Shown here one piece after another: positions 1 through 64,000 of a stretch of DNA of 64,000 nucleotides. Position 1 is the stretch's first letter. Every line of letters begins with the position of its first letter. The DNA is from a virus. Location: the UHGV virus genome UHGV-0020835; one strand, written 5' to 3'. The position numbers were made by a program, and so were the translations under genes. A model generated the notes under the pieces. It was not told where the DNA came from. It did no database searches and saw nothing but the letters and a program-made list of their open reading frames with translations.

Positions 1-6
1 GTTGCT

Positions 7-1170
7 ATGCTTAGGGGTTATGGCGGCTCTGGTAAGAGTACAGTAATGAAGGCTTTTGTAGTAATGCTTGAAACCAATCACAAAGATTACACTCAACTTG
101 CTCCGACAGGCAAAGCAGCAAAACGTCTAAGAGAAACAACGGGCCGACCAGCAAGTACCATTCATATGATATTGGCTCAAGACGCTCATATCGACTCTGA
201 TTTTGTCATCATTGATGAGTGCAGTATGGTTGGCGTTCATTTATTATCTAAGCTATTTGATATATGCGAGTCTAATACACGATTTATCTTTGTATGTGAT
301 GAAGCTCAGTTAGCCTCTATCTCTTGTGGCAACGTTGTGCAAGACATCATTGACTCAGGCGTTGTGCCTACGGCCACATTAACCAAGATTTTCCGGTACG
401 GCTCATCTGGCCTTGCTACTGTAGCTACTGACACCCGTGAAGGTAAGGTTGGCCCAAGACAAAACAGTAATTATCCTGATTACCAGTTTCTCTCTATTGG
501 TGATAAGCCTATAGCACAAATCCTTGATGCTTATGAATCTCTACTTGACAAATACACTAAAGATGATATAATGATACTGTCCCCATTCAATAAAGGCCCA
601 GTTGGTACGGTAGCAATCAATAAGACCATTCAGTCCAGATACAATCCAAACCCTGATACTAATGCTATTCGTAAGATAAGTGGCGGTGAGGAAATTATGT
701 TTAAGGTGGGTGATAAGGTAATCAACACTCACAACGAATACCATTGCCCTTGTTTTAGGGTTGATGAAGATGGGTCTTTGGTTGAGAGTATGAACGACAT
801 TATGGTTATGAATGGTGATATGGGCTATATTCGGTATATCAAAGAGACCGACACTGGCATTGTTATGGCTGTTGAGTTTGATACTGGTATGGCAAGAATT
901 TATGGGCCTTATATGAACAATCTACTGCTTGGGTATGCTATTAGTATTCACAAGAGTCAGGGTAGTGAAGCTAAAGCCGTAATCGTGATTACCAGCCCTA
1001 TGCACAAACGTATGCTAAGCAGCAATCTGTTGTATGTTGCTGATAGCCGTGCAAAAGAGCAGTTGATTGAGATTGGTGATGTTGAGACAATTAAAGAGGG
1101 CCTTAAACGGCATGAACAGAAAGAGCGAGATACTTGGCTCTGTGAGCTATTAAAGGGGGATAATAAATGA
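7..1170 (+). CDS. SF1 RecD/Dda-like DNA helicase (5' end probably truncated by window edge)
   Basis: Walker A GYGGSGKST sits at residues 4-12, far too N-terminal for a complete SF1 helicase. C-terminal motif HKSQGSE...LYVADSRAKE matches RecD/UvrD motifs V/VI. Confidence 0.7.
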   Translation: MLRGYGGSGKSTVMKAFVVMLETNHKDYTQLAPTGKAAKRLRETTGRPASTIHMILAQDAHIDSDFVIIDECSMVGVHLLSKLFDICESNTRFIFVCDEAQLASISCGNVVQDIIDSGVVPTATLTKIFRYGSSGLATVATDTREGKVGPRQNSNYPDYQFLSIGDKPIAQILDAYESLLDKYTKDDIMILSPFNKGPVGTVAINKTIQSRYNPNPDTNAIRKISGGEEIMFKVGDKVINTHNEYHCPCFRVDEDGSLVESMNDIMVMNGDMGYIRYIKETDTGIVMAVEFDTGMARIYGPYMNNLLLGYAISIHKSQGSEAKAVIVITSPMHKRMLSSNLLYVADSRAKEQLIEIGDVETIKEGLKRHEQKERDTWLCELLKGDNK

Positions 1171-1427
1171 AAAAGTATGAGATTGCTGAAACCGTGACGC
1201 ACTATCACTCTATCGAGGTCGATGATGAAGTAGACATTTGTAATGTCATCAAAGAGGCTAAAGCCCTACTACATCAAGCCACTGGATTTGAGGCTATTGA
1301 AGAAGTGCTTAACAACTACCAGAACAAATATGGGTTTGATTATACAGTCAAGCCCAATTATTGTGGTACTTGCTCAGAGGGGCTTGAGATTGTTGGTTGT
1401 GAGGACGATAGCCCCGACCTTGATTAA
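1167..1427 (+). CDS. hypothetical protein
   Basis: ATGA overlap with the helicase stop; acidic 86-aa ORF. Confidence 0.4.
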   Translation: MKKYEIAETVTHYHSIEVDDEVDICNVIKEAKALLHQATGFEAIEEVLNNYQNKYGFDYTVKPNYCGTCSEGLEIVGCEDDSPDLD

Positions 1428-1457
1428 AGTTCATAAAATGTTTACATTTATTTAATA

Positions 1458-1483
1458 TTGATGTAACATTTTTATGATATAAT
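1458..1483 (+). promoter_or_regulatory. candidate sigma-A promoter with extended -10 (TGaTATAAT) upstream of nrdD
   Basis: tgatataat at ~1475-1483; weak -35. A small hairpin ctacc..ggtag lies between the promoter and the start codon. Confidence 0.3.
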
Positions 1484-1530
1484 ACACGTCCTACCTTAAC
1501 CGGTAGAATAAATATGAAAGGTCTGGTGCT

Positions 1531-2760
1531 ATGGTTATCCTAAAAAGAGACGGCAGACAGGTAGAATTTGATAGAAGCAAGATTTTCAATGCGGTTTATA
1601 AGGCTTTTGAACAATTAAACAAGCCAAGTGACGAAGCCACACAAATTGCTGGCAAAATTGCGAATGAGATTGAGTCTGGATGTAAAGAAGGTAGTAGTGT
1701 AGAGGATATTCAAGACATCGTTGAAAAAAAGCTAATGGCAAGTAGTTATAAGGATGTGGCTAAGGCTTATATTAACTATCGTCAGCTACACAAGATGGCT
1801 CGTAATCAATATAAAGAACTCATGGATGCTGTTGGTGAAAAACTATCAGGGTCTAATATTGAGAATCAAAACGCCAATGTAGATGAGCATAGTTTTGGTG
1901 GACGTATGGGCGAGGCCACAAGAATCGTGACTAAGAAATTCGCCCTTGAGAACCTTGTGTCTCCTGTGGCCAAAGCTAATCATGAAAACAATGAAATCTA
2001 TATCCATGATCTTGACAGCTATGCCGTAGGCAACCATAACTGTCTATCTATTCCTTTTGATGATTTGCTTGCTAAGGGATTTAATACTAGACAGACAGAT
2101 GTAAGACCGGCTCAAAGCATCAATACAGCCTTTCAGTTGGTTGCAGTTATTTTTCAGTTACAGAGCCTACAAGAATTTGGCGGTGTAAGCGCAACCCATC
2201 TTGACTGGACAATGGTTCCTTATGTGAGAAAGTCGTTCTGGAAACATTTCAAAGACGGCCTTGTTTACATTCAGAAGGAACCACGTCCCACCGATGACCA
2301 CTTCGACCCTAATTGCCCTATTAACGCAGAAATTTATAAACTGGCTGATGAAGCATATGACTATGCTATGGATATGACCACTAAAGAGTGCTATCAGGCC
2401 GTTGAGGGTATGTATCATAATCTGAACACACTACAATCTCGTTCCGGGAACCAGTTGCCTTTCACTTCAATCAACTACGGTACTTGCACATTGCCTGAAG
2501 GCCGTATGGTCACTAAAGCCCTGCTTGATACCTCTATCAAGGGTATCGGCAAGCTTCATCGTACAAGCATTTTCCCTTGCGGTATCTTCCAGTGTATGAA
2601 AGGTGTTAATCGTGAACAGGGCGACCCCAACTATGACCTATTTAAGTTAGCCCTTAAGTCCACTGCACAGCGCTTATACCCCAACTATGCCAATGTTGAT
2701 TGGTCTGGTAATGCTGGATATAATGTTAATGACCCCAAGACGTATTTTTCTACGATGGGT
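1531..2760 (+). CDS. nrdD: anaerobic ribonucleoside-triphosphate reductase NrdD, exon 1
   Basis: N-terminal ATP cone (KRDGRQVEFDRSKI). Exon ends at ...STMG, aligning to the E. coli NrdD SMG|CRSF junction. The trailing 20 codons before the stop are intron-encoded read-through. Confidence 0.8.
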
Positions 2761-3576
2761 AAGCGGAAACTTAGCTCATCTAAAATCCTTATGAACCTTG
2801 CTAAAGGGTGTGTGGCTTAAAAAGCCATGCTAACGGATAGGACTCTATAGGAGTTGAGTCCGTGCTAAAATTCATCATAATACAAATATAAAAGAAAGGA
2901 GGATAATAATGACCTTAGAAGAATTTGATAAAATCACTAATGATTTTGTCCCCTTAAAAAGTACAGATGGACGGTTTGGTATTAACAAGTATGCTCAAAT
3001 CATAAACCTCAAAACAGGCCGACTTATTCATACTTATATCGGTGTAGATATGTATGAACACGTTGTTTTGTGTTACAAGGGTAAAAGATATAGGCAACGA
3101 GTTCATCGTCTTATGGCAGAAGCCTTTCTTAATAATTGTAAGGTTGTTGACCATAACGACACCATAAAAAACCATAATATTCTTTGGAATCTTAATCCAT
3201 CTACACGTTCTGAAAATATTGCCAAAGCCTATAAAGAAAATACTTATGTAAATCCACATAAAGGCCGTGGTATTTGGATTGTTGCGGAAAATAAAGAAAC
3301 TAAAGAAAAACACTTTTTTAAGAGTATGCGAGAATGTGAAAGATTTACTGGTGTAGACCGTCACAGAATCAAACATTTTCTCTTAAAGGAAAGAACTAAT
3401 CTTACCAACTTTAATTTTTATTATGATGAATGAAGTGTATCGACTATTTTCGGGGGAGTAACCCGGCAGCGGTAGTTTGTATCGCTGGTACGGCAAGAGA
3501 TTAGCACTTGCTGGAAGAGTAAGGACACCGAAAGGTGAAGATATAGTCAGTGCCGATGGTGACATCGGATAAAACG
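2761..3576 (+). mobile_element. group I self-splicing intron interrupting nrdD, carrying an HNH homing-endonuclease ORF
   Basis: Exon 1 ends in U. The intron segment GCTCAT (~2774) can pair with exon AUGGGU, giving the U.G at the splice site. The 3' region has the AAGATATAGTC P7-like motif and ends in G before the exon-2 TGT. The flanking exons reconstitute a conserved NrdD sequence. Confidence 0.7.
2909..3433 (+). CDS. HNH homing endonuclease (intron-encoded) with C-terminal NUMOD-like DNA-binding tail
   Basis: Strong RBS aaaggagg. HRLMAEAF...VDHNDTIKNHNILWNL HNH_3-like motif. AT-rich codon usage distinct from nrdD. Confidence 0.75.
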   Translation: MTLEEFDKITNDFVPLKSTDGRFGINKYAQIINLKTGRLIHTYIGVDMYEHVVLCYKGKRYRQRVHRLMAEAFLNNCKVVDHNDTIKNHNILWNLNPSTRSENIAKAYKENTYVNPHKGRGIWIVAENKETKEKHFFKSMRECERFTGVDRHRIKHFLLKERTNLTNFNFYYDE

Positions 3577-4557
3577 TGTAGAACCGCTAATGGCTGGGAC
3601 ATCAACGGTCTTGGCCAACAGAAAGATGGCAGAGGTAATATTTGTCCCGTAACTATTATTATGCCCACTTTGGCTATGGAGACCAAGGAGCGAACAGAAC
3701 TCGCTAAAAATCCAAAGGAAGCTATTATTGATAGTTTTATAGATATTCTCGACCAAAAAATCCACGAAGCCAAAGATATGCTTATTGAACGTTTTAACTG
3801 GATTTGTAGCCAATCTCCTGAAGCAGCCAAGTTCATGTATGAAAACAATGTAATGGCTGGATATGTGCCAAAAGAAGGCATCCGCTCTGCCCTAAAGCAT
3901 GGCACTCTTGCTATTGGCCAGATTGGTCTTGCCGAGACTCTACAAATCTTGATTGGTCAAGACCACACCACCTCAGAAGGCATGGAAATCGCCAGGCGAA
4001 TTGAGCAACTGTTTAAGGATAGATGTGCCGAGTTTAAAGAAAACTATCATCTAAACTTTGGTGTTTACTATACCCCAGCAGAAAATTTGTGCTATACCTC
4101 AATGCAGAAGTTTAAGATTAAGTATGGTATTATCCCTAATGTTTCAGATAAAGACTTCTTTACCAACTCTATCCATGTTCCTGTGTGGAAACACATGACT
4201 CCATTTGAGAAGATTGATATTGAGTCTCAGCTAACAGGCTATTCCAGTGCGGGCTGTATCACATATACAGAATTGGACAGCGGTGCCAAGAACAATCTTA
4301 AAGCCCTTGAAGCAATCGTCAACTATGCTATGGATAAGGATGTTCCTTACTTTGCTATTAACGTCCCCAATGACCAATGCATGAACTGTGGGTATTGCGA
4401 TGAAATGGATGATGATTGCCCTGAGTGCGGAAGTGAGGATATTAAGCGTCTACGGCGTGTGACAGGCTATCTAACCAATGATTATAAAACAGCATTTAAT
4501 GCCGGTAAACAACAAGAAGTTGAAATGAGAGTTAAACATCAGGAGTTCAATCAATGA
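3577..4557 (+). CDS. nrdD: anaerobic ribonucleotide reductase NrdD, exon 2 (glycyl-radical and Zn-ribbon C-terminus)
   Basis: CRTANGW..., YYTPAENLC, NLKALEAIVNYA, Zn ribbon CMNCGYC..CPECG, glycyl-radical motif RRVTGYL..FNAGKQQEV. The track ORF starts upstream at 3550 (GTG) inside the intron. Confidence 0.8.
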   Translation, partial: CRTANGWDINGLGQQKDGRGNICPVTIIMPTLAMETKERTELAKNPKEAIIDSFIDILDQKIHEAKDMLIERFNWICSQSPEAAKFMYENNVMAGYVPKEGIRSALKHGTLAIGQIGLAETLQILIGQDHTTSEGMEIARRIEQLFKDRCAEFKENYHLNFGVYYTPAENLCYTSMQKFKIKYGIIPNVSDKDFFTNSIHVPVWKHMTPFEKIDIESQLTGYSSAGCITYTELDSGAKNNLKALEAIVNYAMDKDVPYFAINVPNDQCMNCGYCDEMDDDCPECGSEDIKRLRRVTGYLTNDYKTAFNAGKQQEVEMRVKHQEFNQ

Positions 4558-5069
4558 ATTATGCTAATATAATTTCTTGTGACATTGCCAACGGAGAGGG
4601 AATCCGCACTTCCCTCTTCGTGTCTGGCTGTACTAATCACTGTCAAGGGTGTTTTAACGAAGAGTCCCAAGATTTCAACTATGGCCAACTCTACACCCCC
4701 GAGACAGAACAAACTATCCTTGAACAAATCTCTAAACCTTATGTTGCTGGTCTAAGTATCCTTGGAGGAGACCCCCTATGTCAAGACTCCGAGGGGAAGC
4801 TTCAATTACTACATCTAATTCAAAAAGTAACCAAACTACACAAAACAATTTGGCTATGGACAGGATTTATTTGGGAAGAAGCTATTAAAGAGCCTCTAAA
4901 TCGCAGTTTATTTGGTTGGTGCGACGTGGTAGTAGACGGGCCATTTATTGAAGCCCAAAAAGACCTAACTTTAGCTTTTAGAGGCTCGTCTAACCAACGT
5001 ATAATTGATACACAAGAGACCTTAAACCAAAATAAAATTATAATTTATAAAGGAGAGTTTCATGATTAG
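4554..5069 (+). CDS. nrdG: anaerobic RNR activating protein NrdG (radical SAM)
   Basis: CTNHCQGC radical-SAM cluster motif. ATGA overlap with the nrdD stop. Confidence 0.85.
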   Translation: MNYANIISCDIANGEGIRTSLFVSGCTNHCQGCFNEESQDFNYGQLYTPETEQTILEQISKPYVAGLSILGGDPLCQDSEGKLQLLHLIQKVTKLHKTIWLWTGFIWEEAIKEPLNRSLFGWCDVVVDGPFIEAQKDLTLAFRGSSNQRIIDTQETLNQNKIIIYKGEFHD

Positions 5070-5277
5070 CGAAATTACAGATATTAATGTGTATCTAGGC
5101 CAATTTTGTTTTGAACGACTACTATGCAACCTATCTATTGAGGCAGATATTATCCCACACAAGGGCGACTTTATCTTTTATAACGATGAAACCTATAAGG
5201 TCATGTATTGTATGTTAGACGTAGACCATGGTGAATATTCTGTCTTTGTGCGTGTAGCAATCGAGGAGGACTTTTGA
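5062..5277 (+). CDS. hypothetical protein
   Basis: 71-aa ORF overlapping nrdG end and next gene start. Confidence 0.4.
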   Translation: MISEITDINVYLGQFCFERLLCNLSIEADIIPHKGDFIFYNDETYKVMYCMLDVDHGEYSVFVRVAIEEDF

Positions 5278-5813
5278 TGGTTGAGCTTAAAAAGTGGCCA
5301 ACGGACGTAGATTGGGCTTGGTGCAAAGAATGTTGTCTTAATACAGTAGGCAAGACCTCTACCACACTTCCTACGGAAGAATGGAAGCGTAAGCTAATTG
5401 CGGCAGAACATAGCCCCCTAAGAGAACTATGGTTCGGCATTAAGATGACCATCCCTTATTATATTAGTGTCCATTTTGTTCGTCATCACATTGGATGTAA
5501 CCACTATGTTCAGTCCCAACGCAATGACCGACAAAACAAGTATGACCGTAATAAGGCCCCACAAGACGAACCGGTAAACCATGTTATGTCTATTAACGCT
5601 CAAGAGCTTGTGTTTATGGCTCATAAGCGTCTATGTAATCAAGCCTCTCCTGAGACTCGTGCTGTGATGCGAGAAATCGTAGATAAAGTTACTGAAAAAT
5701 GCCCTGAATTTAAGGACTTTCTTGTCCCGCTATGCGAGTATAGGGGCGGGGTCTGCACAGAATTTTACCCCTGTGGATATAATAAAACAATTAAGGAGAA
5801 AAGCAATGGTTGA
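5274..5813 (+). CDS. hypothetical protein, possibly ThyX-like (FAD-dependent thymidylate synthase-like)
   Basis: VRHHIGCNHYVQSQR resembles the ThyX RHR-X7-SxR(Y) signature with one extra residue. Nucleotide-metabolism context. Weak call. Confidence 0.3.
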   Translation: MMVELKKWPTDVDWAWCKECCLNTVGKTSTTLPTEEWKRKLIAAEHSPLRELWFGIKMTIPYYISVHFVRHHIGCNHYVQSQRNDRQNKYDRNKAPQDEPVNHVMSINAQELVFMAHKRLCNQASPETRAVMREIVDKVTEKCPEFKDFLVPLCEYRGGVCTEFYPCGYNKTIKEKSNG

Positions 5814-6255
5814 GGTCAAAGTAAAACGCCTATCAGAAACAGCAACATTGCCCACATATGGCTCTACTAAAGCCGCTTGCATGGACTTATATGCCGATGT
5901 AAAATCCCTTGGTGTGGATAAGATTTATCTCGGTTCCGGCGATTGCTACAAAATTCCTACTGGTCTTGCCTTTCAGCCCCCTGTTGGTTTCTGTGGTTTA
6001 ATCTTTGCTCGGTCTGGCCTATCTGTTAAAAAAGGGCTTAGACCTAGTAATGCAGTGGGCGTTGCAGATGAAGACTACACAGGCAATTACATTGTCGCCT
6101 TATATAATGATTCAAACGAAACCCAAGTCATTGAGCATGGTGACAGAATCGCACAGTTAATGTTTGTGCCATACTATCAAGCCAACCTGATTGAAGTAGA
6201 TGCACTTGACTCTACTGAACGTGGTGATGGAGGTTTTGGGCATACGGGCAAGTAA
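5806..6255 (+). CDS. dut: dUTP diphosphatase (dUTPase)
   Basis: Motifs ARSGL, GVADEDYTG, RIAQL, RGDGGFGHTG. RBS aaggagaaaagcaATG. The track ORF starts further upstream at a TTG (5722). Confidence 0.85.
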   Translation: MVEVKVKRLSETATLPTYGSTKAACMDLYADVKSLGVDKIYLGSGDCYKIPTGLAFQPPVGFCGLIFARSGLSVKKGLRPSNAVGVADEDYTGNYIVALYNDSNETQVIEHGDRIAQLMFVPYYQANLIEVDALDSTERGDGGFGHTGK

Positions 6256-6290
6256 ATGATTGTCAAGGCTAACTAAACATCGAAAAAAAT

Positions 6291-6328
6291 AGGGAACTTA
6301 GACAGAGTAAAATCCATCTAAGTTCCCT
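6291..6328. terminator. bidirectional rho-independent terminator between convergent dut and minus-strand structural operon
   Basis: Hairpin gggaacttaga...tctaagttccc flanked by an A-run upstream and a T/A-rich stretch downstream. Confidence 0.6.
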
Positions 6329-6347
6329 ATAATTATATAATTATATG

Positions 6348-6866
6348 TTAGCCACCTTCAGCAACAAGCTCGACTTCAACAGTTTGGTCTCCGTTGTTCA
6401 CAACAGCCTGAGTCTTGGTAGTAAAACCAGTCTTACTCACAGTCAGAGTATAACTATCGCCAAGCCCAGAAAGTAGGAAGGTATTGGTTGTACCAGTAAT
6501 AGGAGCAACCTCAGCACTGTCAACATCAGTCACCTTAATAGTAGCATCAGAAGGGGTCGCATTAACAGTCAGTACAAAACCGTCCTGTAAGCTCACAACA
6601 CCCTTAGATAGCTTAAAGAAACGGCCATCAAGACCAACACCGCAATTGCCCCTAATGGGAACAGGAATGCCAACTTCTTCCCCTTCGCTGTTATGTAGAG
6701 TAATTACTTTATTACTTGTAGTGAACAGAGCACCATCCCAACGCTGACCACAAGTAGACACAGCCTTAGTTGCATCAACAGTTGTTGCATTAACATCACA
6801 AATAATACCATTGATAGTTTTTAATGTTTTTGAATCCAGTCGGATTCCTCCGCAAAATTTAGCCAT
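6348..6866 (-). CDS. hypothetical structural protein (beta-rich, Ig-like?)
   Basis: Last gene of the minus-strand operon. T/V/G-rich beta-strand composition typical of fibre or decoration domains. Confidence 0.4.
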   Translation of the reverse strand: MAKFCGGIRLDSKTLKTINGIICDVNATTVDATKAVSTCGQRWDGALFTTSNKVITLHNSEGEEVGIPVPIRGNCGVGLDGRFFKLSKGVVSLQDGFVLTVNATPSDATIKVTDVDSAEVAPITGTTNTFLLSGLGDSYTLTVSKTGFTTKTQAVVNNGDQTVEVELVAEGG

Positions 6867-6889
6867 ATATCATCATCCTTTCTTAGTTA

Positions 6890-8794
6890 TTATCTATAAG
6901 TTCCTTCGCCAATAGAAGTAATATAAATATCCATATTAGATGAGGCCGTATTGTTTAATGTAACACTATTCTCGCCCGTTGTCCTCGTGCAAGTCCAACC
7001 ATTTAAGTTGGCAAGGACAGAAATCGTGACCCCATCAGGATAAACAGACACACATATTAACCCACCATGGCCATTGTCAGCCACAGTCAACAAATAAACA
7101 CCATTAGACAGAGGCACATTCACAGAGCTATTGCCAGACACAACAACCTTAGCCTTTCTCACCACATCGCTCAGAGAAGCATCAACATAACCCTTATTGG
7201 GAATGTCTACAGCTTGAGTGGGTGGCTTTAGGACAGAGGCCGTGCCGTTAATAGTTAAATCGCCACCAACCTGTACATTACCTGAGAAATTACCAGCCTT
7301 AGCCACATTATCAACATACTGCTTATTGGCCAGATGGTTGTTCTCGGTGGGTGTACCTTGGTCAATCAAATGGCCTTTAGCCGTATATCTGGCAATGCTA
7401 CTACTAAGTCCAGCATCAGACACAACACACACATCTTGCTTTGAACCATTTTGTAGATAAGCCTTTATTACGCCGTTAGGAGAGTCTACAGCCTGTACGC
7501 ACTTACCAGTACAACTATCAACATACTCTTTATTGGCGATTTGGTGAGGTTGGGTGGGTTGATCTGCAAGGGCTTCGCCAGCTAAAAAGCCCATATTAAC
7601 AGCATGACTATTTTGAGTAGGATTGCCTACTGATACAGGAACATATTCGCTATGGGACGATGCTTTAACAAAAGCCGCTTCCCCACTAGTAGAGCCAACG
7701 AGCCGGGGCGCATTAACGCCTTGTTCAATCGTTGGCCCAATATAAATAGGTGCAATTCCATCCACATGAATCTTCTGTACATTGGTAATAGCGTTTGCAC
7801 CCATGTTGATATCGCCTGACATTGTGCCGCCAGACGTAGGCAGATAGTTATTGGTTTGCTTATTCCATGTCCCATCTACTGAATTATAAGAAATGGTAGA
7901 TACCTGTTTGCTTTCAGCATCAACATGACTAAAAGACACATCAGCAGCAGAGGACGCAGACACATTATAAGTATCACCATTGAGAGTGGCATATACCAGA
8001 CGCTTGTCTAAGATAGCTTGAGTAATCTCTTGGATAGTGGTGTTTGTAAGCAAACCAGCATTCTGGTCATGTCTAAATGTAACTACAAACGTTCTATCAT
8101 CTACATATTGCTTGGTAACAGCATGAGCGCCTTCTTGTGGATCGCCCGCTAAGGTTAAAGGCCCATTCATTATACCGCCATCTAAAGGTAGATACTCAGA
8201 CAAGTCAGCAGTGTAGTCAGCATCACTCCAAGTATCTCCGCTTTCATCATGACTATACTGAATCGCCCTCGTAACCACTCTTTGGCCACCAGTTTGTACT
8301 TGTGTATACCCGAACGTAAAACCAGCTTTATTACCATTATCGGCAAACTGAGCGTTAATTAAAGGCAATCTAGAAGAATCATACTGTACAGCAATATTTT
8401 CTTTGCTGTCAAATGCGGCCTTAATCTGTACATAAGTCTTATCAGCCGTATAATGGCCTTGATTCTCCTCTGTCAACCCAATGATAAAATCAGCAGACGC
8501 AAACTCTTGCCAATGCGTAACATTACCATCATTACTCAGGAAATGGCCCGTTGTCTCAGAGGTGATAGGCGGAATGCCTGTGTCAACAGCCGTAGTAGTG
8601 TCAGGTTGTTCAATCCATTCATTACTAGCCTCATTATACCGATATGTTTTGCTTGTATCAATTTCATAAAAACTATCGCCATTATGAGCAACAAGTATAG
8701 TCTTATCATCAGCACTTAATCCGCAATATTCAGCATACCGCATAGCGTCATAAAATGCAGGGCGTTCAAGAGTAATCATTCTTGTGCCTCCCAT
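6890..8794 (-). CDS. tail fibre protein with Phage_fiber_2-type repeats
   Basis: Repeats LPLDGGIMNGPLTL...AVTKQYVDD, LPTSGGTMSGDINM, HLANKQYVDN, IPNKGYVDA. Confidence 0.6.
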   Translation of the reverse strand: MGGTRMITLERPAFYDAMRYAEYCGLSADDKTILVAHNGDSFYEIDTSKTYRYNEASNEWIEQPDTTTAVDTGIPPITSETTGHFLSNDGNVTHWQEFASADFIIGLTEENQGHYTADKTYVQIKAAFDSKENIAVQYDSSRLPLINAQFADNGNKAGFTFGYTQVQTGGQRVVTRAIQYSHDESGDTWSDADYTADLSEYLPLDGGIMNGPLTLAGDPQEGAHAVTKQYVDDRTFVVTFRHDQNAGLLTNTTIQEITQAILDKRLVYATLNGDTYNVSASSAADVSFSHVDAESKQVSTISYNSVDGTWNKQTNNYLPTSGGTMSGDINMGANAITNVQKIHVDGIAPIYIGPTIEQGVNAPRLVGSTSGEAAFVKASSHSEYVPVSVGNPTQNSHAVNMGFLAGEALADQPTQPHQIANKEYVDSCTGKCVQAVDSPNGVIKAYLQNGSKQDVCVVSDAGLSSSIARYTAKGHLIDQGTPTENNHLANKQYVDNVAKAGNFSGNVQVGGDLTINGTASVLKPPTQAVDIPNKGYVDASLSDVVRKAKVVVSGNSSVNVPLSNGVYLLTVADNGHGGLICVSVYPDGVTISVLANLNGWTCTRTTGENSVTLNNTASSNMDIYITSIGEGTYR

Positions 8795-8907
8795 CTTATT
8801 ATATTAGGAACATATCTAATGCTATCATATTTTTTTAGTTTCACTAGAGATACTGTTACAGCGCCATCATCATTAATAGTTCTGTATAAAATAACAGTCT
8901 GCATCAT
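8776..8907 (-). CDS. possible small ORF (43 aa) coupled between the LRR gene and the fibre gene
   Basis: TAATG overlap with the LRR gene stop. RBS agggggtta. Not in the ORF track (<60 aa). Overlaps the fibre start. Confidence 0.25.
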   Translation of the reverse strand: MMQTVILYRTINDDGAVTVSLVKLKKYDSIRYVPNIIRWEAQE

Positions 8908-9779
8908 TAACCCCCTGTATAGTCATAGTGGATTGTGGCGTTGGTGGCTCCCCAAGGAGCATCTGGGATTAAATTTTCAGACCAAGACACATAAATATCA
9001 GTTAAATTAGTACACCCCTCAAAAGCATTTGCGGCTATGGAAAGATATATCGCATCAGTAAGACTTAAATAAACCGTCTTTAAAGCCGTGCAAGATTTAA
9101 AACATTCTGATTCTATGTACAACATGTCTGATAAAGCTACTAAAGAAAACGTTTGTAAACTTGTACAGTATTCAAAAGCATTTGACTTAATTCTACCCAA
9201 TTTATTTGGTTTAAAAGTTATTTCTTTTAATCCTTTGCATTTTGAAAAAGCGTACTCGCCAATAGTCTTTACATTATCTTGTGAAAAATCTAAAGGAGGA
9301 AGAACCGTGCATCCTTCAAAAGCCCGCGACCCAATCTTTGTAATTGGTTCTGTCCAAGAAACAGAGGCTAATGCTGAACAATTCAAAAATAAGCCAGGTC
9401 TAATTTGTTTACCCACTGAACCGACTATTTCAGCAGAAATCAATTGATTGTTCTTGTACGTTTCTTTAATATAGGGCTCCGGAACAGAAGGAACAGAAGG
9501 GACATTAACAGTAATAGGACTATACGCCGTTCCCTCTGGAGCCGTTGTAACACCATTTTCAACAATTGTAATAGGTTCTATATTAACGCTACTTCCACCG
9601 GTTCCGGCTTTTTTAATCCAAGTTTTATTAGTTTTGTCAAATACATAAACTCTGCCAGTATCAATTTCTGTGAATTTTGAGCCGTTTTCTACGTTAATAG
9701 GTTTAGTGTCAATAGAGCGGCCAGCAAATGTTGAAATCTTGGGGTTGTTATATCCAGAAGGTCGAACTTGTGTTATCAT
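8907..9779 (-). CDS. BspA-type leucine-rich-repeat (LRR_5) protein, putative receptor-binding/tail-associated
   Basis: Repeated AFEGCT.L..I....V..IGEYAFSKCKGL and NAFEYCTSL, ANAFEGCTNL motifs. Confidence 0.6.
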   Translation of the reverse strand: MITQVRPSGYNNPKISTFAGRSIDTKPINVENGSKFTEIDTGRVYVFDKTNKTWIKKAGTGGSSVNIEPITIVENGVTTAPEGTAYSPITVNVPSVPSVPEPYIKETYKNNQLISAEIVGSVGKQIRPGLFLNCSALASVSWTEPITKIGSRAFEGCTVLPPLDFSQDNVKTIGEYAFSKCKGLKEITFKPNKLGRIKSNAFEYCTSLQTFSLVALSDMLYIESECFKSCTALKTVYLSLTDAIYLSIAANAFEGCTNLTDIYVSWSENLIPDAPWGATNATIHYDYTGG

Positions 9780-9819
9780 ATAAACACCTCACCTAATAAA
9801 ATATTGTAATCTAATCACA

Positions 9820-9860
9820 ATAAAAAAGATATGGGCCACTTTAACAAGTAACCCATATCT
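9820..9860 (-). terminator. rho-independent terminator downstream of holin gene
   Basis: Hairpin gatatggg...cccatatc; T-run on minus strand (A-run 9822-9827 on plus). Confidence 0.5.
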
Positions 9861-9874
9861 TACCTATTCTTTAT

Positions 9875-10240
9875 TTACTGTAAAATTTCCTTTAGTTTGG
9901 TATAAGCATCCTTCACATACTTACAACTAGCGCCTACAAACGCCGCGATAATAACTAAACTATCTAGCACATCCATTGTTTCTTCGCCAATATCAATGCC
10001 CACATAAGTCATATACTCAGGTAATAGACTAATAACAATAGATAGAAGAGCAATGCCGATACCAAGAACAACAAACTTTAAAAGGCTTTGCCCAATCAAC
10101 CGCCAATCAAAATCATAGCCCTCAATCTTAACATTGCGCCAAGCCCCTAGACAAATATTGCTGACATAAGCGCCTAGAAAAAGAACAACGCCGAAACCAA
10201 CTTTTTCAAGGTTGTCTAATACACAATAAACAATATTCAT
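9875..10240 (-). CDS. putative holin (3 TM, charged C-terminus)
   Basis: 121 aa with three hydrophobic segments and the lysine-rich tail KYVKDAYTKLKEILQ. Confidence 0.5.
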   Translation of the reverse strand: MNIVYCVLDNLEKVGFGVVLFLGAYVSNICLGAWRNVKIEGYDFDWRLIGQSLLKFVVLGIGIALLSIVISLLPEYMTYVGIDIGEETMDVLDSLVIIAAFVGASCKYVKDAYTKLKEILQ

Positions 10241-10242
10241 GT

Positions 10243-10491
10243 TTACTCCTTTGCCTGAAAAGCCCGATCAAACTCACGGCACATATCAGAATATTCCTGA
10301 GTGCCTTGAGCAGGAATTTTATTTTGCAGAGAAATATAAGACACCTCATCTGCACCAGAATAATGGGGTAGATCGGGATGGCCAGCATTACGAATATTGG
10401 CAAGGAACATACGTGCTGCAACATCCCAAGATACATTCTGCTTGTTAGCAATGGCAATAATTTCCTTCTTGTACTCAATAAGTTTAAACAT
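10243..10491 (-). CDS. hypothetical protein
   Basis: 82-aa ORF immediately upstream of the holin on the same strand. Confidence 0.4.
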   Translation of the reverse strand: MFKLIEYKKEIIAIANKQNVSWDVAARMFLANIRNAGHPDLPHYSGADEVSYISLQNKIPAQGTQEYSDMCREFDRAFQAKE

Positions 10492-10615
10492 TATTTTTCC
10501 TCCTTTAGGATATTATCATATTCTTCTTTTGTTAGCTTCTTTGCTTTGTACAAAGCATCAATCCTTTCTTTGCTCCAAAGATAAGGATAATATTTTTTGG
10601 CCATTTCATAAACCG

Positions 10616-10900
10616 TCAAGATAACTCAACCCCAGTCATTACAGATAAATAATCAACATCTGCGCGTAATTTTTCTTCTTCTGTAGGCACGGGAATGTAG
10701 GTGGATTCAGGGACTTCTTTGGCGGTTAATTCAATAACTTTTCCTTGCTTATTTAATACAATATCAACAAAAGGATAAGATTCAGGAATAACCACCCCAG
10801 AAGGGATTTCTACCCAACCTTCAGGAATATCCATATGGTCATCAAAAGACAAATTGTTGTGAGCGCCGTTTTCTAGCGCTTTTAGTTCAATAATTCTCAT
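10616..10900 (-). CDS. hypothetical protein
   Basis: 94-aa acidic ORF; ATGA overlap with the upstream gene. Confidence 0.4.
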   Translation of the reverse strand: MRIIELKALENGAHNNLSFDDHMDIPEGWVEIPSGVVIPESYPFVDIVLNKQGKVIELTAKEVPESTYIPVPTEEEKLRADVDYLSVMTGVELS

Positions 10901-11913
10901 TTTATAGCGCTCCTATCCGTACCTATTCCCCAATAATAGTAAGTTGTGTTGACCAAATTATATTTTGAACCATGGACAGGGTCTAAAGTTAATGTCACAT
11001 AATTTTGCGTTCCATTATAATAGGCTGACCATATAGTTTTAAGTGTTGTAGAACCCGAAGTATAAACCACTGGAGTAGTGCCCCACGGGATAAAAAATAC
11101 AACAGAACGGTTAGAATTAGTTTCACCACCATAAATAATTCCATAAATAATGGGCTTAAAAGGGAAATACAAATTTTTAATTACCGAGCCCGTGCCTTCG
11201 TACTTTCCAATAAAAATCTTTTTGCTCTCTAATGCGTTATCATTGGGCACCCCAAGATATACATATTCTATATCATTGACAATTTGATTTTTAGGATAGG
11301 CATTAAAATTGGACGAATAAACATATTCCCATTCACCAAGCGCTCTTTTCGCCGACACTCGATCACCAGAAAAAGTAATAAAATAATTACTTCCGGGTGA
11401 AGCATCAGAAGTATCAGACCCAGTTGCGGTGGTTACTTTGGCCACAAAGGGGTTTTCAGTAGCTGTATGAACACTTGTATCAACTTTTACAGCATTGCAC
11501 TTTACATAATAGTCAGCCGCAGCGTTTAAAGAAGTATAATTTGAAGCAGAAACATTAATCGTACCAACCACATCTTTAAGTGCCCAAGTATTTGTCGGTT
11601 CGTCATAAGTATAGCCCGATGCGTATTGGATGGTACTCACCGATCCAGACGAACTCCCCGTATACAGATAAAGTTTTGGATATGAATTTTCTGTTATTTC
11701 TAAAACATTGCTTCTTTTTTTCCAACAATATAAATAATTCTTACTCAATACTTCCAACGCATCGCCGACACTTGTCTTACTCGTCCCCGCGCCAAAGAAA
11801 TTTTCTGCGGTAGTTTGATTCATTTTAACCTGAGCATCGTTGGTAATGGGATATAAAATATCATAATCTGTACCATTAAACTGTTTCATCAAAATATTTT
11901 TATCAATTGCCAT
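10897..11913 (-). CDS. hypothetical tail/baseplate-associated protein
   Basis: 338 aa, S/T/G/Y-rich beta composition, lies in the fibre module. Confidence 0.4.
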   Translation of the reverse strand: MAIDKNILMKQFNGTDYDILYPITNDAQVKMNQTTAENFFGAGTSKTSVGDALEVLSKNYLYCWKKRSNVLEITENSYPKLYLYTGSSSGSVSTIQYASGYTYDEPTNTWALKDVVGTINVSASNYTSLNAAADYYVKCNAVKVDTSVHTATENPFVAKVTTATGSDTSDASPGSNYFITFSGDRVSAKRALGEWEYVYSSNFNAYPKNQIVNDIEYVYLGVPNDNALESKKIFIGKYEGTGSVIKNLYFPFKPIIYGIIYGGETNSNRSVVFFIPWGTTPVVYTSGSTTLKTIWSAYYNGTQNYVTLTLDPVHGSKYNLVNTTYYYWGIGTDRSAIK

Positions 11914-11931
11914 TATCTCACCCCTTTATTT

Positions 11932-12522
11932 TTAAACAATTCTCATAATATAGCACAGCGCATAGTAAGGGGGCATGTTTTCATGTGGTTGTCCTCCGCC
12001 TGTGGCTTCGGCTGTTGCAGTAATAGTGTGCGTGTGTTCTCCAGCTGTCGAAGTACCATAGCTCCCCGAATAGCTACCTAGGCCATAAGAAGTACCCGTA
12101 TTGCCGTGGCCAAAAGAATCATAGTTTATGTCATGGCTATGTGAGCCATCGGAACTCGTGCTTCCGGTAACCATGTGTGTGTGAGAAGGCATGTTTTCAA
12201 CGCTTAAACTGGCCGTGCTAGAGCCCCCGGTTTGGCCAACACTATAATTATTCCCCGCGCCCAAAACAAATTTGTCTCTTAAATCTGGTGTTCCATTCGT
12301 GCCATCACACAGATGCCAATTTGCTGGAATGTTGTTTTCTGTCCCACTCCATGCAACGATTGTTCCCTTTGGAACAGAAATCGAACCAGCTATAGCATTA
12401 TTGAGCTCTTGTTCAAAACTGGTGTAATTTGTATTGATTTGCTGAATCATCTCATTAAATCGTTCCATTGTGAACAAATCGCTACTTTGAAAATATCTTA
12501 TCTCGCTAATGATTACCACCAT
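11932..12522 (-). CDS. phage tail collar domain protein (short tail fibre)
   Basis: KGTIVAWSG..IPANWHLCDGTNGTPDLRDKFVLGAG matches the Phage_tail_collar signature. Gly/Ser/Thr/His-rich C-terminus. Confidence 0.6.
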   Translation of the reverse strand: MVVIISEIRYFQSSDLFTMERFNEMIQQINTNYTSFEQELNNAIAGSISVPKGTIVAWSGTENNIPANWHLCDGTNGTPDLRDKFVLGAGNNYSVGQTGGSSTASLSVENMPSHTHMVTGSTSSDGSHSHDINYDSFGHGNTGTSYGLGSYSGSYGTSTAGEHTHTITATAEATGGGQPHENMPPYYALCYIMRIV

Positions 12523-12603
12523 CCTCTATCTATATAATACCATGTTAATCCTAATCTATTAACCTCTCCAAACGTATAATTTAGTTTATCAATATCACCA
12601 AAA

Positions 12604-12894
12604 CTATAGGGGGGGGGAGTTTGTCCAATCAAAATACACCTGTCCTTCGTCTAAATCTGTGGGAACTTGTGGCGTGACTTCAATCTTATCCCTCAAAAAC
12701 AAAGGATCATTTAATTCCTCAACCTCTACGATTTTAGATGTTAAAGCATTAAGTGTTTGTGCTGTTAGACCCTTATATACTAATTGTTCGTTTTCGGCAA
12801 TGCTTACCGCAGTACCATAATCGCCATTTTTCCATGCTTGCTGGATTTGCGTCCATAATGATTTATCAGCTAATTGAATGTCAGAAAATTTCAT
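12604..12894 (-). CDS. hypothetical protein whose last codons are encoded by a C9 homopolymer
   Basis: Ends ...WTNSPPL. A G9 run sits on the plus strand at 12609-12617. Confidence 0.4.
   Translation of the reverse strand: MKFSDIQLADKSLWTQIQQAWKNGDYGTAVSIAENEQLVYKGLTAQTLNALTSKIVEVEELNDPLFLRDKIEVTPQVPTDLDEGQVYFDWTNSPPL
12609..12617. repeat. G9/C9 homopolymeric tract (candidate slipped-strand/phase-variation site)
   Basis: Nine consecutive G on the plus strand in an AT-rich genome, inside the 3' end of CDS 12604..12894. Confidence 0.6.
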
Positions 12895-12903
12895 TCAATC
12901 ACC

Positions 12904-13221
12904 TCAATTTGTTACTTCAAACCAAAAATCAGTAGCGTTTTGAAGAACAGGCTGTGTTTTAGATACCACATAAGCTGGGCTATATCGGCGTTCAAAGTAT
13001 TCTTCTACAGCAACTACCGTATCATTGATTGTATTAAGATAATCAGCGGTAATTATTTTGTTTTGGTTGTTTGGGATTTGAACAAGAATTTGTTGGGCAA
13101 GAGCGAGATCGCCAGCTTGAATTGCCGCTTGATATTGTGCTACAAGTGCGCCATCAGAGGCAGAGATATTTTGCATTTGTGGAAAAACTTGAGTTTGTCC
13201 CGGAAATGAAGTAGCCACCAA
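12904..13221 (-). CDS. hypothetical protein
   Basis: 105-aa ORF. Confidence 0.4.
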   Translation of the reverse strand: MVATSFPGQTQVFPQMQNISASDGALVAQYQAAIQAGDLALAQQILVQIPNNQNKIITADYLNTINDTVVAVEEYFERRYSPAYVVSKTQPVLQNATDFWFEVTN

Positions 13222-13233
13222 TTATCGCCTCCT

Positions 13234-14658
13234 TTAATAAAGTGGATAGTATGGATAAAAACTAATCATTGACACTGACATGGTTGATGTAACACTACTA
13301 TAATCAACAGAATAAGATTTAACAATATATCTATTTTGCGTTTTGCTGTCTTTAGAGGCATGAGATACAACAATATTTACATCCATCCAAGGTATAGGCA
13401 CAATCTCTAATGAAATGCTATCATTAAGCCGACATTTCCAATAAATCTCTATTTTAGCCCTCTCTAAAGCCAGTTCATCAGACATAATGTTGTCATAATC
13501 GCCCCCATATAAAACTTCCCTAATTCTTCCAACGGGGCCGTTTACGTAAAAAGGGCTATCTGGATTATCATCTTGCCATATAGCCTTAGCTTGCTGTCCT
13601 CCTAAAAACAACCAAGTCCCATTGGTTTGATACTGTGCGACATAATACACATTATTTTTAAGAGAAGTAATGTGTGCGTTGGTAGAGCTTACAAGATCTT
13701 TACTGCCGAAAGAATTGACGGCTAATTTAATATCGCCACTCACATCTTTGTCCGGTGTAAAGCCAATAATATTATAAGCATTAAGCGTAGTTAAATCAGC
13801 AATTGTCATTGAAATAACTGGGCCCGATACGCTAATTTCAGAAGGGTAATAATTAGATTCATGTGTACGGCCATATACCTCAATATAATTCTTAACAGTG
13901 GTAAAGTCTGTATTGATATTTTCGCCAACAATCACGTTTTCCCAAACATCATCATCAATTAGTACAGAATCATCTTCTCCGGTTGGAATAGGCTCATAAT
14001 GAAATACGCCGTCTACATCGAAATAAATTTGATATTGCGGTAAAATATCCCTTAGCTTTGACAAAATATCAAACACATAGCCGCCTTGGTCAATCTCTAT
14101 ATCATAGGGCACGGCTTGCACAGTACCATCCCGATTAGTGCATTCGCTAACAATATATTTGGTAAATCCACCTAGTTTAAGCGACGCTATTATGGCTTCG
14201 CGCACAGATTCACCTTGCTTAATAACTGTGGGAACGCCCTCAAGTTGGCCGTTTCTCGCGCCAGTCAGCTTAGACATCAAATCAAGGCCAGAAAAAGACA
14301 AAACATTATTAGTGGCATCATATTGCCAAGAAGGCGCATCAATTAAATAAATTCCTTGATTATACCATTGAATTTCATCCGTATAAATGTTTTTAAGGCC
14401 AATGTATACTTGAATATATTTGTCTAGCCAAATGCGTCCTCCTGGCTGAATGTCAAATGTTTTATTAACAACCACAAGACTGACATCACAACTTCGCCTT
14501 AAATCACTATCAGCATCACACCGAACGGAACAAGACACCATGTTGCCACTAATTTCGTCTACGATATTATAATTAAAATCAAGCAGATTAATTTTAATAT
14601 ATCTTTCTGTAGTCCGTTGCTTGATGATATTATAATCATTTTGTGTGATATTTAGCAT
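13234..14658 (-). CDS. putative baseplate/distal tail protein
   Basis: 474-aa protein between the tail-fibre gene and smaller baseplate-like genes. Confidence 0.4.
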   Translation of the reverse strand: MLNITQNDYNIIKQRTTERYIKINLLDFNYNIVDEISGNMVSCSVRCDADSDLRRSCDVSLVVVNKTFDIQPGGRIWLDKYIQVYIGLKNIYTDEIQWYNQGIYLIDAPSWQYDATNNVLSFSGLDLMSKLTGARNGQLEGVPTVIKQGESVREAIIASLKLGGFTKYIVSECTNRDGTVQAVPYDIEIDQGGYVFDILSKLRDILPQYQIYFDVDGVFHYEPIPTGEDDSVLIDDDVWENVIVGENINTDFTTVKNYIEVYGRTHESNYYPSEISVSGPVISMTIADLTTLNAYNIIGFTPDKDVSGDIKLAVNSFGSKDLVSSTNAHITSLKNNVYYVAQYQTNGTWLFLGGQQAKAIWQDDNPDSPFYVNGPVGRIREVLYGGDYDNIMSDELALERAKIEIYWKCRLNDSISLEIVPIPWMDVNIVVSHASKDSKTQNRYIVKSYSVDYSSVTSTMSVSMISFYPYYPLY

Positions 14659-14662
14659 ATCA

Positions 14663-15571
14663 TCACCTCTTCGTAGGGATTAGGCCATTTTCATATAGGT
14701 CGTTTTTATCATTGGGATCGCCAATTTCTGTCCATTCGGCACTAACCTTAACCATGCCTTGACCATAGTTATTAGCATAACTCAGACTAGGATTGCCAGT
14801 AAAATAGACCAGCCAATTATTACCATTCATATCTTTAATAATTTTTGGCTTTTTATTTGTTAAGAAATTAAGCAAAGATTCTTTTTCTTTCGTAATAGCA
14901 TATCTATCAACCAATCTGTCTTTTTCAAAGTTCTTAGGTAGCACCCATCCCCCAATAGAGCCAGATTTATATTGCATGACGCTATTGCTTACTACAACAG
15001 GATATTTCCTGTTATAAGGCTGAAATACGCCAATCTGTTGATTAACAGTGTTGTTATTATATTCTACGTCAGCCATAAACTTAAACACCGTGTTTATATC
15101 ACAAATAAACACGCCTTCAAATTTGGACAAAATAGATTCAATAATATAACTGCCTTCAACATCCCCCAGCATAGGCACAAAAGCATACTCGTATTCAACG
15201 CCATATGCGTTTAAATTATCGGTGATTACAAAAGATAAATCTTCTGTGGTATTGACAGGGACTTCTTTAATTGTTATCCAATCAAAGGTTCCTTTTATAC
15301 GCCGTTTTACACGAATACTGGTAATATCTTTCCACATTTGCTCAACGTTACCAGCTAACACATTGCCATTGAAATTGGCACCCATAATAGTGTCTAAATC
15401 CCATTCAGTAGGCTGAATAGAGTTATAATCAAATATTACATTTTTTGTTACATTAAAATGGTCAAAAATGCCATTTTGTAATTTAGTGTTTACAATCTTA
15501 TTGATACCTGTTGGCGTTGGGTCAGCCGAGTTGCCATCACCACAAAGGTTATATCCAATAAACCCAATCAA
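14663..15571 (-). CDS. hypothetical tail protein
   Basis: 302-aa ORF; tight spacing and overlaps with neighbours. Confidence 0.4.
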   Translation of the reverse strand: MIGFIGYNLCGDGNSADPTPTGINKIVNTKLQNGIFDHFNVTKNVIFDYNSIQPTEWDLDTIMGANFNGNVLAGNVEQMWKDITSIRVKRRIKGTFDWITIKEVPVNTTEDLSFVITDNLNAYGVEYEYAFVPMLGDVEGSYIIESILSKFEGVFICDINTVFKFMADVEYNNNTVNQQIGVFQPYNRKYPVVVSNSVMQYKSGSIGGWVLPKNFEKDRLVDRYAITKEKESLLNFLTNKKPKIIKDMNGNNWLVYFTGNPSLSYANNYGQGMVKVSAEWTEIGDPNDKNDLYENGLIPTKR

Positions 15572-16647
15572 ACCTCAACACCTCGATTCTCAATCTTTAA
15601 TTCATACACATTATTTATTCGTCTTAACCAGCAAAACAATTGTTCTGTACTATCAGGCAGAGCAATGTGTTGAGACTCTATTACATACCCCCAAAGATTC
15701 CTTTCATGAACAGCCCTCATTTCAAACCAACAACTTTCATCTTTAGCGCAATATGTAATAATAATAGTATCACCATTGACATTGCTAAACCTAAAAATTT
15801 CTTTGTTAGGCGTGTAATCTCGCCCCCAAATACGTGTAGTAAAGTCGCCATCTATTTCATACCCTTGTGTCCATTGAACATATTGTCCTTCTCCTCTTAT
15901 ATCAATTTCTTTATTATCAATATAGGTGGGCGAAGGAGGATTTGTTTCGCCATCAATAGCGATAACGTTTGAAACAATAGTAATATATCCGCCTTGGCAA
16001 TTGTTGGACAAAAACAAAGAGCTAAAAGCATCAGGGGCAATGTAGTTCGTGGTAAAGCCAATTCGCCCCGTAGTAATTTGTGTGCCGTTTGTAGTAACAC
16101 CAGTTACTTCAACACTGTAACTAGCCTTATCCTCAAATCCGCTAAATAAATAACTAATATTCAATGGTAAGGTAGTATCAGTATTATACATTGTGCCAGA
16201 CGTGCTAATTAAAGTGCCTGAAATACTATAAAGATTAAATACATAAGCATTAAGTGTTTCGCCTTGAATCTGATTATATTGCACATTAAAAGCAAAGCTA
16301 CTATTGGTCACCACATTGCCAGTCGGCATATTACTAATAACAAACGTAGGCTGACTATAACAATAGAACTGAATGGGGTTGGACGGGCTGGATTCATTGC
16401 CCTGTGCATCTTTAGTGGTCAAAGTGGCCTGATAATATGTGCCGTTGGTTAACGTATTGGCAGGTAGCGTATGCTCAAACCGATAGGTTGTCTGAGTCTG
16501 AGAGTACACAGTGGTCAAAGTTACGTTGTCTTTAATTGTTAGGGTATTTGCTACAACTTGCGGGCCACTAATTGACGCAAATGTAAACACCATAGAGTTT
16601 TGCGCATCAAAAGCTGGAATGGAATATAAAATAGGAGTTGTCAACAT
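15568..16647 (-). CDS. hypothetical tail protein
   Basis: 359 aa, S/T/N-rich. Confidence 0.4.
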   Translation of the reverse strand: MLTTPILYSIPAFDAQNSMVFTFASISGPQVVANTLTIKDNVTLTTVYSQTQTTYRFEHTLPANTLTNGTYYQATLTTKDAQGNESSPSNPIQFYCYSQPTFVISNMPTGNVVTNSSFAFNVQYNQIQGETLNAYVFNLYSISGTLISTSGTMYNTDTTLPLNISYLFSGFEDKASYSVEVTGVTTNGTQITTGRIGFTTNYIAPDAFSSLFLSNNCQGGYITIVSNVIAIDGETNPPSPTYIDNKEIDIRGEGQYVQWTQGYEIDGDFTTRIWGRDYTPNKEIFRFSNVNGDTIIITYCAKDESCWFEMRAVHERNLWGYVIESQHIALPDSTEQLFCWLRRINNVYELKIENRGVEV

Positions 16648-17414
16648 AAACGCAAAGCCTCCTCTATGATTTTTTCTATATGTTGTTTTTCATAATACCA
16701 AATTTCTAAGAGATCTATGTTATGATTTTTAGCCCATTCTTTTTTTATCTCATCTCGTATTTTTTGGCTTTCCCATTGCTCTTTAGTTTGCACACCATTT
16801 GGGTTCTTTTTATAAGGAATACCATCGTGGAATTCCCCCTGATATTCTATTAAAAGATTATGTTTTAATAAATAAAAATCAAAAAACATAAAATTATCTT
16901 TATCACTTTTCAAATCTTCAAATGTTTTTTGACGAATAAAAGGAATGTTATGTTTACTTAAAATTTCAGCTATTTTTTGTTCCCCAAGTGAATTATTAAC
17001 GCAATTGCATTTGGGTAAATTAGGATTATGAATTGACCGATGAGTAAAATTACTCCAATCACTAACAATAGTCTTGCCATCAATGAACTTAACTGTTATA
17101 CCGTGAGAATGAGCGTTACGATATTCGATAATTTCACATTCCATGCCACAATTCATAACTGCTTTTAAACCTTCTCGTCTGGTTTTACAGTTTAAACTAC
17201 GTGCTTTACTACAATTGTTTAACTTAGGCACAGTTGGACACTGTATTTCCCCATGGAGAAACTCATAATAACTCTTATGGCAATTAACACTACCGTCTGG
17301 AAATTGTACAGTAATATCATGTGTATTGAAATACTCAATTATAGTGCCCTCTACGCCACAATTCATACGTTTAACAGCACCTAAACGTTCATTACGTTTA
17401 GATTGTTTAGCCAT
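16641..17414 (-). CDS. free-standing homing-endonuclease-like nuclease: two ~45-aa N-terminal repeats plus C-terminal PD-(D/E)xK (Vsr/DUF559-like) domain
   Basis: Tandem repeats CGVEGTIIEYFNTHDITVQFPDGS / CGMECEIIEYRNAHSHGITVKFIDGK. C-terminus FDFYLLKHNLLIEYQGEFH resembles the DUF559/Vsr-like nuclease core. Family assignment by eye. Confidence 0.45.
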   Translation of the reverse strand: MAKQSKRNERLGAVKRMNCGVEGTIIEYFNTHDITVQFPDGSVNCHKSYYEFLHGEIQCPTVPKLNNCSKARSLNCKTRREGLKAVMNCGMECEIIEYRNAHSHGITVKFIDGKTIVSDWSNFTHRSIHNPNLPKCNCVNNSLGEQKIAEILSKHNIPFIRQKTFEDLKSDKDNFMFFDFYLLKHNLLIEYQGEFHDGIPYKKNPNGVQTKEQWESQKIRDEIKKEWAKNHNIDLLEIWYYEKQHIEKIIEEALRLC

Positions 17415-17512
17415 TTATTCACTCCTTTCTACCAACACCGTCGCGATAACGATGATTTCCTTCCTTTCTTTTGTGTGGGTGGTTTATTCTATGCGGCTTG
17501 TCCGCTGTGGGG

Positions 17513-17653
17513 TTACTGAGCGTCCAGCAGGGCGGTCAGCTCTGTGTACTGGGCCTCGGTGAGCTTACCGGCGGCGTAGAACACGTCCAGTTTCTCAGCA
17601 AGGCCCTCTGTCTGGCCCCGCTCGATCATGCGCTTGAGTACCCGATAGAGCAT
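17513..17653 (-). CDS. XkdX-like small protein (46 aa; not in ORF track)
   Basis: MLYRVLKRMIERGQTEGLAEKLDVFYAAGKLTEAQYTELTALLDAQ. RBS ggaggtg. The FY..GK(L/I)TEAQY.E(L/I)T pattern is typical of the PBSX XkdX family. High GC. Confidence 0.55.
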   Translation of the reverse strand: MLYRVLKRMIERGQTEGLAEKLDVFYAAGKLTEAQYTELTALLDAQ

Positions 17654-17654
17654 T

Positions 17655-17963
17655 TCAGTTCACCTCCCCGTTCACACCCAGCTCCAGGAGCGTCAGGCGG
17701 TATTCGTGGTCTACCAGCAGGGCATTGGTGTCTTCCTCTTCTGTGGGGACAGCGGGAGAGACGGGCCGCTCAATGGGGGCAACGCCCGTCAGCCTGTCCC
17801 CCTCAAAGGCGAGGTCACAGTACCCGCAGCACGCCCACACGGCGGATTCAAGATGTGCGGGAACCTCTGCCCATTCCTCGCCCATCCAGTTCTCTGTGCG
17901 ATGGCTCTGGCTTTGCAGCCCGTGCCCTCCGTCAGGCCGTGCCGTTTTTTCGATGATGGTCAA
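17655..17963 (-). CDS. XkdW-like tail-fibre-associated protein (hypothetical)
   Basis: 102 aa, TTG start with RBS aggaggg. High-GC codon usage. Sits between the fibre gene and the XkdX-like gene, as in PBSX xkdV-W-X. Confidence 0.4.
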   Translation of the reverse strand: MTIIEKTARPDGGHGLQSQSHRTENWMGEEWAEVPAHLESAVWACCGYCDLAFEGDRLTGVAPIERPVSPAVPTEEEDTNALLVDHEYRLTLLELGVNGEVN

Positions 17964-17975
17964 TTTCTGTCCCTC

Positions 17976-20900
17976 CTATCTGAATGCGATGTAGAATCGG
18001 ACAAGGCCTCTGTCGTTGATGCGGTTATAGCCGTTTCCACTGATTTTGTGGACAGCGAAGCCGGTTTCCGTCAGCTCCAGCACCGGCGCGCCGCCGCTGG
18101 TGACCGGCTTGCCGGGCAGGGCAAGACCGCCGTGGATGACGGGCCACGAGCCGGTCTGATAGCCCGTCATGGCGTCGGAGCTCACCACCAGCACCGCCCT
18201 TGGCTGGAACCCCAGGTCGATGTTCTGGGTCTCCGCGTCGTCGCCGGTGTAGCTGCCGGTCACCGTAGCTACCCGCTGATAATCCCACCACGGGAATGCA
18301 GACAATACACCGTCCTGCGGAACGTATCCCTGTACTCCGTCGCTTGTGATGTTCGTGCCAACGGCCAGCCCAGAAGTCTCAGCCACTCCCGCAAAGAGAA
18401 CATCGCAGTTTTGCCCAGCGGAAGCGGAAGTAAGAGCGATTGCGTCTTTGGATGAGATTACCCATCTTCCCGCAATCTGCCCGTTGTTGAATTCAAGCGT
18501 TGTAGCATAATAATTATTTGAATAGTTCCCGAAAAGAAACACACGTTTATTATCCAGCTGAGTACCAAATACAGGGTATCCACTGCTGAACACCGCAACA
18601 TCCATTTGTGTGCCTAGCGAAGCTGCTAGATTATCAATCTGAATTGGAAACACACTTGAAGAGAAGGCGATCAGCATCTCCCCGTTAAATGTAAATACTG
18701 CTGTGGAATGACTAGGCACAGATGCAAGCAACTGTGTTTTTGTCCCGGCTGAAATCGCGTTACCAGAGATAGTACAAGCATACCCATAGAAGATATCGCT
18801 GTTGATATACCCAACAAAGACATCCGTGCCGTTCACGCAGCAAAACGGCGTACAGCTGACCGATTCCAGCAACTGAGTTGCACCGAAAGATGCAGTTCCT
18901 GCCTCATCCACATTTACGATAGCGCAAAATAGTTTGCCCGCCGAATTTGTAGCGGCAACAAAAACTTTTTTGCCGGAGATAAGTTGTGCATCTAAAGTAC
19001 TGATATTGTAACTGCCAATATTCGAATCTGGTATGAGATTCTGAATTGTTCCCGGCGTAATTGTCGTTCCGGAAATGGAAAGATGTTGTACAGGAAGACC
19101 ACCCACGTTGTATAGGCCAAACACGACAAGAACACTTGTATTAGAAAAACGGATCAGCTTTACCTTGTCGTACTTACTTGAGCTTCCCCCAACGTTAAGT
19201 TGAACCTTTGCCCCCGGAGTAATTGTTGTTCCAGATATAGTACAGACCCAAGCAAAGTCTCCTTGATTAGAACGGGCTACAACAACAAACCTTAAGCTGT
19301 CCAATGCCACGATCCCGAAGGGTTGTGTGGCGTAGGAGGTGTCGCTGAATTCCTGGGTTGCAATAATAGACACTGGCTTTATGCTGTCGGTTACACGGAA
19401 CAGGGTAATTGTATAGTAGCCTGTAGACCTGTCTATCGACATAGTTACGCCTGTTTCTGCGCTCAACATACACGAAAGCATTGTATAACCATTAAGCAAC
19501 GTCGGTTCCACATTTTCCGCTCTAACTTTCTTCACAAGCTCCCCGTCCACCACATCCACCACGTCACCCACGGCGATGCTCTGGCCCGCTGCTGCGGGGT
19601 AGGTGCCACGGACGGCCTTACTGCGGTCTTTGAGGCCGTTGTCCACGTAGCTTTTCGGTGCCGCGTCGGTGTCAGCCTCCGGCGTGGGGAGATTCTGGAG
19701 CTTCTGGCCGCCCATGTCGAGATTTCCGGTCATCGTCCCGCCGGATTTGGGGAGCTTCGTGTCGGCATACGCCTTGATGCCGCCAGCCGTTGCCACGTCA
19801 CCGTTTGGATCGTATACAGATTTAAGCATATCACCAGACCCAGCCGCACTCAATGCGTCACTAACGGCTTTTTCACTCGGCACCTTGGTTGCACTTGTTC
19901 CAAGAGTTGTAGTGATATCGGATGTGGATACAGCGCCTACATCGCTTGCCCCTAATGTGACCACCCCTGTTTTGTTATTGATAGAAGTAACAGGTGCGAT
20001 CTGTAAGGCGGTATCTGCTTTGTCAAGTGATGCTTGCACATCGCCCGATAAATCGCTTTTAGCCACGCTTGACTTAAATGCCAAACTGCCAAGGTCACTA
20101 AACCACTTGGCGATTTTGCCGAATATAGTAGATAATTTTTCGCCACTTGAGATATTGGTTCGGCCTGATGCTTGGGAGAAAGTTGAAGCTGTATTGTCTA
20201 CATTGCCATATATGTGCTGCGCTCGGACTTCCTTCCACTGAGCGAGATACGTCCCCAATGACACCGCGCCGGTTTTGTATGGTGACAAGTCACCGTACAT
20301 TGTACTGCCGCCACGGTTAACTAATGTTCCTTCAATACCACCAGAAATACCCGTGAACGCAATTTGCGTTGCCGCGAGCCAACCATATTCTTGAGTAGGT
20401 TGAGCACGAAATGTTATTCGAAAACGTTTCCCAGTCCCGTTAACCTGTACCCCCATATACTGTGTGTTTACAACTTCATCGAAGGGGATATTATCCCGCT
20501 CAGCTACAAAAACGTATTGGTCAGCAACAGAATCATAAATTTCAATCTTATAATAACTACAATTTTGCTTGGCCGCGCGCCAATAAAATGACACGCCGTT
20601 TTCCCACTTTAACACCAAATTCGAATCAATCACAATAGAAACTTTAAGGTTTTTGACATCCATCAAAAGCGTATCATGGGCAGTTGATACATCTTTCCAC
20701 GCCCCGGTAGAATCACCTTCCGGTATTACACCTTGGGATCCTTTCAGTGCCTTATACCATCTAAAAACGCCGGATGCGGTTTGGTACATAACACGGGCAT
20801 TTTGCGGATAATTACTTGTTTCACTCCACAAACAAACAGTTTGTGCATGGCTTGGGCCAGCACCAAAGTTAATATATGTGCTGGATTTTCCATCAAATAA

Positions 20901-21986
20901 AGTATCAATTTCCTTGTCTGTAAAAGGCATAAGATACCCATCATAAAAAATCTGTGCGTTGCCGCCATTGTACCGGAGAAAACCCAGCGCATTTACTGCT
21001 GGGTTGATGGATACGGCATCTACATTATTGATAATACTATTAATGCCACCCCGTAAACGGACCGCTTGAATTTCATCATTAACACCCTGTTTACCATCTA
21101 ATTGTGTCTGTACCTTACTTGTTACGCCACCAAGATAACCCAACTCAGCAGATGTAACCGTACTCGCCTCGACCTTGCCACTACCATTAGACACCAAAGC
21201 ATGATTGGCAGTAAGATTATTGTCTGTAATGGTGCTTGCGCCACCCGTAATCGTATCTTGTTTGCCTCCGAGCGCATTAGTTAATGTAGTAACGTCACCC
21301 TTAAGTGTCGTAATATCAGACTGAGCCGTTTCCATATCAGAATCAAGCATAACAATATTATCTTTATTAGTATCAATTTGTTTCTTGGCCGAATCTGTAA
21401 AATCATTATGAGTACGCACATAAGTTTGCCCATCACTAACATCATCTTGAGTTAAAACAACTGCGCCAGTCTTGCCGTTAACTGACTTAACGGGAATATC
21501 ATTAGTAGTAATATAACCGCTGTCGTTTATAATTTCAGAGGTCTTGGTAGGAATATCTATGGTTTTTGCATAACCGCCCAAAGCATCGCTATTGACAAAA
21601 CCAGAATCGTTTTCAAGTTCACTGGTCTTTGTGGGGATTACAGTTGTGCTAGGTAAAGCGCCTACGTCATTAGCATTAAGAATAACACTACCGGTTTTGC
21701 CATTAACACTTGAAACGCCCGTTTCTGGTGTTTCTCCCCCACCCCCAGGAACAATAATAAAAGCCGCAGACATATTACCAAATGGCACAAACACTTGGTA
21801 AATAGAACCAGTAAGAGGTGTGCCGCCATAATATTTTACAGTATTATCTTTTCCGTTGATTGTCAAAACGCACGTTGAAGTAGCCACAGTTTTACACACA
21901 CCAGAATAAATTTTGGTTGTATTATCTTCTACTACATGATTAACTATAATTTCAATGGCATCTAAAATCTCGTTAGTAATATTCAA
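17976..21986 (-). CDS. large tail fibre protein (1336 aa) with Phage_fiber_2 repeats and a high-GC C-terminal (distal) domain
   Basis: Repeats DIPTKTSELENDSGF, LPKSGGTMTGNLDMGGQKL..AAPKSYVDNG. The last ~170 codons are ~60% GC. Confidence 0.65.
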   Translation of the reverse strand: MNITNEILDAIEIIVNHVVEDNTTKIYSGVCKTVATSTCVLTINGKDNTVKYYGGTPLTGSIYQVFVPFGNMSAAFIIVPGGGGETPETGVSSVNGKTGSVILNANDVGALPSTTVIPTKTSELENDSGFVNSDALGGYAKTIDIPTKTSEIINDSGYITTNDIPVKSVNGKTGAVVLTQDDVSDGQTYVRTHNDFTDSAKKQIDTNKDNIVMLDSDMETAQSDITTLKGDVTTLTNALGGKQDTITGGASTITDNNLTANHALVSNGSGKVEASTVTSAELGYLGGVTSKVQTQLDGKQGVNDEIQAVRLRGGINSIINNVDAVSINPAVNALGFLRYNGGNAQIFYDGYLMPFTDKEIDTLFDGKSSTYINFGAGPSHAQTVCLWSETSNYPQNARVMYQTASGVFRWYKALKGSQGVIPEGDSTGAWKDVSTAHDTLLMDVKNLKVSIVIDSNLVLKWENGVSFYWRAAKQNCSYYKIEIYDSVADQYVFVAERDNIPFDEVVNTQYMGVQVNGTGKRFRITFRAQPTQEYGWLAATQIAFTGISGGIEGTLVNRGGSTMYGDLSPYKTGAVSLGTYLAQWKEVRAQHIYGNVDNTASTFSQASGRTNISSGEKLSTIFGKIAKWFSDLGSLAFKSSVAKSDLSGDVQASLDKADTALQIAPVTSINNKTGVVTLGASDVGAVSTSDITTTLGTSATKVPSEKAVSDALSAAGSGDMLKSVYDPNGDVATAGGIKAYADTKLPKSGGTMTGNLDMGGQKLQNLPTPEADTDAAPKSYVDNGLKDRSKAVRGTYPAAAGQSIAVGDVVDVVDGELVKKVRAENVEPTLLNGYTMLSCMLSAETGVTMSIDRSTGYYTITLFRVTDSIKPVSIIATQEFSDTSYATQPFGIVALDSLRFVVVARSNQGDFAWVCTISGTTITPGAKVQLNVGGSSSKYDKVKLIRFSNTSVLVVFGLYNVGGLPVQHLSISGTTITPGTIQNLIPDSNIGSYNISTLDAQLISGKKVFVAATNSAGKLFCAIVNVDEAGTASFGATQLLESVSCTPFCCVNGTDVFVGYINSDIFYGYACTISGNAISAGTKTQLLASVPSHSTAVFTFNGEMLIAFSSSVFPIQIDNLAASLGTQMDVAVFSSGYPVFGTQLDNKRVFLFGNYSNNYYATTLEFNNGQIAGRWVISSKDAIALTSASAGQNCDVLFAGVAETSGLAVGTNITSDGVQGYVPQDGVLSAFPWWDYQRVATVTGSYTGDDAETQNIDLGFQPRAVLVVSSDAMTGYQTGSWPVIHGGLALPGKPVTSGGAPVLELTETGFAVHKISGNGYNRINDRGLVRFYIAFR

Positions 21987-22026
21987 TAATCAACACCTCC
22001 TTTTATTTATATAAGAGGGCGCATGA

Positions 22027-25000
22027 TTACGCCCTCTTATATGCACGTTGATAAGCAAGATTCTTTAACCCGGCCACTAAAGATTCAGCATCTCGCGCAT
22101 TAGGCAAAGACAAATTATCAATATTAAAGATTTGAGTATTACTCTTATTGCTTAACACTGTAGGATCAATCTTGCCCCAATTCCACAAGTTTCTTGTAAC
22201 ATCGGCGGGAATAATACTGTCTCCATTACCAAGAACTCTTAACTCAGGCCCCTGCTCACCAACAAGACTCAATCCACCAGTTGCGCCTAATGTACCATCC
22301 GCATGCCCTGTTAATTTCTTAATAACAGAAGTAATACCAGAAATAACGGCGCTGACAGCAGATTTGGAGCCGGAGTCAGAGGACGAACCGCCCTTAGATG
22401 CGCTAACTGTTGGTGTCTTTGGGATGTATTGACTACCATCGGCACCGCCACTATAACCGTACTTATTTCTAATGGCTTCTGCCCTTTGGTGAGCCTCTAT
22501 TCGCTCTTCATCAGTTTTAGCGTTAGCAAAATCTTGCTTGGCCCGTTGAATTTCAGCTAAATCATATCCGCTAATACCACTACTAGCGCCCTTATATCCA
22601 CCACCGGCTTCGCCAGCCGTAGGCACCATATTCCCGACAGCAGTAATTTCAGACATAATACCGGTATACTCATTAGCAAATTTTTTGGCTTGGCCTAACC
22701 GAATGGCCCAATTATCGCCTTCCAGCTTAATGCCGAGCGCCTGTTCAGCAAGCAATCTATTCTGCTCTCTAGTGTATTGCTGAGTTACATCGGCCCATTC
22801 CTCTCTATATTTCTGCCACCAATCAATTTGCGTCTGAATGTTTTCAACTGCCTCGTCTTTTAAAGCCTCAAGACGCTTAGTTTCTTCTTCAAGCGCCTTT
22901 TCGCGGTTATAAGAATCAAGTTCGCTTTGCGCCTCAGCAATAGCCTCTACATCCTGTACATACTGGAATTGACCATCTTTAAACACATAGAGCTTTTTAC
23001 TCTTGGCCTTGGCTAAATTGTCTAATAATTGCTGATACTTAATCTGGTCTTCAAGTAGGCCGTTTTCTTCGTTTAGTTTATCAATTTCATCTTGCCATTT
23101 TTGTTCTTCTTCGGTTTTTTGCTTTTCAAGAGCCTCAAGCCGTTCATCGATACGGTCAACCATATAACTAGATGCGGCTTCATAAGCGTCTTTGCGCTCA
23201 TTAAGAGCTTTTTCCCAAGCCTCTTTCGCCTCTTCTGCGGCTTTCTTTTCTTCTTCGGCTTGCTTTTCGGCGGCTTCTTTCGCCCTTTTCTCTATCTCAT
23301 CATAGATTTTATCTATGTCATTTTGATAATCCCACCAAAGAATCTTTAGTTGGCGCACTTGCTCAGAATCTTCAGAAAGCCCCAGCGCACGATATTTATT
23401 GGCTGTGGCATGAATGGCCTCTTGAATCTTTTTCATTTGGGATACTTGCTCTTCTTCAGTCGCACCAGACTTTTCTAGCAATTCAAGACGGTCTTTGAGG
23501 AGACTAAGTTGCTCTTTCCATGCTTCAGTTAGTTTCTCTACAGCGGTTTTTTCTTTCGTGGTGGAAGAACGAGAACCCGAAGAACCACCGCCACCCCCTG
23601 TTACAACATCGTTGTCTGTTGTAACAATGTCAGCTTCCGCTAACTTTTTTCTATAAGGTGCAAGCCAAGTATTCCACTTTATTTGCAAATACGCTTGTTC
23701 AGCTTCAGCCTGAGACATACCACTATTCATCAATTGACGATAAGTGGGATCATTCACCAAGCCACCATTTGAAATTCCGGCGAGGGCACCTTGAACACCA
23801 AAAGCCATTTCAGCCACTTGCGCCAATGCCGCCACTTTTTGAGAAACATCAAAATCAGTATTATTAAAAACAATAGATTGATATATAAGATCTATCATTT
23901 TCTCTTTAGTAATACCTAATTGGCCTGCCTCATTAATCAACTGATTCGCTAAAACAGCTGCAGCAGGTGCCGTTTGTGCTTGAGCAATTCTTAAATCAAC
24001 CGTCTTTTGAGCCACTTCTTCGGTTGTGCCGACAATATCAATAAGCTGATACCAAAGATCTCTTTGAGTATCATCCATCTCAGCGCCATCAGCAACCGCT
24101 TGTTGCCCTACTGCGTGATATTCTTCAAAAGTACCGACTAGTTCATTTAATTGCTCTTTAAGTTTCTCAAACTCTTCTACACTGGTGGCCTTTTGCATCG
24201 CTTCTTTTAATTCATAGAACTTATCTATCTGTCCTTGAATAATTAAAGATTGCGTTGCCCACTCTTTACCGCCATAGCTAACAGTCGGTTGTGTCGTTGC
24301 GTTGCCAAAAGTTAAGTCGAATCTCTGTTGGTTAAATTCTGCTAGTTGCTTCTGCAAACCCTCTAATTTGTCACTGTACATATCAATGACATTTTGATTT
24401 GCGCCCTGTTCTTTGAGTTCTTGAATCTTTTGTTTGGTGCTCTCTATCTCAGCGTTAACTTCGCTAATTTTATTCTTAACATATTCTGCACCATTAAATG
24501 TTTTTTGGAACCAGTCGGTTTTAGAAAAAGCATATAGACCAACGATAGCCGCAGAAATTGCTAAGAGAATAGGCAACACTGCCCCAGACGCTCCTTGTAA
24601 AAGTATAAACGCGTCGCTTAAAGAGTGAATACTCGTAATCAGCTTTCCCGCCGCAAACACATCTTTAAGATTTTTAAATTGCTGAACAATTGTTGAGATA
24701 ATACCAGTTGCGTGTGCCAAAGAAGTTGCTCCCCAGCCCAAGCTTGTCAACAACACAATTTGAGATACAATCGTCCCAAGAGGAGTACTAGCAATTTGCA
24801 ACAACGATTTCGCAATGCTAAGTAAGCCATTAACCAAGCCACTATCAAGAACATTGTTAGCAAATTGTTGAAATTGGGAACCCAATTGAGATAAGTGCGC
24901 TTGAACGGACTCCATATAAGAAGCATTCTCGTTTAACGCAGAACCTTGTGAATTAAGCGCTGTATTGGTTGCTTCTGTTGCGTGATCAAAATTGTTCATT

Positions 25001-25617
25001 AGCGCCAGGAAATTATTAAGCTGAGTTGTACCCGCTAGAGTAGTGGCAATATATTTTTGAGTGTTGCCGTCTAATCCATCCCATTTTTCCGCCAATTCAC
25101 CGAGCAATTCATAACTACTTCTTAACTGTTCCTCGTTATCGTACATTGAAACATTGAGGTCATCAAAAATCCGAATAATTTTTTCGCCGTTTGACGAGGC
25201 AGGATCCAAAACCTGACTAAGGTTTGCAAAAATAGCGTTAAGCCCCCGAGAGGCCTTGCTAGCATTTTTTGTTTGTTCGGTAATTGCGGTAAGCATACCA
25301 ATTGTAGATTCCAGAGAATTGCCCATTGAAGACGATGTAGAAGCCACAATCTTTAAACCAGTCGCTAAATCACCTGTACCAACAGCAAAATTGTTTGCCA
25401 CAGAGTTGACCGCATCTATAATATGAGTTGCATTTGCTTCAACATCACCCGTGGTTTGATTAAATGCAATTAACTGAGAAATTAAAAATTCAGCAGAATC
25501 GCCAGCGGAAATAGTTTCATCTGCCACATTCTGGAACATTGAGCTAACACGAGCTAGCGATGCAGCATCTTCATCGTTGAAGCCATTTTTACGGAAGTTG
25601 GTTGCCGCGTCAACCAT
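22027..25617 (-). CDS. tail tape measure protein (main body)
   Basis: 1196 aa. PhageMin_Tail-like N-region, long coiled-coil and charged repeats (EEAKKAAEE...), glycine-rich C-terminus. Confidence 0.7.
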   Translation of the reverse strand: MVDAATNFRKNGFNDEDAASLARVSSMFQNVADETISAGDSAEFLISQLIAFNQTTGDVEANATHIIDAVNSVANNFAVGTGDLATGLKIVASTSSSMGNSLESTIGMLTAITEQTKNASKASRGLNAIFANLSQVLDPASSNGEKIIRIFDDLNVSMYDNEEQLRSSYELLGELAEKWDGLDGNTQKYIATTLAGTTQLNNFLALMNNFDHATEATNTALNSQGSALNENASYMESVQAHLSQLGSQFQQFANNVLDSGLVNGLLSIAKSLLQIASTPLGTIVSQIVLLTSLGWGATSLAHATGIISTIVQQFKNLKDVFAAGKLITSIHSLSDAFILLQGASGAVLPILLAISAAIVGLYAFSKTDWFQKTFNGAEYVKNKISEVNAEIESTKQKIQELKEQGANQNVIDMYSDKLEGLQKQLAEFNQQRFDLTFGNATTQPTVSYGGKEWATQSLIIQGQIDKFYELKEAMQKATSVEEFEKLKEQLNELVGTFEEYHAVGQQAVADGAEMDDTQRDLWYQLIDIVGTTEEVAQKTVDLRIAQAQTAPAAAVLANQLINEAGQLGITKEKMIDLIYQSIVFNNTDFDVSQKVAALAQVAEMAFGVQGALAGISNGGLVNDPTYRQLMNSGMSQAEAEQAYLQIKWNTWLAPYRKKLAEADIVTTDNDVVTGGGGGSSGSRSSTTKEKTAVEKLTEAWKEQLSLLKDRLELLEKSGATEEEQVSQMKKIQEAIHATANKYRALGLSEDSEQVRQLKILWWDYQNDIDKIYDEIEKRAKEAAEKQAEEEKKAAEEAKEAWEKALNERKDAYEAASSYMVDRIDERLEALEKQKTEEEQKWQDEIDKLNEENGLLEDQIKYQQLLDNLAKAKSKKLYVFKDGQFQYVQDVEAIAEAQSELDSYNREKALEEETKRLEALKDEAVENIQTQIDWWQKYREEWADVTQQYTREQNRLLAEQALGIKLEGDNWAIRLGQAKKFANEYTGIMSEITAVGNMVPTAGEAGGGYKGASSGISGYDLAEIQRAKQDFANAKTDEERIEAHQRAEAIRNKYGYSGGADGSQYIPKTPTVSASKGGSSSDSGSKSAVSAVISGITSVIKKLTGHADGTLGATGGLSLVGEQGPELRVLGNGDSIIPADVTRNLWNWGKIDPTVLSNKSNTQIFNIDNLSLPNARDAESLVAGLKNLAYQRAYKRA

Positions 25618-25632
25618 TTCTGACGTTTCATA

Positions 25633-25986
25633 TTAACGCTTCTTTTCTGTAAATTCAATCGTGCCTTTTTTATTCTTTTCTTTCCGCCCTCTAACAAAAT
25701 TACGATAGTGTTTGGTATATTCGTTTTCAGACTCAATCCTCTTCTGAACATCGGCAGCGTTTGCTTTTTCTCCATCAATAAACAGCAAATTCATAATAAT
25801 AGCGATAAAAACCCACGCGCAAAATGCAAGAACGAACTCATCACACTGTGCGCCACATACCATAAACAGAATAAAGATAGCAATATTCAAAATCACCTTA
25901 CCGAATTTACCATTACTAGTAAAAAGCAAACCAATTAAATAAAACATACCATACACAATACCAACACACGCGGCGATAAAAATCAT
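25633..25986 (-). CDS. small membrane protein (117 aa, 2-3 TM) expressed from its own promoter; moron-like
   Basis: Internal start MIFIAACVG with RBS aaaaaggagtgttaaatATG. Hydrophobic helices, basic C-terminal tail. The track ORF 25633..26094 extends over the promoter. Confidence 0.5.
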   Translation of the reverse strand: MIFIAACVGIVYGMFYLIGLLFTSNGKFGKVILNIAIFILFMVCGAQCDEFVLAFCAWVFIAIIMNLLFIDGEKANAADVQKRIESENEYTKHYRNFVRGRKEKNKKGTIEFTEKKR

Positions 25987-26016
25987 ATTTAACACTCCTT
26001 TTTGCTTTGTGAGTGT

Positions 26017-26045
26017 ATAATAACATAACAGAAAAGATTTGTCAA
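26017..26045 (-). promoter_or_regulatory. sigma-A-type promoter (TTGACA-N17-TATTAT) inside the tail module, driving the membrane-protein gene
   Basis: Minus strand: ttgacaaatcttttctgttatgttattat. Confidence 0.55.
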
Positions 26046-26299
26046 TACCTAAACCAAAGTTTTTTAGACTTTGCCTGAGTAATTCTTCACCCATTTATTG
26101 GAGGGCCGCTCTGTATACTCGATTGACACACCGCTCATCACGGCTTCGCGCCCAATCTGCCCTTTTTAACAATACTTAGGTCTTTCGACCATATATCATC
26201 CTTACAGTTGTAATAGTTTCCCACATTCATATAAGCATATCTCATCTCATATTGTAGTTGTAAGGCTCTTGAGGCTTTCAAGGGTTTAGGAGCTGTTCT

Positions 26300-26683
26300 C
26301 TATGCACATTTACCATCTGTACATACGGGCTCAGACCGATTTGGTTTACCCGTGCGCCCTACTGTCAAGCCTATTTCAGATAATTTATCTACATAATCAT
26401 CTAAAGCAGCGCCTGACAAAGACGATACCTTCTTGTATTCAGTTAAAGCAGTATCAAGCTCTAATACCTGCTCCGCAAGACTACCAATCACCTCTGTTGC
26501 CTTAGAAAAGACTTCATTCGCGGTATTAAAATCGAGAGCTAAATCATTGATATCCTGACGCGCCTGTCTTACACTACTGCTATCAATATTAATTTTTGCT
26601 TTTTTGCTAACCTTATTTAATTGTTTTTCAATTTCTTTTGTTTGGAGTTCGACCCCCACAAGTATACTATAATTTGTAGCCAT
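26300..26683 (-). CDS. tape-measure N-terminal-like segment or tail assembly chaperone (127 aa)
   Basis: MATNYSILVGVELQTKEIEKQL... resembles TMP N-termini. Acidic and coiled-coil, which is also compatible with a gpG-like chaperone. Confidence 0.4.
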   Translation of the reverse strand: MATNYSILVGVELQTKEIEKQLNKVSKKAKINIDSSSVRQARQDINDLALDFNTANEVFSKATEVIGSLAEQVLELDTALTEYKKVSSLSGAALDDYVDKLSEIGLTVGRTGKPNRSEPVCTDGKCA

Positions 26684-26698
26684 TACCTCACTCCTTTA

Positions 26699-27220
26699 TT
26701 ACGAATTTGGTCGGCCTACATGTTTAATTTTAATTTGGCTATAAGCAATCAAAACAGCATCCGCAATATCATCTTCGTTTTTCGTTGAATAAGCTGACTT
26801 CCATGCTAGATTCATTCCAAACATTTTATTAACTTTTTCAACAGACTTGCGTTTCATTTCAGCCCGTTTTGTGCCTTCTCTTGTTCCATCAAACAATCCC
26901 AGCGGGCTACGCCATTCACTTGGAATTAAAAACATAATAGGCGTATTAAACGAGGCCGCAAGCCCGTAAAAAAATCCTTGCACAGCGCCCAACTGTACAA
27001 GGATTTTAGAATTCTGTGCTTTTAATGGTACGTCTTCCATATATATTTTATCAGGCCGATATTTAGTTAATATTTCTATCAATTTCGGTGCTTGATTCAC
27101 AATGCGCTCACGCCAATCTCGGCCATCGGGCTTAATTACCCCATAATCTATAAGGTCTTTATCTTTAAAAACACTAAATCCAGTGCTACAAGTGCTAGCG
27201 TCTATACCCATAACTACCAT
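26699..27220 (-). CDS. RuvC-like Holliday junction resolvase
   Basis: N-terminus MVVMGIDASTCSTGFSVF matches the RuvC catalytic start (MIILGIDPGSRVTGYGV). Confidence 0.6.
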   Translation of the reverse strand: MVVMGIDASTCSTGFSVFKDKDLIDYGVIKPDGRDWRERIVNQAPKLIEILTKYRPDKIYMEDVPLKAQNSKILVQLGAVQGFFYGLAASFNTPIMFLIPSEWRSPLGLFDGTREGTKRAEMKRKSVEKVNKMFGMNLAWKSAYSTKNEDDIADAVLIAYSQIKIKHVGRPNS

Positions 27221-27222
27221 AT

Positions 27223-27768
27223 CTATTTATCCTCAAAAGTCACAACTTTCAACGCAACGTGATTGCGTTTATAATTAACACCCTGTTGCCGCAAGCCTTC
27301 TTCAAATATTCTTTTAAAATTCTCTTTTTGCAAACGTTTAAGTAAGGCTTTCCATACATTGCGCTTTTTTGTCCACGCTTGGTCTTTAAACCTAGCAGAA
27401 TTTCTTGCATGCCCAGATTGATAAATCGCACCAGACAGGCCTTCATATATTACTTCGGCTAAATATGTTGTCATAGGTTGTCCATCAATTATAGAACCAT
27501 GGTGTTCCCCATCAACAGTCAACAATCTAGGATCATATTCAAATTTGCCTTCAACATAATTGCCAGTAGATTTAACTTGGGTGTCCCATGCCTCTTTAAA
27601 CTCCCCTGTACGCTCATATTGTTCAGGATAATAGGCCTCATATACAATCGTTCTTACAAGTTCTCTGTTTTCATTCCATATTTTCTGAACAACATAATCT
27701 ACAACATTTTTCAGAACGGGCATCAAAATAGCATTAAGTTCAGCATTATTTTTTATTTGATTTGACAT
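27223..27768 (-). CDS. hypothetical protein (possible tail assembly/completion protein)
   Basis: 181 aa. Its start overlaps the upstream ORF by 23 nt across an A-rich tract. Confidence 0.4.
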   Translation of the reverse strand: MSNQIKNNAELNAILMPVLKNVVDYVVQKIWNENRELVRTIVYEAYYPEQYERTGEFKEAWDTQVKSTGNYVEGKFEYDPRLLTVDGEHHGSIIDGQPMTTYLAEVIYEGLSGAIYQSGHARNSARFKDQAWTKKRNVWKALLKRLQKENFKRIFEEGLRQQGVNYKRNHVALKVVTFEDK

Positions 27769-28177
27769 TTTTATTCATTACGGCCTTAACCGCCTCACTA
27801 TTCATAACTTGAGGTAACTGGGCAAGAAACTTAATTCCTACTCTAGAAAAAGATTCAGTAAAACCAATGGCCTCATAAACCTGATTTAAATTTACAATTG
27901 TGCTATTAACTTCATCAATGAGGCCACTGGTTAATAGTACGTCATGCCCAATTTGTTCTAACATCTCTTTATTGATATTTGTAGCATGAAACAAAACCAG
28001 CATATCAATATTGGTTTGTCGTTCAGCCCAATTATCATTTTCTTTGCTAATTTTAGTTATAGCATTGACAATCTGCTGAATCTGAGCATAAGTTAGATAT
28101 TGCCGAATATCAATACCATAAGTATTGCTATGAACTACCTTTTCCTTTAACTCTACCATTCCATTCATTCCTTTCAT
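27746..28177 (-). CDS. hypothetical protein (possible tail assembly chaperone)
   Basis: 143 aa. Ends in ...NKNVKSNKK across the A-run. Confidence 0.4.
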   Translation of the reverse strand: MKGMNGMVELKEKVVHSNTYGIDIRQYLTYAQIQQIVNAITKISKENDNWAERQTNIDMLVLFHATNINKEMLEQIGHDVLLTSGLIDEVNSTIVNLNQVYEAIGFTESFSRVGIKFLAQLPQVMNSEAVKAVMNKNVKSNKK

Positions 28178-28181
28178 TCAA

Positions 28182-28583
28182 TCAAAATTTAACATATCGC
28201 GAAGCATATAAGATACCCATTCCCAAAACAACTACAATCCAAGGGAAATTATGCTTTAAATAAGCCCAAATATCAAACTTACCAACCTCTTCCAGAGTTG
28301 TCACCTTAGACTCAACAGTGCTTAACTTATCAGCCGTAGCCTTATTGGCTTTTTCAAAGTCTGCTTTCATTTCTTTCATTTCTCTTGCTTGTTCGTCCAT
28401 TTTATCATTCAACTTAACCATGGACATCTGTACATCTTGCATAGTCTGGGTCAAAATTTCATTGCTTTTGACACTACGCTGAATTAAATCTTGAAGAAAT
28501 GGCCGTGTACTTTCAAGCCGAATGATTCTGTGGTCATGGTCATCTAATTTTGCGTAAATTTTACTGGTCTCGCCCTCTGCCAT
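28182..28583 (-). CDS. coiled-coil protein with C-terminal membrane anchor (XhlA/holin-like?)
   Basis: N-terminal coiled coil; C-terminus FPWIVVVLGMGILYASRYVKF. Confidence 0.35.
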   Translation of the reverse strand: MAEGETSKIYAKLDDHDHRIIRLESTRPFLQDLIQRSVKSNEILTQTMQDVQMSMVKLNDKMDEQAREMKEMKADFEKANKATADKLSTVESKVTTLEEVGKFDIWAYLKHNFPWIVVVLGMGILYASRYVKF

Positions 28584-28593
28584 TATCGCTCCC

Positions 28594-28890
28594 TCACTCT
28601 CTTAATTTATATTCGCCGGATTTCATTTTCCTAACACGGACATAAAGAGGTGTGTGGTCAAATGGATTTTTTACCTTAATGGTTATGTCATTATAATCAA
28701 TATATAGCCAACCCTTGCGCTCATCTCTCACTCTGCAATACCCTATTGGGGTATTTGCTTGTTGCTTGACCTTACAATCGTTAGGCATATTGGGTGAGGA
28801 CTTAAAACCCTTAATCTTGTCACAGTAATACATATAAGGGCATACAGATTGGGTCACTCTACATTGATTCCCACTTACATATTCACACAT
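28594..28890 (-). CDS. Cys-rich hypothetical protein
   Basis: 98 aa with eight Cys (CRVTQSVCPYMYYCDK...). Confidence 0.4.
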   Translation of the reverse strand: MCEYVSGNQCRVTQSVCPYMYYCDKIKGFKSSPNMPNDCKVKQQANTPIGYCRVRDERKGWLYIDYNDITIKVKNPFDHTPLYVRVRKMKSGEYKLRE

Positions 28891-28901
28891 TTCTTACTCC
28901 T

Positions 28902-28940
28902 TAAAAAATTGGGAGGGAAGGTTATTCACCAACCCTCCCA
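28902..28940 (-). terminator. rho-independent terminator after CDS 28955..30019
   Basis: Hairpin gggaggg...ccctccc followed by a T-run on the minus strand. Confidence 0.5.
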
Positions 28941-28954
28941 AAAGAAAGATTAAA

Positions 28955-30019
28955 TTAAGCAGTAACAGTTACAGTAGCATAGGCGGGGGGCACGTTAGAA
29001 GCGTTCTTCAGAGTAACTTCAATAACAGCCGCACCATCAACAGTGCCAGCAGATACAACACCTTCGGCGCTTACAGAAACACCAGTAGCAGTGGCCGTGG
29101 GGTCGTTCACCTTGGTAAAGTTAAAGTTGCTGTTGCCCTTGCGCTGAGAAGCCATACCTTTACCAAATACGGCACGAACGATTAGAGCCTCAGTGTTATT
29201 CTGATTCATATCAAGGTCAGCATTTTCAATGGCCAAAGCGATAACGTCATCCTGCCACTTAGCGCCAAAAATCTCTTCGGTCATAGTGCCATAATAGGGA
29301 TCTTCTTCACAAGTATTGCCATCAAGCACGGCAAGAGCCATACCAGTCAAGTTAATAGTTGCGGCAGAAGTAGCAGTTAGAGCAAGATTCTGTTTACCCT
29401 CAAGCTGAAACTGAGGGATATCAACAATCAGACGGCCATAACGAGTAGCATCAGTCTGAGAGCCAACTTTGCCGCTATACAAGTCGGTCATAACAACCAC
29501 GTGCAGAGTAGAGGGCACATACTGAGACTTAATGGTAATGCTTTTAGCGTTCTCGTTTTGATAGAAATACTTAACACAATAAACCTGACCATCAATAGCA
29601 CCAGCGACGGCCATGGTCTTACCAGTGATGGTGCCAACCTGCCAATCATCATCAGTGGGCTTCTTATACCAACCAATCATAGTGCCGTCAAAAGCAACGG
29701 GAGTCTCGGTGACAGTAACAGCACCAGTAGCAGCAGTTAGTTCCTCTTCCTTGACAGAAAGGCCCCCAGACTCAATATTTACGCCCAAAGATAGTGCCAT
29801 GTAATTTAGGTCAAACATTGCATCTGTGAGAGTCGCGGTTAGAGTAGAGTCGTGGAAATAACGACCAAGTAAACCATTACCCCGTCCACCACGAATATCC
29901 TCCGCAATAATAGCAAAGTCGAAGGTACTCTCCGTCAGAGTTTTGGCATAACCAATTAGGTCATCACCCTTAAACAGTAGAGCGGTGCCCACACCAGCCA
30001 GAAAATGATTCTGTGCCAT
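28955..30019 (-). CDS. putative major tail protein with C-terminal Ig-like domain
   Basis: 354 aa. Strong RBS, biased codon usage, terminator downstream. C-terminal T/V/A-rich Ig-like segment. Confidence 0.5.
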   Translation of the reverse strand: MAQNHFLAGVGTALLFKGDDLIGYAKTLTESTFDFAIIAEDIRGGRGNGLLGRYFHDSTLTATLTDAMFDLNYMALSLGVNIESGGLSVKEEELTAATGAVTVTETPVAFDGTMIGWYKKPTDDDWQVGTITGKTMAVAGAIDGQVYCVKYFYQNENAKSITIKSQYVPSTLHVVVMTDLYSGKVGSQTDATRYGRLIVDIPQFQLEGKQNLALTATSAATINLTGMALAVLDGNTCEEDPYYGTMTEEIFGAKWQDDVIALAIENADLDMNQNNTEALIVRAVFGKGMASQRKGNSNFNFTKVNDPTATATGVSVSAEGVVSAGTVDGAAVIEVTLKNASNVPPAYATVTVTA

Positions 30020-30032
30020 ATAGTTTTCCTCC

Positions 30033-30899
30033 TTATTTATTTACAAAGTTATTGTATTGTTGAGACAAAGCGTCTCCTTGTTCAGTATTTGAAGTAACCT
30101 TTATAGCGTTTACATCGCCGCCCATAGATTGAGCATAGCTGTCGGCATCCGTCATATAACCATCATATTTATCTTTCTTCTTCTTATAAATCCAATGGTC
30201 AATTTCATTGCCCTTACCAGCATACAACAAAATAGGCCGAGTTGTTTCAAACTCAACCTCGCCATAGACTTCTTCAAATAACAGACTGTGACTTCTATAA
30301 GTCATATTCATTTGTTCTTGCTTACTTATCCCACAATGAGCCGTAATAATAGCCATACGCCTCTCAATACTTGGGAGTTCAATACCAGCATTCTTTACAG
30401 CATCCACTTCATTCATCATCTGTTTTATCTCAGGATTGATATATTCATCATCATAATGAATTAAATTCTGATACATGATGATCCTACGAATATTTTCAAA
30501 ATCCTTAGACTTAATCTCAATATCACTGTCTTTATCTCTTAAAAAAGGCTTGTTGTTAACATCATAGCCAATTTCAATAGCTTCATTTTCTATGTGCAAA
30601 CAATATTTAAGAATATTCAAAAATTTGCTAATATTCATTTGCTCTTGAAACAGCACCTTATAAATAAAATCAAGATAAGACATCTGGATAATCTCAACTG
30701 AATCGGTGGAATTTTTATCAATGCTAATTACCGACAAACTTGATAAAAAAATTTCACTATTTTTTACAATAATAGGATAAATAAGTAATATTTTATCTTT
30801 TATTTTATATTCAACAGGCAAGTCAAAGTAAAAATATGCTTTGCGATATAGGTCTAAATTAAGATTCGCACCCATACTCCTCACCCGTATCTCCAACAT
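30033..30899 (-). CDS. hypothetical protein, compositionally distinct (very AT-rich, K/I/N-rich)
   Basis: 288 aa at ~28% GC versus ~40% for neighbours. Confidence 0.4.
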   Translation of the reverse strand: MLEIRVRSMGANLNLDLYRKAYFYFDLPVEYKIKDKILLIYPIIVKNSEIFLSSLSVISIDKNSTDSVEIIQMSYLDFIYKVLFQEQMNISKFLNILKYCLHIENEAIEIGYDVNNKPFLRDKDSDIEIKSKDFENIRRIIMYQNLIHYDDEYINPEIKQMMNEVDAVKNAGIELPSIERRMAIITAHCGISKQEQMNMTYRSHSLLFEEVYGEVEFETTRPILLYAGKGNEIDHWIYKKKKDKYDGYMTDADSYAQSMGGDVNAIKVTSNTEQGDALSQQYNNFVNK

Positions 30900-31431
30900 T
30901 AACAGCTAAGAAAAGCTGAACGCCAGTAAATGTTTTAGAATTGCCAATAGTGGCACGGCCTAACGCATATCTTGACATATCATCAAGAAACGTTAATTTA
31001 CCAACGCCACCAACCTCAGCGCCATTCAACACAGTCATTACCTTGTTAATAAACAAATCACCCCTGCTAACAGGAATTCCATTATATTCTACAAGGCTCA
31101 TTTGGCCTCCATACAAAAAGTCAAACGCATATACTACTGTGCTACTATATAGCTCTTTGGCATGAATATAATAATCATAGATTTTCAGCACACACTTGCT
31201 TTCACAAATAGCGTCCTCTACAAGTGGCGTAAAGAATACACCAAATTTCTCTTGAGGCCCATTTCGCCAAATCAACTCTAATTTTTGATCAAAAGTCAAA
31301 TTGGGCTTGGATAGGGCATCATAACTATTATATTCCAACAATTTCCACAAATCTTCAGCCGCATCTTGACGGGCAAGATAAACAAGTATATCATAGGGAA
31401 TATAAGGCAAAGCCGATAATGAGTTATACAT
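30859..31431 (-). CDS. hypothetical structural protein
   Basis: 190-aa ORF overlapping the downstream gene by 41 nt. Confidence 0.4.
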   Translation of the reverse strand: MYNSLSALPYIPYDILVYLARQDAAEDLWKLLEYNSYDALSKPNLTFDQKLELIWRNGPQEKFGVFFTPLVEDAICESKCVLKIYDYYIHAKELYSSTVVYAFDFLYGGQMSLVEYNGIPVSRGDLFINKVMTVLNGAEVGGVGKLTFLDDMSRYALGRATIGNSKTFTGVQLFLAVNVGDTGEEYGCES

Positions 31432-31442
31432 AACTTACCTCC

Positions 31443-32744
31443 TTATCCCATCATGCTTACAGCTTGAATATCAAACTTGGCCGTTTTGCTGATATTATAT
31501 GTTTTATCAACAATAGTGACATTCATTGTTAAGGGCACGGTGCTCCGCTTATTACAAGTCAACTGCCAGCCAGACGTTATTTTCTCGACAGTTAAATATT
31601 CACTATCTACATTTATTCTAACTGTATCGGGCTTAATTTCTACGCCACCAATGGACACCTTAACATCAAATTCAATAGTTTGATATTCTCTAATCTTATT
31701 AAAAGCCGGATCAAGATAAATTTCAGGCTCAACAACTAGTTCACCAACAGTAATCTTAATGCTGTCTGTAACGGCCTCGTTACCAGTCAACACAACGGCA
31801 ATATCCGCACTCTGACCAACTTCGCCAACCACAGTATAATTACCGTTCTGGTCAATCATAACAATTTCAGGATTACTAGTTTGCCAAATAACAGGCCTAT
31901 TAACCTCTTTGCCATTTAACACAACATCAACAGTCAGAGCGCCAGTAGAGCCAGCACTTAATGTCATGTCAGCGGAATTAATTTTGACCTTATAGTTATA
32001 GTCCCCGTTATAAGCCACGCCATTAACCAAATCATCGCCATCATGAATCTCGTCCAAATACAAATCAAGATACAGCAAAGTATCATAATCTATAGTTAAG
32101 TTAAGATTCAGGGCATTTTGATAGCCATATAGCTTAAAAGGTCGGCCTCCAAGAACATATCTTGTGTTGGTCTTGAATAACCGCAATGTATTAGCATTAC
32201 CTTGTACCATAACAGTAGCATGGTTATTTGGTGTTAAGACATATCTGGACACCTGTACAGAAGGGCTTGACATATCATAATCTACCACGCAAGGAGCACT
32301 AAATACAGAGCCATTCTCAGGGTCAACGATTTTTAGAACGTTGTTACATCTTCTTAACCCAGCATCTTGAGCAATGCCACTAAAATGGCCAAATTCATTG
32401 CAAATCCACCAAGAATTGTAAAACTGGTAATACAAGCCACGAGGAACCACATGGTCAATATCACGAAAATAAATCTTGAGAAAATCGCCCGAATCTCTCA
32501 TACCAGTGGTCACATCACCAACAGTTGTCTTAACCCATGCGTCAATAATTTTGTATTCATCAGACCCGATTTCGGCCTGTTCTTTGATTTCTCCACCATT
32601 CTCAGGCGTTTTTGCGGCATTATTAATCCAAGACTGGTTAATAAAAGATTGAGCCAAATCCCGGTAATAATCGTTTGGAGTGGCCCCGCCAATAGTACTA
32701 TACTCGATAGGCATGACGATAGCCCTCCTTTTCTTTCTCAACAA
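31443..32744 (-). CDS. structural protein with C-terminal Big_2-like Ig domain
   Basis: 433 aa. C-terminus ...LTVDVVLNGKEV..SNPEIVMIDQNGNYTVVGEVGQSADIAVVLTGNEAVTDSIKITV. Confidence 0.4.
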   Translation of the reverse strand: MLRKKRRAIVMPIEYSTIGGATPNDYYRDLAQSFINQSWINNAAKTPENGGEIKEQAEIGSDEYKIIDAWVKTTVGDVTTGMRDSGDFLKIYFRDIDHVVPRGLYYQFYNSWWICNEFGHFSGIAQDAGLRRCNNVLKIVDPENGSVFSAPCVVDYDMSSPSVQVSRYVLTPNNHATVMVQGNANTLRLFKTNTRYVLGGRPFKLYGYQNALNLNLTIDYDTLLYLDLYLDEIHDGDDLVNGVAYNGDYNYKVKINSADMTLSAGSTGALTVDVVLNGKEVNRPVIWQTSNPEIVMIDQNGNYTVVGEVGQSADIAVVLTGNEAVTDSIKITVGELVVEPEIYLDPAFNKIREYQTIEFDVKVSIGGVEIKPDTVRINVDSEYLTVEKITSGWQLTCNKRSTVPLTMNVTIVDKTYNISKTAKFDIQAVSMMG

Positions 32745-32982
32745 GCTTAATCATGTGCAAGACCACACGCCGAACATCCTCTTGTTTGGCCTCATCGCCT
32801 AAATGAATAAGCCCTTTGATTAAATCACAGATTTCTTCATTGCCCCGCCCAATATACTGAATATATACTCGGCTCAAATAAGACCGATAACACTGCAAAG
32901 CAAAATCATCTTTTTCACGAATAGTCGCTTCAAAAAGGGGCAAAATTTTATAAATTCCATCTACCCGTTTATTCTGACTCAT
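32698..32982 (-). CDS. hypothetical protein
   Basis: 94-aa ORF overlapping the start of the 433-aa gene. Confidence 0.35.
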   Translation of the reverse strand: MSQNKRVDGIYKILPLFEATIREKDDFALQCYRSYLSRVYIQYIGRGNEEICDLIKGLIHLGDEAKQEDVRRVVLHMIKLVEKEKEGYRHAYRV

Positions 32983-32994
32983 ACCCCCACCGCC

Positions 32995-33426
32995 TTAAAA
33001 GCCGTAAGAATCAAGGTCAAGTAGTAGGTACTCTTGTGTTGCCCTATCGACTTCTTCTCTTAGCTTATCAATGACATTTTGCTTTTCCTTAAAATTCTGA
33101 GATTCACTATTATAAGAATACTGATTCTTAATACCCAGCTTTAGCGCAATCTGCGCCGCATTATTGTTTTCTCTTTCCCACCAAGCAATCACCCAATAAC
33201 GAGAAAGAATATAAATCTCAAGATTAGTTAAATCAACACCGAACTCACGAGTTTCAACGTTATAGGTTAGATCTTGCCGACATTCAGTAAATTGAGGAAG
33301 GGCGTTAAAAAGTAGGCCGTCACAGAATTTTTGAAAATTATCATAACTGTTCTCAAACAATTTAGAAATCTTATAATCTTCAACAATACTGAGGGCCAAT
33401 GTTTCAATCTGATCGAAACTTGTCAA
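32995..33426 (-). CDS. hypothetical head-tail joining protein candidate
   Basis: 143 aa, downstream of the capsid gene. Confidence 0.35.
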   Translation of the reverse strand: MTSFDQIETLALSIVEDYKISKLFENSYDNFQKFCDGLLFNALPQFTECRQDLTYNVETREFGVDLTNLEIYILSRYWVIAWWERENNNAAQIALKLGIKNQYSYNSESQNFKEKQNVIDKLREEVDRATQEYLLLDLDSYGF

Positions 33427-33439
33427 CTAACATCACCCC

Positions 33440-34081
33440 TTATTCCTCTTCTTCAGGTGTAATGCTCATTAAATCCTTTCCACAGAGCTTACCAATCTCA
33501 ACAACGATATTGGCATCAATAGGTAGGCCATTTAGCTTACGGTTAACAACCATATCCACGATAATCTCTCTCTGTGCCATAGAAGCCTGTTTATAAATCT
33601 CACAAACATCATTGGCGTTCTGCTGAAGCAATTCCTTAAGTTGCTTATCGCTTAGAATTTCCTCATAAACGCCGCTCAGGTCATTCTTATTCACAAACTC
33701 CTTGTCTGCAATATACACCATACCACTTGCAATAGTGTTGGGCATATTAGACAGGATAGCTCTAGCCTCAGACTCAGGAATCATCTTATAGCCAAACTGC
33801 TTATCAATGTGATACATTCTGTTGCCCTTGAGGGTCAGACCACCCGGCACAAGGCTAATAAACTTAATACCACGAGCCGCCTTTTCTTCAATATTTACAG
33901 GATTGGTAGCGGCCTGAGCTTGCATCATGACCTTGATTTGGGCCATCAGATCGGACATCTGTTGTTCCTGTTCAGCAATCTTGGCCTTTAGAGCCTCATT
34001 TTCTTCAATAGCGGGATTGGTAACTTCAACAGTATCAACAACCTCTGCCTCTGCGGACTTGACTTTCTTAGTGTTAGCCAT
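33440..34081 (-). CDS. hypothetical protein (head-tail connector region)
   Basis: 213 aa with N-terminal coiled coil. Confidence 0.4.
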   Translation of the reverse strand: MANTKKVKSAEAEVVDTVEVTNPAIEENEALKAKIAEQEQQMSDLMAQIKVMMQAQAATNPVNIEEKAARGIKFISLVPGGLTLKGNRMYHIDKQFGYKMIPESEARAILSNMPNTIASGMVYIADKEFVNKNDLSGVYEEILSDKQLKELLQQNANDVCEIYKQASMAQREIIVDMVVNRKLNGLPIDANIVVEIGKLCGKDLMSITPEEEE

Positions 34082-34111
34082 TTTATTTAATCTCCATTCT
34101 TTCCATTTAAT

Positions 34112-34141
34112 TCAAAAAAGGGGCCATATTTCAGGCCCCTT
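34112..34141 (-). terminator. rho-independent terminator after major capsid gene
   Basis: Hairpin ggggcc..ggcccc followed by a T-run on the minus strand. Confidence 0.55.
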
Positions 34142-34156
34142 AATAAAAGTTAAAGA

Positions 34157-35254
34157 TTACTCAGTAATCTCATAGCGCCCAACATATGCGGCCCCCACGA
34201 ACTCGGCGGAGTAAGACTTACGAAGGGTGAAATTAGTGCTAATATCAGCGTTATCATAGAACTGATTGCTATTGGTTAGAGTGGTGCTCATAGCCATAAC
34301 AACAGGCTTAGCAACAGCGGCAGAAACAACATACAGGGTGTTGTCATTCAGAGCCATACCAAAGTCGGCAGAGCCAGTAGGAGCCTGAGGTAGCTCATAG
34401 ATGCCGAAACCATAGAAGTCCTTCACATAAGACACAACGGGGTCGCGGCCATCAATGACCAGACGACCACCTAGAGTGCTGTCGGGCAGAACATTCATTA
34501 GAGCGGCGGCAGTGCCCATAATAACAGGCTTAGCCATCATGTTATAAGCCTGAACACGCTGAGCAAGCTGAACCAGCTTCTTGCCATCAAATGCGCCAGT
34601 CTCCTTGAACTGAGTGGGATAAGTACCAGCGGCCAGGCCAGCGTTCAGAGAAGCGATAATCTCAGCGTTCATATCAAGCTCAATAGAGATGATGATAGCA
34701 CGAACAGCCTCAGCAAGGTCGTCCTTACCAGCCAGAACACGGGCCATATCAACATAAGTAGTGATGATATGCTCAACAGGGCTGATTTCAACGTTGCCAG
34801 CATACTTCTTCTGACGGAAGGAGGTACGCTCACCACGAGCGCCACGAGACACAGTATACAGAGTCTTGGGAGGAATCTTCAGGTTCACAACGTCGGCATA
34901 ACCAACAGTGCGGAAATCCACGAAGGGAGCAAAGGTGGCTTGAACATAAGCGGGCAGAACCACGTTGATAGTGGCATTAATCAGAGCAAAGTTGGCATAG
35001 CGCAGCATGGGATTGGCCAGAGCTACGTCCATGTTGTTCTTATCAATCTTCTGGCCAGAAATACGCTCAAGCTCAGTAAAATAAGCCTCACGAATCAGAG
35101 GGGCCTTCTCAGCAATAGTACGAGACTTATCATAAGAACCCATGTTCTGACCCCACTCTTCAGCGGCCTTATGATTATGATAGTCAGCGAAAGCAGTATA
35201 GAAAGTGGTATCGCCCTTGGCGAAAGCCACAACTTCATTAGGCATAACAGACAT
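34157..35254 (-). CDS. major capsid protein (HK97-fold candidate)
   Basis: 365 aa directly after the scaffold/decoration genes. Strong expression signals and terminator. Confidence 0.55.
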   Translation of the reverse strand: MSVMPNEVVAFAKGDTTFYTAFADYHNHKAAEEWGQNMGSYDKSRTIAEKAPLIREAYFTELERISGQKIDKNNMDVALANPMLRYANFALINATINVVLPAYVQATFAPFVDFRTVGYADVVNLKIPPKTLYTVSRGARGERTSFRQKKYAGNVEISPVEHIITTYVDMARVLAGKDDLAEAVRAIIISIELDMNAEIIASLNAGLAAGTYPTQFKETGAFDGKKLVQLAQRVQAYNMMAKPVIMGTAAALMNVLPDSTLGGRLVIDGRDPVVSYVKDFYGFGIYELPQAPTGSADFGMALNDNTLYVVSAAVAKPVVMAMSTTLTNSNQFYDNADISTNFTLRKSYSAEFVGAAYVGRYEITE

Positions 35255-35310
35255 ATTTATAATCTCCTTTATTATTTTATTTTAATCAGTTTGTTAGTTT
35301 ACTATTAAGA

Positions 35311-35802
35311 TTAGACTAGCTTCATTAGAACCCAAGTCTTGACAAACTCGCCGCCAATGTCCATGGTACGAGCGCCAAGAATCTGGAAATGAGCATTAGC
35401 CGCAGTAGAAGCAGCAGTTAGCTTACCAGTGGTCTGAACGTTTGCGTAGGTCTCGGTGGTAGGTTCAGCAGTGAAAGCACCAGCAGAAACCTCAATGCAA
35501 TCACCCTTGATTAAACGCTTAACAGAGATGGGCTTACCAGCCTCGTTGGTGAAATAACGGGGATCATCATAGACCTGAGCATCCACGTTGTAGCCCTGAG
35601 GAGGAGTGCCAGCAACGAGGTCGGGGTTAGCACCAGCAGTAACAGTAAACTCATAAGCGCCATCACCAGCGGGAGACATAGCACCCAGATTCAGGAAAGT
35701 GCCGTTATCAATATCGGTGGTGGCAATGCCGCACAGATTCAGAGAATCTACGTCCCAGTACGCACAATGAGTGCCATTTAGAATAATGTGGTTCTTAGCC
35801 AT
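35311..35802 (-). CDS. putative head decoration protein
   Basis: 163-aa beta-rich protein between scaffold and capsid genes (lambda D-like position). Confidence 0.35.
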   Translation of the reverse strand: MAKNHIILNGTHCAYWDVDSLNLCGIATTDIDNGTFLNLGAMSPAGDGAYEFTVTAGANPDLVAGTPPQGYNVDAQVYDDPRYFTNEAGKPISVKRLIKGDCIEVSAGAFTAEPTTETYANVQTTGKLTAASTAANAHFQILGARTMDIGGEFVKTWVLMKLV

Positions 35803-35828
35803 AATTAAATTTCTCCTTTATTATTTTA

Positions 35829-37397
35829 TTACTTGTTTTCAAGTTTTTCCCAAATACTATTGGGGTCAGAATGTTTGATGACCTTGGGCATAGCAAAACT
35901 AAATACACCCTTATCATCTTTCTTAATGTTTTTCTTTACTTCGCTAAAGCAAGTGGCCTTGACCTTGTTGCTCCAAGCATCAATATCATTTTCGCCACAA
36001 GATAGACCCTCGGCCTTAAAGTCTGCAAATTGCTCATCATTGATATAAGTACGAACTTCCTCCATAACGCTATCCACACGGCAAGCCATTTCCTTGGCAA
36101 CAACAGCAGCTTTATAAGCCCGTAGTTCTTCAAGCTCAGCGTCTTTGTCCATGATGATGTGGTCACGTTCCTCAACGCTCTTTTCAAGCTCGGCAATCTT
36201 GGCTATCATCTCGTCCTCAGACATTTTGGTGGGTTCCTCTTCAGGCTCGTCCTCGTCCTCATCGTCCTTGTCATCAGATTCATCATCCTCGACCTTTTCA
36301 GACTCAGCACACTCAACCTTTTCGCCCTCTACTATCTCAGCAGAAGTTTCGCCCATCTCAGCAGTTTCCTCTTTGGCTTCTTCAGGTTCAGAGGCCATAG
36401 TCTGTTCGGTCTCATTAAATTCAACCTTTTCGCTCATCTTTTCCTCCTTCCCCTCAGTATCGTCCAAGTTCAGTTTCTTATAAATCTTTTCAATTTTATT
36501 TACAACGGTAGTCTCGTTCTCTTTCTTAGCATAACCAAGAGCAGAGGCAAGGCCGTCCCGGTTGTATACAAAAGTGTCACCTTTAAGTTCCATAACTGGA
36601 TACTTTAGATGTTCAGAGGGAGCTTCTTCCCAACCATCTTCGACAAGCATATAGACAGCCTTAACAAGGGTAGCCTTGTTGCTGGCCTCCATAATCTTAT
36701 CTCTCATGGCCGTTTTATCCACTTCGCCCCATGCCTTTTCAGACATAGCCTCTTTGGATTTATCAATCTTATAAGTCTTAGCCATACTTTCAATACGCTC
36801 CTTGGCAAACTTTTTCAAGGGGGTGAGATTATGTTTAGTCATTTTGTTAAAATAAGCGTCTGCATCTTCTTGAGAAAATCGAACCATAGTCATCATTGCA
36901 TCTGGGCAACTGCCTTTTACACTTAACCCTAAACAAGTCAAACCATAAATATCAAAAGATTCAACCTCTCCTTCATCCGCATCGTCAACAACCTTGACCT
37001 TCATCTCAACTGAAGTATTCCGCAAATTCTGTAAATCGAAAATTTCATTAAATTCTTGGCCATATTGTTTACTAATTACACAATACGCCCAAGCTTTTAC
37101 AATCCCATCATCAGTATCTTCAAACTCAACATCTTGTTCTTTTGGGAAATAGCCATATACCACCTCTGAAGGCAAATGCGTACTGGCATCTCCATATTGC
37201 AGCTTTGCGACAAGAAAACTACCTAAAATTGTTTGTGCGTCTCGTTTGAGCACAGCAGGAGAAATGTCAAGATTGTGAGAATTTTTCGCGGAAGATAAGA
37301 AACACGCTTTAAAAACAGTAAACTTATCCTCATCGTAACCCTCAAGCCACTCAGGCAAAACTTCATCCATTTGAAAATTTACTTTCTTTTCCAACAT
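35829..37397 (-). CDS. scaffolding protein (possible protease-scaffold fusion)
   Basis: Very acidic low-complexity middle (EEAKEETAEM...DDESDDKDDEDEDEPEEE), coiled coil, between portal and capsid. Confidence 0.5.
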   Translation of the reverse strand: MLEKKVNFQMDEVLPEWLEGYDEDKFTVFKACFLSSAKNSHNLDISPAVLKRDAQTILGSFLVAKLQYGDASTHLPSEVVYGYFPKEQDVEFEDTDDGIVKAWAYCVISKQYGQEFNEIFDLQNLRNTSVEMKVKVVDDADEGEVESFDIYGLTCLGLSVKGSCPDAMMTMVRFSQEDADAYFNKMTKHNLTPLKKFAKERIESMAKTYKIDKSKEAMSEKAWGEVDKTAMRDKIMEASNKATLVKAVYMLVEDGWEEAPSEHLKYPVMELKGDTFVYNRDGLASALGYAKKENETTVVNKIEKIYKKLNLDDTEGKEEKMSEKVEFNETEQTMASEPEEAKEETAEMGETSAEIVEGEKVECAESEKVEDDESDDKDDEDEDEPEEEPTKMSEDEMIAKIAELEKSVEERDHIIMDKDAELEELRAYKAAVVAKEMACRVDSVMEEVRTYINDEQFADFKAEGLSCGENDIDAWSNKVKATCFSEVKKNIKKDDKGVFSFAMPKVIKHSDPNSIWEKLENK

Positions 37398-37425
37398 CTC
37401 ACCTCACTTCTTTATTAAGATTATA

Positions 37426-37605
37426 TCAAGACTCAGCAATGCCGAGTCTTTTTAACACCTTTTCAAGTCTGTTAGACTTCTTAAAATAAACGGCCCCATT
37501 ATCTATATAAGAGGGAGCAACACCGGCTTGATGAATAGCGAACGCCAAATCTTCATCAGCCATAAAATATTTACTCAGGTCGGATGGTGTATCTCTAATA
37601 ACCAT
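37426..37605 (-). CDS. small hypothetical ORF (59 aa, not in track)
   Basis: TAATG coupling to the upstream gene; RBS ggggag. Confidence 0.25.
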   Translation of the reverse strand: MVIRDTPSDLSKYFMADEDLAFAIHQAGVAPSYIDNGAVYFKKSNRLEKVLKRLGIAES

Positions 37606-38138
37606 TACTTATTCTCCCCAAGAATCCAAAAATCAGGAATATCATGGTCATAGGCAGGGCTATCACCATAAATATCAATCTTATCACTAAGCAATATCAC
37701 TTGCTCTACAATTTTATTCACATCTTCTAACAAATCAAGCAAATCTGCGTAAACATGAATATCATTATTATCAACGGCGATTTTGGCACAACCCATCATC
37801 ATAGACTGGAACTCAATATTAACTTTTTCAAGGTCTTTAATAATCTCGATTACAGAACTATAATCTTGGCCACCTTCAGGTGTTGCCGCATAGTAAACAG
37901 GGATATTGTAACGCTCTAAACATTTCTCGCCAATCAAATCAGACAAAGCAGGATAATAATGAGCAATACCATGATGTACCAAATCAGCAGTTTGATTATA
38001 TGCAAACTTAACGCCAAGAACACTAACCAATCTATCTAAGTGACGGTTCATCTTGAAGCACTCGCCAATAAGTTCTGTAACAGCGTTAATTGTATTTTGT
38101 GTCACTAACATATCTTTCACCTTCTTACTGGTCATCAT
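37605..38138 (-). CDS. hypothetical protein (minor head protein?)
   Basis: 177 aa downstream of portal. Confidence 0.4.
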   Translation of the reverse strand: MMTSKKVKDMLVTQNTINAVTELIGECFKMNRHLDRLVSVLGVKFAYNQTADLVHHGIAHYYPALSDLIGEKCLERYNIPVYYAATPEGGQDYSSVIEIIKDLEKVNIEFQSMMMGCAKIAVDNNDIHVYADLLDLLEDVNKIVEQVILLSDKIDIYGDSPAYDHDIPDFWILGENK

Positions 38139-39684
38139 TAAGTTCTGCCGAGTCAGATTTGTCTAATCTGTCTTTTTTGGGACGGCCACCTGTATCTCCA
38201 CCAGCCGTTGTGTTTGTGTTCAACATAAGCTGGCTATACTTATCAAGCCATCCACTATTCTTGCTGGCCATTAAGCTCTTCTCAAATACAACAGGATTCA
38301 TGCCAATCAAAGACGCATAAACAGAACTATCAAACACAAGTCCCTTATCGGCCAGTTTCATCACATCGTCAAATCTCTGTTGACGTTCACTGCGATAAGT
38401 AGAACCATTAAACACAAACTGCCACTTAAACTTCTTAGTAAGCTGATTGCCAAAGAAATTCATAAACTTACTAAACTGGTCATATAGAGGGCGCATAGTT
38501 TGATAAGTTTCGTTCTGTCCTGCCTCAATCTCGGCATTAGACATTCTATCAGAACTATAAATAACCCGACTTACATTACTACCAACACCAGCAGTAGAAC
38601 TTACCTGAGTGGTATACATTGAAGGGTTGCTATCGTTGTACTGGAAAAATTTATTGTCACTAGTAGGCATTGCCGCAACCTTAATTGTGTTGCCAAGACC
38701 TTGTTTTACTTTAGACATAAAAGCACCCAATGTCTTGGGATCGATTGCAAACTGATTTTTCTGTGTACCAGACTTAGCATTATCGAACAGCTGAATGGCA
38801 CCAGCCAAAATACCATAAGCGGCATTTATGTCCTTATCCAACTGCAACTGCTGAACCTCATCATCAGTAATAGCGTTCTTTAGTAGAGGGGCAAGATAAG
38901 GTGTGGTATTAAAGTTGCTTAGGTTCAACTTAAATGCGAAGGCACCATCTGTAGGCGATGTCTGTGTCCACATAGCGTAAGTACCAACACGATCTGCAAA
39001 TGGGTTAGTAGGACGATAATCTTTGAAAGACTCATTTTCACTAAACACACGTTTATAATATCTCTTAAAAGCGGGGTCAAAACTGTCAATATCTACGCCC
39101 GGGTTCAAAAAATATTGCATATTAAAATCAAATAACGGCCCAACATCACTCATTGCGGTCATCATACAATAATCTTGAGGCAACATCTGTAACGCATACC
39201 GCATCTGTCCCTTATTGCCCCACTTGGTTTTGCGCCACCAGCAATAATATACTTCATGCAACAAAACCTGTTCAACTACTTTTCTAAACTCGCCCTTATA
39301 ATCAAACTTTAGCAGAAAATCATCAATTCGCCGTTTATCGTCCTTATATGCCTTTGTATCGTAATCAGATTCATCGGCATTGATACAGACACATTGTAAG
39401 TCAAAAGCTAAAGCATTGGCATAATTCTTGACGGTTTTGGCAAAGACCATGTCAAAAACTGACATATATTCCATATAACTCTGAATGTTTTCTGCGTTAT
39501 TGCGATAATCAGACAACGCTTGCCTAACAGCCTTAGATGTAGCCTCTCTTGCATCATTATTAAGGTCTTGCAAAATAGCGTTGCTCAACCAAGGCGACCA
39601 TACATTATACATTTCACCATAAGCCAGCCCAGCCGCAAAATCAATAACATCTTGAACTTGGGGTTTGGTTAATTCTTCAGGCAT
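38125..39684 (-). CDS. portal protein
   Basis: 519 aa immediately downstream of terminase large subunit. Confidence 0.55.
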   Translation of the reverse strand: MPEELTKPQVQDVIDFAAGLAYGEMYNVWSPWLSNAILQDLNNDAREATSKAVRQALSDYRNNAENIQSYMEYMSVFDMVFAKTVKNYANALAFDLQCVCINADESDYDTKAYKDDKRRIDDFLLKFDYKGEFRKVVEQVLLHEVYYCWWRKTKWGNKGQMRYALQMLPQDYCMMTAMSDVGPLFDFNMQYFLNPGVDIDSFDPAFKRYYKRVFSENESFKDYRPTNPFADRVGTYAMWTQTSPTDGAFAFKLNLSNFNTTPYLAPLLKNAITDDEVQQLQLDKDINAAYGILAGAIQLFDNAKSGTQKNQFAIDPKTLGAFMSKVKQGLGNTIKVAAMPTSDNKFFQYNDSNPSMYTTQVSSTAGVGSNVSRVIYSSDRMSNAEIEAGQNETYQTMRPLYDQFSKFMNFFGNQLTKKFKWQFVFNGSTYRSERQQRFDDVMKLADKGLVFDSSVYASLIGMNPVVFEKSLMASKNSGWLDKYSQLMLNTNTTAGGDTGGRPKKDRLDKSDSAELNDDQ

Positions 39685-39707
39685 TTGTCACACTCCTTTC
39701 TTTTAGA

Positions 39708-41561
39708 TTAAAAGACAAGTTGAATATTATCTATATCCAAGTCATCTTCTTGCATAGATTGGTTATATTTATTTTCAAGCTTACTGGCAATATAATTACC
39801 GTAAGACAAACAAACAACACGGTCTTTTGTGCCACTACGAGGCTCTTTAAGGCGCACTCTGCCTTCCTTAAATTCAGCACTAAGATTGACCGCTTCAGTA
39901 ATTAGCATATCAATCTGAGCATGAGGAGCCATAGCTTCGCCAAATTCTTCGCTGGTCATATCAAAATAAGAACCATTTTCTTCCAATTGCGTTTGTTTAT
40001 CTTGACTATTGATTAAAAACTTGATATTATTGCTGTCCAGTTGACGCCTTAATTCCATCCACATACTCGCATTGAGGTCGATTGTACCCACCATCGGAAT
40101 CATACAAGCTATTGCATTTTTATCAACAGTACGTTCTACAAGGTCTTGCAATTTATTGTCAGGCAATACTTGCAAATCTTTTTCGGTACTAATAGTTAAA
40201 CCATTAGTACGTCTATTACCAAAAGCCTTATCTGAATCCCACACCATAGTTGTTTTATTGTACAACGTCTCTCCACCTGAACGGAGATCTGGTATAAAAT
40301 AATCTGCTTGATAATCCCAGAACAATTCTCTGGCGCGGTCAGCAGACCCTAAACTATCGCTAGCTTCGTGACCTTCAATGTAATCTACATGACGTTCAAA
40401 CCGATTACCTTTCCAATGCAACGACATTAACAAAATAATTGTGTTGTCGTTCTTTTCTTTTGAAGTAGTATTGGCAAAAGCGTAGTCTGTCACAACCAGC
40501 CGTATTTCATTATTCTCTTTGGGCGAATTGTGCATATCTTTGTCAACATATAAATCAATTTCTGAAGGCGGATTAAAAGCGTTTTCAATTATTTGGTTAT
40601 TCTTAAAAGATTTATAAGCAAAAAAAGCATCTTCTGCCTCGCCGATAGCCTCGTTATATAATTCTTGACGAATAATCAGCTCAGAATCGTTCTTTAATGC
40701 TTCTAATAAATATTCTTCTGTCTTTAAGCCTTCTTCAATAACATTAAAGATATCAAAAGCAAAAACCTTATACGATACCCTGTGACTCATATAATACCCT
40801 GTTACACAGTTGGTAAAATCCCTATAGGCCCAGTCCGACTTAAATCGATTAGATGTAATGTATGTGGTCTTAGCCTGTTCAACCCATCGTTTCTGTTTCT
40901 TAAACTCATCGTTGGTTCGCATAAAATCAATTTGTCTGGGACGGCGCATAGGGTTAAAGACAGCAGAAATAATGTGTTTCTTTAACTGCATAGCCTCTTC
41001 AAGAATTAGCCAAGTGCATCTTTCGCCTCTCGCTGAATCTACCATCGGCAACACGCGAATACTTGACCCATTAAAAGGAAATAGCACAACAGCAACATCA
41101 TTATCTCTCTTAACCTGAATCATACCAAGTTCTAAGAAACGGCGCAAAACTTCTGAGTGTTTCATAATAATCTCATCACGAATCTTACGCTCAATCATCT
41201 TGTTAGCTTGGTCAATAGTAGAAGCAGTAATGACAACTTCTGTGTTAGGAAATAATAAACACCTAATAACAGCCCCTAAACCCAACACATAAGTCTTAGC
41301 TGAGTTACGGCTACACATATCAAACGTGACCTGCGCATTAAACATTTGCCATAACATATAATGCTGATATGGCAAGAGCTTCATCTTCAAACGCCACTCA
41401 GCATAAATGCCAGGATTGTATCTAAACAGCGTAGTCCACTCTATTTGTCTTTCTTCTTGTATGTTATCCGCGTAACCAAGAAATTCTTTGCCTTCTTTAT
41501 CTCCAACCAGCTTATATTGCTGAAAAGAGGCCATTTTCTTTGCATCTGAAACAAAAGGCAT
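39708..41561 (-). CDS. terminase large subunit
   Basis: Walker A-like CSRNSAKT, Walker B TWLILEEA, C-terminal nuclease region; 617 aa. Confidence 0.75.
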   Translation of the reverse strand: MPFVSDAKKMASFQQYKLVGDKEGKEFLGYADNIQEERQIEWTTLFRYNPGIYAEWRLKMKLLPYQHYMLWQMFNAQVTFDMCSRNSAKTYVLGLGAVIRCLLFPNTEVVITASTIDQANKMIERKIRDEIIMKHSEVLRRFLELGMIQVKRDNDVAVVLFPFNGSSIRVLPMVDSARGERCTWLILEEAMQLKKHIISAVFNPMRRPRQIDFMRTNDEFKKQKRWVEQAKTTYITSNRFKSDWAYRDFTNCVTGYYMSHRVSYKVFAFDIFNVIEEGLKTEEYLLEALKNDSELIIRQELYNEAIGEAEDAFFAYKSFKNNQIIENAFNPPSEIDLYVDKDMHNSPKENNEIRLVVTDYAFANTTSKEKNDNTIILLMSLHWKGNRFERHVDYIEGHEASDSLGSADRARELFWDYQADYFIPDLRSGGETLYNKTTMVWDSDKAFGNRRTNGLTISTEKDLQVLPDNKLQDLVERTVDKNAIACMIPMVGTIDLNASMWMELRRQLDSNNIKFLINSQDKQTQLEENGSYFDMTSEEFGEAMAPHAQIDMLITEAVNLSAEFKEGRVRLKEPRSGTKDRVVCLSYGNYIASKLENKYNQSMQEDDLDIDNIQLVF

Positions 41562-41562
41562 A

Positions 41563-42519
41563 TCACCCCTCCTTGGTAATAGAAGGATAATCTCTTGTCC
41601 CGGCTATCAAATTTCTTAAAGGCCGCATAAGTTGATTTTCAAGATTATGGCAACCACAATAATCCTCGTAGACACTAATATCTTCAAGCTCTGCGGGTTT
41701 ATATTTTTCCATCATAGCTATTTGATATTCAAGTGTTTTTTCCACATCTGTCTTTGTGTTACTTTGGAATTTATCAAGCTTCAGCAACTCAAGATTTTTC
41801 TTAATACTATCTTGTGCTTTAGCAATCTCATTGATATCACCATTTTCATCCGCTTTACGTTTTCTAAGCTCGGCTTTACATAAATCACGATATCTCAATT
41901 CCATTGCAGTATCAATAAAGAATAGATTTTTTGTGTACATTTCATAAAACCTATTCAACAAGTCATAATCCCCGATTTCAAACTTGCCCCAAAGACGTTC
42001 CTGTTCAGCCAAATCAACAGCTTTATCTTTTTCGGCTTTGACAATATCATCTTCTGTGATTTTTCTTTCAACAAAATCATCCAACATCATATCACTCTGC
42101 CAAAAACCTTCAACCTGAAAACACATATCTCTAAGAGTATTGTGATAAGCCATAAACAAATTACCTGCTTTAGGTAATTCAGAATGCCGTTTAATAGCCA
42201 TATCATAATATTCTCTAATTACAGGATAACCCATCTCAGCACACAAACACCACAATGCCCCACCTTCAGACTTCAATGCCTCTTTGTATGCACTAAACCT
42301 TGCACTTAAACAAGAACGACACAAGGGCAAATATTTATGATGGCGAGGATTCAGGCTTTGAATAAATCCAGTCTTTTCTTTTGGGGTCATACACCCCACA
42401 CACCACGTTTGAGTGTTTCTGTTAAATTCTGCCATCCGTTTATTCCTTTCTTTCATTAAGAAAAGTAGGGCCAAGCTGCAACCCCTAGCCCCGCTTAACC
42501 ATATGAAAAACCTTTTCAT
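41563..42519 (-). CDS. putative terminase small subunit / DNA-binding protein
   Basis: Directly upstream of TerL. Cys4 cluster CVGCMT..CRSC. Likely true start at MAEF (about 42435). Confidence 0.3.
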   Translation of the reverse strand: MKRFFIWLSGARGCSLALLFLMKERNKRMAEFNRNTQTWCVGCMTPKEKTGFIQSLNPRHHKYLPLCRSCLSARFSAYKEALKSEGGALWCLCAEMGYPVIREYYDMAIKRHSELPKAGNLFMAYHNTLRDMCFQVEGFWQSDMMLDDFVERKITEDDIVKAEKDKAVDLAEQERLWGKFEIGDYDLLNRFYEMYTKNLFFIDTAMELRYRDLCKAELRKRKADENGDINEIAKAQDSIKKNLELLKLDKFQSNTKTDVEKTLEYQIAMMEKYKPAELEDISVYEDYCGCHNLENQLMRPLRNLIAGTRDYPSITKEG

Positions 42520-42710
42520 TATTCAATTGTAATTAAATACTGATAGTTTGGTTTTAGACCACTTGTCAGAGATATTGGATCACCATTCCTTTCATACTTC
42601 GACATTATAAGTCAATGGATGCAAAGTACAGTGTCCTCCTTCCTTTCGGAAATTTAGTTAATGTCTCACCTTTCGGCTGACAAGATATTCAAACCGCATA
42701 GCGGGATGAA

Positions 42711-43889
42711 TCAAAGGTAATAGTTACGGCTCCAGGTCTTGCCGCTATCAGTATATACAGCCACATAGGCACTGGGCCGCGCTGCAACCCTAATTTTCTT
42801 GGAAAATGTATCAATTCCAACAATTGACCCGACACGGGTAAATACCCTGTCACCAACCTCAGTAATACCAATAGCCTTACTCTCAGGCCGATGTAAATGG
42901 CCACCATAGCCTTCATCAATATCGACATTATATAGATTGCTAAAATAATCCATAGTCGTGCTCAGGTCTTTATCTTCCCCATGACAGAACATGACATTAG
43001 TACCACGGATATCCTTAATGGCAATCTCCTGATAATTATTGATATTAAATCCAGCAATACCTTCATATCGTTGCTTCATATAGGCCACTACGAATTTGGT
43101 TAGATTTTCATCCTCAAATGTAGGCCGACTCTCAAGTAACCTCTGTGTGTCGTGATTACCACCAACTGTAATGACTTCAATATCTGTGCCCAGCTTCAAA
43201 TGCAAACGCAACAACCAACGACACATATCCTCAGAAAACCGAATAACAGTATCAATGACAGGCTCCCGCAGTTTCAGCAAGGAAGATGTGCGTAAAATAT
43301 TTTCAAAGCAATCCCCCAAAATAGCAACCTTACAATCCTTAAAGTCAATACAATCAGCCTCAATTTGGTCAATTAGATTATACAACCTGTGCCACATGAT
43401 GTTATAGTCGTACTTATTCACGGTTTCGCCATAGAGGCCGTATACTTCAAATGTAGAACCAGCATGAAAATCAGACAAGGTAATAAGCAAAGTAGAGTCC
43501 CCGTCAAGCCGATATGTATTCTCATACTCAGGTATCTGCAATGGCTCAAGACGGCCAATGGCCCTAATCAACTCTTCAGCAAATAGGTCGTTTCTGGCCT
43601 CTGCCCGTTGAATAGCATTATACTCAATATTGGTTGTGGACAGTTTAATTCTTTCAGCTTTGATTTGGCTCAATAGTTCTCTAAGCTCGTTAGACTTATC
43701 GCCCTCAACTTCTTGCCCTTCGACATTTTTCAAAAAGATACTAAACACCTTAGATGCTCTACGTAAATATTCTGAGCTGTATACGTCACGATAGTCTGGG
43801 CCAAGAACAATCTCAGCCCAGTCTTGATAATCAATTATTTTATCTTCAAGGTTCTGTGTCGCTAACCTCACTTTGTTTAGATACGTCAT
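42711..43889 (-). CDS. calcineurin-like metallophosphoesterase (Mre11/SbcD-like nuclease candidate)
   Basis: MPP motifs ITLSDFHAG, ILGDCFE, GGNHD, GHLHR. Confidence 0.65.
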   Translation of the reverse strand: MTYLNKVRLATQNLEDKIIDYQDWAEIVLGPDYRDVYSSEYLRRASKVFSIFLKNVEGQEVEGDKSNELRELLSQIKAERIKLSTTNIEYNAIQRAEARNDLFAEELIRAIGRLEPLQIPEYENTYRLDGDSTLLITLSDFHAGSTFEVYGLYGETVNKYDYNIMWHRLYNLIDQIEADCIDFKDCKVAILGDCFENILRTSSLLKLREPVIDTVIRFSEDMCRWLLRLHLKLGTDIEVITVGGNHDTQRLLESRPTFEDENLTKFVVAYMKQRYEGIAGFNINNYQEIAIKDIRGTNVMFCHGEDKDLSTTMDYFSNLYNVDIDEGYGGHLHRPESKAIGITEVGDRVFTRVGSIVGIDTFSKKIRVAARPSAYVAVYTDSGKTWSRNYYL

Positions 43890-44628
43890 CTACACTTTCC
43901 TCTTCCTGTTTATCAGCATATTTCCATTTATATCCGCCAGCAGTTTTTTGTTTACGAAACGGGTCGCAACAGTTGGAAATATAAACTTTATTAACACCAG
44001 TTACTTCCTCAGCCTTTGTCATAGACTTAAATTCGGCGATGTAATTGCCCTGTAAGTCCATCTGAATGACGGGCTGAGCGACAGTTCCTTTGCCAGAACT
44101 TCTTTCATTAGCCAAAATCTTATTTTGACGTTTGGTCTTTAACAATTCTTGTAATTCTTCCTGTGCCTTTTCACGCCGTTGCTCAACCATGTCTTCAACA
44201 ACATCGGCCAAATTTACAGCGTCGGCCCTAAATTCGCGCTCGTAATCACGGGCTGTAAGAACTCCTTTTTTAAGACGTTTTCTATATTTTTTAGTTACGC
44301 CTTGCATATTGATGTCGTTGATAAAATCATCCTCTGCGGCAAATAAAGGATAAACTCTAGGCGGAGCTGTATAAGTGGCATATTTGCCATTACCAATTGG
44401 TTGTGTCCAAGTCTTACCTTCTTCAAACCTTGTCGTAAAAGTTCCAAGTCCCGGTACTCTGCAACTACCGTTATAAAAAACCTCACGAATAATAACCTCT
44501 AAAAAAGCTGACCACCAATCAGCAGCGGTCTGTGTAGACGAACTATCTTTCCAACGACAAGCCTGTTTAAAAAATTCTTTATTTGTTACCATCATGGCGT
44601 TAGTAGTGCCTTTACTCGCCATTTTCAT
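43846..44628 (-). CDS. HU/IHF-like (DNABII) DNA-binding protein with C-terminal NUMOD1-like HTH
   Basis: VPGLGTFTTRFEEGKTW..PIGNGKYATYTAPPRVYPLF follows the HU arm pattern. C-terminus VTGVNKVYISNCCDPFRKQKTAGGYKWKY is NUMOD1-like. Confidence 0.5.
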   Translation of the reverse strand: MKMASKGTTNAMMVTNKEFFKQACRWKDSSSTQTAADWWSAFLEVIIREVFYNGSCRVPGLGTFTTRFEEGKTWTQPIGNGKYATYTAPPRVYPLFAAEDDFINDINMQGVTKKYRKRLKKGVLTARDYEREFRADAVNLADVVEDMVEQRREKAQEELQELLKTKRQNKILANERSSGKGTVAQPVIQMDLQGNYIAEFKSMTKAEEVTGVNKVYISNCCDPFRKQKTAGGYKWKYADKQEEESVDDVSKQSEVSDTEP

Positions 44629-45052
44629 CTTCTCCTATTTCGTTATTTTCCATTCCTTCATCTTCTTCATAAACCGCTGTTTCAGCTGTCCCAAATTTCA
44701 TCGGATTTTCCTCACCCAATTCAAAACGAGAAGCTTCTTTCAACACTTTGGCCCAGGCAGACCCAACTCTAAATACCGTCTTTTGAAACCCCGAAGTGTT
44801 TTGCGGTTTATTATATTGTAATTCCTTTGGGTTCCATGTTACCACATCTTCTTTAGGCATAATTTGTCTCCAACCAAAATAACCGATACGCCCAAAGGGA
44901 ACCTCAACATTCCCCAAAAGCGCCTCTTCTGTAATTTCAACGTAAAGGCTCATTACTGTTTTGATCATTTCAAGAGGAATACCACTACGCTTGAAAATTT
45001 GGTCTGCTATTTCACGATTAGTCAAAGTCGGTTTTTTTGCGTGAAATCCCAT
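44612..45052 (-). CDS. hypothetical protein
   Basis: 146-aa ORF between the large RNAP-like gene and the HU-like gene. Confidence 0.4.
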   Translation of the reverse strand: MGFHAKKPTLTNREIADQIFKRSGIPLEMIKTVMSLYVEITEEALLGNVEVPFGRIGYFGWRQIMPKEDVVTWNPKELQYNKPQNTSGFQKTVFRVGSAWAKVLKEASRFELGEENPMKFGTAETAVYEEDEGMENNEIGEDENGE

Positions 45053-45112
45053 ATTTTTGCTCCTTTTCCCTAATAATTATATTATAATGACGGGGGGTAG
45101 TTTCACAAACCC

Positions 45113-47695
45113 TTATGTATCAAGGGTTTCAGGCACTTTTGGCTTCACCTGTTGCCTATTTTCACGTTTTTTCTGAATGTCCATTGTATGAGCGCAATCA
45201 ACAGAGCAACATACTTGGTTATGCACATTTGGTTCAAATCTTTTACCGCAAATGGGACACACCTTACCGCTAACATTGGCTTTAAGATTGGCAACAATGA
45301 CGTCCCCAAAGCAAGCCCACAGCATCTTTTTATTGCTGGATTTTTTTACTGTGTACAAATAAGCGATAAGGCTATTAACAATAAAATCTATTGACTCGTT
45401 GCTAAACCCTATAATATCTTGAGCAATTGTACGATACTTATAAAGGTCATTCTCATTAATGTGTTCATTATCGCCATAATCAAATCGACGCTGATTTTTA
45501 ACCCACCAATTGTATCGTTCAATAATAAGCGAATTTTCACGAATGGTATAATCGACTTTTTTATTTGTCAGCATCGTCCAATCAAACTTACTGATTTTGC
45601 TATTATACCGAATCCGCGCATCAGGTATTTTAACAGAAATCCGATTCATTGTAGATTCGTTTGGTGGCTCAACTTGCGTAATAGGATCTTTATCTTTTGC
45701 GTACTGGAAAAAATTAGGCAATTTTGATTGAGTGTATTTTTTGATAATATTAGCCACTTCTTTAGGCGGCTCCGATTTCCAAAGTGTTTTCGCAAAATCA
45801 ATCACTTGGTTATTTTTCATGGTCAACCAAGCAATAACTTTAATCTGCTCTTCAGATAGCTTGCCACTATTAGCGTTTTTAACTTTAGAAATTGCATTAC
45901 TAATTGGCCCAATTGAACCACCCGTGTATGCCGTACTCACGCCCTCATATAAGCGATCTGCGTCTATAATACCACCTCTGGCTTTTTTCAAATCATAAGA
46001 CAAAGGCACAATACCCTGCATGTTTCGCTTGGCCACAGTTGTTAACGTTCTATCTTTTACAACTAATGAAATGTCACCATCAAAATCTTGCTGTAAAATT
46101 CGGCTAATCATATCATGGGCGCTAAAATACACACATTTTGTTCCACCAAACCATTTATCTGTTAATTCATTTCGTTTATTTATTCTGACAGCATGTTCTT
46201 GATACAAGTGAGGACTTCTTAAACAATCAAGTTCATCACCATCTTTGAATTGATTTGTATAAACTTCACCATTGGCTAACAAACCATCTGGCCTTTGTTC
46301 TCCCTTGAATAACCATTCGCAAAAAGCAAAGGGGTCAGGAGAAATAAACAAATATTTCCCATTAATTCTTAATCTGCCACCTTTTGCTTGCTTCACAAGA
46401 CTCTTCTTAGTCTGCTTTAATATTTCACAGCTATAAACATCTCTAAACAACTCAGGATAAATCATTAATGCTTCTTGTACAGCTGATTTATTTTTATTAT
46501 ATTCCGTCGCACCAAGTAGCCGCATAGTAGTCTGGTAATCTTTCCCAATACTTTCAATTTCTTCGACAGATTTAGAAATAAGTCTATCAATTTCATTGTC
46601 TTTCATATCGCCAAGAGATTGCAACATTTGGTAGTTTATTCTTGCATTAGAAATATAATCTTCTTCAACTTTACAACAACCAAAATAGCAATTATATGCT
46701 TTAAAGTTTGCTTTATAGCAAATCCAGCTTGGATAAAATTTATATAACTTAAACATTGATTTCGTTAAAATAAACTGAATATCATCCCCCAAAATATTCC
46801 AATCTTGTCCATAAATATCTGTTACAACCCAATCATCGGCAGGGCAGTATTCTTTTAACCACGCACGAAAATCAAAAAATGAAACAAGCCCCTTTATCCA
46901 AGGCCCCCGAATAATCTGCGTTTTAAATCCTGGTTTACAACACATCCCCCACCCATCTGTTTCGGCGATTATAGTTTCAGACACCTTGCGAGTAATACTA
47001 TAATCCGTATAATCAATAAAATCTGATTCAGCAGTTACCGGCATTTCAAAATCTTCAACAACAATACACCGGTCAATATCAAAATCTTCAATTCTGTCAG
47101 TGGCTGAAGCCATCAAACTTTTATAACTAAGCAATTTGTTTTCATTCATGCCACCCTGAGCGTTGATAGAGTCTATGGTCAAACCACACATTAACGTTCT
47201 TTGAACTTCTTCGTAATCTTTTTCTTTAACCGCCATAAAACGTTTAGTTCTAATCATTCCAGCGCCGCAAGAGTAAAAAATATAATGGTCGCCTTTGTAA
47301 TTAAAGCCATTATGAATGATACTGTTAAGAATTTCAAAGAAAAAAACATTAACAATAATAATTTTATCACTACGTTCATAAGGCTGAATGCCCAGATTTC
47401 TAGTAAGCTCAGAACAAAAAAGATTAATAATATTTTTATCTTTGATTGCCTCTGGATTTAATTCTCTTATGATATTATCTTCAAGAGACTTTTTTAATAA
47501 AATAACAAGTTTTTCTTTATATTTTTTAAGAACTCGATTCGCAGAAGAAATACGCCAATCTCGATTCAAACCTTCTTTTTCTCGCTTGCGCAAAGAATAA
47601 AGCTTAATCATTTTTTCATGTATGACCTGTTCTTCTGGTGTATAAAAAGCATCTGTTGCAACAGCAGGAATATAACAAAACTCGGTCAATGGCAC
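45113..47695 (-). CDS. large DFDGD-motif protein: candidate YonO-like single-subunit RNA polymerase (alternative: primase-polymerase)
   Basis: 860 aa, GTG start with RBS gaggtgg. LQQDFDGDISLVV carries the DxDGD catalytic signature. C-terminal Cys4 ribbon. First gene of the late operon with an HU-like gene downstream, as SPbeta yonO-yonN. Confidence 0.4.
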   Translation of the reverse strand: MPLTEFCYIPAVATDAFYTPEEQVIHEKMIKLYSLRKREKEGLNRDWRISSANRVLKKYKEKLVILLKKSLEDNIIRELNPEAIKDKNIINLFCSELTRNLGIQPYERSDKIIIVNVFFFEILNSIIHNGFNYKGDHYIFYSCGAGMIRTKRFMAVKEKDYEEVQRTLMCGLTIDSINAQGGMNENKLLSYKSLMASATDRIEDFDIDRCIVVEDFEMPVTAESDFIDYTDYSITRKVSETIIAETDGWGMCCKPGFKTQIIRGPWIKGLVSFFDFRAWLKEYCPADDWVVTDIYGQDWNILGDDIQFILTKSMFKLYKFYPSWICYKANFKAYNCYFGCCKVEEDYISNARINYQMLQSLGDMKDNEIDRLISKSVEEIESIGKDYQTTMRLLGATEYNKNKSAVQEALMIYPELFRDVYSCEILKQTKKSLVKQAKGGRLRINGKYLFISPDPFAFCEWLFKGEQRPDGLLANGEVYTNQFKDGDELDCLRSPHLYQEHAVRINKRNELTDKWFGGTKCVYFSAHDMISRILQQDFDGDISLVVKDRTLTTVAKRNMQGIVPLSYDLKKARGGIIDADRLYEGVSTAYTGGSIGPISNAISKVKNANSGKLSEEQIKVIAWLTMKNNQVIDFAKTLWKSEPPKEVANIIKKYTQSKLPNFFQYAKDKDPITQVEPPNESTMNRISVKIPDARIRYNSKISKFDWTMLTNKKVDYTIRENSLIIERYNWWVKNQRRFDYGDNEHINENDLYKYRTIAQDIIGFSNESIDFIVNSLIAYLYTVKKSSNKKMLWACFGDVIVANLKANVSGKVCPICGKRFEPNVHNQVCCSVDCAHTMDIQKKRENRQQVKPKVPETLDT

Positions 47696-47704
47696 ATTTC
47701 CACC

Positions 47705-47827
47705 TCATTCATTAATCCATTCAGTCCATTCTTCTAAAGTCGGTTCATATATATCATCCCAAACCTCTGGTTCAGTCTCTTGGCCTGTTTGGGTGTATAC
47801 TTCATAACTCATCTCTCGCCACACCAT
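47705..47827 (-). CDS. small acidic ORF (40 aa) at head of late operon
   Basis: Internal ATG with RBS. The track ORF 47705..47893 would begin upstream of the predicted TSS. Confidence 0.3.
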   Translation of the reverse strand: MVWREMSYEVYTQTGQETEPEVWDDIYEPTLEEWTEWINE

Positions 47828-47865
47828 AATCTCACCTACTCTCCTTGGCGATTTTTCTAACTTGA

Positions 47866-47894
47866 TTATACCATGTTTTGTGCAATTTGTCAAG
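47866..47894 (-). promoter_or_regulatory. sigma-A promoter (TTGACA-N17-TGgTATAAT) for the minus-strand late operon
   Basis: Minus strand: ttgacaaattgcaaaaacatggtataat. Confidence 0.55.
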
Positions 47895-47931
47895 TATTAT
47901 TTTGTTCATAAAATGTTTACAATTTATACTC

Positions 47932-47962
47932 TTGACAAACAAAATGTTTTGTGGTATAATAT
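47932..47962 (+). promoter_or_regulatory. consensus sigma-A promoter (TTGACA-N17-TGgTATAAT) with no ORF for ~500 nt downstream
   Basis: ttgacaaacaaaatgttttgtggtataat. Faces the minus-strand promoter; followed by direct repeats gtattcacatata x2. Confidence 0.5.
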
Positions 47963-48083
47963 AAAGTATATATATTATTATATTATATTTAGTATTCACA
48001 TATATAAGAGTATTCACATATACTTTAACATATATGCTTTATATTGTCAAGTATACTAAGTATATATAGAATTTTGATTTTAA

Positions 48084-48113
48084 TAACTATGAACGATAGT
48101 GAATAGTTATTAA
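48084..48113. promoter_or_regulatory. palindromic operator-like site
   Basis: aataactat-N12-atagttatt. Confidence 0.4.
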
Positions 48114-48146
48114 AAGAAAAATTCAAGTAAAAAGAAAGTTGACCAA

Positions 48147-48183
48147 TTATCGCAACCACAATCGCAACATCAATCGCAACCAC
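48147..48183. repeat. three direct repeats AATCGCAAC with 12-nt period (iteron/operator array)
   Basis: tatcgcaaccac aatcgcaacatc aatcgcaaccac. Confidence 0.5.
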
Positions 48184-48419
48184 CACATTAGGCGGATGCT
48201 TAGAGCAAATTTTGTCCAGACCTTTTTATCCTCTATCCAAGTCTTAACCACAAACTATGCCCCGGTCACGCTCATTTCTTTTCTCAACATAGATAAATAA
48301 TCAATCTTCCTCGCTCCAAAATCGATTTATTTTGCTTCGGTATATAAGTTCATGCCCACACCTTGTTGAAGTAAAAATAGAGCTGATTTTCTTGATAATT
48401 TATTTATGAAAAAAATACT

Positions 48420-48450
48420 TGACAAATCTTTCACGTCATGGTACAATCTC
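48420..48450 (+). promoter_or_regulatory. sigma-A promoter TTGACA-N17-TGgTACAAT for early plus-strand genes
   Basis: ttgacaaatctttcacgtcatggtacaat, 14 nt upstream of the gene start at 48465. Confidence 0.55.
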
Positions 48451-48464
48451 CGTGAGGTGAAAAT

Positions 48465-48713
48465 ATGGCCAGAACAAAACAACTAAACGTAAAAGTAATT
48501 TATACCGGAACGCCATATATTGTTAACGATTTAGGAGAATCTAAAAGCCCGAGGTTTGAACTTTACAACGTTGAAACTCATTCGGTTGAGTCTAAATCAA
48601 TCAACCCATTGGATTTTGATAAAATTGTTTTTGAGGATGATAAAATTGATGTTGAATTTTCTGAAACAAAAGAATCTGCAAAGCCGGAGAGAGGCCGAAG
48701 AAGAAAAGCTTGA
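48465..48713 (+). CDS. hypothetical early protein
   Basis: 82 aa with RBS gaggtga. Confidence 0.4.
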   Translation: MARTKQLNVKVIYTGTPYIVNDLGESKSPRFELYNVETHSVESKSINPLDFDKIVFEDDKIDVEFSETKESAKPERGRRRKA

Positions 48714-49038
48714 GAGCTTAACTAGACTAAATAAAGCACTAGAAGATCAAATTTCTGCATTAAAAGAAAAGATTGAAATGTTTTCTAAAGCGGCTGCGAA
48801 TGCTCAAGCCCAGTATAATAATAAACTTGAATCTTTACGCCTTTTAAATTCTGGGTTTAACGTCTTGGAAGAAATTGGTTATGAACGCTATGTACCAACA
48901 ATGGAATCTGACAGTATTGAAAAAGAAATCTTTAGTACTGAATTTGACATTGCCACTTTAGCGTCTAAAGATGAACTTATTCTTTATTCCAGAACTTATC
49001 GTATTGATAATTCTGAAGCCAAAGGTAAAAAATTTTAA
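48649..49038 (+). CDS. coiled-coil hypothetical protein
   Basis: Internal start MLNFLKQKNL. Overlaps the previous ORF in another frame; the track ORF begins at 48556. Confidence 0.35.
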   Translation: MLNFLKQKNLQSRREAEEEKLESLTRLNKALEDQISALKEKIEMFSKAAANAQAQYNNKLESLRLLNSGFNVLEEIGYERYVPTMESDSIEKEIFSTEFDIATLASKDELILYSRTYRIDNSEAKGKKF

Positions 49039-49188
49039 AACAACTACGGTAAAAATTTACTGTGCGGTTTTAATACTTACTGCCAGACCAAAGAAAAGGC
49101 CATTAATGAAACAAACTATAGCCGCAGTATTGAGCTAATTGACAATTGCTTTGCCAAGTTTAACAAACAAGGCGCTCTGCTTGGTATC

Positions 49189-49809
49189 ATGCTAAACCCT
49201 AAATATTTAACACTAAGAAAACAAATACTAAAATACAGACTTGAATTAAAAATTAGAAAAGCACGAGAAAATGCCAAACTACGTGAAGAACGTAAGCGGA
49301 TGCGAGAACAAGAAAAACTACTGGAAGAAATTGCCAAAGAGCAAGAGCAGCTTGAAAAAGAACGTAAGTCTATGGATATTGCCTTTGCCAAGGCTCTAAC
49401 CAATGAAGAGCGTGAACTAATCAAGTCCCAAATGAATAACATTGACAAGCGCATGGACAACTTGAGATATCGCCGTGAGCACAATAATGCTGGCTGGTTG
49501 TATGTAATTAGTTCGCCCAGTTTGCCCGGTCTTTGCAAGGTGGGGTGCACACGTCGGCTTAATCCTACAATCAGAGTAAAAGAACTTAGTTCAAGTTCTC
49601 TACCTTACCCGTTCAGAACACATGGCTTTGTGTTTAGTGATAATTGTTTCGAGCTTGAAACACAAATGCACCATTATTTTGATGACAAGCGCGTGGCTCC
49701 TGACAGAGAGTTCTTTTACATCACGCCGCAAGAAGCGATTGATGTATTAAAGAATAAATTTAATCAAGAAGTCCATTTTGAAGAAGAAAATATGGAGGAT
49801 ATTGTATGA
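49189..49809 (+). CDS. DUF4041-like coiled coil + T5orf172 (GIY-YIG-like) domain protein
   Basis: C-terminus GWLYVISSPSLPGLCKVGCTRRLNPTIRVKELSS...REFFYI matches the T5orf172 pattern. Confidence 0.55.
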   Translation: MLNPKYLTLRKQILKYRLELKIRKARENAKLREERKRMREQEKLLEEIAKEQEQLEKERKSMDIAFAKALTNEERELIKSQMNNIDKRMDNLRYRREHNNAGWLYVISSPSLPGLCKVGCTRRLNPTIRVKELSSSSLPYPFRTHGFVFSDNCFELETQMHHYFDDKRVAPDREFFYITPQEAIDVLKNKFNQEVHFEEENMEDIV

Positions 49810-50195
49810 TTGACAATGTTAATCACCCGTCTCACTATAACCAAGGTGGCATTGAATGTATTGACGCTCTAAAGGCGGCAACGGTTGGTAAGACTGGAAT
49901 CGAAGCTGTTTGTGTAGCTAATGTAATTAAATATTGCTGGAGATATGAAAAAAAGAATGGCCTTGAAGATGTAAAGAAAGCACAATTTTACATTAACCGC
50001 CTAATTCAAGAGCTTGAAAAAAAGAAAGAAAATTGCTCCCTCTCTGACTCTAATAATGACGTTGGCGATTGTAACGAATGCGCCAACTTCGACATAAATG
50101 AATGTAGTGAATCTTGTCGCAATTGTAAAAACACTGCCGTTCCCGGTACTCCTGAATACAATAATCGCCCCTTACTATTTAAACGACCTGATTAA
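49806..50195 (+). CDS. DUF3310 family protein
   Basis: PSHYNQGGIECIDALKAA...VIKYCWRYEKKNGLEDVKKAQFYINRLI signature. Confidence 0.55.
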   Translation: MIDNVNHPSHYNQGGIECIDALKAATVGKTGIEAVCVANVIKYCWRYEKKNGLEDVKKAQFYINRLIQELEKKKENCSLSDSNNDVGDCNECANFDINECSESCRNCKNTAVPGTPEYNNRPLLFKRPD

Positions 50196-50255
50196 AATTT
50201 CCTATTGACAAACTAATTAAACTGTGCTATGATAACCTCATAAGGGAGTGATATT

Positions 50256-50690
50256 ATGGCACAGTTTAATAATAAAAAAATCAATAGATATTTGGATATG
50301 GCCAAAGAAGCCAGCACGCAATCTGATTTTACCAAACATAAGCTTGGAGCAGTAGCTATTTATCGAGGGAGTTTACTTGCTACAGGATATAATTCCTGTA
50401 AAACCTCGCCTGTACAAAAACATTATAACAAAGAAAGAAACTATCAAGTGGATGCCCCATTTAAAAATTCTAACTGTACCCATGCAGAAGTAGCTTGCTT
50501 GACTAAGTTGCGGTATCTTGACATTGATTTTAGTAAGGTTAAGCTCTATGTTTATCGTGAACATAAGAATGGGGTCAAGGCCCTTGCAAGGCCATGTCCA
50601 GCTTGCCAAAAGATGATTAAGGATATGGGGATTAAGGAAGTCTGGTTTACAACAGAGAATGGTTTCGGATATGAATGGATGGAGGATTAA
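50256..50690 (+). CDS. dCMP/cytidine deaminase family protein
   Basis: Zinc-binding motifs CTHAEVACL and PCPACQKMI. Confidence 0.75.
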   Translation: MAQFNNKKINRYLDMAKEASTQSDFTKHKLGAVAIYRGSLLATGYNSCKTSPVQKHYNKERNYQVDAPFKNSNCTHAEVACLTKLRYLDIDFSKVKLYVYREHKNGVKALARPCPACQKMIKDMGIKEVWFTTENGFGYEWMED

Positions 50691-51194
50691 ATGGAAAGAT
50701 TAACTAAGCGTTTACCCAGTTGGGTAGCGGATTATAATTATCCTGTAAGTTGTTACTTTGATGATGATTCTGGCTCAAATAGAATAGCGCAAAGTGCTTT
50801 TAGACAAAGATGTGTTGAACAATTGGCCGATTACGAGGATACGAGGTTGACACCCAAACTTGTGCAAGAAACCGCAGAATTGGCGATATGGGTACATGAG
50901 AACGGTCTTGAAAAGATTAAAGAATGGATTAAAGCCGATAAGGCTGATCGGCTGGTGGTGCTGCCGTCTAACAAAGCGTTGACCAATGCAGACCGTATGA
51001 GGGCTGCGACAAATCAGCAGTTAGCGAAACTATTATACGACAACCAAAAAGAATTTTGCAGGTTAATGTACAAAAATCTTGGGTTTGAAGATGAATTGCA
51101 TTTTTCTGAGGATTACTCGGACATCTTAGCTTGGTTAAACGCCCCATCGAAGGAAGCTGAGAAAGCATTGGAGGCGACACAGAATGGCAATTAG
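50691..51194 (+). CDS. hypothetical protein
   Basis: 167-aa ORF. Confidence 0.4.
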   Translation: MERLTKRLPSWVADYNYPVSCYFDDDSGSNRIAQSAFRQRCVEQLADYEDTRLTPKLVQETAELAIWVHENGLEKIKEWIKADKADRLVVLPSNKALTNADRMRAATNQQLAKLLYDNQKEFCRLMYKNLGFEDELHFSEDYSDILAWLNAPSKEAEKALEATQNGN

Positions 51195-51546
51195 CAAATC
51201 AAAGCGCGAAGCGGTCTATCGAAAGTATGACGGCCATTGTGCGTATTGTGGGCGTGAAATCGCTTACAAGGATATGCAGGTAGACCATTTTCTCCCATTG
51301 AGGGCGTGGGGCATTGAGGATGCTGGCACAGATGATCTCGATAACCTCATGCCGTCCTGCCGGATGTGCAACCACTACAAGCGTGCAAATTCTCTCGAGA
51401 CATTCCGCCGCTATATCGCAGAAATTCCGCGGAAGCTGCGCGAGAACTATATCTACAAGGTCGGCGTGGCTTACGGCGAAGTCGTAGAGAAAGCACATCC
51501 CGTTAAGTTCTATTTTGAGCAACAAGAGGTGACGAAGAATGGCTGA
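51184..51546 (+). CDS. HNH endonuclease (free-standing), locally higher GC
   Basis: CAYCGREI...VDHFLP...NLMPSCRMCNHYK HNH motif. Confidence 0.7.
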   Translation: MAISKSKREAVYRKYDGHCAYCGREIAYKDMQVDHFLPLRAWGIEDAGTDDLDNLMPSCRMCNHYKRANSLETFRRYIAEIPRKLRENYIYKVGVAYGEVVEKAHPVKFYFEQQEVTKNG

Positions 51547-51727
51547 CTTAAAACCGTGCCCGTTCTGCGGATATAAGGGTGTAGAGATACTTGCAGATGA
51601 TAACAAACATTTGTACTATCGGTATTTCTCACAGTGTCAGAAATGTGGTGCAGGTGCAAAACGAGGCCACACAAAAGAAGATGCTGTTAAGGAATGGAAC
51701 AGGAGGGCTGACCATGCGGATGATTGA
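51539..51727 (+). CDS. Lar-family restriction alleviation-like Zn-ribbon protein
   Basis: MADLKPCPFCGYKGVEIL...CQKCGAGAKRGHTKEDAVKEWNRR resembles Lar family members. Confidence 0.5.
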   Translation: MADLKPCPFCGYKGVEILADDNKHLYYRYFSQCQKCGAGAKRGHTKEDAVKEWNRRADHADD

Positions 51728-51812
51728 TGCTGATTTGTTGGAAGAACAGTTTAGAATTTCCGAAAAAATTCGATACGTTACGATATGGGTGTATGCCTAA
51801 AAATCTATTCTG

Positions 51813-52205
51813 ATGGAAACGTACACTCTGTGGCGTGGCAATCTCGGAATCCAGACGATTTTTGTAGCTACGGCAAAAGAAAGGATAAAGCCTATGAATC
51901 TTGAATGGAACGTCTGGTGTGATGAGCTTAACGCAAACAAAATTAAGCCATTTAATGTTTTTAACCATTATAGTTTTAACAAAGCCGTAACAGATATTTT
52001 CTCCAAACGCCTACACATGGACGAGTTTGAAGAAATGATAGACAAAGAGGCCATGTATTATTTCTGGTGTAAGGCCGAATACGCGGTTATGATTAGTAGT
52101 TTGTTTGAGAAAGGGCCAAAAATCAAAATTGATATTTATAGCCAATTAAAGTTGAATTGGGATAAATTTATTAATTATTTGTGGAATGAATATATCAAAG
52201 ACTAA
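51813..52205 (+). CDS. hypothetical protein
   Basis: 130-aa ORF followed by a terminator. Confidence 0.4.
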   Translation: METYTLWRGNLGIQTIFVATAKERIKPMNLEWNVWCDELNANKIKPFNVFNHYSFNKAVTDIFSKRLHMDEFEEMIDKEAMYYFWCKAEYAVMISSLFEKGPKIKIDIYSQLKLNWDKFINYLWNEYIKD

Positions 52206-52206
52206 A

Positions 52207-52245
52207 CAGAAAGAGGACTGAGAAATCAGCCCTCTTTTTTTAGTT
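52207..52245. terminator. bidirectional rho-independent terminator
   Basis: agaggactga gaaa tcagccctct followed by a T7 run; A-rich on the other side. Confidence 0.55.
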
Positions 52246-53155
52246 CTTCTGCTGTGGCGAAAACTTCTGGCTCATATTTAATTGCCTTTTCTATCATTTG
52301 TTCATGTATAGACTTTGGAATAATTCCAAATCGTTTACTTTTTAATAGACGATTGACTTGAGCGTTGTTGAACTTAGGTGCAAAAAAGCCAACTAAACGT
52401 TTAAGCTCAGAGGCCCTAAATATAATAAATGCTTTAGAATATTCATCGAAACCAAGCCCATGAATTTTATTGCTTATGGCATGATAATATTCTTTAATGA
52501 CTGTTGGCCCTAACTTGTATAGCTCTTGTATAGAATTAGCATTAATAGATTTCATAAACTCTAACTTAGTTTGCTCTATGGCCCCCCTTTGTTCTTCTGT
52601 GGCCATCTGTGCCTTTTCATAAACTTTACCGTTGTCACAATGATATATTTTTCTAAGCATATAACTTTCGTAATATTCAATCAGCCCTTTTTCTTTCAAT
52701 CTAAGAAGATTAGTCTTTAAGATATATTTATCATGCTCTTCGATAATGTTAAACCAGCGCCCCTCAAATTCTTCTACAAGGTCATTAGGAAAATCATACG
52801 GGACTTTTATATCTATTTCTTCTTTCCCATACTTGTAAAGAAAATAATTTTTATTAACCATGTAAAGCTTTTTTCTAAAATCAGTATAAGTATAGACCTG
52901 TTTAATATCGCCATCAGCAATCAAATCAAGTAAGGCAGCTTGGACAAAATTATTATAATTTTTTTCGGCCTGAATCAAAGCCTTTTCTTCTTCAGTGTAT
53001 TGCCTATGGATAATATATTTGCCATATCCCACTTTTTCTATGTCGTAGAATTCTTGTAATTTTTCAATATGGATTTTTCTATTATTCCCTCCTGATTGTT
53101 CTTTTTCGCCTAATTCTTTGCATAATTCTGAATAACTTAATTTTTCTTTACCCAT
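52226..53155 (-). CDS. opposite-strand regulator-like protein (repressor/antirepressor candidate), 309 aa
   Basis: Start MGKEKLSYSELCKELG with RBS aaaggag (the track ORF extends to 53197). N-terminal HTH-like segment. Own promoter and operator repeats upstream. K/E/Y-rich. Confidence 0.4.
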   Translation of the reverse strand: MGKEKLSYSELCKELGEKEQSGGNNRKIHIEKLQEFYDIEKVGYGKYIIHRQYTEEEKALIQAEKNYNNFVQAALLDLIADGDIKQVYTYTDFRKKLYMVNKNYFLYKYGKEEIDIKVPYDFPNDLVEEFEGRWFNIIEEHDKYILKTNLLRLKEKGLIEYYESYMLRKIYHCDNGKVYEKAQMATEEQRGAIEQTKLEFMKSINANSIQELYKLGPTVIKEYYHAISNKIHGLGFDEYSKAFIIFRASELKRLVGFFAPKFNNAQVNRLLKSKRFGIIPKSIHEQMIEKAIKYEPEVFATAEELKKEG

Positions 53156-53170
53156 GATATTCTCCTTTGA

Positions 53171-53300
53171 AGATGGTATAAGGTATGAAATCTTCATGAC
53201 GTAGCAATAACGCTCTGCGTTTTGCTTTATAGATTTGCGAAGATGGTAAAACTTTTTCTAATACTATAAATATATGTAATAGAAAGTTCTTTACCATCTT
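53171..53300. promoter_or_regulatory. three AGATGGTA(A/T)A operator-like sites (two direct, one inverted) spanning the 5'UTR/promoter of the regulator gene
   Basis: gaagatggtataa (53171), gaagatggtaaaa (53241), ttaccatcttt (53291, inverted). Confidence 0.45.
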
Positions 53301-53313
53301 TCCCACCTCTACC

Positions 53314-53342
53314 ATATTATCATATATTAAAGCTATTGTCAA
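53314..53342 (-). promoter_or_regulatory. candidate sigma-A promoter (TTGACA-N17-TAATAT) for the regulator gene
   Basis: Minus strand: ttgacaatagctttaatatatgataatat. Confidence 0.4.
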
Positions 53343-53379
53343 TATATATAAATATAAGTTAACAGATTGTTAATAATTA

Positions 53380-53470
53380 GAGAGGTTGAGGTGGAGGTGA
53401 GGATAGATGAATGGGATGGGTTGGAGAGTAATGACGGGTGTATGGTTTGGTGGCTTAGGCGGTTGTGGTT
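53380..53470. repeat. C-depleted G/T/A-rich tract (GGTGAGG/GGAGGTG-type repeats)
   Basis: gaggttgaggtggaggtgaggatagatgaatgggatgggttggagag...: almost no C on the plus strand. Confidence 0.5.
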
Positions 53471-53567
53471 TGTTTGTGCTACAACCGGTTTGACTTTCAC
53501 GCTTTAAAGCGTCATCCATAACCCACGCCCCGAACAGGTTAACATAAAACTACGCCGATAACACCAG

Positions 53568-53666
53568 TTATCCGCTTTTTTAGCCGGTTTTCCATGAAAA
53601 AAGTTTTCCACATAGTTTTCCACATAAAAAATTTTTTTCTCCACATTTTCCACAGACTTTTCCACA
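53568..53666 (+). promoter_or_regulatory. cluster of seven same-orientation DnaA-box-like 9-mers (TTATCCGC, TTTTCCATG, 4x TTTTCCACA, TTCTCCACA): candidate replication origin
   Basis: The four TTTTCCACA copies match the DnaA-box consensus TTATCCACA in 8/9; the other three boxes are more degenerate. Spacing is 8-16 bp, in a ~1.2 kb non-coding region. Confidence 0.5.
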
Positions 53667-53699
53667 TACACGCGCATTAAGCGGGCCGATGTGGTTTGT

Positions 53700-53880
53700 A
53701 CTACAACAACCACACACTCCCTCCCCCCCCTCTTCACTCTCTCATCACCTCACCACCAGACTCTTAATTCCCTATCCCTGCATCTACCCTCCACACCTTC
53801 CCATCTCAACTCTCCCACAACTACTCTCGTCATCTCTTCCATCCTGCCATCTACTCATCTACTCTCCATCTTTATAACTG
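53700..53880. repeat. G-depleted C/T/A-rich tract (cctcacc/cctccac-type), roughly mirror-complementary to 53380-53470
   Basis: ctccctcccccccctcttcactctctcatcacctcaccaccag...: ~180 nt with very few G. Confidence 0.5.
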
Positions 53881-53996
53881 CGAACTATTTCTATTTTTTA
53901 AATTTCAATCTCCACAGCATGAATTCCCCACTTACAGACTAGGCTTATATATTGATATCTTTAATTGTTTTCATTCTGCGCACCTATACCGACACT

Positions 53997-54030
53997 GTTT
54001 ATTATTACTATTTATTACTATTTATTACCA
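53997..54030. repeat. 3x TATTTATTAC direct repeats (AT-rich, DUE-like)
   Basis: tattattactatttattactatttattaccat. Confidence 0.4.
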
Positions 54031-54390
54031 TATTCACTTATTCATGTATAGCTTGTATATTGATTTTTTCTAACCTATTACGGCGCAATGGGTTTAGAAA
54101 TTTTATCTTTAAAAAGTTAGTATAGTCTATGTATATTGACGTTTTTCATCATCCCATAAAATGGGAAATCGTTTGTATCAGGTTTTTAGGGCGCAGGAGT
54201 ATAATTACATAGGTAAGGCGAAAAAGGCCGTAGCGGGGCTTGTAGGGGCTTATATGGGGCGTTTATGTGTTGTGGACGGATTTAATGCAGTTGTCTACAG
54301 TACACGAACTATTATATACATTATAATAATAAAATGGCGTTCGTTAAGTTGCATAAAAACCTTTTAATATTTTAGTTGTTTTGACTATTG

Positions 54391-54425
54391 CAATTTGGGC
54401 CGATATGAGTATAATAATAATCACA
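54391..54425 (+). promoter_or_regulatory. sigma-A promoter (TTGCAA-N16-TATAAT) for early plus-strand small-gene operon
   Basis: ttgcaatttgggccgatatgagtataat. A second candidate, ttgacgtttttcatcatcccataaaat, lies at ~54137. Confidence 0.45.
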
Positions 54426-54462
54426 AGGCGAACAAAAACAAAAAAAACGGGAGGTCAAAAAA

Positions 54463-54717
54463 ATGATCAATATTGCTGCCATCGCGCTAACCGCGCATAT
54501 GCTCACATCTGCCGCAAGTCTTACAGTAACAACATCGGAGAATGTCTCACGTTTTACATGTGAGTGTTGCGGGGCTCCAGTTGTCAGGATTGAAGATCGG
54601 AACGGCTGGGACTGGGAACTTGCATACTTGACCCCGGAAGAATACCACGACGGGCAAAGCTTTGTTTTGATTTACAGTGAGGCCGAAGATCATTTATATT
54701 ACTGGAGGGCAATTTGA
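54463..54717 (+). CDS. hypothetical early protein
   Basis: RBS gggaggt; 84 aa. Confidence 0.45.
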   Translation: MINIAAIALTAHMLTSAASLTVTTSENVSRFTCECCGAPVVRIEDRNGWDWELAYLTPEEYHDGQSFVLIYSEAEDHLYYWRAI

Positions 54718-54860
54718 TGTTAGATCTGTTCTTGTGGGCGTGTTTGTTGGTGGTTATGGCCTGTTCTGGTGCCATCGTCAAAACTGGGTTATATGTTATT
54801 TACAAAGCCGCAGGAGGCCGGAAGAGCTTCCGCAAGTGGTGGAAAGCAATAGATTTTTAA
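54717..54860 (+). CDS. small hydrophobic membrane peptide (47 aa, not in track frame)
   Basis: MLDLFLWACLLVVMACSGAIVKTGLYVIYKAAGGRKSFRKWWKAIDF. ATG overlaps the upstream TGA. More plausible than the overlapping 64-aa track ORF 54677..54871. Confidence 0.4.
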   Translation: MLDLFLWACLLVVMACSGAIVKTGLYVIYKAAGGRKSFRKWWKAIDF

Positions 54861-54873
54861 GGAGGATTTAAGA

Positions 54874-55086
54874 ATGAAAATTTATGAACTGTCTGCACGC
54901 TATGACGCGCGTAAAAGTTTTTACGGCAAAGCTCATGTTATCGACTATGAAAACGGGACATTTGGATTGCAAAGCTATGATACTATTGTATCCCGTTGTG
55001 TTGATGGCAAAGTAGAGGAGCTGGGTAAGTGGAGTCCGACATCGACACGCCATCAAAAAGAATTCCGGAAACAATTTGAATATTAA
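54874..55086 (+). CDS. hypothetical early protein
   Basis: RBS aaggagga; 70 aa. Confidence 0.45.
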   Translation: MKIYELSARYDARKSFYGKAHVIDYENGTFGLQSYDTIVSRCVDGKVEELGKWSPTSTRHQKEFRKQFEY

Positions 55087-55099
55087 GGGGGGTTAAGCA

Positions 55100-55318
55100 A
55101 TGGAAAGAATGACTCAAAAAGAAATTAAACGCTTTGTTGTGCTGGGCATAGCTGAAGACATCACCTATCTATCTTTCGACGCTTGCAACGCCTTGAGAAA
55201 AGCCCATAACTTTACTACGTTAAATATTTCTATGGGCGTTTATGGTATGAATGGGGCTTTATTTAAGGATGAAAACGGCAAACTTTACAGAACATCAACA
55301 CTATTTCAAATGGTTTAA
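55100..55318 (+). CDS. hypothetical early protein
   Basis: RBS aagggggg; 72 aa. Confidence 0.45.
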   Translation: MERMTQKEIKRFVVLGIAEDITYLSFDACNALRKAHNFTTLNISMGVYGMNGALFKDENGKLYRTSTLFQMV

Positions 55319-55334
55319 AAAAGGGGGGGTAAAA

Positions 55335-55520
55335 ATGCTTCTGCGCAAAGACATTGAAGCAATTTTTTCCATGCCTGAACTATGGCAAGCGTTCCACGAA
55401 TTGGAAAAAGCATATGCCGCACGGCGGAACAGCTCAGAGGAAAACGTACGATATAAAGCCGCGTTCCGGGCGTTCCGTCTACAGGTTGAAGGAAGTAAAG
55501 GGGGTTTTAATAATGATTGA
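55335..55520 (+). CDS. hypothetical early protein
   Basis: Internal start MLLRKDIEA with RBS aaaggggggg. Confidence 0.4.
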   Translation: MLLRKDIEAIFSMPELWQAFHELEKAYAARRNSSEENVRYKAAFRAFRLQVEGSKGGFNND

Positions 55521-55713
55521 ATATGTTGTCCCAAAATATAACGGCTCTAAATGGGTTTATAATATCCGTACAGCCGAGAACCTCAAAGAGGCAAAGCGTT
55601 ACATTCTGGAAAACGTTGGTGTTACGGCGTTTAACTGGAGGCCGTGCGATTGTGAACCAGGCGAAAAGTGGCAATATTGCGATTTAGGAAAAGAAGATAT
55701 ACATAATATATAA
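55513..55713 (+). CDS. hypothetical early protein
   Basis: Start MIEYVV with RBS aaaggggg; 66 aa. Confidence 0.4.
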   Translation: MIEYVVPKYNGSKWVYNIRTAENLKEAKRYILENVGVTAFNWRPCDCEPGEKWQYCDLGKEDIHNI

Positions 55714-55819
55714 AAAACTTTTTGAATCTTGTGTAAATTGCTTATTGAAAAAGCCTGTGGAATCTGGTATCATACAATTACCGCAAGGAACAAAAAAATA
55801 TTTTTTTGGAGGTTATATT

Positions 55820-56152
55820 ATGAAATACAGAACTACCGTTAAAGCCCTTCGTGAAGGCGCTTGCAATCTTCGTTGTGCTGGTTATTGCGACTTGCAATAT
55901 CTCTTGAGAACGCATGACGCGAACGCATACACCCGCGGCGTTTACGGCTGGAATTTTGACGTGTATGAAGTTTATGGTTTGACTATCTGTACGGGTTATC
56001 GTGGTATGCCGGGCAAACGGCTGGAGGGTATAGCAGAGTATGAGGCCAAGGCAGGGGACATTTGGGACGATTACAGCAAACCATACGACGAGCGGCGCGA
56101 AGAGGTTGAAAAACTGCTCCATGAGTTTTGCAAGGTTAACGGCGGTTATTGA
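55820..56152 (+). CDS. hypothetical early protein (Cys-rich N-terminus)
   Basis: Start MKYRTTV with RBS ttggaggtt; 110 aa. Confidence 0.4.
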   Translation: MKYRTTVKALREGACNLRCAGYCDLQYLLRTHDANAYTRGVYGWNFDVYEVYGLTICTGYRGMPGKRLEGIAEYEAKAGDIWDDYSKPYDERREEVEKLLHEFCKVNGGY

Positions 56153-56235
56153 TAACCGGCTTTCTAAGGGGTTTGAGCCTATCAAGCCCCATTCCAGAAA
56201 ATCGCGGCGGCGTATCACGCAAGGAGAAAAAAGCT

Positions 56236-56505
56236 ATGAGAGAAAAGCATGATATTAGCAAAGTAACCATGCACATTGTTATTGATCACACAACTAATGA
56301 AACGATGGTCAAACAAGCAGGGCGTAAAACTAATCTATCTTATATCCAGTCCACTAGCGCGGCGGCATATAGAGGCGCGTTAAGGGATGCAGCTTTTTAT
56401 CTGCTAGAAATGGCAAGTGAGACAGACGGCGCAACTTGTACGCGTGATCAAATTCGCACCATGTGGGACGAACACAGAATGTTTAATGAGCATTCACTTA
56501 AATGA
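56236..56505 (+). CDS. hypothetical early protein
   Basis: Start MREKHD with RBS aaggagaaaa; 89 aa. Confidence 0.4.
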   Translation: MREKHDISKVTMHIVIDHTTNETMVKQAGRKTNLSYIQSTSAAAYRGALRDAAFYLLEMASETDGATCTRDQIRTMWDEHRMFNEHSLK

Positions 56506-56556
56506 GAGAGAAGAAAAAAGATCAGAGGCCCCTGGGCCTCGCACGGAGGGATTTAA

Positions 56557-56742
56557 ATGTTATATATCCAATGGCAAGCGGAAGGCATAACTCATTGCAT
56601 CGGACCATTCTGGACGGTTTACCCTGACGGGAGCGGGGAGGCTATCGGGCAAGACTGGCGAGCCTACAAAATCCAAACGGAAAACTATAATTTTAAGCGT
56701 GTAATTGTTCCGACAAAATATCATTCTATCTATTTTAAGTGA
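56557..56742 (+). CDS. hypothetical early protein
   Basis: 61 aa; terminator immediately downstream. Confidence 0.4.
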   Translation: MLYIQWQAEGITHCIGPFWTVYPDGSGEAIGQDWRAYKIQTENYNFKRVIVPTKYHSIYFK

Positions 56743-56744
56743 TT

Positions 56745-56771
56745 AGAGGCCTTCGGGCCTCTTTTCTTTTT
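56745..56771 (+). terminator. rho-independent terminator
   Basis: agaggccttcgggcctct + ttttcttttt. Confidence 0.6.
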
Positions 56772-57011
56772 GTCTATCCCCCGCACAGACGGCCCCAGAA
56801 TGCGCCTTTTCCCGTCTGCCGTGTGTTTATACGCCTGGGCATAAAAGGTCGCCAGAACGGCGTTAAACACACTAGAGGCGTGTTGGTGAAGTTGTCTAAA
56901 AATTTTTTGAGTTTTTGTATAATTTGACTGTTGCCAAACGCCGCGAAGTGTGATATATTATAACCATAGCAAGGGAACAATAACAAAGGCCACAGGCCGG
57001 GAGGTAAAGTT

Positions 57012-57260
57012 ATGAAGCAGTATAAGGTTACTCGTGTTTTTACTGATGGCGTAGAACGCAAGCGTACTTTGGATGAAGTAGCTAAAGAGATTGAAAACGA
57101 TAACCCCGAAATGGCTGTCGAGATTACTAGCATGAAAAAAGGCCGTGTTTGGTGCGGACATGCCGAATATCTCCGGTGGGATTTGAAAGTTGATTATTTG
57201 CAGCGCTGTGTCCAGGCTATCGAATCCGATGAATACGGTGTAACTATTACAATGAGATAA
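57012..57260 (+). CDS. hypothetical protein
   Basis: RBS gggaggtaaag; 82 aa. Confidence 0.45.
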   Translation: MKQYKVTRVFTDGVERKRTLDEVAKEIENDNPEMAVEITSMKKGRVWCGHAEYLRWDLKVDYLQRCVQAIESDEYGVTITMR

Positions 57261-57265
57261 AAAAG

Positions 57266-57296
57266 AAGGAGGGGCAAATGCCCCTTCTTTTTTGTG
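57266..57296 (+). terminator. rho-independent terminator
   Basis: gaaggaggggcaaatgccccttctt + tttttg. Confidence 0.6.
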
Positions 57297-57348
57297 TCCA
57301 GACTTTATCACACTAAATCACTAAAGAAAAATTTTTTTAAAAAACCTA

Positions 57349-57377
57349 TTGACAAAACCAGAAAATAACGTTATACT
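57349..57377 (+). promoter_or_regulatory. sigma-A promoter TTGACA-N17-TATACT
   Basis: ttgacaaaaccagaaaataacgttatact. Confidence 0.5.
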
Positions 57378-57577
57378 ATACTTGACCACTCCGGGAAGGG
57401 GCTAAGGAGGGGAGAGAATACCCAAAAACTTTAGCGAAGTAAAGTAATAAAGTAAATGGGCAAAATAGCTAAAAATTTTATAAACTTTTGTCGAAAATGC
57501 CTATTGTAAAATGGCCTTGTATTTGGTATTATAAAGACAGTCCGAGAGGGCAAAACAAAAACAGGAGGTATATAAAC

Positions 57578-57745
57578 ATGATCATGATCGAGGTTAAGCA
57601 CGACGGTAAACACTGGGTTATTGTAGACGGTGAAACGGTGTGGCGCTATGACACTCATGAGGAGGCAATGAAGGACGCGCGGGAGCTTGCGCAAAAGTAC
57701 ATTGATGCAGGGGTGCCACCCCAAGAAGTAAGTTATGGCGATTAA
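57578..57745 (+). CDS. small hypothetical protein (55 aa)
   Basis: Start MIMIEVKHDGKHW with RBS acaggaggt. Confidence 0.4.
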   Translation: MIMIEVKHDGKHWVIVDGETVWRYDTHEEAMKDARELAQKYIDAGVPPQEVSYGD

Positions 57746-57765
57746 AGCAATAGACATCTAGCGGC

Positions 57766-57805
57766 AGGGGCCCCAGTGTATATCGCTGAGGCCCCCTTTT
57801 TTACA
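57766..57805 (+). terminator. rho-independent terminator
   Basis: ggggcc-N17-ggcccc + cttttttt. Confidence 0.55.
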
Positions 57806-57806
57806 C

Positions 57807-57848
57807 TTTAACACGCTAAAGTGTTACAGTTTAACGCGCTAAAGTGTA
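57807..57848. promoter_or_regulatory. two tandem operator-like sites TTTAAC(A/G)CGCTAAAGTGT (each containing ACAC..GTGT)
   Basis: tttaacacgctaaagtgtta / tttaacgcgctaaagtgtaa. Confidence 0.4.
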
Positions 57849-57889
57849 AAATTACGGCCACTCAAACTTTCAAGTTTCCCGCCAATGGG

Positions 57890-58650
57890 TGCACGCATTA
57901 AGCGGAATTTCCCCATTTTCCACCGATATAGTATATGTATATATAGATATATAGATATATGTATTTTGAGATATGTATATATAGATGGATGTATATGGAT
58001 ATTGGCCTAAGTATAGATGTATTGATATATAGATATAAATAGGAATAGATAAGTGGTTAGATAAATACAGATAGAGCACATAAATAAATGTGTCAACAGA
58101 CGAGCTCATGGATAAACAGAATTCTATTTATTTAATATAAATATTTAAGCCAAAACCGTTTGTAAAGGTTTAGATGAAAAATATATGGGTAAATGGAAAA
58201 GGGGATTTTAAGTTGATTTTAATAAGTAATTTAATTAGTCATGTATGGATGAATAAGTATTGGTAATGTGCGGACGAATGAGCGGGCGAAATTATGTGAA
58301 TATAGTATAGGGAAATAAATGAAAAATGTGAATGAAATTGATACTGATTATGTGGATGAATTTGTTTATGAACATGTGAATGAATAGACGAACAGAATAA
58401 GCCATAAATAAATATATAAAAAGTTCTTGACAAACGACAATGTTTATGATAATGTATGTGCAGATGGATTTAGGATAGGTGTATGGATGAATTGTAGAAT
58501 TGAATTTTAGTTTTGGATTTAGAAAATTGATTTTTGTTTTTGAGTTTTAAAAAAATGAATTAGAATTTTGCAAATAAAATTTCAGATTTGAATTTTAAAA
58601 TCGAAAATTGAAAATCAATTTTGAACAACAAAAAATTAAATGGTGAATGC
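57890..58650. repeat. ~750-nt non-coding, C-depleted AT/purine-rich region: DnaA-like box TTTTCCACC, TATA/GATA low-complexity, ~6 ATGTG(A/G)ATGAA iteron-like repeats (58241-58388), GAATT/GATTT low-complexity with palindrome aaaattga-aaa-tcaatttt
   Basis: Only short antisense ORFs. Extreme strand composition bias. Candidate second origin or packaging region. Confidence 0.5.
58427..58455 (+). promoter_or_regulatory. candidate promoter TTGACA-N17-TAATGT (TG-extended)
   Basis: ttgacaaacgacaatgtttatgataatgt. Confidence 0.4.
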
Positions 58651-58661
58651 GAGGTAGAAAA

Positions 58662-58847
58662 ATGGATTTTAATATTAACTTTCCGTGTCACAAATGTAAT
58701 AAGCGTCAAGTTGGATGTCATTGTTCTTGTGTTGAATATTTGAATACTAAAACTCAAGTAAAAAATCTCAAACAAAAACACAAGAAAGAGACAAATATTT
58801 GGTCGGATGTAATGACAACAAGGAGACATATTATTAAGGATTTTTAA
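58662..58847 (+). CDS. small Cys/His-rich (zinc-binding?) protein
   Basis: MDFNINFPCHKCNKRQVGCHCSCVEYLN with RBS gaggtag. Confidence 0.4.
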   Translation: MDFNINFPCHKCNKRQVGCHCSCVEYLNTKTQVKNLKQKHKKETNIWSDVMTTRRHIIKDF

Positions 58848-58848
58848 A

Positions 58849-59457
58849 ATGAAGAATATAAAAATAATTTATAGATTGGGCGTAAGTATATGGGCAGTAA
58901 TTGTTTTAGTTGTTTTGAGTTGTGAATATCAAAAACAATCTGATAATACGATTATAAGATTTCAAAACGAACATCAACAAAATTTGCCCGTATTTTCAGA
59001 TTTTGTATTTGTATATCAAGAAACTGAACCACAAAATTCGTTTCGGATTATCTATTCGGGCTCTTGTATAGAAAAAAATATTGAACTGTCTGATTATGAA
59101 AGATGGATTGTAGAATCTATTGTAGCGGGGGAAGCAGGAAATCAAAATTACGAAGGTAAACTTGGCGTTGCCTCTTGTATTTATAATGCTTGTATTCAAG
59201 ATAGCCTAACACCATCTCAGGTGCAACACAAATATCAATATCAAGGTTGGTATGATATAAATGATTATAACACTCAACAACCAGAGTTAGCATCTGAAGT
59301 TAAACAAGCCGTATCTCAGGTGTTTGATTCAAACAACCCTATTGACAATTCAATTCTTTGGTTTTATAATCCCAGATATGGATATAGTTCTTTCCATGAG
59401 TCTCAGCAATATAAATTTACTATTCAAGAACATAAATTTTTTGCTCCATGGGGTTGA
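58849..59457 (+). CDS. SleB/CwlJ-like cell-wall hydrolase (Hydrolase_2-like) with N-terminal signal anchor; endolysin candidate
   Basis: N-terminal TM IWAVIVLVVLSC. ERWIVESIVAGEAGNQNYEGKLGVASCIYNA...ILWFYNP resembles the SleB-family core. Assignment by eye. Confidence 0.5.
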   Translation: MKNIKIIYRLGVSIWAVIVLVVLSCEYQKQSDNTIIRFQNEHQQNLPVFSDFVFVYQETEPQNSFRIIYSGSCIEKNIELSDYERWIVESIVAGEAGNQNYEGKLGVASCIYNACIQDSLTPSQVQHKYQYQGWYDINDYNTQQPELASEVKQAVSQVFDSNNPIDNSILWFYNPRYGYSSFHESQQYKFTIQEHKFFAPWG

Positions 59458-59670
59458 CAAGATAGAAATTGCGTGGTAAGATATATACAACAAGTCAAAA
59501 GGATGTAAAATTATGATTAAGAAAACTGTTCTTTGTATGTGTTCTATGTTTTTGATTTGGCTGTTAGTCTCTTATATAGACGTGGCACTCAACAACATGT
59601 GTTTTTCACCTGTGTATTGCTCATGGAATTTCTTTTCAATTTTCTTTTAGTTAAAGGGGTGATTAAAATA

Positions 59671-60078
59671 ATGATTTGCGATTCTTTCCATAGGGTGTCC
59701 AATGGCGAAACCGTATGCTGGGGAACAAAAGAATGTGAGAGATGTTATTGTGAAGGCAATAAATCTAATTGCACGTTCTATCCCAAAAAGCACAAGCCCA
59801 ACACGCTAAACACAGCCGAAATGTGGTTAAAGGCACAGACAGATGGTAAGACATATCGAAGTGGTGATATGCTATATTCTAAAAAGACTGGGCTTATTGA
59901 TATGGCAATTCCTGATAGAGCTTGGAGTATCACTGCTTGGGCGGCAAATAAGGATGATATCGAAGGCCAAAAGTATGAACTTGATGACCTGATGAATGAA
60001 AAATGGACAGAGTATAATGTACCTACTATGAAAAGAGAAAAAGCTGAGGTTTTGCTTGGTGTAAAAATTATTGATTAA
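59671..60078 (+). CDS. hypothetical protein (Cys-rich N-terminus)
   Basis: Start MICDSFHRVSNG with RBS aaagggg. The track ORF starts upstream at 59533. Confidence 0.4.
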   Translation: MICDSFHRVSNGETVCWGTKECERCYCEGNKSNCTFYPKKHKPNTLNTAEMWLKAQTDGKTYRSGDMLYSKKTGLIDMAIPDRAWSITAWAANKDDIEGQKYELDDLMNEKWTEYNVPTMKREKAEVLLGVKIID

Positions 60079-60093
60079 ATTTCAAATTTGCTA

Positions 60094-60122
60094 TTGACAA
60101 TACTACGATTTTGTGGTACAAT
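60094..60122 (+). promoter_or_regulatory. sigma-A promoter TTGACA-N17-TGgTACAAT
   Basis: ttgacaatactacgattttgtggtacaat. Confidence 0.5.
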
Positions 60123-60181
60123 TAAATTAACTTAAAAAAACAAACGCATTTAAATTTTACAAACAAAAATGTAAATATTGC

Positions 60182-60210
60182 TTGACAAACCTTAAAACAT
60201 GTGATACAAT
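60182..60210 (+). promoter_or_regulatory. sigma-A promoter TTGACA-N17-TACAAT upstream of tRNA cluster
   Basis: ttgacaaaccttaaaacatgtgatacaat. Confidence 0.5.
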
Positions 60211-60253
60211 TAAATCAAGATAAAGGTTTGCGGTTATCCTTAAACCGCAATAA

Positions 60254-60345
60254 GCTGGTGTAGTGTAAAGAACACCGAGGGTCTTATAAACCCTAGCGCT
60301 CCAGATTAGGGCCGAATGTCGGGGCAGTACCGACCACCAGTACCA
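60254..60345 (+). ncRNA. tRNA-like element (92 nt; 7-bp acceptor stem GCTGGTG/CACCAGT + A + CCA; non-canonical T-loop)
   Basis: Directly abuts the next tRNA. Anticodon-like loop CTTATAA. Fold is imperfect; possible degenerate or type-II-like tRNA. Confidence 0.3.
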
Positions 60346-60423
60346 GGCGCTGTAGTCCAATTGGTAGGAGACAAACGACTTAAAATCGTTACAGTGTGGA
60401 TTCGAATTCCATCAGCGCTACCA
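60346..60423 (+). tRNA. tRNA with anticodon UAA (Leu-type anticodon) but short variable arm; encoded CCA
   Basis: Acceptor GGCGCTG/CAGCGCT. D-loop AATTGGTA. Anticodon arm AACGA-CTTAAAA-TCGTT. T-arm GTGGA-TTCGAAT-TCCAT. ACCA end. Confidence 0.55.
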
Positions 60424-60464
60424 TCCGCGCAAACAATTAAAAATATGAAAAGGAGAGAACTAAA

Positions 60465-60623
60465 ATGACAGTTGAAGAAAAACGAGAGCGGCTAAAAAAT
60501 CTTGCTTTTAAACTGGTAAGCAAATATCCCTATAACGTAATCAGAACTAAGTTGGATAGGATTGGTCGTCAAATTAGAGAAATTGATAATAAGTTTGTTA
60601 AGACCGCTGATTCTGATAAGTAA
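60465..60623 (+). CDS. small hypothetical protein (52 aa) between tRNAs
   Basis: RBS aaaggagag; MTVEEKRERLKNLAFKLVSKYPYN...; not in track. Confidence 0.4.
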   Translation: MTVEEKRERLKNLAFKLVSKYPYNVIRTKLDRIGRQIREIDNKFVKTADSDK

Positions 60624-60740
60624 GGTAATATCGGTTTGGGCCGTTATTATACCAGAAGCCAGTTGGGTTTGGCGGATTTCTTGAAGGCTTCTCAAATAAC
60701 AAGAAAGATGCCGTGGCCACTACGTTAGTGTGGCAAATAT

Positions 60741-60816
60741 GCTGGATTAGCTCAGTTGGTAGAGCAGTTGATTTGTAATCAACCGGTCATCTGTTCAAAT
60801 CAGATATCCAGCTCCA
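60741..60816 (+). tRNA. tRNA-Thr (anticodon UGU)
   Basis: Canonical cloverleaf GCTGGAT-TA-GCTC-AGTTGGTA-GAGC-A-GTTGA-TTTGTAA-TCAAC-CGGTC-ATCTG-TTCAAAT-CAGAT-ATCCAGC-T-CCA. Confidence 0.85.
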
Positions 60817-61007
60817 GACCGCCTATTGGGGTTCTCGTGTTTTATTGTTTTAAGTTGAGAGACCATAAAAACTCTCACACTAAGTCGGCTGACCCACAGT
60901 TGATGAAAGAGAACGAGGTCAAACATCCGTGAAAGTAGGATAGCGGAGCAAATCCACTCCTTTTTGGGAGAGGTTGACCGACTGTCAAATAAGACAGTAC
61001 AAAGCAC
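60795..61007 (-). CDS. hypothetical protein
   Basis: 70-aa ORF in a higher-GC segment between tRNA-Thr and int. Confidence 0.3.
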   Translation of the reverse strand: MLCTVLFDSRSTSPKKEWICSAILLSRMFDLVLFHQLWVSRLSVRVFMVSQLKTIKHENPNRRSGAGYLI

Positions 61008-61224
61008 CAGTCTCGGTTGTAGGGTGCACAGATAGGTGATAACACAGTCCTATCAAATAATCAAACATGGCCGAGGATGAGGAGATGCGAGGTAGGGCGA
61101 ACGAGCTTTTGGCCAAAGCGTGTAGGTCATGTTTGATTATGGGAAATGATAGCGCATGAGCTTGAGTTTTCCTTTTAATCCTTTCCAAAAAGTGAAACAC
61201 CCATTCTATAATCCTCATACTCAC
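60985..61224 (-). CDS. hypothetical protein
   Basis: 79-aa ORF. Confidence 0.3.
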   Translation of the reverse strand: MSMRIIEWVFHFLERIKRKTQAHALSFPIIKHDLHALAKSSFALPRISSSSAMFDYLIGLCYHLSVHPTTETGALYCLI

Positions 61225-61529
61225 TACCTGTTGCCGTAGGTTGGATGAATAAAGGTGAGATTATATGGCGGTGTGATGGAATTAGCAGACATGACAGACT
61301 CAAAATCTGTTGGCAGTAATGCCGTAAGGGAGCAAAGCCCTTCACCGCTACCAACTGTTATGGTTTGTTGACCATTGTTTGAACAACAGTAAAGCACAAG
61401 GGCCTGTGCAAAAGCATAATCAATGGCAGTTTTAATAGTAAAGCTGAAAACTATCTGGGGCTTACATTGTAAGCAAAGCTTCTCAAGGGTTGAGCCTATC
61501 AGCCCTATCCCAAAGCCATGTTTTTCCAT
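61224..61529 (-). CDS. hypothetical protein divergent from integrase (excisionase/regulator candidate)
   Basis: Start MEKHGFGIG preceded by aggagg and a 9-codon upstream mini-ORF. The track ORF extends to 61646 across the int promoter. Confidence 0.3.
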   Translation of the reverse strand: MEKHGFGIGLIGSTLEKLCLQCKPQIVFSFTIKTAIDYAFAQALVLYCCSNNGQQTITVGSGEGLCSLTALLPTDFESVMSANSITPPYNLTFIHPTYGNR

Positions 61530-61604
61530 GGCATGGTTTACCTCCTGTACTTCATAATATACTTCCTTTCTATCACATGGCACGAATTTGTTTAGAAAAA
61601 ACTC

Positions 61605-61633
61605 TTGACAAGTTCGTGCCGTTGTGGTATACT
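61605..61633 (+). promoter_or_regulatory. sigma-A promoter TTGACA-N17-TGgTATACT for integrase
   Basis: ttgacaagttcgtgccgttgtggtatact. Confidence 0.55.
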
Positions 61634-61660
61634 GAAGACAAATCAAAGGAGGTTAATAAA

Positions 61661-62500
61661 ATGATTGAGAGCTTTGTTAATTATATGAAGGCCGAGAAGA
61701 TGTCTGAGTATACTATGCGTGGCTATACCAACCATATCAATCAGATGCTCAAGACCATTAATAAGCCTGAACAGGATATTACCTACCTCGACTTGATTGA
61801 TTGGAAGGCCGGTATTGCTAATCAGGCCAGTGCAACGGTGGCTAATAAGGTTGCTGCTGTTCGGTCTTATTTCAAGTTCTTAGCCGATGCTGGTGTGGTT
61901 GAGGTTGACCCCAGCAAGAATCTCAAGCGCCCCAGCAACATCAAGAGTAAGGAAAAGCCCCGCATGACCGAGGAAGATGCAAGACAGCTTATCTCCTATG
62001 CTCGTACTCCTCGTGATAAGGCCATGTTCAGCTTCTTGCTCTCCACTGGGGTTCGTTTCTGTGAGATGGCCAGTATCACTATCGACCAGTACAAGAAGGC
62101 CAAGGAGAGCAATCGAGAAATTGAACTGCCCGTGACTAAGGGAGATAAGGGTGGTAAGGTTTATATCAACCGGTCTACTGAACAGGCGATTGAGCGTTAT
62201 CTACGTATGCGTGATGATGATTGCCCTTATCTGTTCGCCTCTTTCCAGAATCATAGACTTAGTGATAACAGCGTGTCTCAGACTATTAAATCTGCGGCTC
62301 GTAGGGCTGGATTGAAGTATTGGAATGAGCTTAGTTGCCATGGTCTGAGAGCTGGTTGTGCAACGATTATGAGCGATAAGGGCGTACCAGTGGCCACCAT
62401 TAGTAAGGTCTTACGTCATAGCTCGTTGGCTGTGACTACAAGATATATCAAGGCAAATCAGGATAACGTCAATAATGCTACGGCATTGATGGAATTTTAA
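61661..62500 (+). CDS. int: tyrosine recombinase / phage integrase
   Basis: RBS aaaggaggt. Catalytic residues in ARTPRDKAM..LSTGVRFCE, HGLRAG, LRHSSLAVTTRY (R..H.R..Y). N-terminal SAM-like core-binding domain. Confidence 0.8.
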   Translation: MIESFVNYMKAEKMSEYTMRGYTNHINQMLKTINKPEQDITYLDLIDWKAGIANQASATVANKVAAVRSYFKFLADAGVVEVDPSKNLKRPSNIKSKEKPRMTEEDARQLISYARTPRDKAMFSFLLSTGVRFCEMASITIDQYKKAKESNREIELPVTKGDKGGKVYINRSTEQAIERYLRMRDDDCPYLFASFQNHRLSDNSVSQTIKSAARRAGLKYWNELSCHGLRAGCATIMSDKGVPVATISKVLRHSSLAVTTRYIKANQDNVNNATALMEF

Positions 62501-62511
62501 GGAGGTAAGAT

Positions 62512-63042
62512 ATGAGCAATTTGGCAAAAGATTGGCAGAAAGGTTATTATACTGTTCTGGTGGATGGCAAGACTATTGCAGTGAGCAAAAAGATAAAGAC
62601 TGGAAAGAATGAAATTGGTTGCCCTACCTACAAATACGTAACTGCTACATCTCAGTGTGCCCCCGAAGATGAGTTCAGTCTAAGCATGGGTGTTGCGTTG
62701 TCTATAGATAGACTCAATAAGGAATTGGGCAAGGACAAGATTAAGGTTGGTGATAAGGTTAGGATTAAGAATGCTGGTTCGTTTTATCCAACCCACATTG
62801 ATTGGATTAAGAAGAATATCGATGATGTAGGTTTGGCCGCTTGCTTTGCTTATGAACAAGTCCCTAAAGCTGACGGAACTGAGTATATTGTCAAAGCTAT
62901 TGCTCCTTGGGGTACTGAGTATGTAGGAGGCAAAATGTTGGCTTATGTACAAAAATATTTTGTATTCAATAATGGCAAGGTTGATGATAACGAACCTTGT
63001 TATCTAATGGCTATTAATGGATTGGAGAAGATCTATGAGTAA
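62512..63042 (+). CDS. hypothetical protein
   Basis: RBS aaggaggtaag; 176 aa. Confidence 0.45.
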   Translation: MSNLAKDWQKGYYTVLVDGKTIAVSKKIKTGKNEIGCPTYKYVTATSQCAPEDEFSLSMGVALSIDRLNKELGKDKIKVGDKVRIKNAGSFYPTHIDWIKKNIDDVGLAACFAYEQVPKADGTEYIVKAIAPWGTEYVGGKMLAYVQKYFVFNNGKVDDNEPCYLMAINGLEKIYE

Positions 63043-63322
63043 TTATCCGAAAATGTTGCCAGAGGTTATTGAGGCCATTGAAACTCATTTCTGTGATGAA
63101 AAAGATGTGATGGCCGATTGTATGTTGTATTTGTTTAATGCAACTAGCCGAGAAGAAGACGTTGCTCAACTAATCGAGTGGTTTGAAAACAATCAGAGAT
63201 GTTCACATTGTGGAACGGAACTACAAATTGATAAACACTATGAGATTCATCCAGAATTTGACAATTATAAAACCGAGGAAATTTTGGCGATGTATTGTCC
63301 AGAATGTAGGAGTTATGTATGA
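63035..63322 (+). CDS. hypothetical Zn-ribbon protein
   Basis: Internal start MSNYPKML; CSHCG...CPECR. The track ORF starts at 63017. Confidence 0.4.
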   Translation: MSNYPKMLPEVIEAIETHFCDEKDVMADCMLYLFNATSREEDVAQLIEWFENNQRCSHCGTELQIDKHYEIHPEFDNYKTEEILAMYCPECRSYV

Positions 63323-63624
63323 CAAAACGTGAAAAAGAAAAATATGAGCGCGAGAAGCTCAAACAGATGATTGAAAACAACCCAAAGCTCAAGGCTTTTC
63401 TTGATGCAATGGTTGACAATCCTTCAAGTATGGAGCTAAAGGAAATAATTGAGCCGGTGCTTGCTGATACTTTTGAGAAGATTCGTATGAAGGGTGTATG
63501 GACTGGTTGGTATGCTCATGCATCTCTTTGTCTTGAAAAAGTAAAAGAATGTAAGACACTAGAAGATTGTGTTAAAATGTTTACAAAGGAAGTCCAAATG
63601 GCTGAACAAAAGTTGGGAATTTAA
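63319..63624 (+). CDS. hypothetical protein
   Basis: 101 aa; ATGA overlap with the upstream gene. Confidence 0.4.
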   Translation: MTKREKEKYEREKLKQMIENNPKLKAFLDAMVDNPSSMELKEIIEPVLADTFEKIRMKGVWTGWYAHASLCLEKVKECKTLEDCVKMFTKEVQMAEQKLGI

Positions 63625-63634
63625 GAGGTGGAAT

Positions 63635-63913
63635 ATGGCGCAGGAAACATCAATTGAATACATTAAAGGAGATAGTAAGGCTGCGTTCTATTCTGGTGAG
63701 CCTAAATATCGTAAGCTAATTCATGAGTGGGCTCAGATCCATCCCGACCAAGTAAAAATTCGTTCAGAAGATGATTGTGGTATCTTGGCTTATATTCCTG
63801 TGGGTTGGGTTCGCCCCCCTAAGCCCCCTGTAAAACGTCAAATGACACCAGAACAAAAGCAACTCGCGGCAGAACGGCTAAAGAAGGCCAGAGAAGCTAA
63901 GAACTCTACATAA
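63635..63913 (+). CDS. hypothetical protein
   Basis: Start MAQETSIEY with RBS aagaggtgg. The track ORF starts at 63569. Confidence 0.4.
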   Translation: MAQETSIEYIKGDSKAAFYSGEPKYRKLIHEWAQIHPDQVKIRSEDDCGILAYIPVGWVRPPKPPVKRQMTPEQKQLAAERLKKAREAKNST

Positions 63914-64000
63914 AGTTACTATGTTTTATGGTCTATTTTCAATTTATTTGTCTAAGCAATATAAGTTGATGGGTTAATAACACAGGCCCTTTCTGTGTTA

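Follow-up and report, generated by a model that had tools for sequence, protein, structure and literature searches.

Group I introns of phages are usually viewed as selfish elements that are kept in place by their endonucleases, and morons as add-ons that sit between genes. Group I introns with a cargo other than an endonuclease are known from the IStrons of Clostridioides and from the fungal mitochondrial rnl intron with rps3, in which a ribozyme at the 5' end precedes a long cargo segment that encodes a transposase/TnpB or a ribosomal protein and leads up to the 3' splice site. Group I introns also occur in the tape-measure protein (TMP) genes of Bacillus cereus-group prophages (Tourasse and Kolsto 2008, PMC2504315). 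These belong to class IA1 or IA2, contain P7.1/P7.2, are recognised by standard models and carry endonuclease genes or remnants of them. In phage T4, the td, nrdB and nrdD (sunY) introns hold an ORF in a peripheral loop, with an intron promoter and a hairpin over the ribosome-binding site, and the ORFs are homing endonucleases on T4 middle/late promoters (PMC3073962). Translation of I-TevI from the pre-mRNA impairs splicing; RNA hairpins sequester the ribosome-binding sites of the intron ORFs in the pre-mRNA, so that translation does not disturb splicing (PMC3073962). A different kind of element is the gene for gp15 of phage HK97, located between those for the chaperone and the TMP; gp15 is a small exclusion protein of the inner membrane, and its activity is dependent on the tail region of the infecting phage (PMC3594210).

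The window analyzed here (the whole 64,000-nt stretch of the viral genome UHGV-0020835) contains a 127-aa ORF, a promoter-driven 117-aa membrane-protein ORF and a 1196-aa TMP body in a row on the minus strand. Very probably, judging from sequence comparison, a 724-nt self-splicing group I intron interrupts the TMP gene at this point and carries the membrane-protein cassette, without a homing endonuclease. This intron shares with those of the B. cereus group a P1/P10 guide that fits the exon, the occurrence of several sites per TMP gene, and, with some of them, the lack of a complete endonuclease. It differs in that the family has 4 nt between P7 and P3', a very large P5 and no match to the Rfam model RF00028, and in that its cargo is a promoter-driven membrane-protein gene. 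With the T4 introns it shares the peripheral-loop ORF, the intron promoter and the hairpin over the ribosome-binding site, but its promoter follows the host sigma-A/sigma-70 consensus, and the small membrane protein that it encodes has no nuclease motif. As with HK97 gp15, a small membrane-protein gene with its own promoter lies in the tail operon at the TMP gene; however, gp15 is intergenic and its function has been demonstrated, whereas the present gene is intron-borne and an exclusion role for it is a guess. gp15 belongs to the YebO family, to which the present proteins showed no similarity (no Pfam match for any of 20 members); the likeness is one of size, membrane location and position only. 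The order of ribozyme and cargo is that of the IStron and rnl introns, which have no host-type promoter, membrane protein or link to a tail gene. An intron with a membrane-protein cargo was not found reported in the literature searched.

The coding sequence is split in the manner expected of an interrupted gene, much as the initial annotation had proposed in taking the 127-aa ORF for a TMP N-terminus and the 1196-aa ORF for a TMP body without its N-terminal segment. In tblastn searches the 127-aa ORF (26683..26300) matched the N-termini of phage TMPs over residues 2-112 only, the matches stopping at 111-112; it consists of exon 1 followed by 15 intron codons, to the TAG at 26302..26300. The start of the Pfam PhageMin_Tail domain is absent from the body (25617..22027), residue 2 of which aligns to profile position 19, and its ATG at 25617 has no strong ribosome-binding site upstream. 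The TMPs of relatives match residues 1-112 and then, past the insert, residue 113 onward at the same point. We infer that the intron sits between Gly112 and Ser113.

Ligation of the exons listed in the table yields a reading frame that is colinear with uninterrupted homologues. The predicted product (translation checked) is a TMP of 1310 aa, which matches the PhageMin_Tail profile at positions 5-201 across the junction with 84.5 bits, versus 74.4 bits for the body alone. The TMP of Enterocloster phage PMBT24 is uninterrupted and colinear with the predicted product without a gap, reading GLTVARTADEMVEAAT where the latter reads GLTVGRTG/SEMVDAAT (at the junction itself, GRTG/SEMVDAAT versus ARTADEMVEAAT); a RuvC gene precedes the TMP gene in PMBT24, as it does in the window. 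Splicing would join ...ACGGGU to UCAGAAAUGG... and produce an mRNA for a single 1310-aa TMP, with a predicted ligated RNA junction of ...GGGCGCACGGGU/UCAGAAAUGGUUGAC and a predicted protein junction of ...TVGR/TGSEMVDAATNFR in the full-length protein. The alignment with intact TMPs that had been suggested in the initial annotation thus finds exon 1 and the body contiguous in PMBT24 and in other relatives, where 26300..26683 corresponds to the N-terminus of a continuous TMP and not to the separate chaperone gene considered there. All sequence features listed in that annotation are present on the minus strand, but the size of the insert is 724 nt between splice sites and not ~680 nt. Of the three alternatives offered for it, a splicing element is strongly supported and a moron-like cassette remains in the sense that it is independently promoted, while a TMP expressed in two pieces is not needed.

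Features of the intron-containing TMP locus (window coordinates)
Feature	Position	Strand	Details
TMP exon 1	26348..26683	-	112 codons, ATG 26683 to GGT 26348
TMP exon 2	22027..25623	-	TCA GAA ATG ... stop
Group I intron (probable)	25624..26347	-	724 nt; first base after U of GGU to terminal G (omega-G) 25624
Internal guide sequence	26326..26335	-	UCUGA 26335..26331 (P10) and GCCCG 26330..26326 (P1)
P2 hairpin	26301..26325	-	near-invariant loop GAUGGUAAA; compensatory changes in 7/7 pairs
Ribozyme core	26050..26293	-	P3-P9 with P3/P7 pseudoknot; covariation
P3	26293..26290/26111..26108	-	
P4	26284..26280/26164..26160	-	
P5 domain	26265..26169	-	large
P6	26155..26123	-	
P7	26120..26116/26081..26077	-	pseudoknot with P3
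P8	26106..26089	-	
J8/7	26088..26082	-	GAAGAAU
P9	26073..26055	-	
P9.1-like long-range helix (probable)	26048..26041/25630..25637	-	5' strand GUAUUGAC, overlaps -35 box; 3' strand GUUAAUAU
Promoter, sigma-A/sigma-70 type (predicted)	26017..26045	-	TTGACA-N17-TGnTATTAT; inside intron, just 3' of P9
Leader hairpin	25992..26016	-	ACACUC 26016..26011 pairs with GAGUGU 25997..25992
Intron-borne 117-aa protein gene	25633..25986	-	ends 9 nt before 3' splice site

The splice sites were placed from the PMBT24 TMP, the P1 and P10 pairings, the homologous inserts at the identical site, and covariation. In P1, ACGGGU of the 5' exon pairs with GCCCGU of the guide (GCCCG plus U 26325), with a U.G pair at the splice site that is U.G in 28, C-G in 2 and C.A in 2 of 32 diverse copies. 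The neighbouring P1 pair (alignment columns 7/31) is CG in 28, UA in 3 and GC in 1, compensatory changes that track the synonymous third position of a Thr codon. The window and most copies show the P10 pairing of the guide UCUGA with UCAGA of the 3' exon; in the L013-type copies a P10 is not obvious. The terminal G directly precedes TC(A/G)GA(A/G)ATGG in all 14 copies with mapped ends.

The P1-P9 fold was examined in 32 diverse homologues by explicit pair counting, because alifold with P3 and P7 both enforced returns energies that are meaningless for a pseudoknot. By this count 98.8% of cells are paired. Double (compensatory) changes occur in 29 of 65 pairs, compared to 3-7 in slid controls and 0/500 for shuffles. 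P3, P7, P8 and P9 each covary, the central P7 pair being AU in 18, GC in 11, GU in 2 and CG in 1; P4 and the base of P6 are invariant and therefore outside the reach of the test. The P5 domain is unusually large and multi-branched. An alternative topology, with the 26265../26169.. helix as P4 and CCCUU/AAGGG as P3, left no space for the P7 strand and was rejected, as was a plus-strand "terminator" at 25607..25626, which is a hairpin spanning the 3' splice site and is not conserved among relatives.

These data bear on the simplest competing explanation, namely an ordinary moron lying between separate genes, with the 127-aa ORF an independent tail or chaperone protein, the TMP starting at ATG 25617, and no splicing. 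The three ORFs do stand in a row with start codons of their own, ATG 25617 included, a promoter and a ribosome-binding site precede the membrane ORF, and the G+C content of the cassette is below that of its flanks. This explanation is nevertheless very improbable: i) by homology, the 127-aa ORF corresponds to the N-terminal 112 residues of continuous TMPs, its last 15 being unmatched read-through; ii) the Pfam domain breaks off at the boundary and is continuous again in the fused protein; iii) ~300 nt of non-coding insert, which a moron would not need, are kept with compensatory changes; iv) the guide sequence covaries with the exon; and v) the ATG expected to start the TMP is the one with no strong ribosome-binding site.

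The intron was missed by scans with RF00028 in 2.5 kb (E<=1), in a 401-nt subsequence (E<=10) and in three homologous loci, although the same model does detect other introns nearby. The Rfam group I model has limited reach across subgroups. The group I assignment was kept because of P1, P10, omega-G, the covariation and the homology to a weakly recognised paralogue. This paralogue is a second intron at another TMP site in the relative L025; its P4-P6 domain is homologous to that of the present intron (nhmmer E 5e-19), and its match to Rfam Intron_gpI scores 31.8 bits (E 2e-6), where the gathering threshold is 50. By eye, the R/S elements GUCAAUC-GAGUA and GUGAAGAAU-UACUC compare with UUCAaA-GACUA and UgAAGAUA-UAGUC of Rfam. 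J8/7-P7' reads GUGAAGAAUUACUC versus the Rfam consensus UgAAGAUAUAGUC, and one relative (L098) has the canonical GACUA/UAGUC. Class IA2, which is typical of phage introns, was rejected since P7.1/P7.2 are absent and J7/3 is 4 nt.

Downstream of P9, a probable P9.1-like helix has compensatory variants in relatives (AAUUAUUGAC/GUUAAUAAUU, CUAUUGACA/UGUCAAUAG and UUUAGUCUUGA/UCAAGACUAAA), with duplex energies that are overall not significant (mean z -0.9). Its 3' strand includes the stop codon of the membrane ORF. Tentatively, the promoter-ORF cassette may lie within this helix, which would also bring omega-G close to the core. An independent expression cassette would then occupy the terminal loop of a peripheral helix past P9; the sunY ORF likewise lies in a peripheral loop near the 3' end, after the core.

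A homologous insert of 584-724 nt is found at exactly the same codon boundary in 13 of 18 related viral contigs, and more distant TMPs (39-42% identity) have no interruption at the intron site. When the search was extended beyond these first relatives using an nhmmer profile and a 16-mer scan, the number of distinct copies rose to a minimum of 53, every one at the same TMP site. The carriers are gut phages of roughly 80-100 kb and relatives of PMBT24, whose tail genes match SPbeta-named (Yom) Pfam families. The related contigs are all of phage-genome size, 102 kb at most, with none forming part of a host chromosome; an integrase-family gene lies at 61490..62500 in the window. Neither blastn of 2.3 kb nor tblastn of two ORF variants found a match in 50,697 deposited phage genomes. 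At least 120 loci were returned when 185,579 bacterial/archaeal genomes were scanned with 16-mers, and among the matches listed none fits the intron profile, all being due to chance. The element is known only from metagenomic contigs. As read from these sequences, the arrangement of a group I intron with its own promoter and a membrane-protein gene in place of a homing endonuclease occurs in dozens of related gut phages. Among the relatives, intron insertions are seen at several sites per TMP gene.

The cargo is of a different evolutionary character from the ribozyme: the cores are 89-95% identical where the cargo ORFs are 17-33% identical. Each copy carries one to three small membrane-protein genes that end 9-25 nt before the 3' splice site, and in some copies two or three of these are tandem paralogues. 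The products are 58-132 aa long with one to three transmembrane helices, and a C-terminal motif, YDNxWG or GTIEF, is common to very divergent members. The 117-aa protein of the window, annotated initially as having two or three transmembrane segments, contains three hydrophobic stretches and a basic C-terminal tail of 44 aa, which includes 14 K/R and ends in ...YRNFVRGRKEKNKKGTIEFTEKKR. The pN/pS of its ORF versus the L021 allele is 0.08 at a pS of 0.34, and the range for the ORF is 0.06-0.23 with pS up to 0.5. By these ratios the 117-aa ORF encodes a real protein under strong purifying selection. Only small homologues of this protein were found, and all those with examined context lie inside the same intron. 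The cargo genes are highly diverse in spite of purifying selection, and the family, as seen in these contigs, is fast-diversifying and intron-resident in every examined context. No significant Pfam, PHROG or PADLOC family was found for the window protein (best PHROG E 0.04-0.08). The sole notable match in the cargo family is that of three members to PHROG 944, "membrane protein", and the intron ORFs matched no Pfam or PHROG nuclease family, whether LAGLIDADG, GIY-YIG, HNH, His-Cys box or related, that would indicate a homing endonuclease. An extended ORF of 153 aa, starting at 26094, was rejected by its position, as it begins in the ribozyme core upstream of the intron promoter.

The near-consensus promoter noted in the initial annotation is, with a score of 11/12 plus TG, the best promoter-like site predicted in 21500..29000. 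Such sites are not above chance in this region (21 found versus 20.6 expected); this one is, because it is conserved among homologous copies. TTGAC(A/T) lies 3' of the ribozyme in 53/53 distinct copies. Of the 29 distinct leaders with a scored -10 box, 25 have a 17-nt spacer and 27 the TG extension. The promoter-ORF cassette has 34% G+C, compared to 41% in the ribozyme (26347..26050), which bears out the GC-richer structured segment of the same annotation, and 38-42% in the exons. With regard to the usual marks of a moron, the cassette has its own (predicted) promoter and a distinct G+C content but no terminator of its own. Exon 2 begins only 9 nt past the ORF stop (25633), with no minus-strand terminator-like site in between, and transcripts from the intron promoter must therefore run into TMP exon 2.

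The leader may work as a translation switch similar to that of the T4 introns. The 5' arm of the leader hairpin is formed by the first six bases past the -10 box and the 3' arm by the 3' half of the Shine-Dalgarno AGGAG plus the spacer. Defined as at least 5 bp, starting 1-3 nt past the -10 box and ending within 9 nt of the AUG, the hairpin is present in 22 of 29 distinct leaders versus 14% of shuffles, and its arms covary (ACACUC/GAGUGU, AUAGAUAC/GUAUCUAU, AAUCAACC/GGUUGAUU and GUGCUC/GAGCAU). Transcripts from the intron promoter are predicted to start ~7 nt past the -10 box; they would lack the 5' arm and hence be translated. In the late pre-mRNA the ribozyme P1-P9 (26347..26050) would fold and the guide UCUGA-GCCCGU would align both exons. 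Reading through the leader, this RNA would have its ribosome-binding site occluded, so that ribosomes would stay off a region that has to fold back onto the core if the 3' splice site is to be chosen.

These features also speak to whether the cargo functions at all. If the element were a decaying relic, the ribozyme would still splice and the ORF would be a functionless remnant of a former endonuclease slot. There is no homing endonuclease, a 390-aa ORF lies downstream of the related L025 ribozyme at another TMP site, and the Goddard-Burt cycle predicts that the endonuclease is lost before the intron. A relic is hardly to be reconciled, however, with an ORF pN/pS of 0.06-0.23 at high synonymous divergence, a -35 box in every copy, a leader hairpin retained over the ribosome-binding site in most leaders, a C-terminal motif shared across very divergent members, and duplication of the gene within the slot; the probability of this explanation is minimal.

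Two other roles for a functional cargo in a real intron were considered. A small hydrophobic protein could be a type I toxin-antitoxin or addiction-like toxin that makes it costly to lose the intron or the phage. SPbeta-type prophages carry type I toxin-antitoxin modules, a hydrophobic helix with a charged tail and a similar size would suit such a toxin, and a 5' hairpin covers the ribosome-binding site, an arrangement common to many type I toxin mRNAs. But no antisense promoter is conserved (a plus-strand site at 25395..25422 occurs in only ~5/42 copies), many members, with 80-130 aa and two or three helices, exceed the typical size of type I toxins, and the 5' arm of the hairpin lies where promoter-derived transcripts should lack it. 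A toxin is unlikely on this evidence. Low odds also attach to a holin or antiholin timed by splicing or by the intron promoter. The general shape is that of a holin (a small protein, one to three transmembrane helices, a highly charged C-terminal tail), the PMBT24 tail genes include one annotated "holin", and one of 20 family members has a very weak match to Phage_holin_3_6 (E 0.09). None of the holin family matches is significant, however, and early or constitutive expression, which would be lethal, is expected from a host-type promoter that is near consensus and has an extended -10 box. There is no adjacent endolysin, the only cell-wall hydrolase seen in the window being at 58849..59457, and two or three divergent paralogues in tandem are more in keeping with a conflict gene than with a lysis clock.

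The lysogenic-conversion or exclusion role suggested in the initial annotation is plausible. The leading guess, a tentative one by analogy to gp15, is that the cargo is an inner-membrane protein expressed by host RNA polymerase that blocks the entry of DNA from competing phages. The benefit from exclusion, rather than homing, would then keep the intron in place. In broader form, and also as a possibility well short of even chances, the intron lineage may persist as a carrier of conflict genes. The ribozyme would provide a harmless landing pad inside an essential tail gene. Its peripheral loop would have turned into a slot for cargo, equipped with a host-type promoter and a translation switch. 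The one to three diversifying membrane proteins would exclude competitors, perhaps by acting on TMP-mediated DNA entry. Cargo and TMP type would therefore be inherited as one unbreakable unit.

If the cargo does benefit the phage, a self-splicing intron would let accessory genes sit inside essential genes free of cost, introns without an endonuclease could last over long divergence, and an accessory gene could be locked to a particular tape-measure allele. Gene callers report the TMP gene as three "genes", and its intron escapes Rfam; in viromes the annotation of such elements is probably incomplete. The intron family also constitutes a natural scaffold for putting expression cassettes into phage structural genes.

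Every gene between 17976 and 44628 of the window lies on the minus strand. Directly upstream of the tail tape-measure protein (TMP) gene, in the slot usually taken by a tail assembly chaperone, is a gene for a RuvC-like Holliday junction resolvase, and downstream of it follow three ORFs of 127, 117 and 1196 aa, in that order (see table). The RuvC-then-TMP order is common to the Enterocloster phage PMBT24 and all fetched relatives, contigs of about 80-100 kb from human gut metagenomes whose neighbouring genes match Pfam families named after SPbeta proteins (YomU tube, YomW, YomX and YomN). The initial annotation had described the ORFs, the truncated TMP matches and a promoter-like site, and all of these are present; so is the insert that it placed between the two TMP parts, at 724 nt and not the about 680 nt estimated.

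Features of the interrupted TMP region, its ribozyme core and other split genes
Feature	Location	Strand	Description
RuvC-like gene	27220..26699	minus	Pfam RuvC; PHROG Holliday junction resolvase
127-aa ORF	26683..26300	minus	match to phage tape-measure proteins only at residues 2-112
TMP exon 1	26683..26348	minus	
Intron	26347..25624	minus	724 nt
117-aa ORF	25986..25633	minus	small membrane-protein ORF
1196-aa ORF	25617..22027	minus	Pfam PhageMin_Tail from profile position 19, at ORF residue 2
TMP exon 2	25623..22027	minus	
P1 and P2	intron 5' part	minus	assigned
P3		minus	GCUC/GAGC; assigned
J3/4		minus	CUAAA; assigned
P4		minus	CCCUU/AAGGG; assigned
P5 domain		minus	large, multi-helix; assigned
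P6		minus	two extensions; assigned
P7		minus	GAGUA/UACUC; pseudoknot, crosses P3
P8	between P3' and J8/7	minus	assigned
J8/7		minus	GAAGAAU; assigned
P9		minus	last core helix; assigned
nrdD part 1	1531..2820	plus	NRDD profile 2-266
nrdD part 2	3550..4557	plus	NRDD profile 263-562
Second-site ribozyme	L025 7207..7520; L104 1399..1591; L110 fragments including 6035..6310, 8771..9204, 9488..9611		P4-P6 homology

The TMP of PMBT24 is a single continuous protein of 1508 aa, in which GLTVARTADEMVEAATEFKK aligns without a gap to GLTVGRTG of the window joined to SEMVDAATNFRK. This alignment requires exon 1 to end with GGT (26350..26348) and exon 2 to start with TCA (25623..25621). In the 1310-aa spliced product PhageMin_Tail matches without a break (residues 102-310, profile 5-201), and the score rises from 74.4 bits for the 1196-aa body to 84.5 bits. 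Searching viral contigs with the fused N-terminus gave 18 loci, which were then compared by tblastn: 13 carry inserts of 584-645 nt at exactly the same point, L005 has another one a few codons beyond the first, and further insert sites are present farther along the gene in relatives. TMPs with 39-42% identity (L002, L010, L012, L016, L018, L019) are uninterrupted at this site. Judged by these alignments, the TMP gene is interrupted and not naturally bipartite.

The insert has the hallmarks of a group I intron. The last six bases of the 5' exon, ACGGGU, can pair with GCCCGU, which lies 17 nt inside the insert, and the pair at the junction is U.G (P1); UCUGA, the five bases just 5' of this guide, pairs with UCAGA, the first five bases of exon 2 (P10); and the terminal base of the insert is G. 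The exon 1 frame continues for 15 codons into the intron and stops at a TAG within P2, which accounts for the 127-aa ORF noted initially. In the insert alignment about 300 nt of conserved non-coding sequence lies at the 5' end. Paired cells amount to 96.1% in 10 sequences and 98.8% in 32 diverse ones; pairs changed on both sides number 20 in the smaller set (slid controls 0-2) and 29 of 65 in the larger (slid controls 3-7), and for both sets the observed covariation score was reached in 0 of 500 shuffles. Among the 32, covariation extends to every pair of P2 and P9, the middle pair of P7 is AU in 18, GC in 11, GU in 2 and CG in 1, and the P1 pair beside the conserved GG tracks the synonymous third base of a Thr codon (CG 28, UA 3, GC 1); P4 and the base of P6 are invariant and fit the fold, with no covariation signal either way. 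The near-universal U.G at the 5' splice site is replaced by C-G (exon GGC) or C.A in four of the 32 copies (L036, L101; L055, L114; columns 10/28 of A4, the alignment of these copies). Set against the Rfam consensus (UgAAGAUAUAGUC; UUCAaAGACUA), the J8/7-P7' segment GUGAAGAAUUACUC is similar to the classical S element and the J6/7-P7 segment UCAAUCGAGUA to the R element, and one relative (L098) has the canonical GACUA/UAGUC. The element is well supported as a group I intron whose removal is required to make the TMP.

The Rfam model RF00028 failed to detect the window intron at any threshold tried; it does find another, canonical intron 230 nt downstream in L027 (761..1034, 80 bits). The P7.1/P7.2 helices of IA introns, the type typical of phages, are absent from this family, and its P5 domain is unusually large. 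The second intron of L025 matches the intron profile over the P4-P6 domain (E 5e-19) and also RF00028 (31.8 bits, E 2e-6); by these matches it is a homology bridge between the window's intron family and the Rfam group I model.

In this phage group the TMP gene is a hotspot for insertions. Residue 112 is one site, and others lie after roughly residues 187, 221 and 310 (fused TMP numbering), the loci concerned being L001 (Thomasclavelia phage TR-TP1), L005, L009, L011, L017-L020 and L027. TR-TP1 is annotated with three TMP pieces and two 'HNH endonuclease' genes between them, and L005 has a 272-aa DUF2726-like ORF (weak match) a few codons past its first intron. Related ribozymes with a common P4-P6 domain stand at a second, farther TMP site in some relatives; that of L025 has a canonical GACUA/UAGUC P7 and a P7.1/7.2-like insert, and behind it lies a 390-aa ORF that matches nothing in Pfam. 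Elsewhere in the window nrdD (anaerobic ribonucleotide reductase, 1531..4557, plus strand), the gene in which the T4 sunY intron sits, is split by an insert of ~730 nt. This insert contains, at 2909..3433, an ORF of 174 aa in which an HNH-like motif (VDHNDTIKNHN) and a weak match to NUMOD1 are seen, and it gives a sub-threshold Rfam group I match (3262..3569, 24.6 bits, E 6e-4) with a canonical GGUGAAGAUAUAGUC element. It is probably another group I intron, the second in the window and of the conventional kind that bears an endonuclease. An ORF at 5274..5813 (plus), overlapped by a dUTPase gene (5722..6255, plus), aligns with just the final 50 positions of the profile for ThyX (Thy1), so that it could be one more split gene or a fragment.

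The best promoter-like site in 21500..29000 is TTGACA-N17-TATTAT with a TG extension (26045..26017, minus), the total of such sites there being at chance level. TTGAC(A/T) stands immediately 3' of P9 in 53 of 53 distinct copies. The -10 hexamer was evaluated in 29 distinct leaders: 25 have a 17-nt promoter spacer, 27 have TG in front of the hexamer, and 22 form a hairpin of at least 5 bp, its 5' arm being the first bases after the hexamer and its 3' arm taking in the 3' half of the Shine-Dalgarno motif together with the spacer that follows it. The same arrangement occurs in only 14% of shuffled leaders, and covariation between the arms is extensive. Since bacterial transcripts usually start ~7 nt after the -10 hexamer, mRNAs from the intron promoter should lack the 5' arm and be translatable; in read-through pre-mRNA the hairpin would occlude the ribosome-binding site. 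Such a switch would match the documented behaviour of T4 intron ORFs, whose ribosome-binding sites are masked by hairpins and where splicing suffers if I-TevI is translated too soon (PMC3073962). That the promoter is of host type speaks for transcription by unmodified host RNA polymerase, from a prophage or in the early phase of infection.

In the window's clade GUAUUGAC (26048..26041, overlapping the -35 box) can pair with GUUAAUAU (25637..25630), which includes the stop codon of the 117-aa ORF, and compensatory versions of this pairing occur in relatives. The whole cassette of promoter, hairpin and ORF may be the loop of a P9.1-like helix taking the 3' splice site to the core, a tentative assignment because the duplex energies are not significant overall. 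No conserved antisense promoter was found; on the plus strand an 11/12 promoter-like site in exon 2 (25395..25422) is directed at the intron and recurs in ~5 of 42 relatives, and a hairpin across the 3' splice site (25607..25626) is without conservation in relatives.

Three stretches of the 117-aa protein are hydrophobic, and 14 of the 44 residues in its tail are K/R. Searched exhaustively with phmmer, 1.84 billion representatives gave nine matches, seven of them small (93-126 aa), and a profile search of 5.8 billion proteins gave 109 clusters (63-149 aa), none with a Pfam domain or informative name. Members have one to three N-terminal helices, a charged tail and a common C-terminal motif, ...YDNx(W/Y)-G-(I/Y)-(I/L)..., into which the window's subfamily has an RNYVKERKE..KK segment inserted before GTIEF; wherever the context was fetched, the member has this ribozyme on one side and TMP exon 2 on the other. 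With pN/pS of 0.06-0.23 (pS up to 0.5), the intron ORFs are functional genes. They diverge far faster than the carrier ribozyme, being just 17-33% identical within cores that are 89-95% identical. Some introns have two or three tandem, translationally coupled paralogues: small membrane-protein genes in L057 and L080 (cassette positions 48..711 after P9), and also in L124, L087, L069 and L112, overlap stop-start (for example 64, 66 and 89 aa), and all tandem members end in a YDNxWG or WGKL-type motif, which indicates that the gene was amplified within the intron loop. It is also well supported that the cargo is a membrane-protein gene that is under selection and has a promoter of its own.

T4 provides the classical examples of intron ORFs that have a promoter of their own and an occluded ribosome-binding site. 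Group I introns of IA1 or IA2 type occur at three sites in TMP genes of B. cereus-group prophages (PMC2504315). A phage group I intron with a conserved non-nuclease membrane-protein cargo under a host-type promoter was not found reported in the full-text literature searched, in which subscription journals are thinly covered.

The related contigs are all of phage-genome size. In the window, the plus-strand interval 58849..62500 holds a cell-wall hydrolase gene (58849..59457), two tRNA genes (60346..60420 and 60741..60813) and a tyrosine recombinase/integrase-family gene (61490..62500), a set that hints at a temperate or plasmid-like lifestyle. The intron protein matched no nuclease, holin, defence or toxin family; a holin-like role is improbable, and a toxin-like role is likewise doubtful. 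A small inner-membrane protein that diversifies rapidly, is amplified in tandem and is physically linked to the TMP points, as a guess, to a conflict function. HK97 gp15 offers the nearest parallel: this small exclusion protein of the inner membrane has its gene at the TMP gene, and its action depends on the tail of the incoming phage (PMC3594210). By this analogy, and as a tentative leading guess, the intron protein might act in gp15-like exclusion.

Follow-up and report, generated by a model that had tools for sequence, protein, structure and literature searches.

A predicted YonO-family RNA polymerase and a pair of HU-like genes at the head of the late gene block of a gut-metagenome phage

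Background

YonO of the Bacillus phage SPbeta is a single-chain RNA polymerase that transcribes the late genes of the phage (Forrest et al. 2017, PMC5467207). Its aspartate triad is essential for RNA synthesis, the 3D>3N mutant being inactive, and homology of the protein to the trigger loop or to most of the remaining domains of multisubunit RNA polymerases could not be detected (PMC5467207). In SPbeta, the mapped YonO start falls between the HU gene and a long non-coding RNA. Two-barrel polymerases share eight universally invariant residues, of which the five outside the aspartate triad are a fourth Asp, an R/K, a K and the R and P of an R-x-P motif (PMC2919709). Further single-chain two-barrel polymerases are found in other phages, namely gp66 of crAss-like phi14:2, gp96 of Thermus phage P23-45 and gp62 of P74, which are far larger, or virion-packaged and injected for early genes; the titles of PDB entries describe phi14:2 gp66 as virion-packaged and P23-45 gp96 as a tape measure protein.

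Here, we present a locus from a 64,000-nt stretch of viral DNA (UHGV virus genome UHGV-0020835; hereafter the window), in which a gene for a YonO-like protein stands at the head of a late gene block (Table 1). The locus has the SPbeta-type context: the polymerase gene is preceded by a host-type promoter and a small ORF, and HU-like, exonuclease, YonG-like and terminase genes follow downstream. The order of small ORF, yonO, HU, exonuclease and terminase is common to SPbeta, Perkons, D-1873, TR-TP1 and gut phage contigs of about 90 kb. The differences from SPbeta are also clear, as its genome measures 134 kb whereas the window phage belongs with the temperate phage contigs of about 90 kb from gut metagenomes, and as SPbeta has one canonical HU protein (YonN) where the window has two divergent HU-like genes, one of them fused to a candidate NUMOD1 module. 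Moreover, SPbeta has a 1.7-kb non-coding region between its HU and exonuclease genes, which overlap in the window, and, YonO and YonG excepted, no protein of the neighbourhood showed pairwise similarity to SPbeta proteins.

A megablast search with 20 kb against a phage collection gave no near relative, and a single-protein scan of GTDB genomes found nothing. An alignment-based GTDB scan returned only MAG contigs, from bins that were taxonomically inconsistent with one another. Among the phages of about 90 kb, at least the window phage is temperate, as it carries an integrase.

Table 1 Features of the locus, with positions in the window
Feature	Position	Strand	Basis
Sigma-A/sigma-70-type promoter, TTGACA-17-TATAAT with TG extended -10	47865..47893	-	12/12 consensus
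Acidic conserved 40-aa ORF in yonP position	47705..47827	-	Gene call and tblastn
Predicted YonO-family single-chain two-barrel DNA-dependent RNA polymerase, 860 aa	45113..47695	-	YonO homology
Candidate beta-like barrel motif D247 ... R263-x-P-x-x-K268	46892..46957	-	Invariance and spacing
R493-S-P495, candidate R-x-P of the beta-prime-like barrel	46211..46219	-	Invariance and spacing
DFDGD (D537, D539, D541), predicted catalytic metal-binding aspartate triad	46073..46087	-	Aligned with YonO DNDGD
C-terminal Cys4 zinc ribbon (C813, C816, C830, C834)	45194..45259	-	Invariant cysteines, weak profile matches
9-bp hairpin across polymerase stop codon, then UUUGUG	45107..45129	-	RNA folding
Conserved element ATAATTATTAGGGAAAA, core TAGGGRA	45064..45080	-	Conservation across relatives
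HU/DNABII-like protein 1, 146 aa, acidic tail	44612..45052	-	Profile matches
HU/DNABII-like protein 2 (260 aa) with HU domain at about aa 16-137 and candidate NUMOD1	43846..44628	-	Pfam, PHROG, family profile
Candidate C-terminal NUMOD1 DNA-binding module of the 260-aa protein, about aa 173-243	43900..44112	-	Pfam, PHROG
Metallophosphoesterase-type exonuclease in SPbeta yonJ position	42711..43889	-	PHROG, Pfam, synteny
Candidate structured RNA	about 42520..42695	-	Conserved non-coding element after exonuclease gene

The polymerase gene and its product

The 860-aa ORF has a GTG start and a GAGGTGG ribosome-binding site, and its product is collinear with SPbeta YonO (839 aa) over the full length, with 41% identity across 837 aa in BLASTP (E=0) and a tblastn match to yonO at E 4e-174 with 96% coverage. 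Both proteins carry the aligned DxDGD motif and a C-terminal Cys4 ribbon. An earlier note had picked out this ORF for its DFDGD motif, which is present at aa 537-541 within 'RILQQDFDGDISLVVKDR', and had read the protein as a candidate YonO-like single-subunit RNA polymerase, a reading that the full-length match and the aligned triad uphold. Since the entire protein is homologous to YonO, DFDGD is no chance match. Judged by homology, the gene is a clear YonO relative, and thus a further member of a known enzyme family and not a novel enzyme type.

An alignment of 31 sequences, including one that is 96% identical to SPbeta YonO, was used to assess the active site. D537, D539, G540 and D541 are invariant, and BLASTP aligns DFDGD with DNDGD of SPbeta YonO. 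Upstream of the triad, D247, R263 and K268 are all invariant in a strand-rich region (pLDDT about 89-95 in the AF2 model), and are candidate equivalents of Qde1 D709, R738 and K743, i.e. the fourth metal-binding Asp and the NTP-binding basic residues; the spacing of 5 from R to K equals that of Qde1 (PMC2919709). R493 and P495 are likewise invariant and form a candidate equivalent of the invariant R-x-P (Qde1 R962/P964; Rpb1 R446/P448), with 44 residues from R493 to the first catalytic Asp, D537, compared with 45 from R962 to D1007 in Qde1 (PMC2919709). These five residues outside the triad, whose equivalence to Qde1/Rpb was drawn from invariance, pattern and spacing, probably complete the universal two-barrel active site. 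Near the C-terminus, the four cysteines C813, C816, C830 and C834 are invariant across the 31 sequences, and the segment shows weak profile matches to the zinc-ribbon proteins L37e and TiaS.

The PDB holds no YonO structure, and the fold therefore rests on prediction. The AF2 model in use was built from the 31-sequence alignment and replaced an earlier one from 14 sequences, which was poor near DFDGD (pLDDT about 25). As modelled, the protein holds two double-psi beta-barrels in one polypeptide, resembling the active centre of cellular RNA polymerases, but as one chain about four times smaller than the multisubunit beta-prime/Rpb1 and beta/Rpb2 assembly.

Promoter and upstream ORF

The earlier note had placed a sigma-A-type promoter just upstream at 47866..47894; the promoter is real, but lies 1 nt away from that position. 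Across the whole window, the minus strand has no other perfect consensus sigma-A site. Most relatives checked have a similar promoter at the same position, and matches of 10-12/12 lie 165-220 nt upstream of yonO in eight of them (L004, L006, L009, L018, L022, L025, L027 and L030). The promoter probably drives both the polymerase gene and the 40-aa ORF between them, which was absent from the earlier note. This ORF is annotated as a gene on metagenome contigs with an identical polymerase, whose gene is present in the samples ERZ27287024 and ERR7738251. In tblastn the ORF recurs with 54-97% identity, adjoining yonO on its upstream side in most relatives and 700-900 nt upstream in three (L016, L017 and L019). 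It has no sequence similarity to YonP. As a separate observation, the promoter is an inverted copy of a plus-strand promoter at 48398-48448.

HU-like pair and exonuclease

The earlier note had also reported an HU-like gene two places downstream of the polymerase gene. The 260-aa product of that gene is indeed HU-like, but it is not the sole one, as the adjacent 146-aa protein is HU-like too, and more clearly so. As a single sequence against the PDB, the 146-aa protein matched just HU (E 0.16) and IHF-alpha (E 0.26), and its Pfam Bac_DNA_binding match (E 0.002, 18.6 bits) falls below the cut-off of 22.4. A profile of 11 orthologues matched ASFV pA104R (E 1.6e-11) and HU (E 1.7e-9) over positions 1-105, and also SPO1 TF1 (E 7e-6) and IHF.

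The 260-aa ORF overlaps both neighbouring genes. Its product matched Pfam HU-CCDC81 (E 8e-4) and, below the cut-off, Bac_DNA_binding (E 0.0018) as a single sequence, and HU structures (E 3.5e-4, positions 4-100) as a family profile, while homologues with about 50% identity carry precomputed PF00216 and PF14908. Its C-terminal part matched NUMOD1 (PF07453; E 5.4e-4) at 20.6 bits, below the cut-off of 22.8, and phrog_20162 (E 1.2e-9 on aa 173-243); PF07453 is carried by the long forms and is precomputed in many of the homologues. Similarity to this candidate NUMOD1 part is seen at the C-terminal ends of intron endonucleases of the GIY-YIG type.

On these profile matches, both genes downstream of the polymerase are HU/DNABII-like. 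Compared with the known DNABII proteins SPbeta YonN, SPO1 TF1 and ASFV pA104R, they are far more divergent, with single sequences under the Pfam cut-offs, and differ in being paired and in having longer arms and acidic or NUMOD1-like C-terminal extensions. Downstream of yonO there is likewise an HU gene in SPbeta, Perkons and D-1873, and an IHF-like one in TR-TP1. The two proteins are a conserved companion of the polymerase, and they probably bend or coat phage DNA for late transcription or packaging.

The exonuclease gene, whose start overlaps the end of the second HU-like gene by 44 nt, matched phrog_284 'exonuclease' (E 5e-35) and Pfam Metallophos_2 (E 1.4e-5), and is syntenic in all relatives and in TR-TP1.

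Non-coding elements

The 60-bp gap between the polymerase and first HU-like genes is the sole non-coding gap between the polymerase and exonuclease genes, and contains the TAGGGRA element, with TAGGG at 45068..45072. The element lies upstream of the first HU gene in all relatives of the window clade, down to about 51% polymerase identity, while its flanks diverge; it gives a single top position-weight-matrix site per locus and is distinct from the ribosome-binding site in three relatives (L009, L010 and L024). Further afield, TA(A)GGGRR occurs in the 300 nt that follow yonO for 13 of the 18 lineages, among them SPbeta, Perkons and D-1873, which carry the related TAAGGGAG elements, against about 4% of background windows, the pattern having been defined post hoc. 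WWTAGGGRA is not enriched window-wide (5 matches against 5.5 expected), which limits the claim to a single positionally conserved site as opposed to a multi-copy promoter. We hypothesise that the element is a candidate late start site of YonO type or an RNA element. For the published SPbeta start (168 genome position 2225998), only the primer-extension primers were placed on the phage record (L001 9282-9524), where 'TTTATGAGGG' resembles the TAGGGRA motif in a weak and post hoc match.

The hairpin across the stop codon of the polymerase gene may act as a weak terminator that separates this gene from those downstream. Its fold is not significant against shuffles (z -0.6); hairpins followed by GTTTGAR occur at the polymerase-stop position in three relatives (L010, L024 and L030), and the SPbeta annotation has a stem-loop after yonO. 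Rfam gave nothing at the gathering threshold in the finding region, and only a chance-level match (E-value mode) for the candidate structured RNA near 42.5 kb.

Discussion

The best explanation of the locus, and in our judgement a highly probable one, is that a YonO-family polymerase expressed by the host transcribes the late block from a phage-specific site. Host sigma-A RNA polymerase would fire the upstream promoter, and the 40-aa ORF would be expressed early together with the polymerase, as suggested by homology to SPbeta. The phage polymerase, with D537, D539 and D541 holding the catalytic Mg2+, would then work without a sigma factor and, if it behaves like SPbeta YonO, with high processivity and little response to pause signals. 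Its start would be a phage-specific site that lies downstream of the polymerase gene, and from there it would transcribe a block of roughly 39 kb with packaging, head, tail and lysis genes. As the HU-like and exonuclease genes overlap here, and the SPbeta start falls after the HU gene, the late start must lie elsewhere in relative terms. The earlier note had made the polymerase the first large gene of the late operon itself; the gene does head the structural block, but SPbeta yonO lies outside the YonO-dependent late operon, and the same is probably true here.

In an alternative scenario, the polymerase would be active but have a narrower task, such as making one non-coding RNA or replication primers, and the late block would be transcribed mainly by host read-through from the sigma-A promoter. 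All genes from about 47.9 kb to 6.3 kb, including terminase, portal, virion proteins, tape measure and tail fibre, are co-oriented on the minus strand with short gaps or overlaps, only the weak hairpin and no strong intrinsic terminator follows the polymerase gene, and no YonO promoter is known to have been independently validated. However, 37 SPbeta late genes are silent without yonO despite lying downstream in the same orientation (PMC5467207), 41 kb of host read-through is unlikely without antitermination, and specific signals are suggested by the conservation of non-coding elements that follow yonO and the exonuclease gene. We consider this scenario improbable as the main route, and read-through from the strong upstream promoter could still add to late transcription.

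The protein might also be an RNA-dependent RNA polymerase that, like QDE-1/RDR2, uses RNA of the phage or of the host and does not transcribe DNA. The top structural matches of the AF2 model are the eukaryotic enzymes RDR2 and QDE-1, at 14-16% sequence identity, and relatives match the corresponding Pfam family PF05183 (16 of the 31 aligned sequences at E<=0.01; best 1.2e-15) and are named 'RNA-dependent RNA polymerase' in Perkons, TR-TP1 and PMBT24. The 860-aa protein itself has no PF05183 match even at E<=1, Pfam giving it alone just one spurious zinc-finger match, and its tie to the family is therefore transitive and structural. Similarly, neither the single sequence nor two family profiles retrieved a polymerase from the PDB in sequence searches, so that the bridge to QDE-1/RDR2 is structural only. 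Against an RNA template speak SPbeta YonO, the sole tested member of the clade (41% identical), which has a strong preference for DNA templates and is needed for the transcription of late genes (PMC5467207), and the conserved place before the late module, which suits a transcriptase; the 'RdRP' labels, borne by relatives in many database records, come from the Pfam family name and not from experiments. Such an activity thus appears very improbable, and the role of the YonO clade would be phage late transcription and not RNA silencing.

The primase-polymerase, which the earlier note gave as the main alternative, having seen no canonical DNA polymerase in the window, would be of AEP type or another replication enzyme, with a coincidental DFDGD. 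This reading is refuted in practice and retains next to no probability; there was no AEP catalytic fold or profile match.

For the preferred reading of a late-gene transcriptase, we infer DNA-dependent RNA polymerase activity and late-gene specificity by analogy with SPbeta YonO. The context of the gene is its place before the structural module and a late block in which sigma-A promoters are scarce. No sequence-level similarity to phi14:2 gp66, P23-45 gp96 or P74 gp62 was detected, and unlike these enzymes the window polymerase is encoded after a host-type promoter and heads the late module, as it does in SPbeta. A bolder extension, which we regard as rather unlikely, is that the DNABII pair, one of which carries a candidate sequence-reading NUMOD1 module in this clade, serves as the initiation or promoter-specificity factor that YonO lacks and guides the polymerase to the TAGGGRA element, so that the cassette would form a minimal yet complete system of phage transcription. 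Both linkage and motif show conservation across lineages, and the SPbeta start from primer extension, which lies elsewhere, speaks against the idea. If true, it would answer how the sigma-less YonO finds its promoter, a question open since 2017.

No simpler relatives of cellular RNA polymerases are known than the YonO-type enzymes, of which just one has been studied. In this regard, a cassette of polymerase and HU-like genes heading the late module in a family of roughly 90-kb gut-metagenome phages represents comparative material for asking what a YonO promoter looks like and whether accessory factors are needed, for which the non-coding motif with its conserved position, the pairing of the DNABII genes and the candidate structured RNA could serve as handles. 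For annotation, relatives now labelled 'hypothetical' or 'RNA-dependent RNA polymerase' would be better called YonO-like DNA-directed RNA polymerases.

Polymerase and family

The first large minus-strand gene had been read in the earlier note as a YonO-like single-subunit RNA polymerase, and this reading is supported by 41% identity to SPbeta YonO, full collinearity (837 residues, E=0, direct BLASTP) and an aligned catalytic triad, with DFDGD facing DNDGD of YonO. The 860-aa open reading frame is real: on sequence inspection it begins with GTG behind the ribosome-binding site GAGGTGG, and the motif lies within RILQQDFDGDISLVVKDR of its translation at residues 537-541. Among 50,697 phage records searched by tblastn, the protein matched SPbeta yonO (E 4e-174 at 40.7% identity and 96% coverage) and further genes in other SPbeta-like phages, in Psychrobacillus phage Perkons and in Clostridium phage D-1873; genes labelled 'RNA-dependent RNA polymerase' in phages of Thomasclavelia and Enterocloster were more distant matches. 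Among PHROGs it matched phrog_8308 (E 1e-225, unknown function), and its residues 473-604 weakly matched an 'RdRP' phrog. Pfam PF05183 (RdRP, QDE-1 family) matched 16 of 31 aligned members, and the window protein itself had no match to it. At least 2490 clusters are related to the window protein and at least 4638 to YonO, and an identical protein is present on metagenome contigs ERZ27287024 and ERR7738251.

The description of the enzyme as poorly characterised does not hold: the family is already characterised, as YonO, and the window enzyme is a further member of it. YonO is a processive DNA-dependent RNA polymerase with an essential Asp triad, responds little to pause signals and has no proofreading; plaque formation requires it, and without it 37 late SPbeta genes are silent (Forrest et al., PMC5467207).

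The window gene is uninterrupted. An insert of ~1 kb interrupts yonO in phi3T-type phages and in relatives L005, L008, L009, L014, L024, L025, L026 and L031, at about aa 170-187, aa 535-537 (exactly the DxDGD codons) or aa 633-640. The L009 insert (2573..3661 of that locus) contains a free-standing HNH endonuclease ORF and so resembles a group I intron that carries a homing endonuclease.

Predicted fold and active site

A first AlphaFold model, built from 14 sequences, was poor around DFDGD, and its only significant Foldseek matches were plant RDR2 structures (best E 1e-10). In structural comparison, the model that replaced it, built from 31 sequences, matched maize RDR2 (value 15.8, 597 residues aligned) and QDE-1 (15.1), both eukaryotic RNA-dependent RNA polymerases, followed by P74 gp62 (12.7), P23-45 gp96 RNA polymerase (11.1), crAss-like phi14:2 virion RNAP (10.9) and, at 8-10, RPA1, AR9 and M. 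tuberculosis beta-prime, vaccinia rpo147, Rpb1 and isolated or designed double-psi beta-barrels. The main alternative, an AEP primase-polymerase, was rejected, as no primase or AEP fold appeared among these matches. Foldseek matches in BFVD were phage proteins named RdRP (TM 0.70), and PDB searches returned no YonO structure.

Eight residues are invariant across all two-barrel polymerases, in Qde1 D709, R738, K743, R962, P964 and D1007/1009/1011 (Ruprich-Robert and Thuriaux, PMC2919709). In our 31-sequence alignment D247, R263, K268, R493, P495, D537, D539 and D541 are invariant, and by pattern and spacing these would correspond to the Qde1 set: the R-to-K spacing of five residues resembles that of Qde1, and the distance from the R of R-x-P to the first catalytic Asp is 44 residues, against 45 in Qde1. 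Cysteines 813, 816, 830 and 834, also invariant, look like a zinc ribbon.

Promoters and gene order

The claimed promoter upstream of the polymerase gene was borne out as a 12/12 consensus match (TTGACA-17 nt-TATAAT, TG extended -10), the sole perfect site on the minus strand in a whole-window scan. Relatives L004, L006, L009, L018, L022, L025, L027 and L030 have a 10-12/12 promoter, usually with TG, 165-220 nt 5' of yonO. The window promoter is an inverted copy (51 nt) of the plus-strand early promoter at 48398..48448, with which it shares the -35 context ATACTTGACAA. Eight promoters of at least 11/12 lie on the plus strand of the 16-kb early region, whereas the 39-kb late block has just two on its sense strand, each inside a gene; by a hand binomial estimate, the chance that an even spread would place at least eight of ten sites in the early region is roughly 1e-3. 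This distribution fits a scheme in which the host enzyme transcribes the early genes together with the polymerase gene, and a non-host enzyme the late genes. The ~600-bp, AT-rich control region holds divergent perfect or near-perfect sigma-A promoters and repeats that may be operators.

The polymerase gene is followed on the minus strand by genes for two small proteins, an exonuclease, a YonG-like protein, a putative terminase large subunit, and then portal, virion proteins, tape measure and a tail fibre-like protein, in that order. The polymerase gene had been said to head the late operon; it does precede that operon but most likely is not part of it. The gene order recurs on ~15 IMG/VR contigs (52-98 kb) and several MAG contigs, including relatives with polymerases only 45-55% identical. 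The taxonomies of the MAG bins are mutually inconsistent, so that no host could be assigned from them.

The integrase and two tRNA genes suggest a temperate phage, and the integrase together with the anaerobic ribonucleotide reductase genes points to an anaerobe as the host of such a phage. The ORF between the nrdD halves resembles an intron carrying an endonuclease.

Coordinates and supporting matches of features in the window
Feature	Position	Strand	Remarks
RecD-like helicase	7..1170		early region
nrdD region ORFs	1531..2820, 2909..3433, 3550..4557	+	nrdD (anaerobic ribonucleotide reductase) split in two ORFs, Pfam NRDD positions 2-266 and 263-562; 174-aa ORF between
nrdG	4554..5069		next after nrdD
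ThyX fragment	5274..5813
Virion or tail-fibre-like gene	17976..21986	-	1336 aa; contains GC-rich stretch
GC-rich stretch	18001..20000		GC 0.51, ~0.40 elsewhere
Tail fibre-like protein		-
Tape measure		-	E 3e-63
Virion proteins		-
Portal		-	E 1e-44
Terminase large subunit		-	weak match
YonG-like protein		-	23% identity to YonG, E 2e-7
Candidate structured non-coding RNA	42520..42695	-	between exonuclease and YonG-like genes
Exonuclease, metallophosphoesterase		-	phrog_284, E 5e-35
HU gene 2	43846..44628	-	260 aa
HU gene 1	44612..45052	-	146 aa
Non-coding gap	45053..45112		60 bp
Conserved element	45064..45080		ATAATTATTAGGGAAAA
Polymerase gene	45113..47695	-	860 aa
DFDGD codons	46073..46087	-
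Control region	47864..48448		three copies of ATACTTGACAA
Sigma-A promoter, polymerase gene	47893..47865	-
Sigma-A promoters	47932..47960, 48419..48447	+
Repeat AGTATTCACATATA	47991..48022		two copies
Repeat ATCGCAACCAC	48149..48183		three copies, 12-nt spacing
T5orf172/MUG113 protein	49189..49809		early region
DUF3310 gene	49806..50195		early region
dCMP deaminase	50256..50690		early region
tRNA genes	60346..60420, 60741..60813	+
Tyrosine integrase	61490..62500	+	Pfam E 1e-27

HU-like partners

The 260-aa partner proposed earlier is real and HU-like, but it is one of two, both genes 3' of the polymerase gene being DNABII-like. As a single sequence the 146-aa protein had no PDB matches other than HU and IHF-alpha, with weak E-values, while a profile of 11 orthologues matched ASFV pA104R (E 1.6e-11), HU (E 1.7e-9), SPO1 TF1 (E 7e-6) and IHF. 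The family profile of the 260-aa protein matches HU (E 3.5e-4), and its homologues carry PF00216 and PF14908. Its C-terminal third, an extension found in the window's subclade only, resembles NUMOD1, the module by which homing endonucleases bind DNA (phrog_20162 E 1.2e-9; Pfam E 5e-4), and the C-termini of GIY-YIG intron endonucleases. An HU-like pair follows yonO in essentially all relatives having downstream sequence, whereas SPbeta, Perkons, D-1873 and TR-TP1 have a single HU or IHF-like gene there; the polymerase-DNABII linkage is therefore conserved across lineages with 22-41% polymerase identity.

Candidate late start site and RNA elements

Since HU gene 1 overlaps HU gene 2 by 17 nt and HU gene 2 overlaps the exonuclease gene by 44 nt, the 60-bp gap accounts for all the non-coding DNA between the polymerase and exonuclease genes. 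A hairpin over the polymerase stop codon is predicted here, not significantly, and the gap holds a conserved element whose TAGGGRA core is retained in every window-clade relative while its flanks diverge. The core is clearly apart from the ribosome-binding site in L009, L010 and L024, is the single top position-weight-matrix match per locus, and is not multi-copy in the window. SPbeta (CATAAGGGAGACAG), D-1873 (CTCTAAGGGAGACAG) and Perkons each have a related TAAGGGAG at a distance of 100-150 nt beyond yonO. TA(A)GGGRR occurs within 300 nt past the stop codon in 13 of 18 lineages versus ~4% of background windows, a comparison that overstates the case, the pattern being chosen post hoc and the lineages related. 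The published SPbeta start lies downstream of both yonO and yonN (PMC5467207), between primer-extension primers that we located at 9282-9524 of the SPbeta locus (L001), where TTTATGAGGG resembles the element only weakly. Because of the post hoc pattern, the related lineages and this weak resemblance, the element counts only as a candidate, either for a YonO start site or for an RNA element.

In the candidate structured RNA, conserved blocks are separated by variable insertions; the blocks reach 87-94% identity in L030, L010 and L024, against just 43-82% for the proteins on either side. RNAalifold on four sequences predicted 43 pairs, eight with compensatory changes, and no Rfam family matched. 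Its position recalls the unannotated SPbeta non-coding RNA after the YonO start site. The 1.7-kb non-coding yonN-yonK stretch of SPbeta, after that start site, contains an Rfam DUF3800-VIII RNA motif (L001 10381..10446; 47.5 bits, above gathering).

Forrest et al. (PMC5467207) did not settle what the YonO promoter is or whether accessory factors are needed, and the interest of this polymerase locus lies mostly in comparative handles on how YonO finds its promoter.
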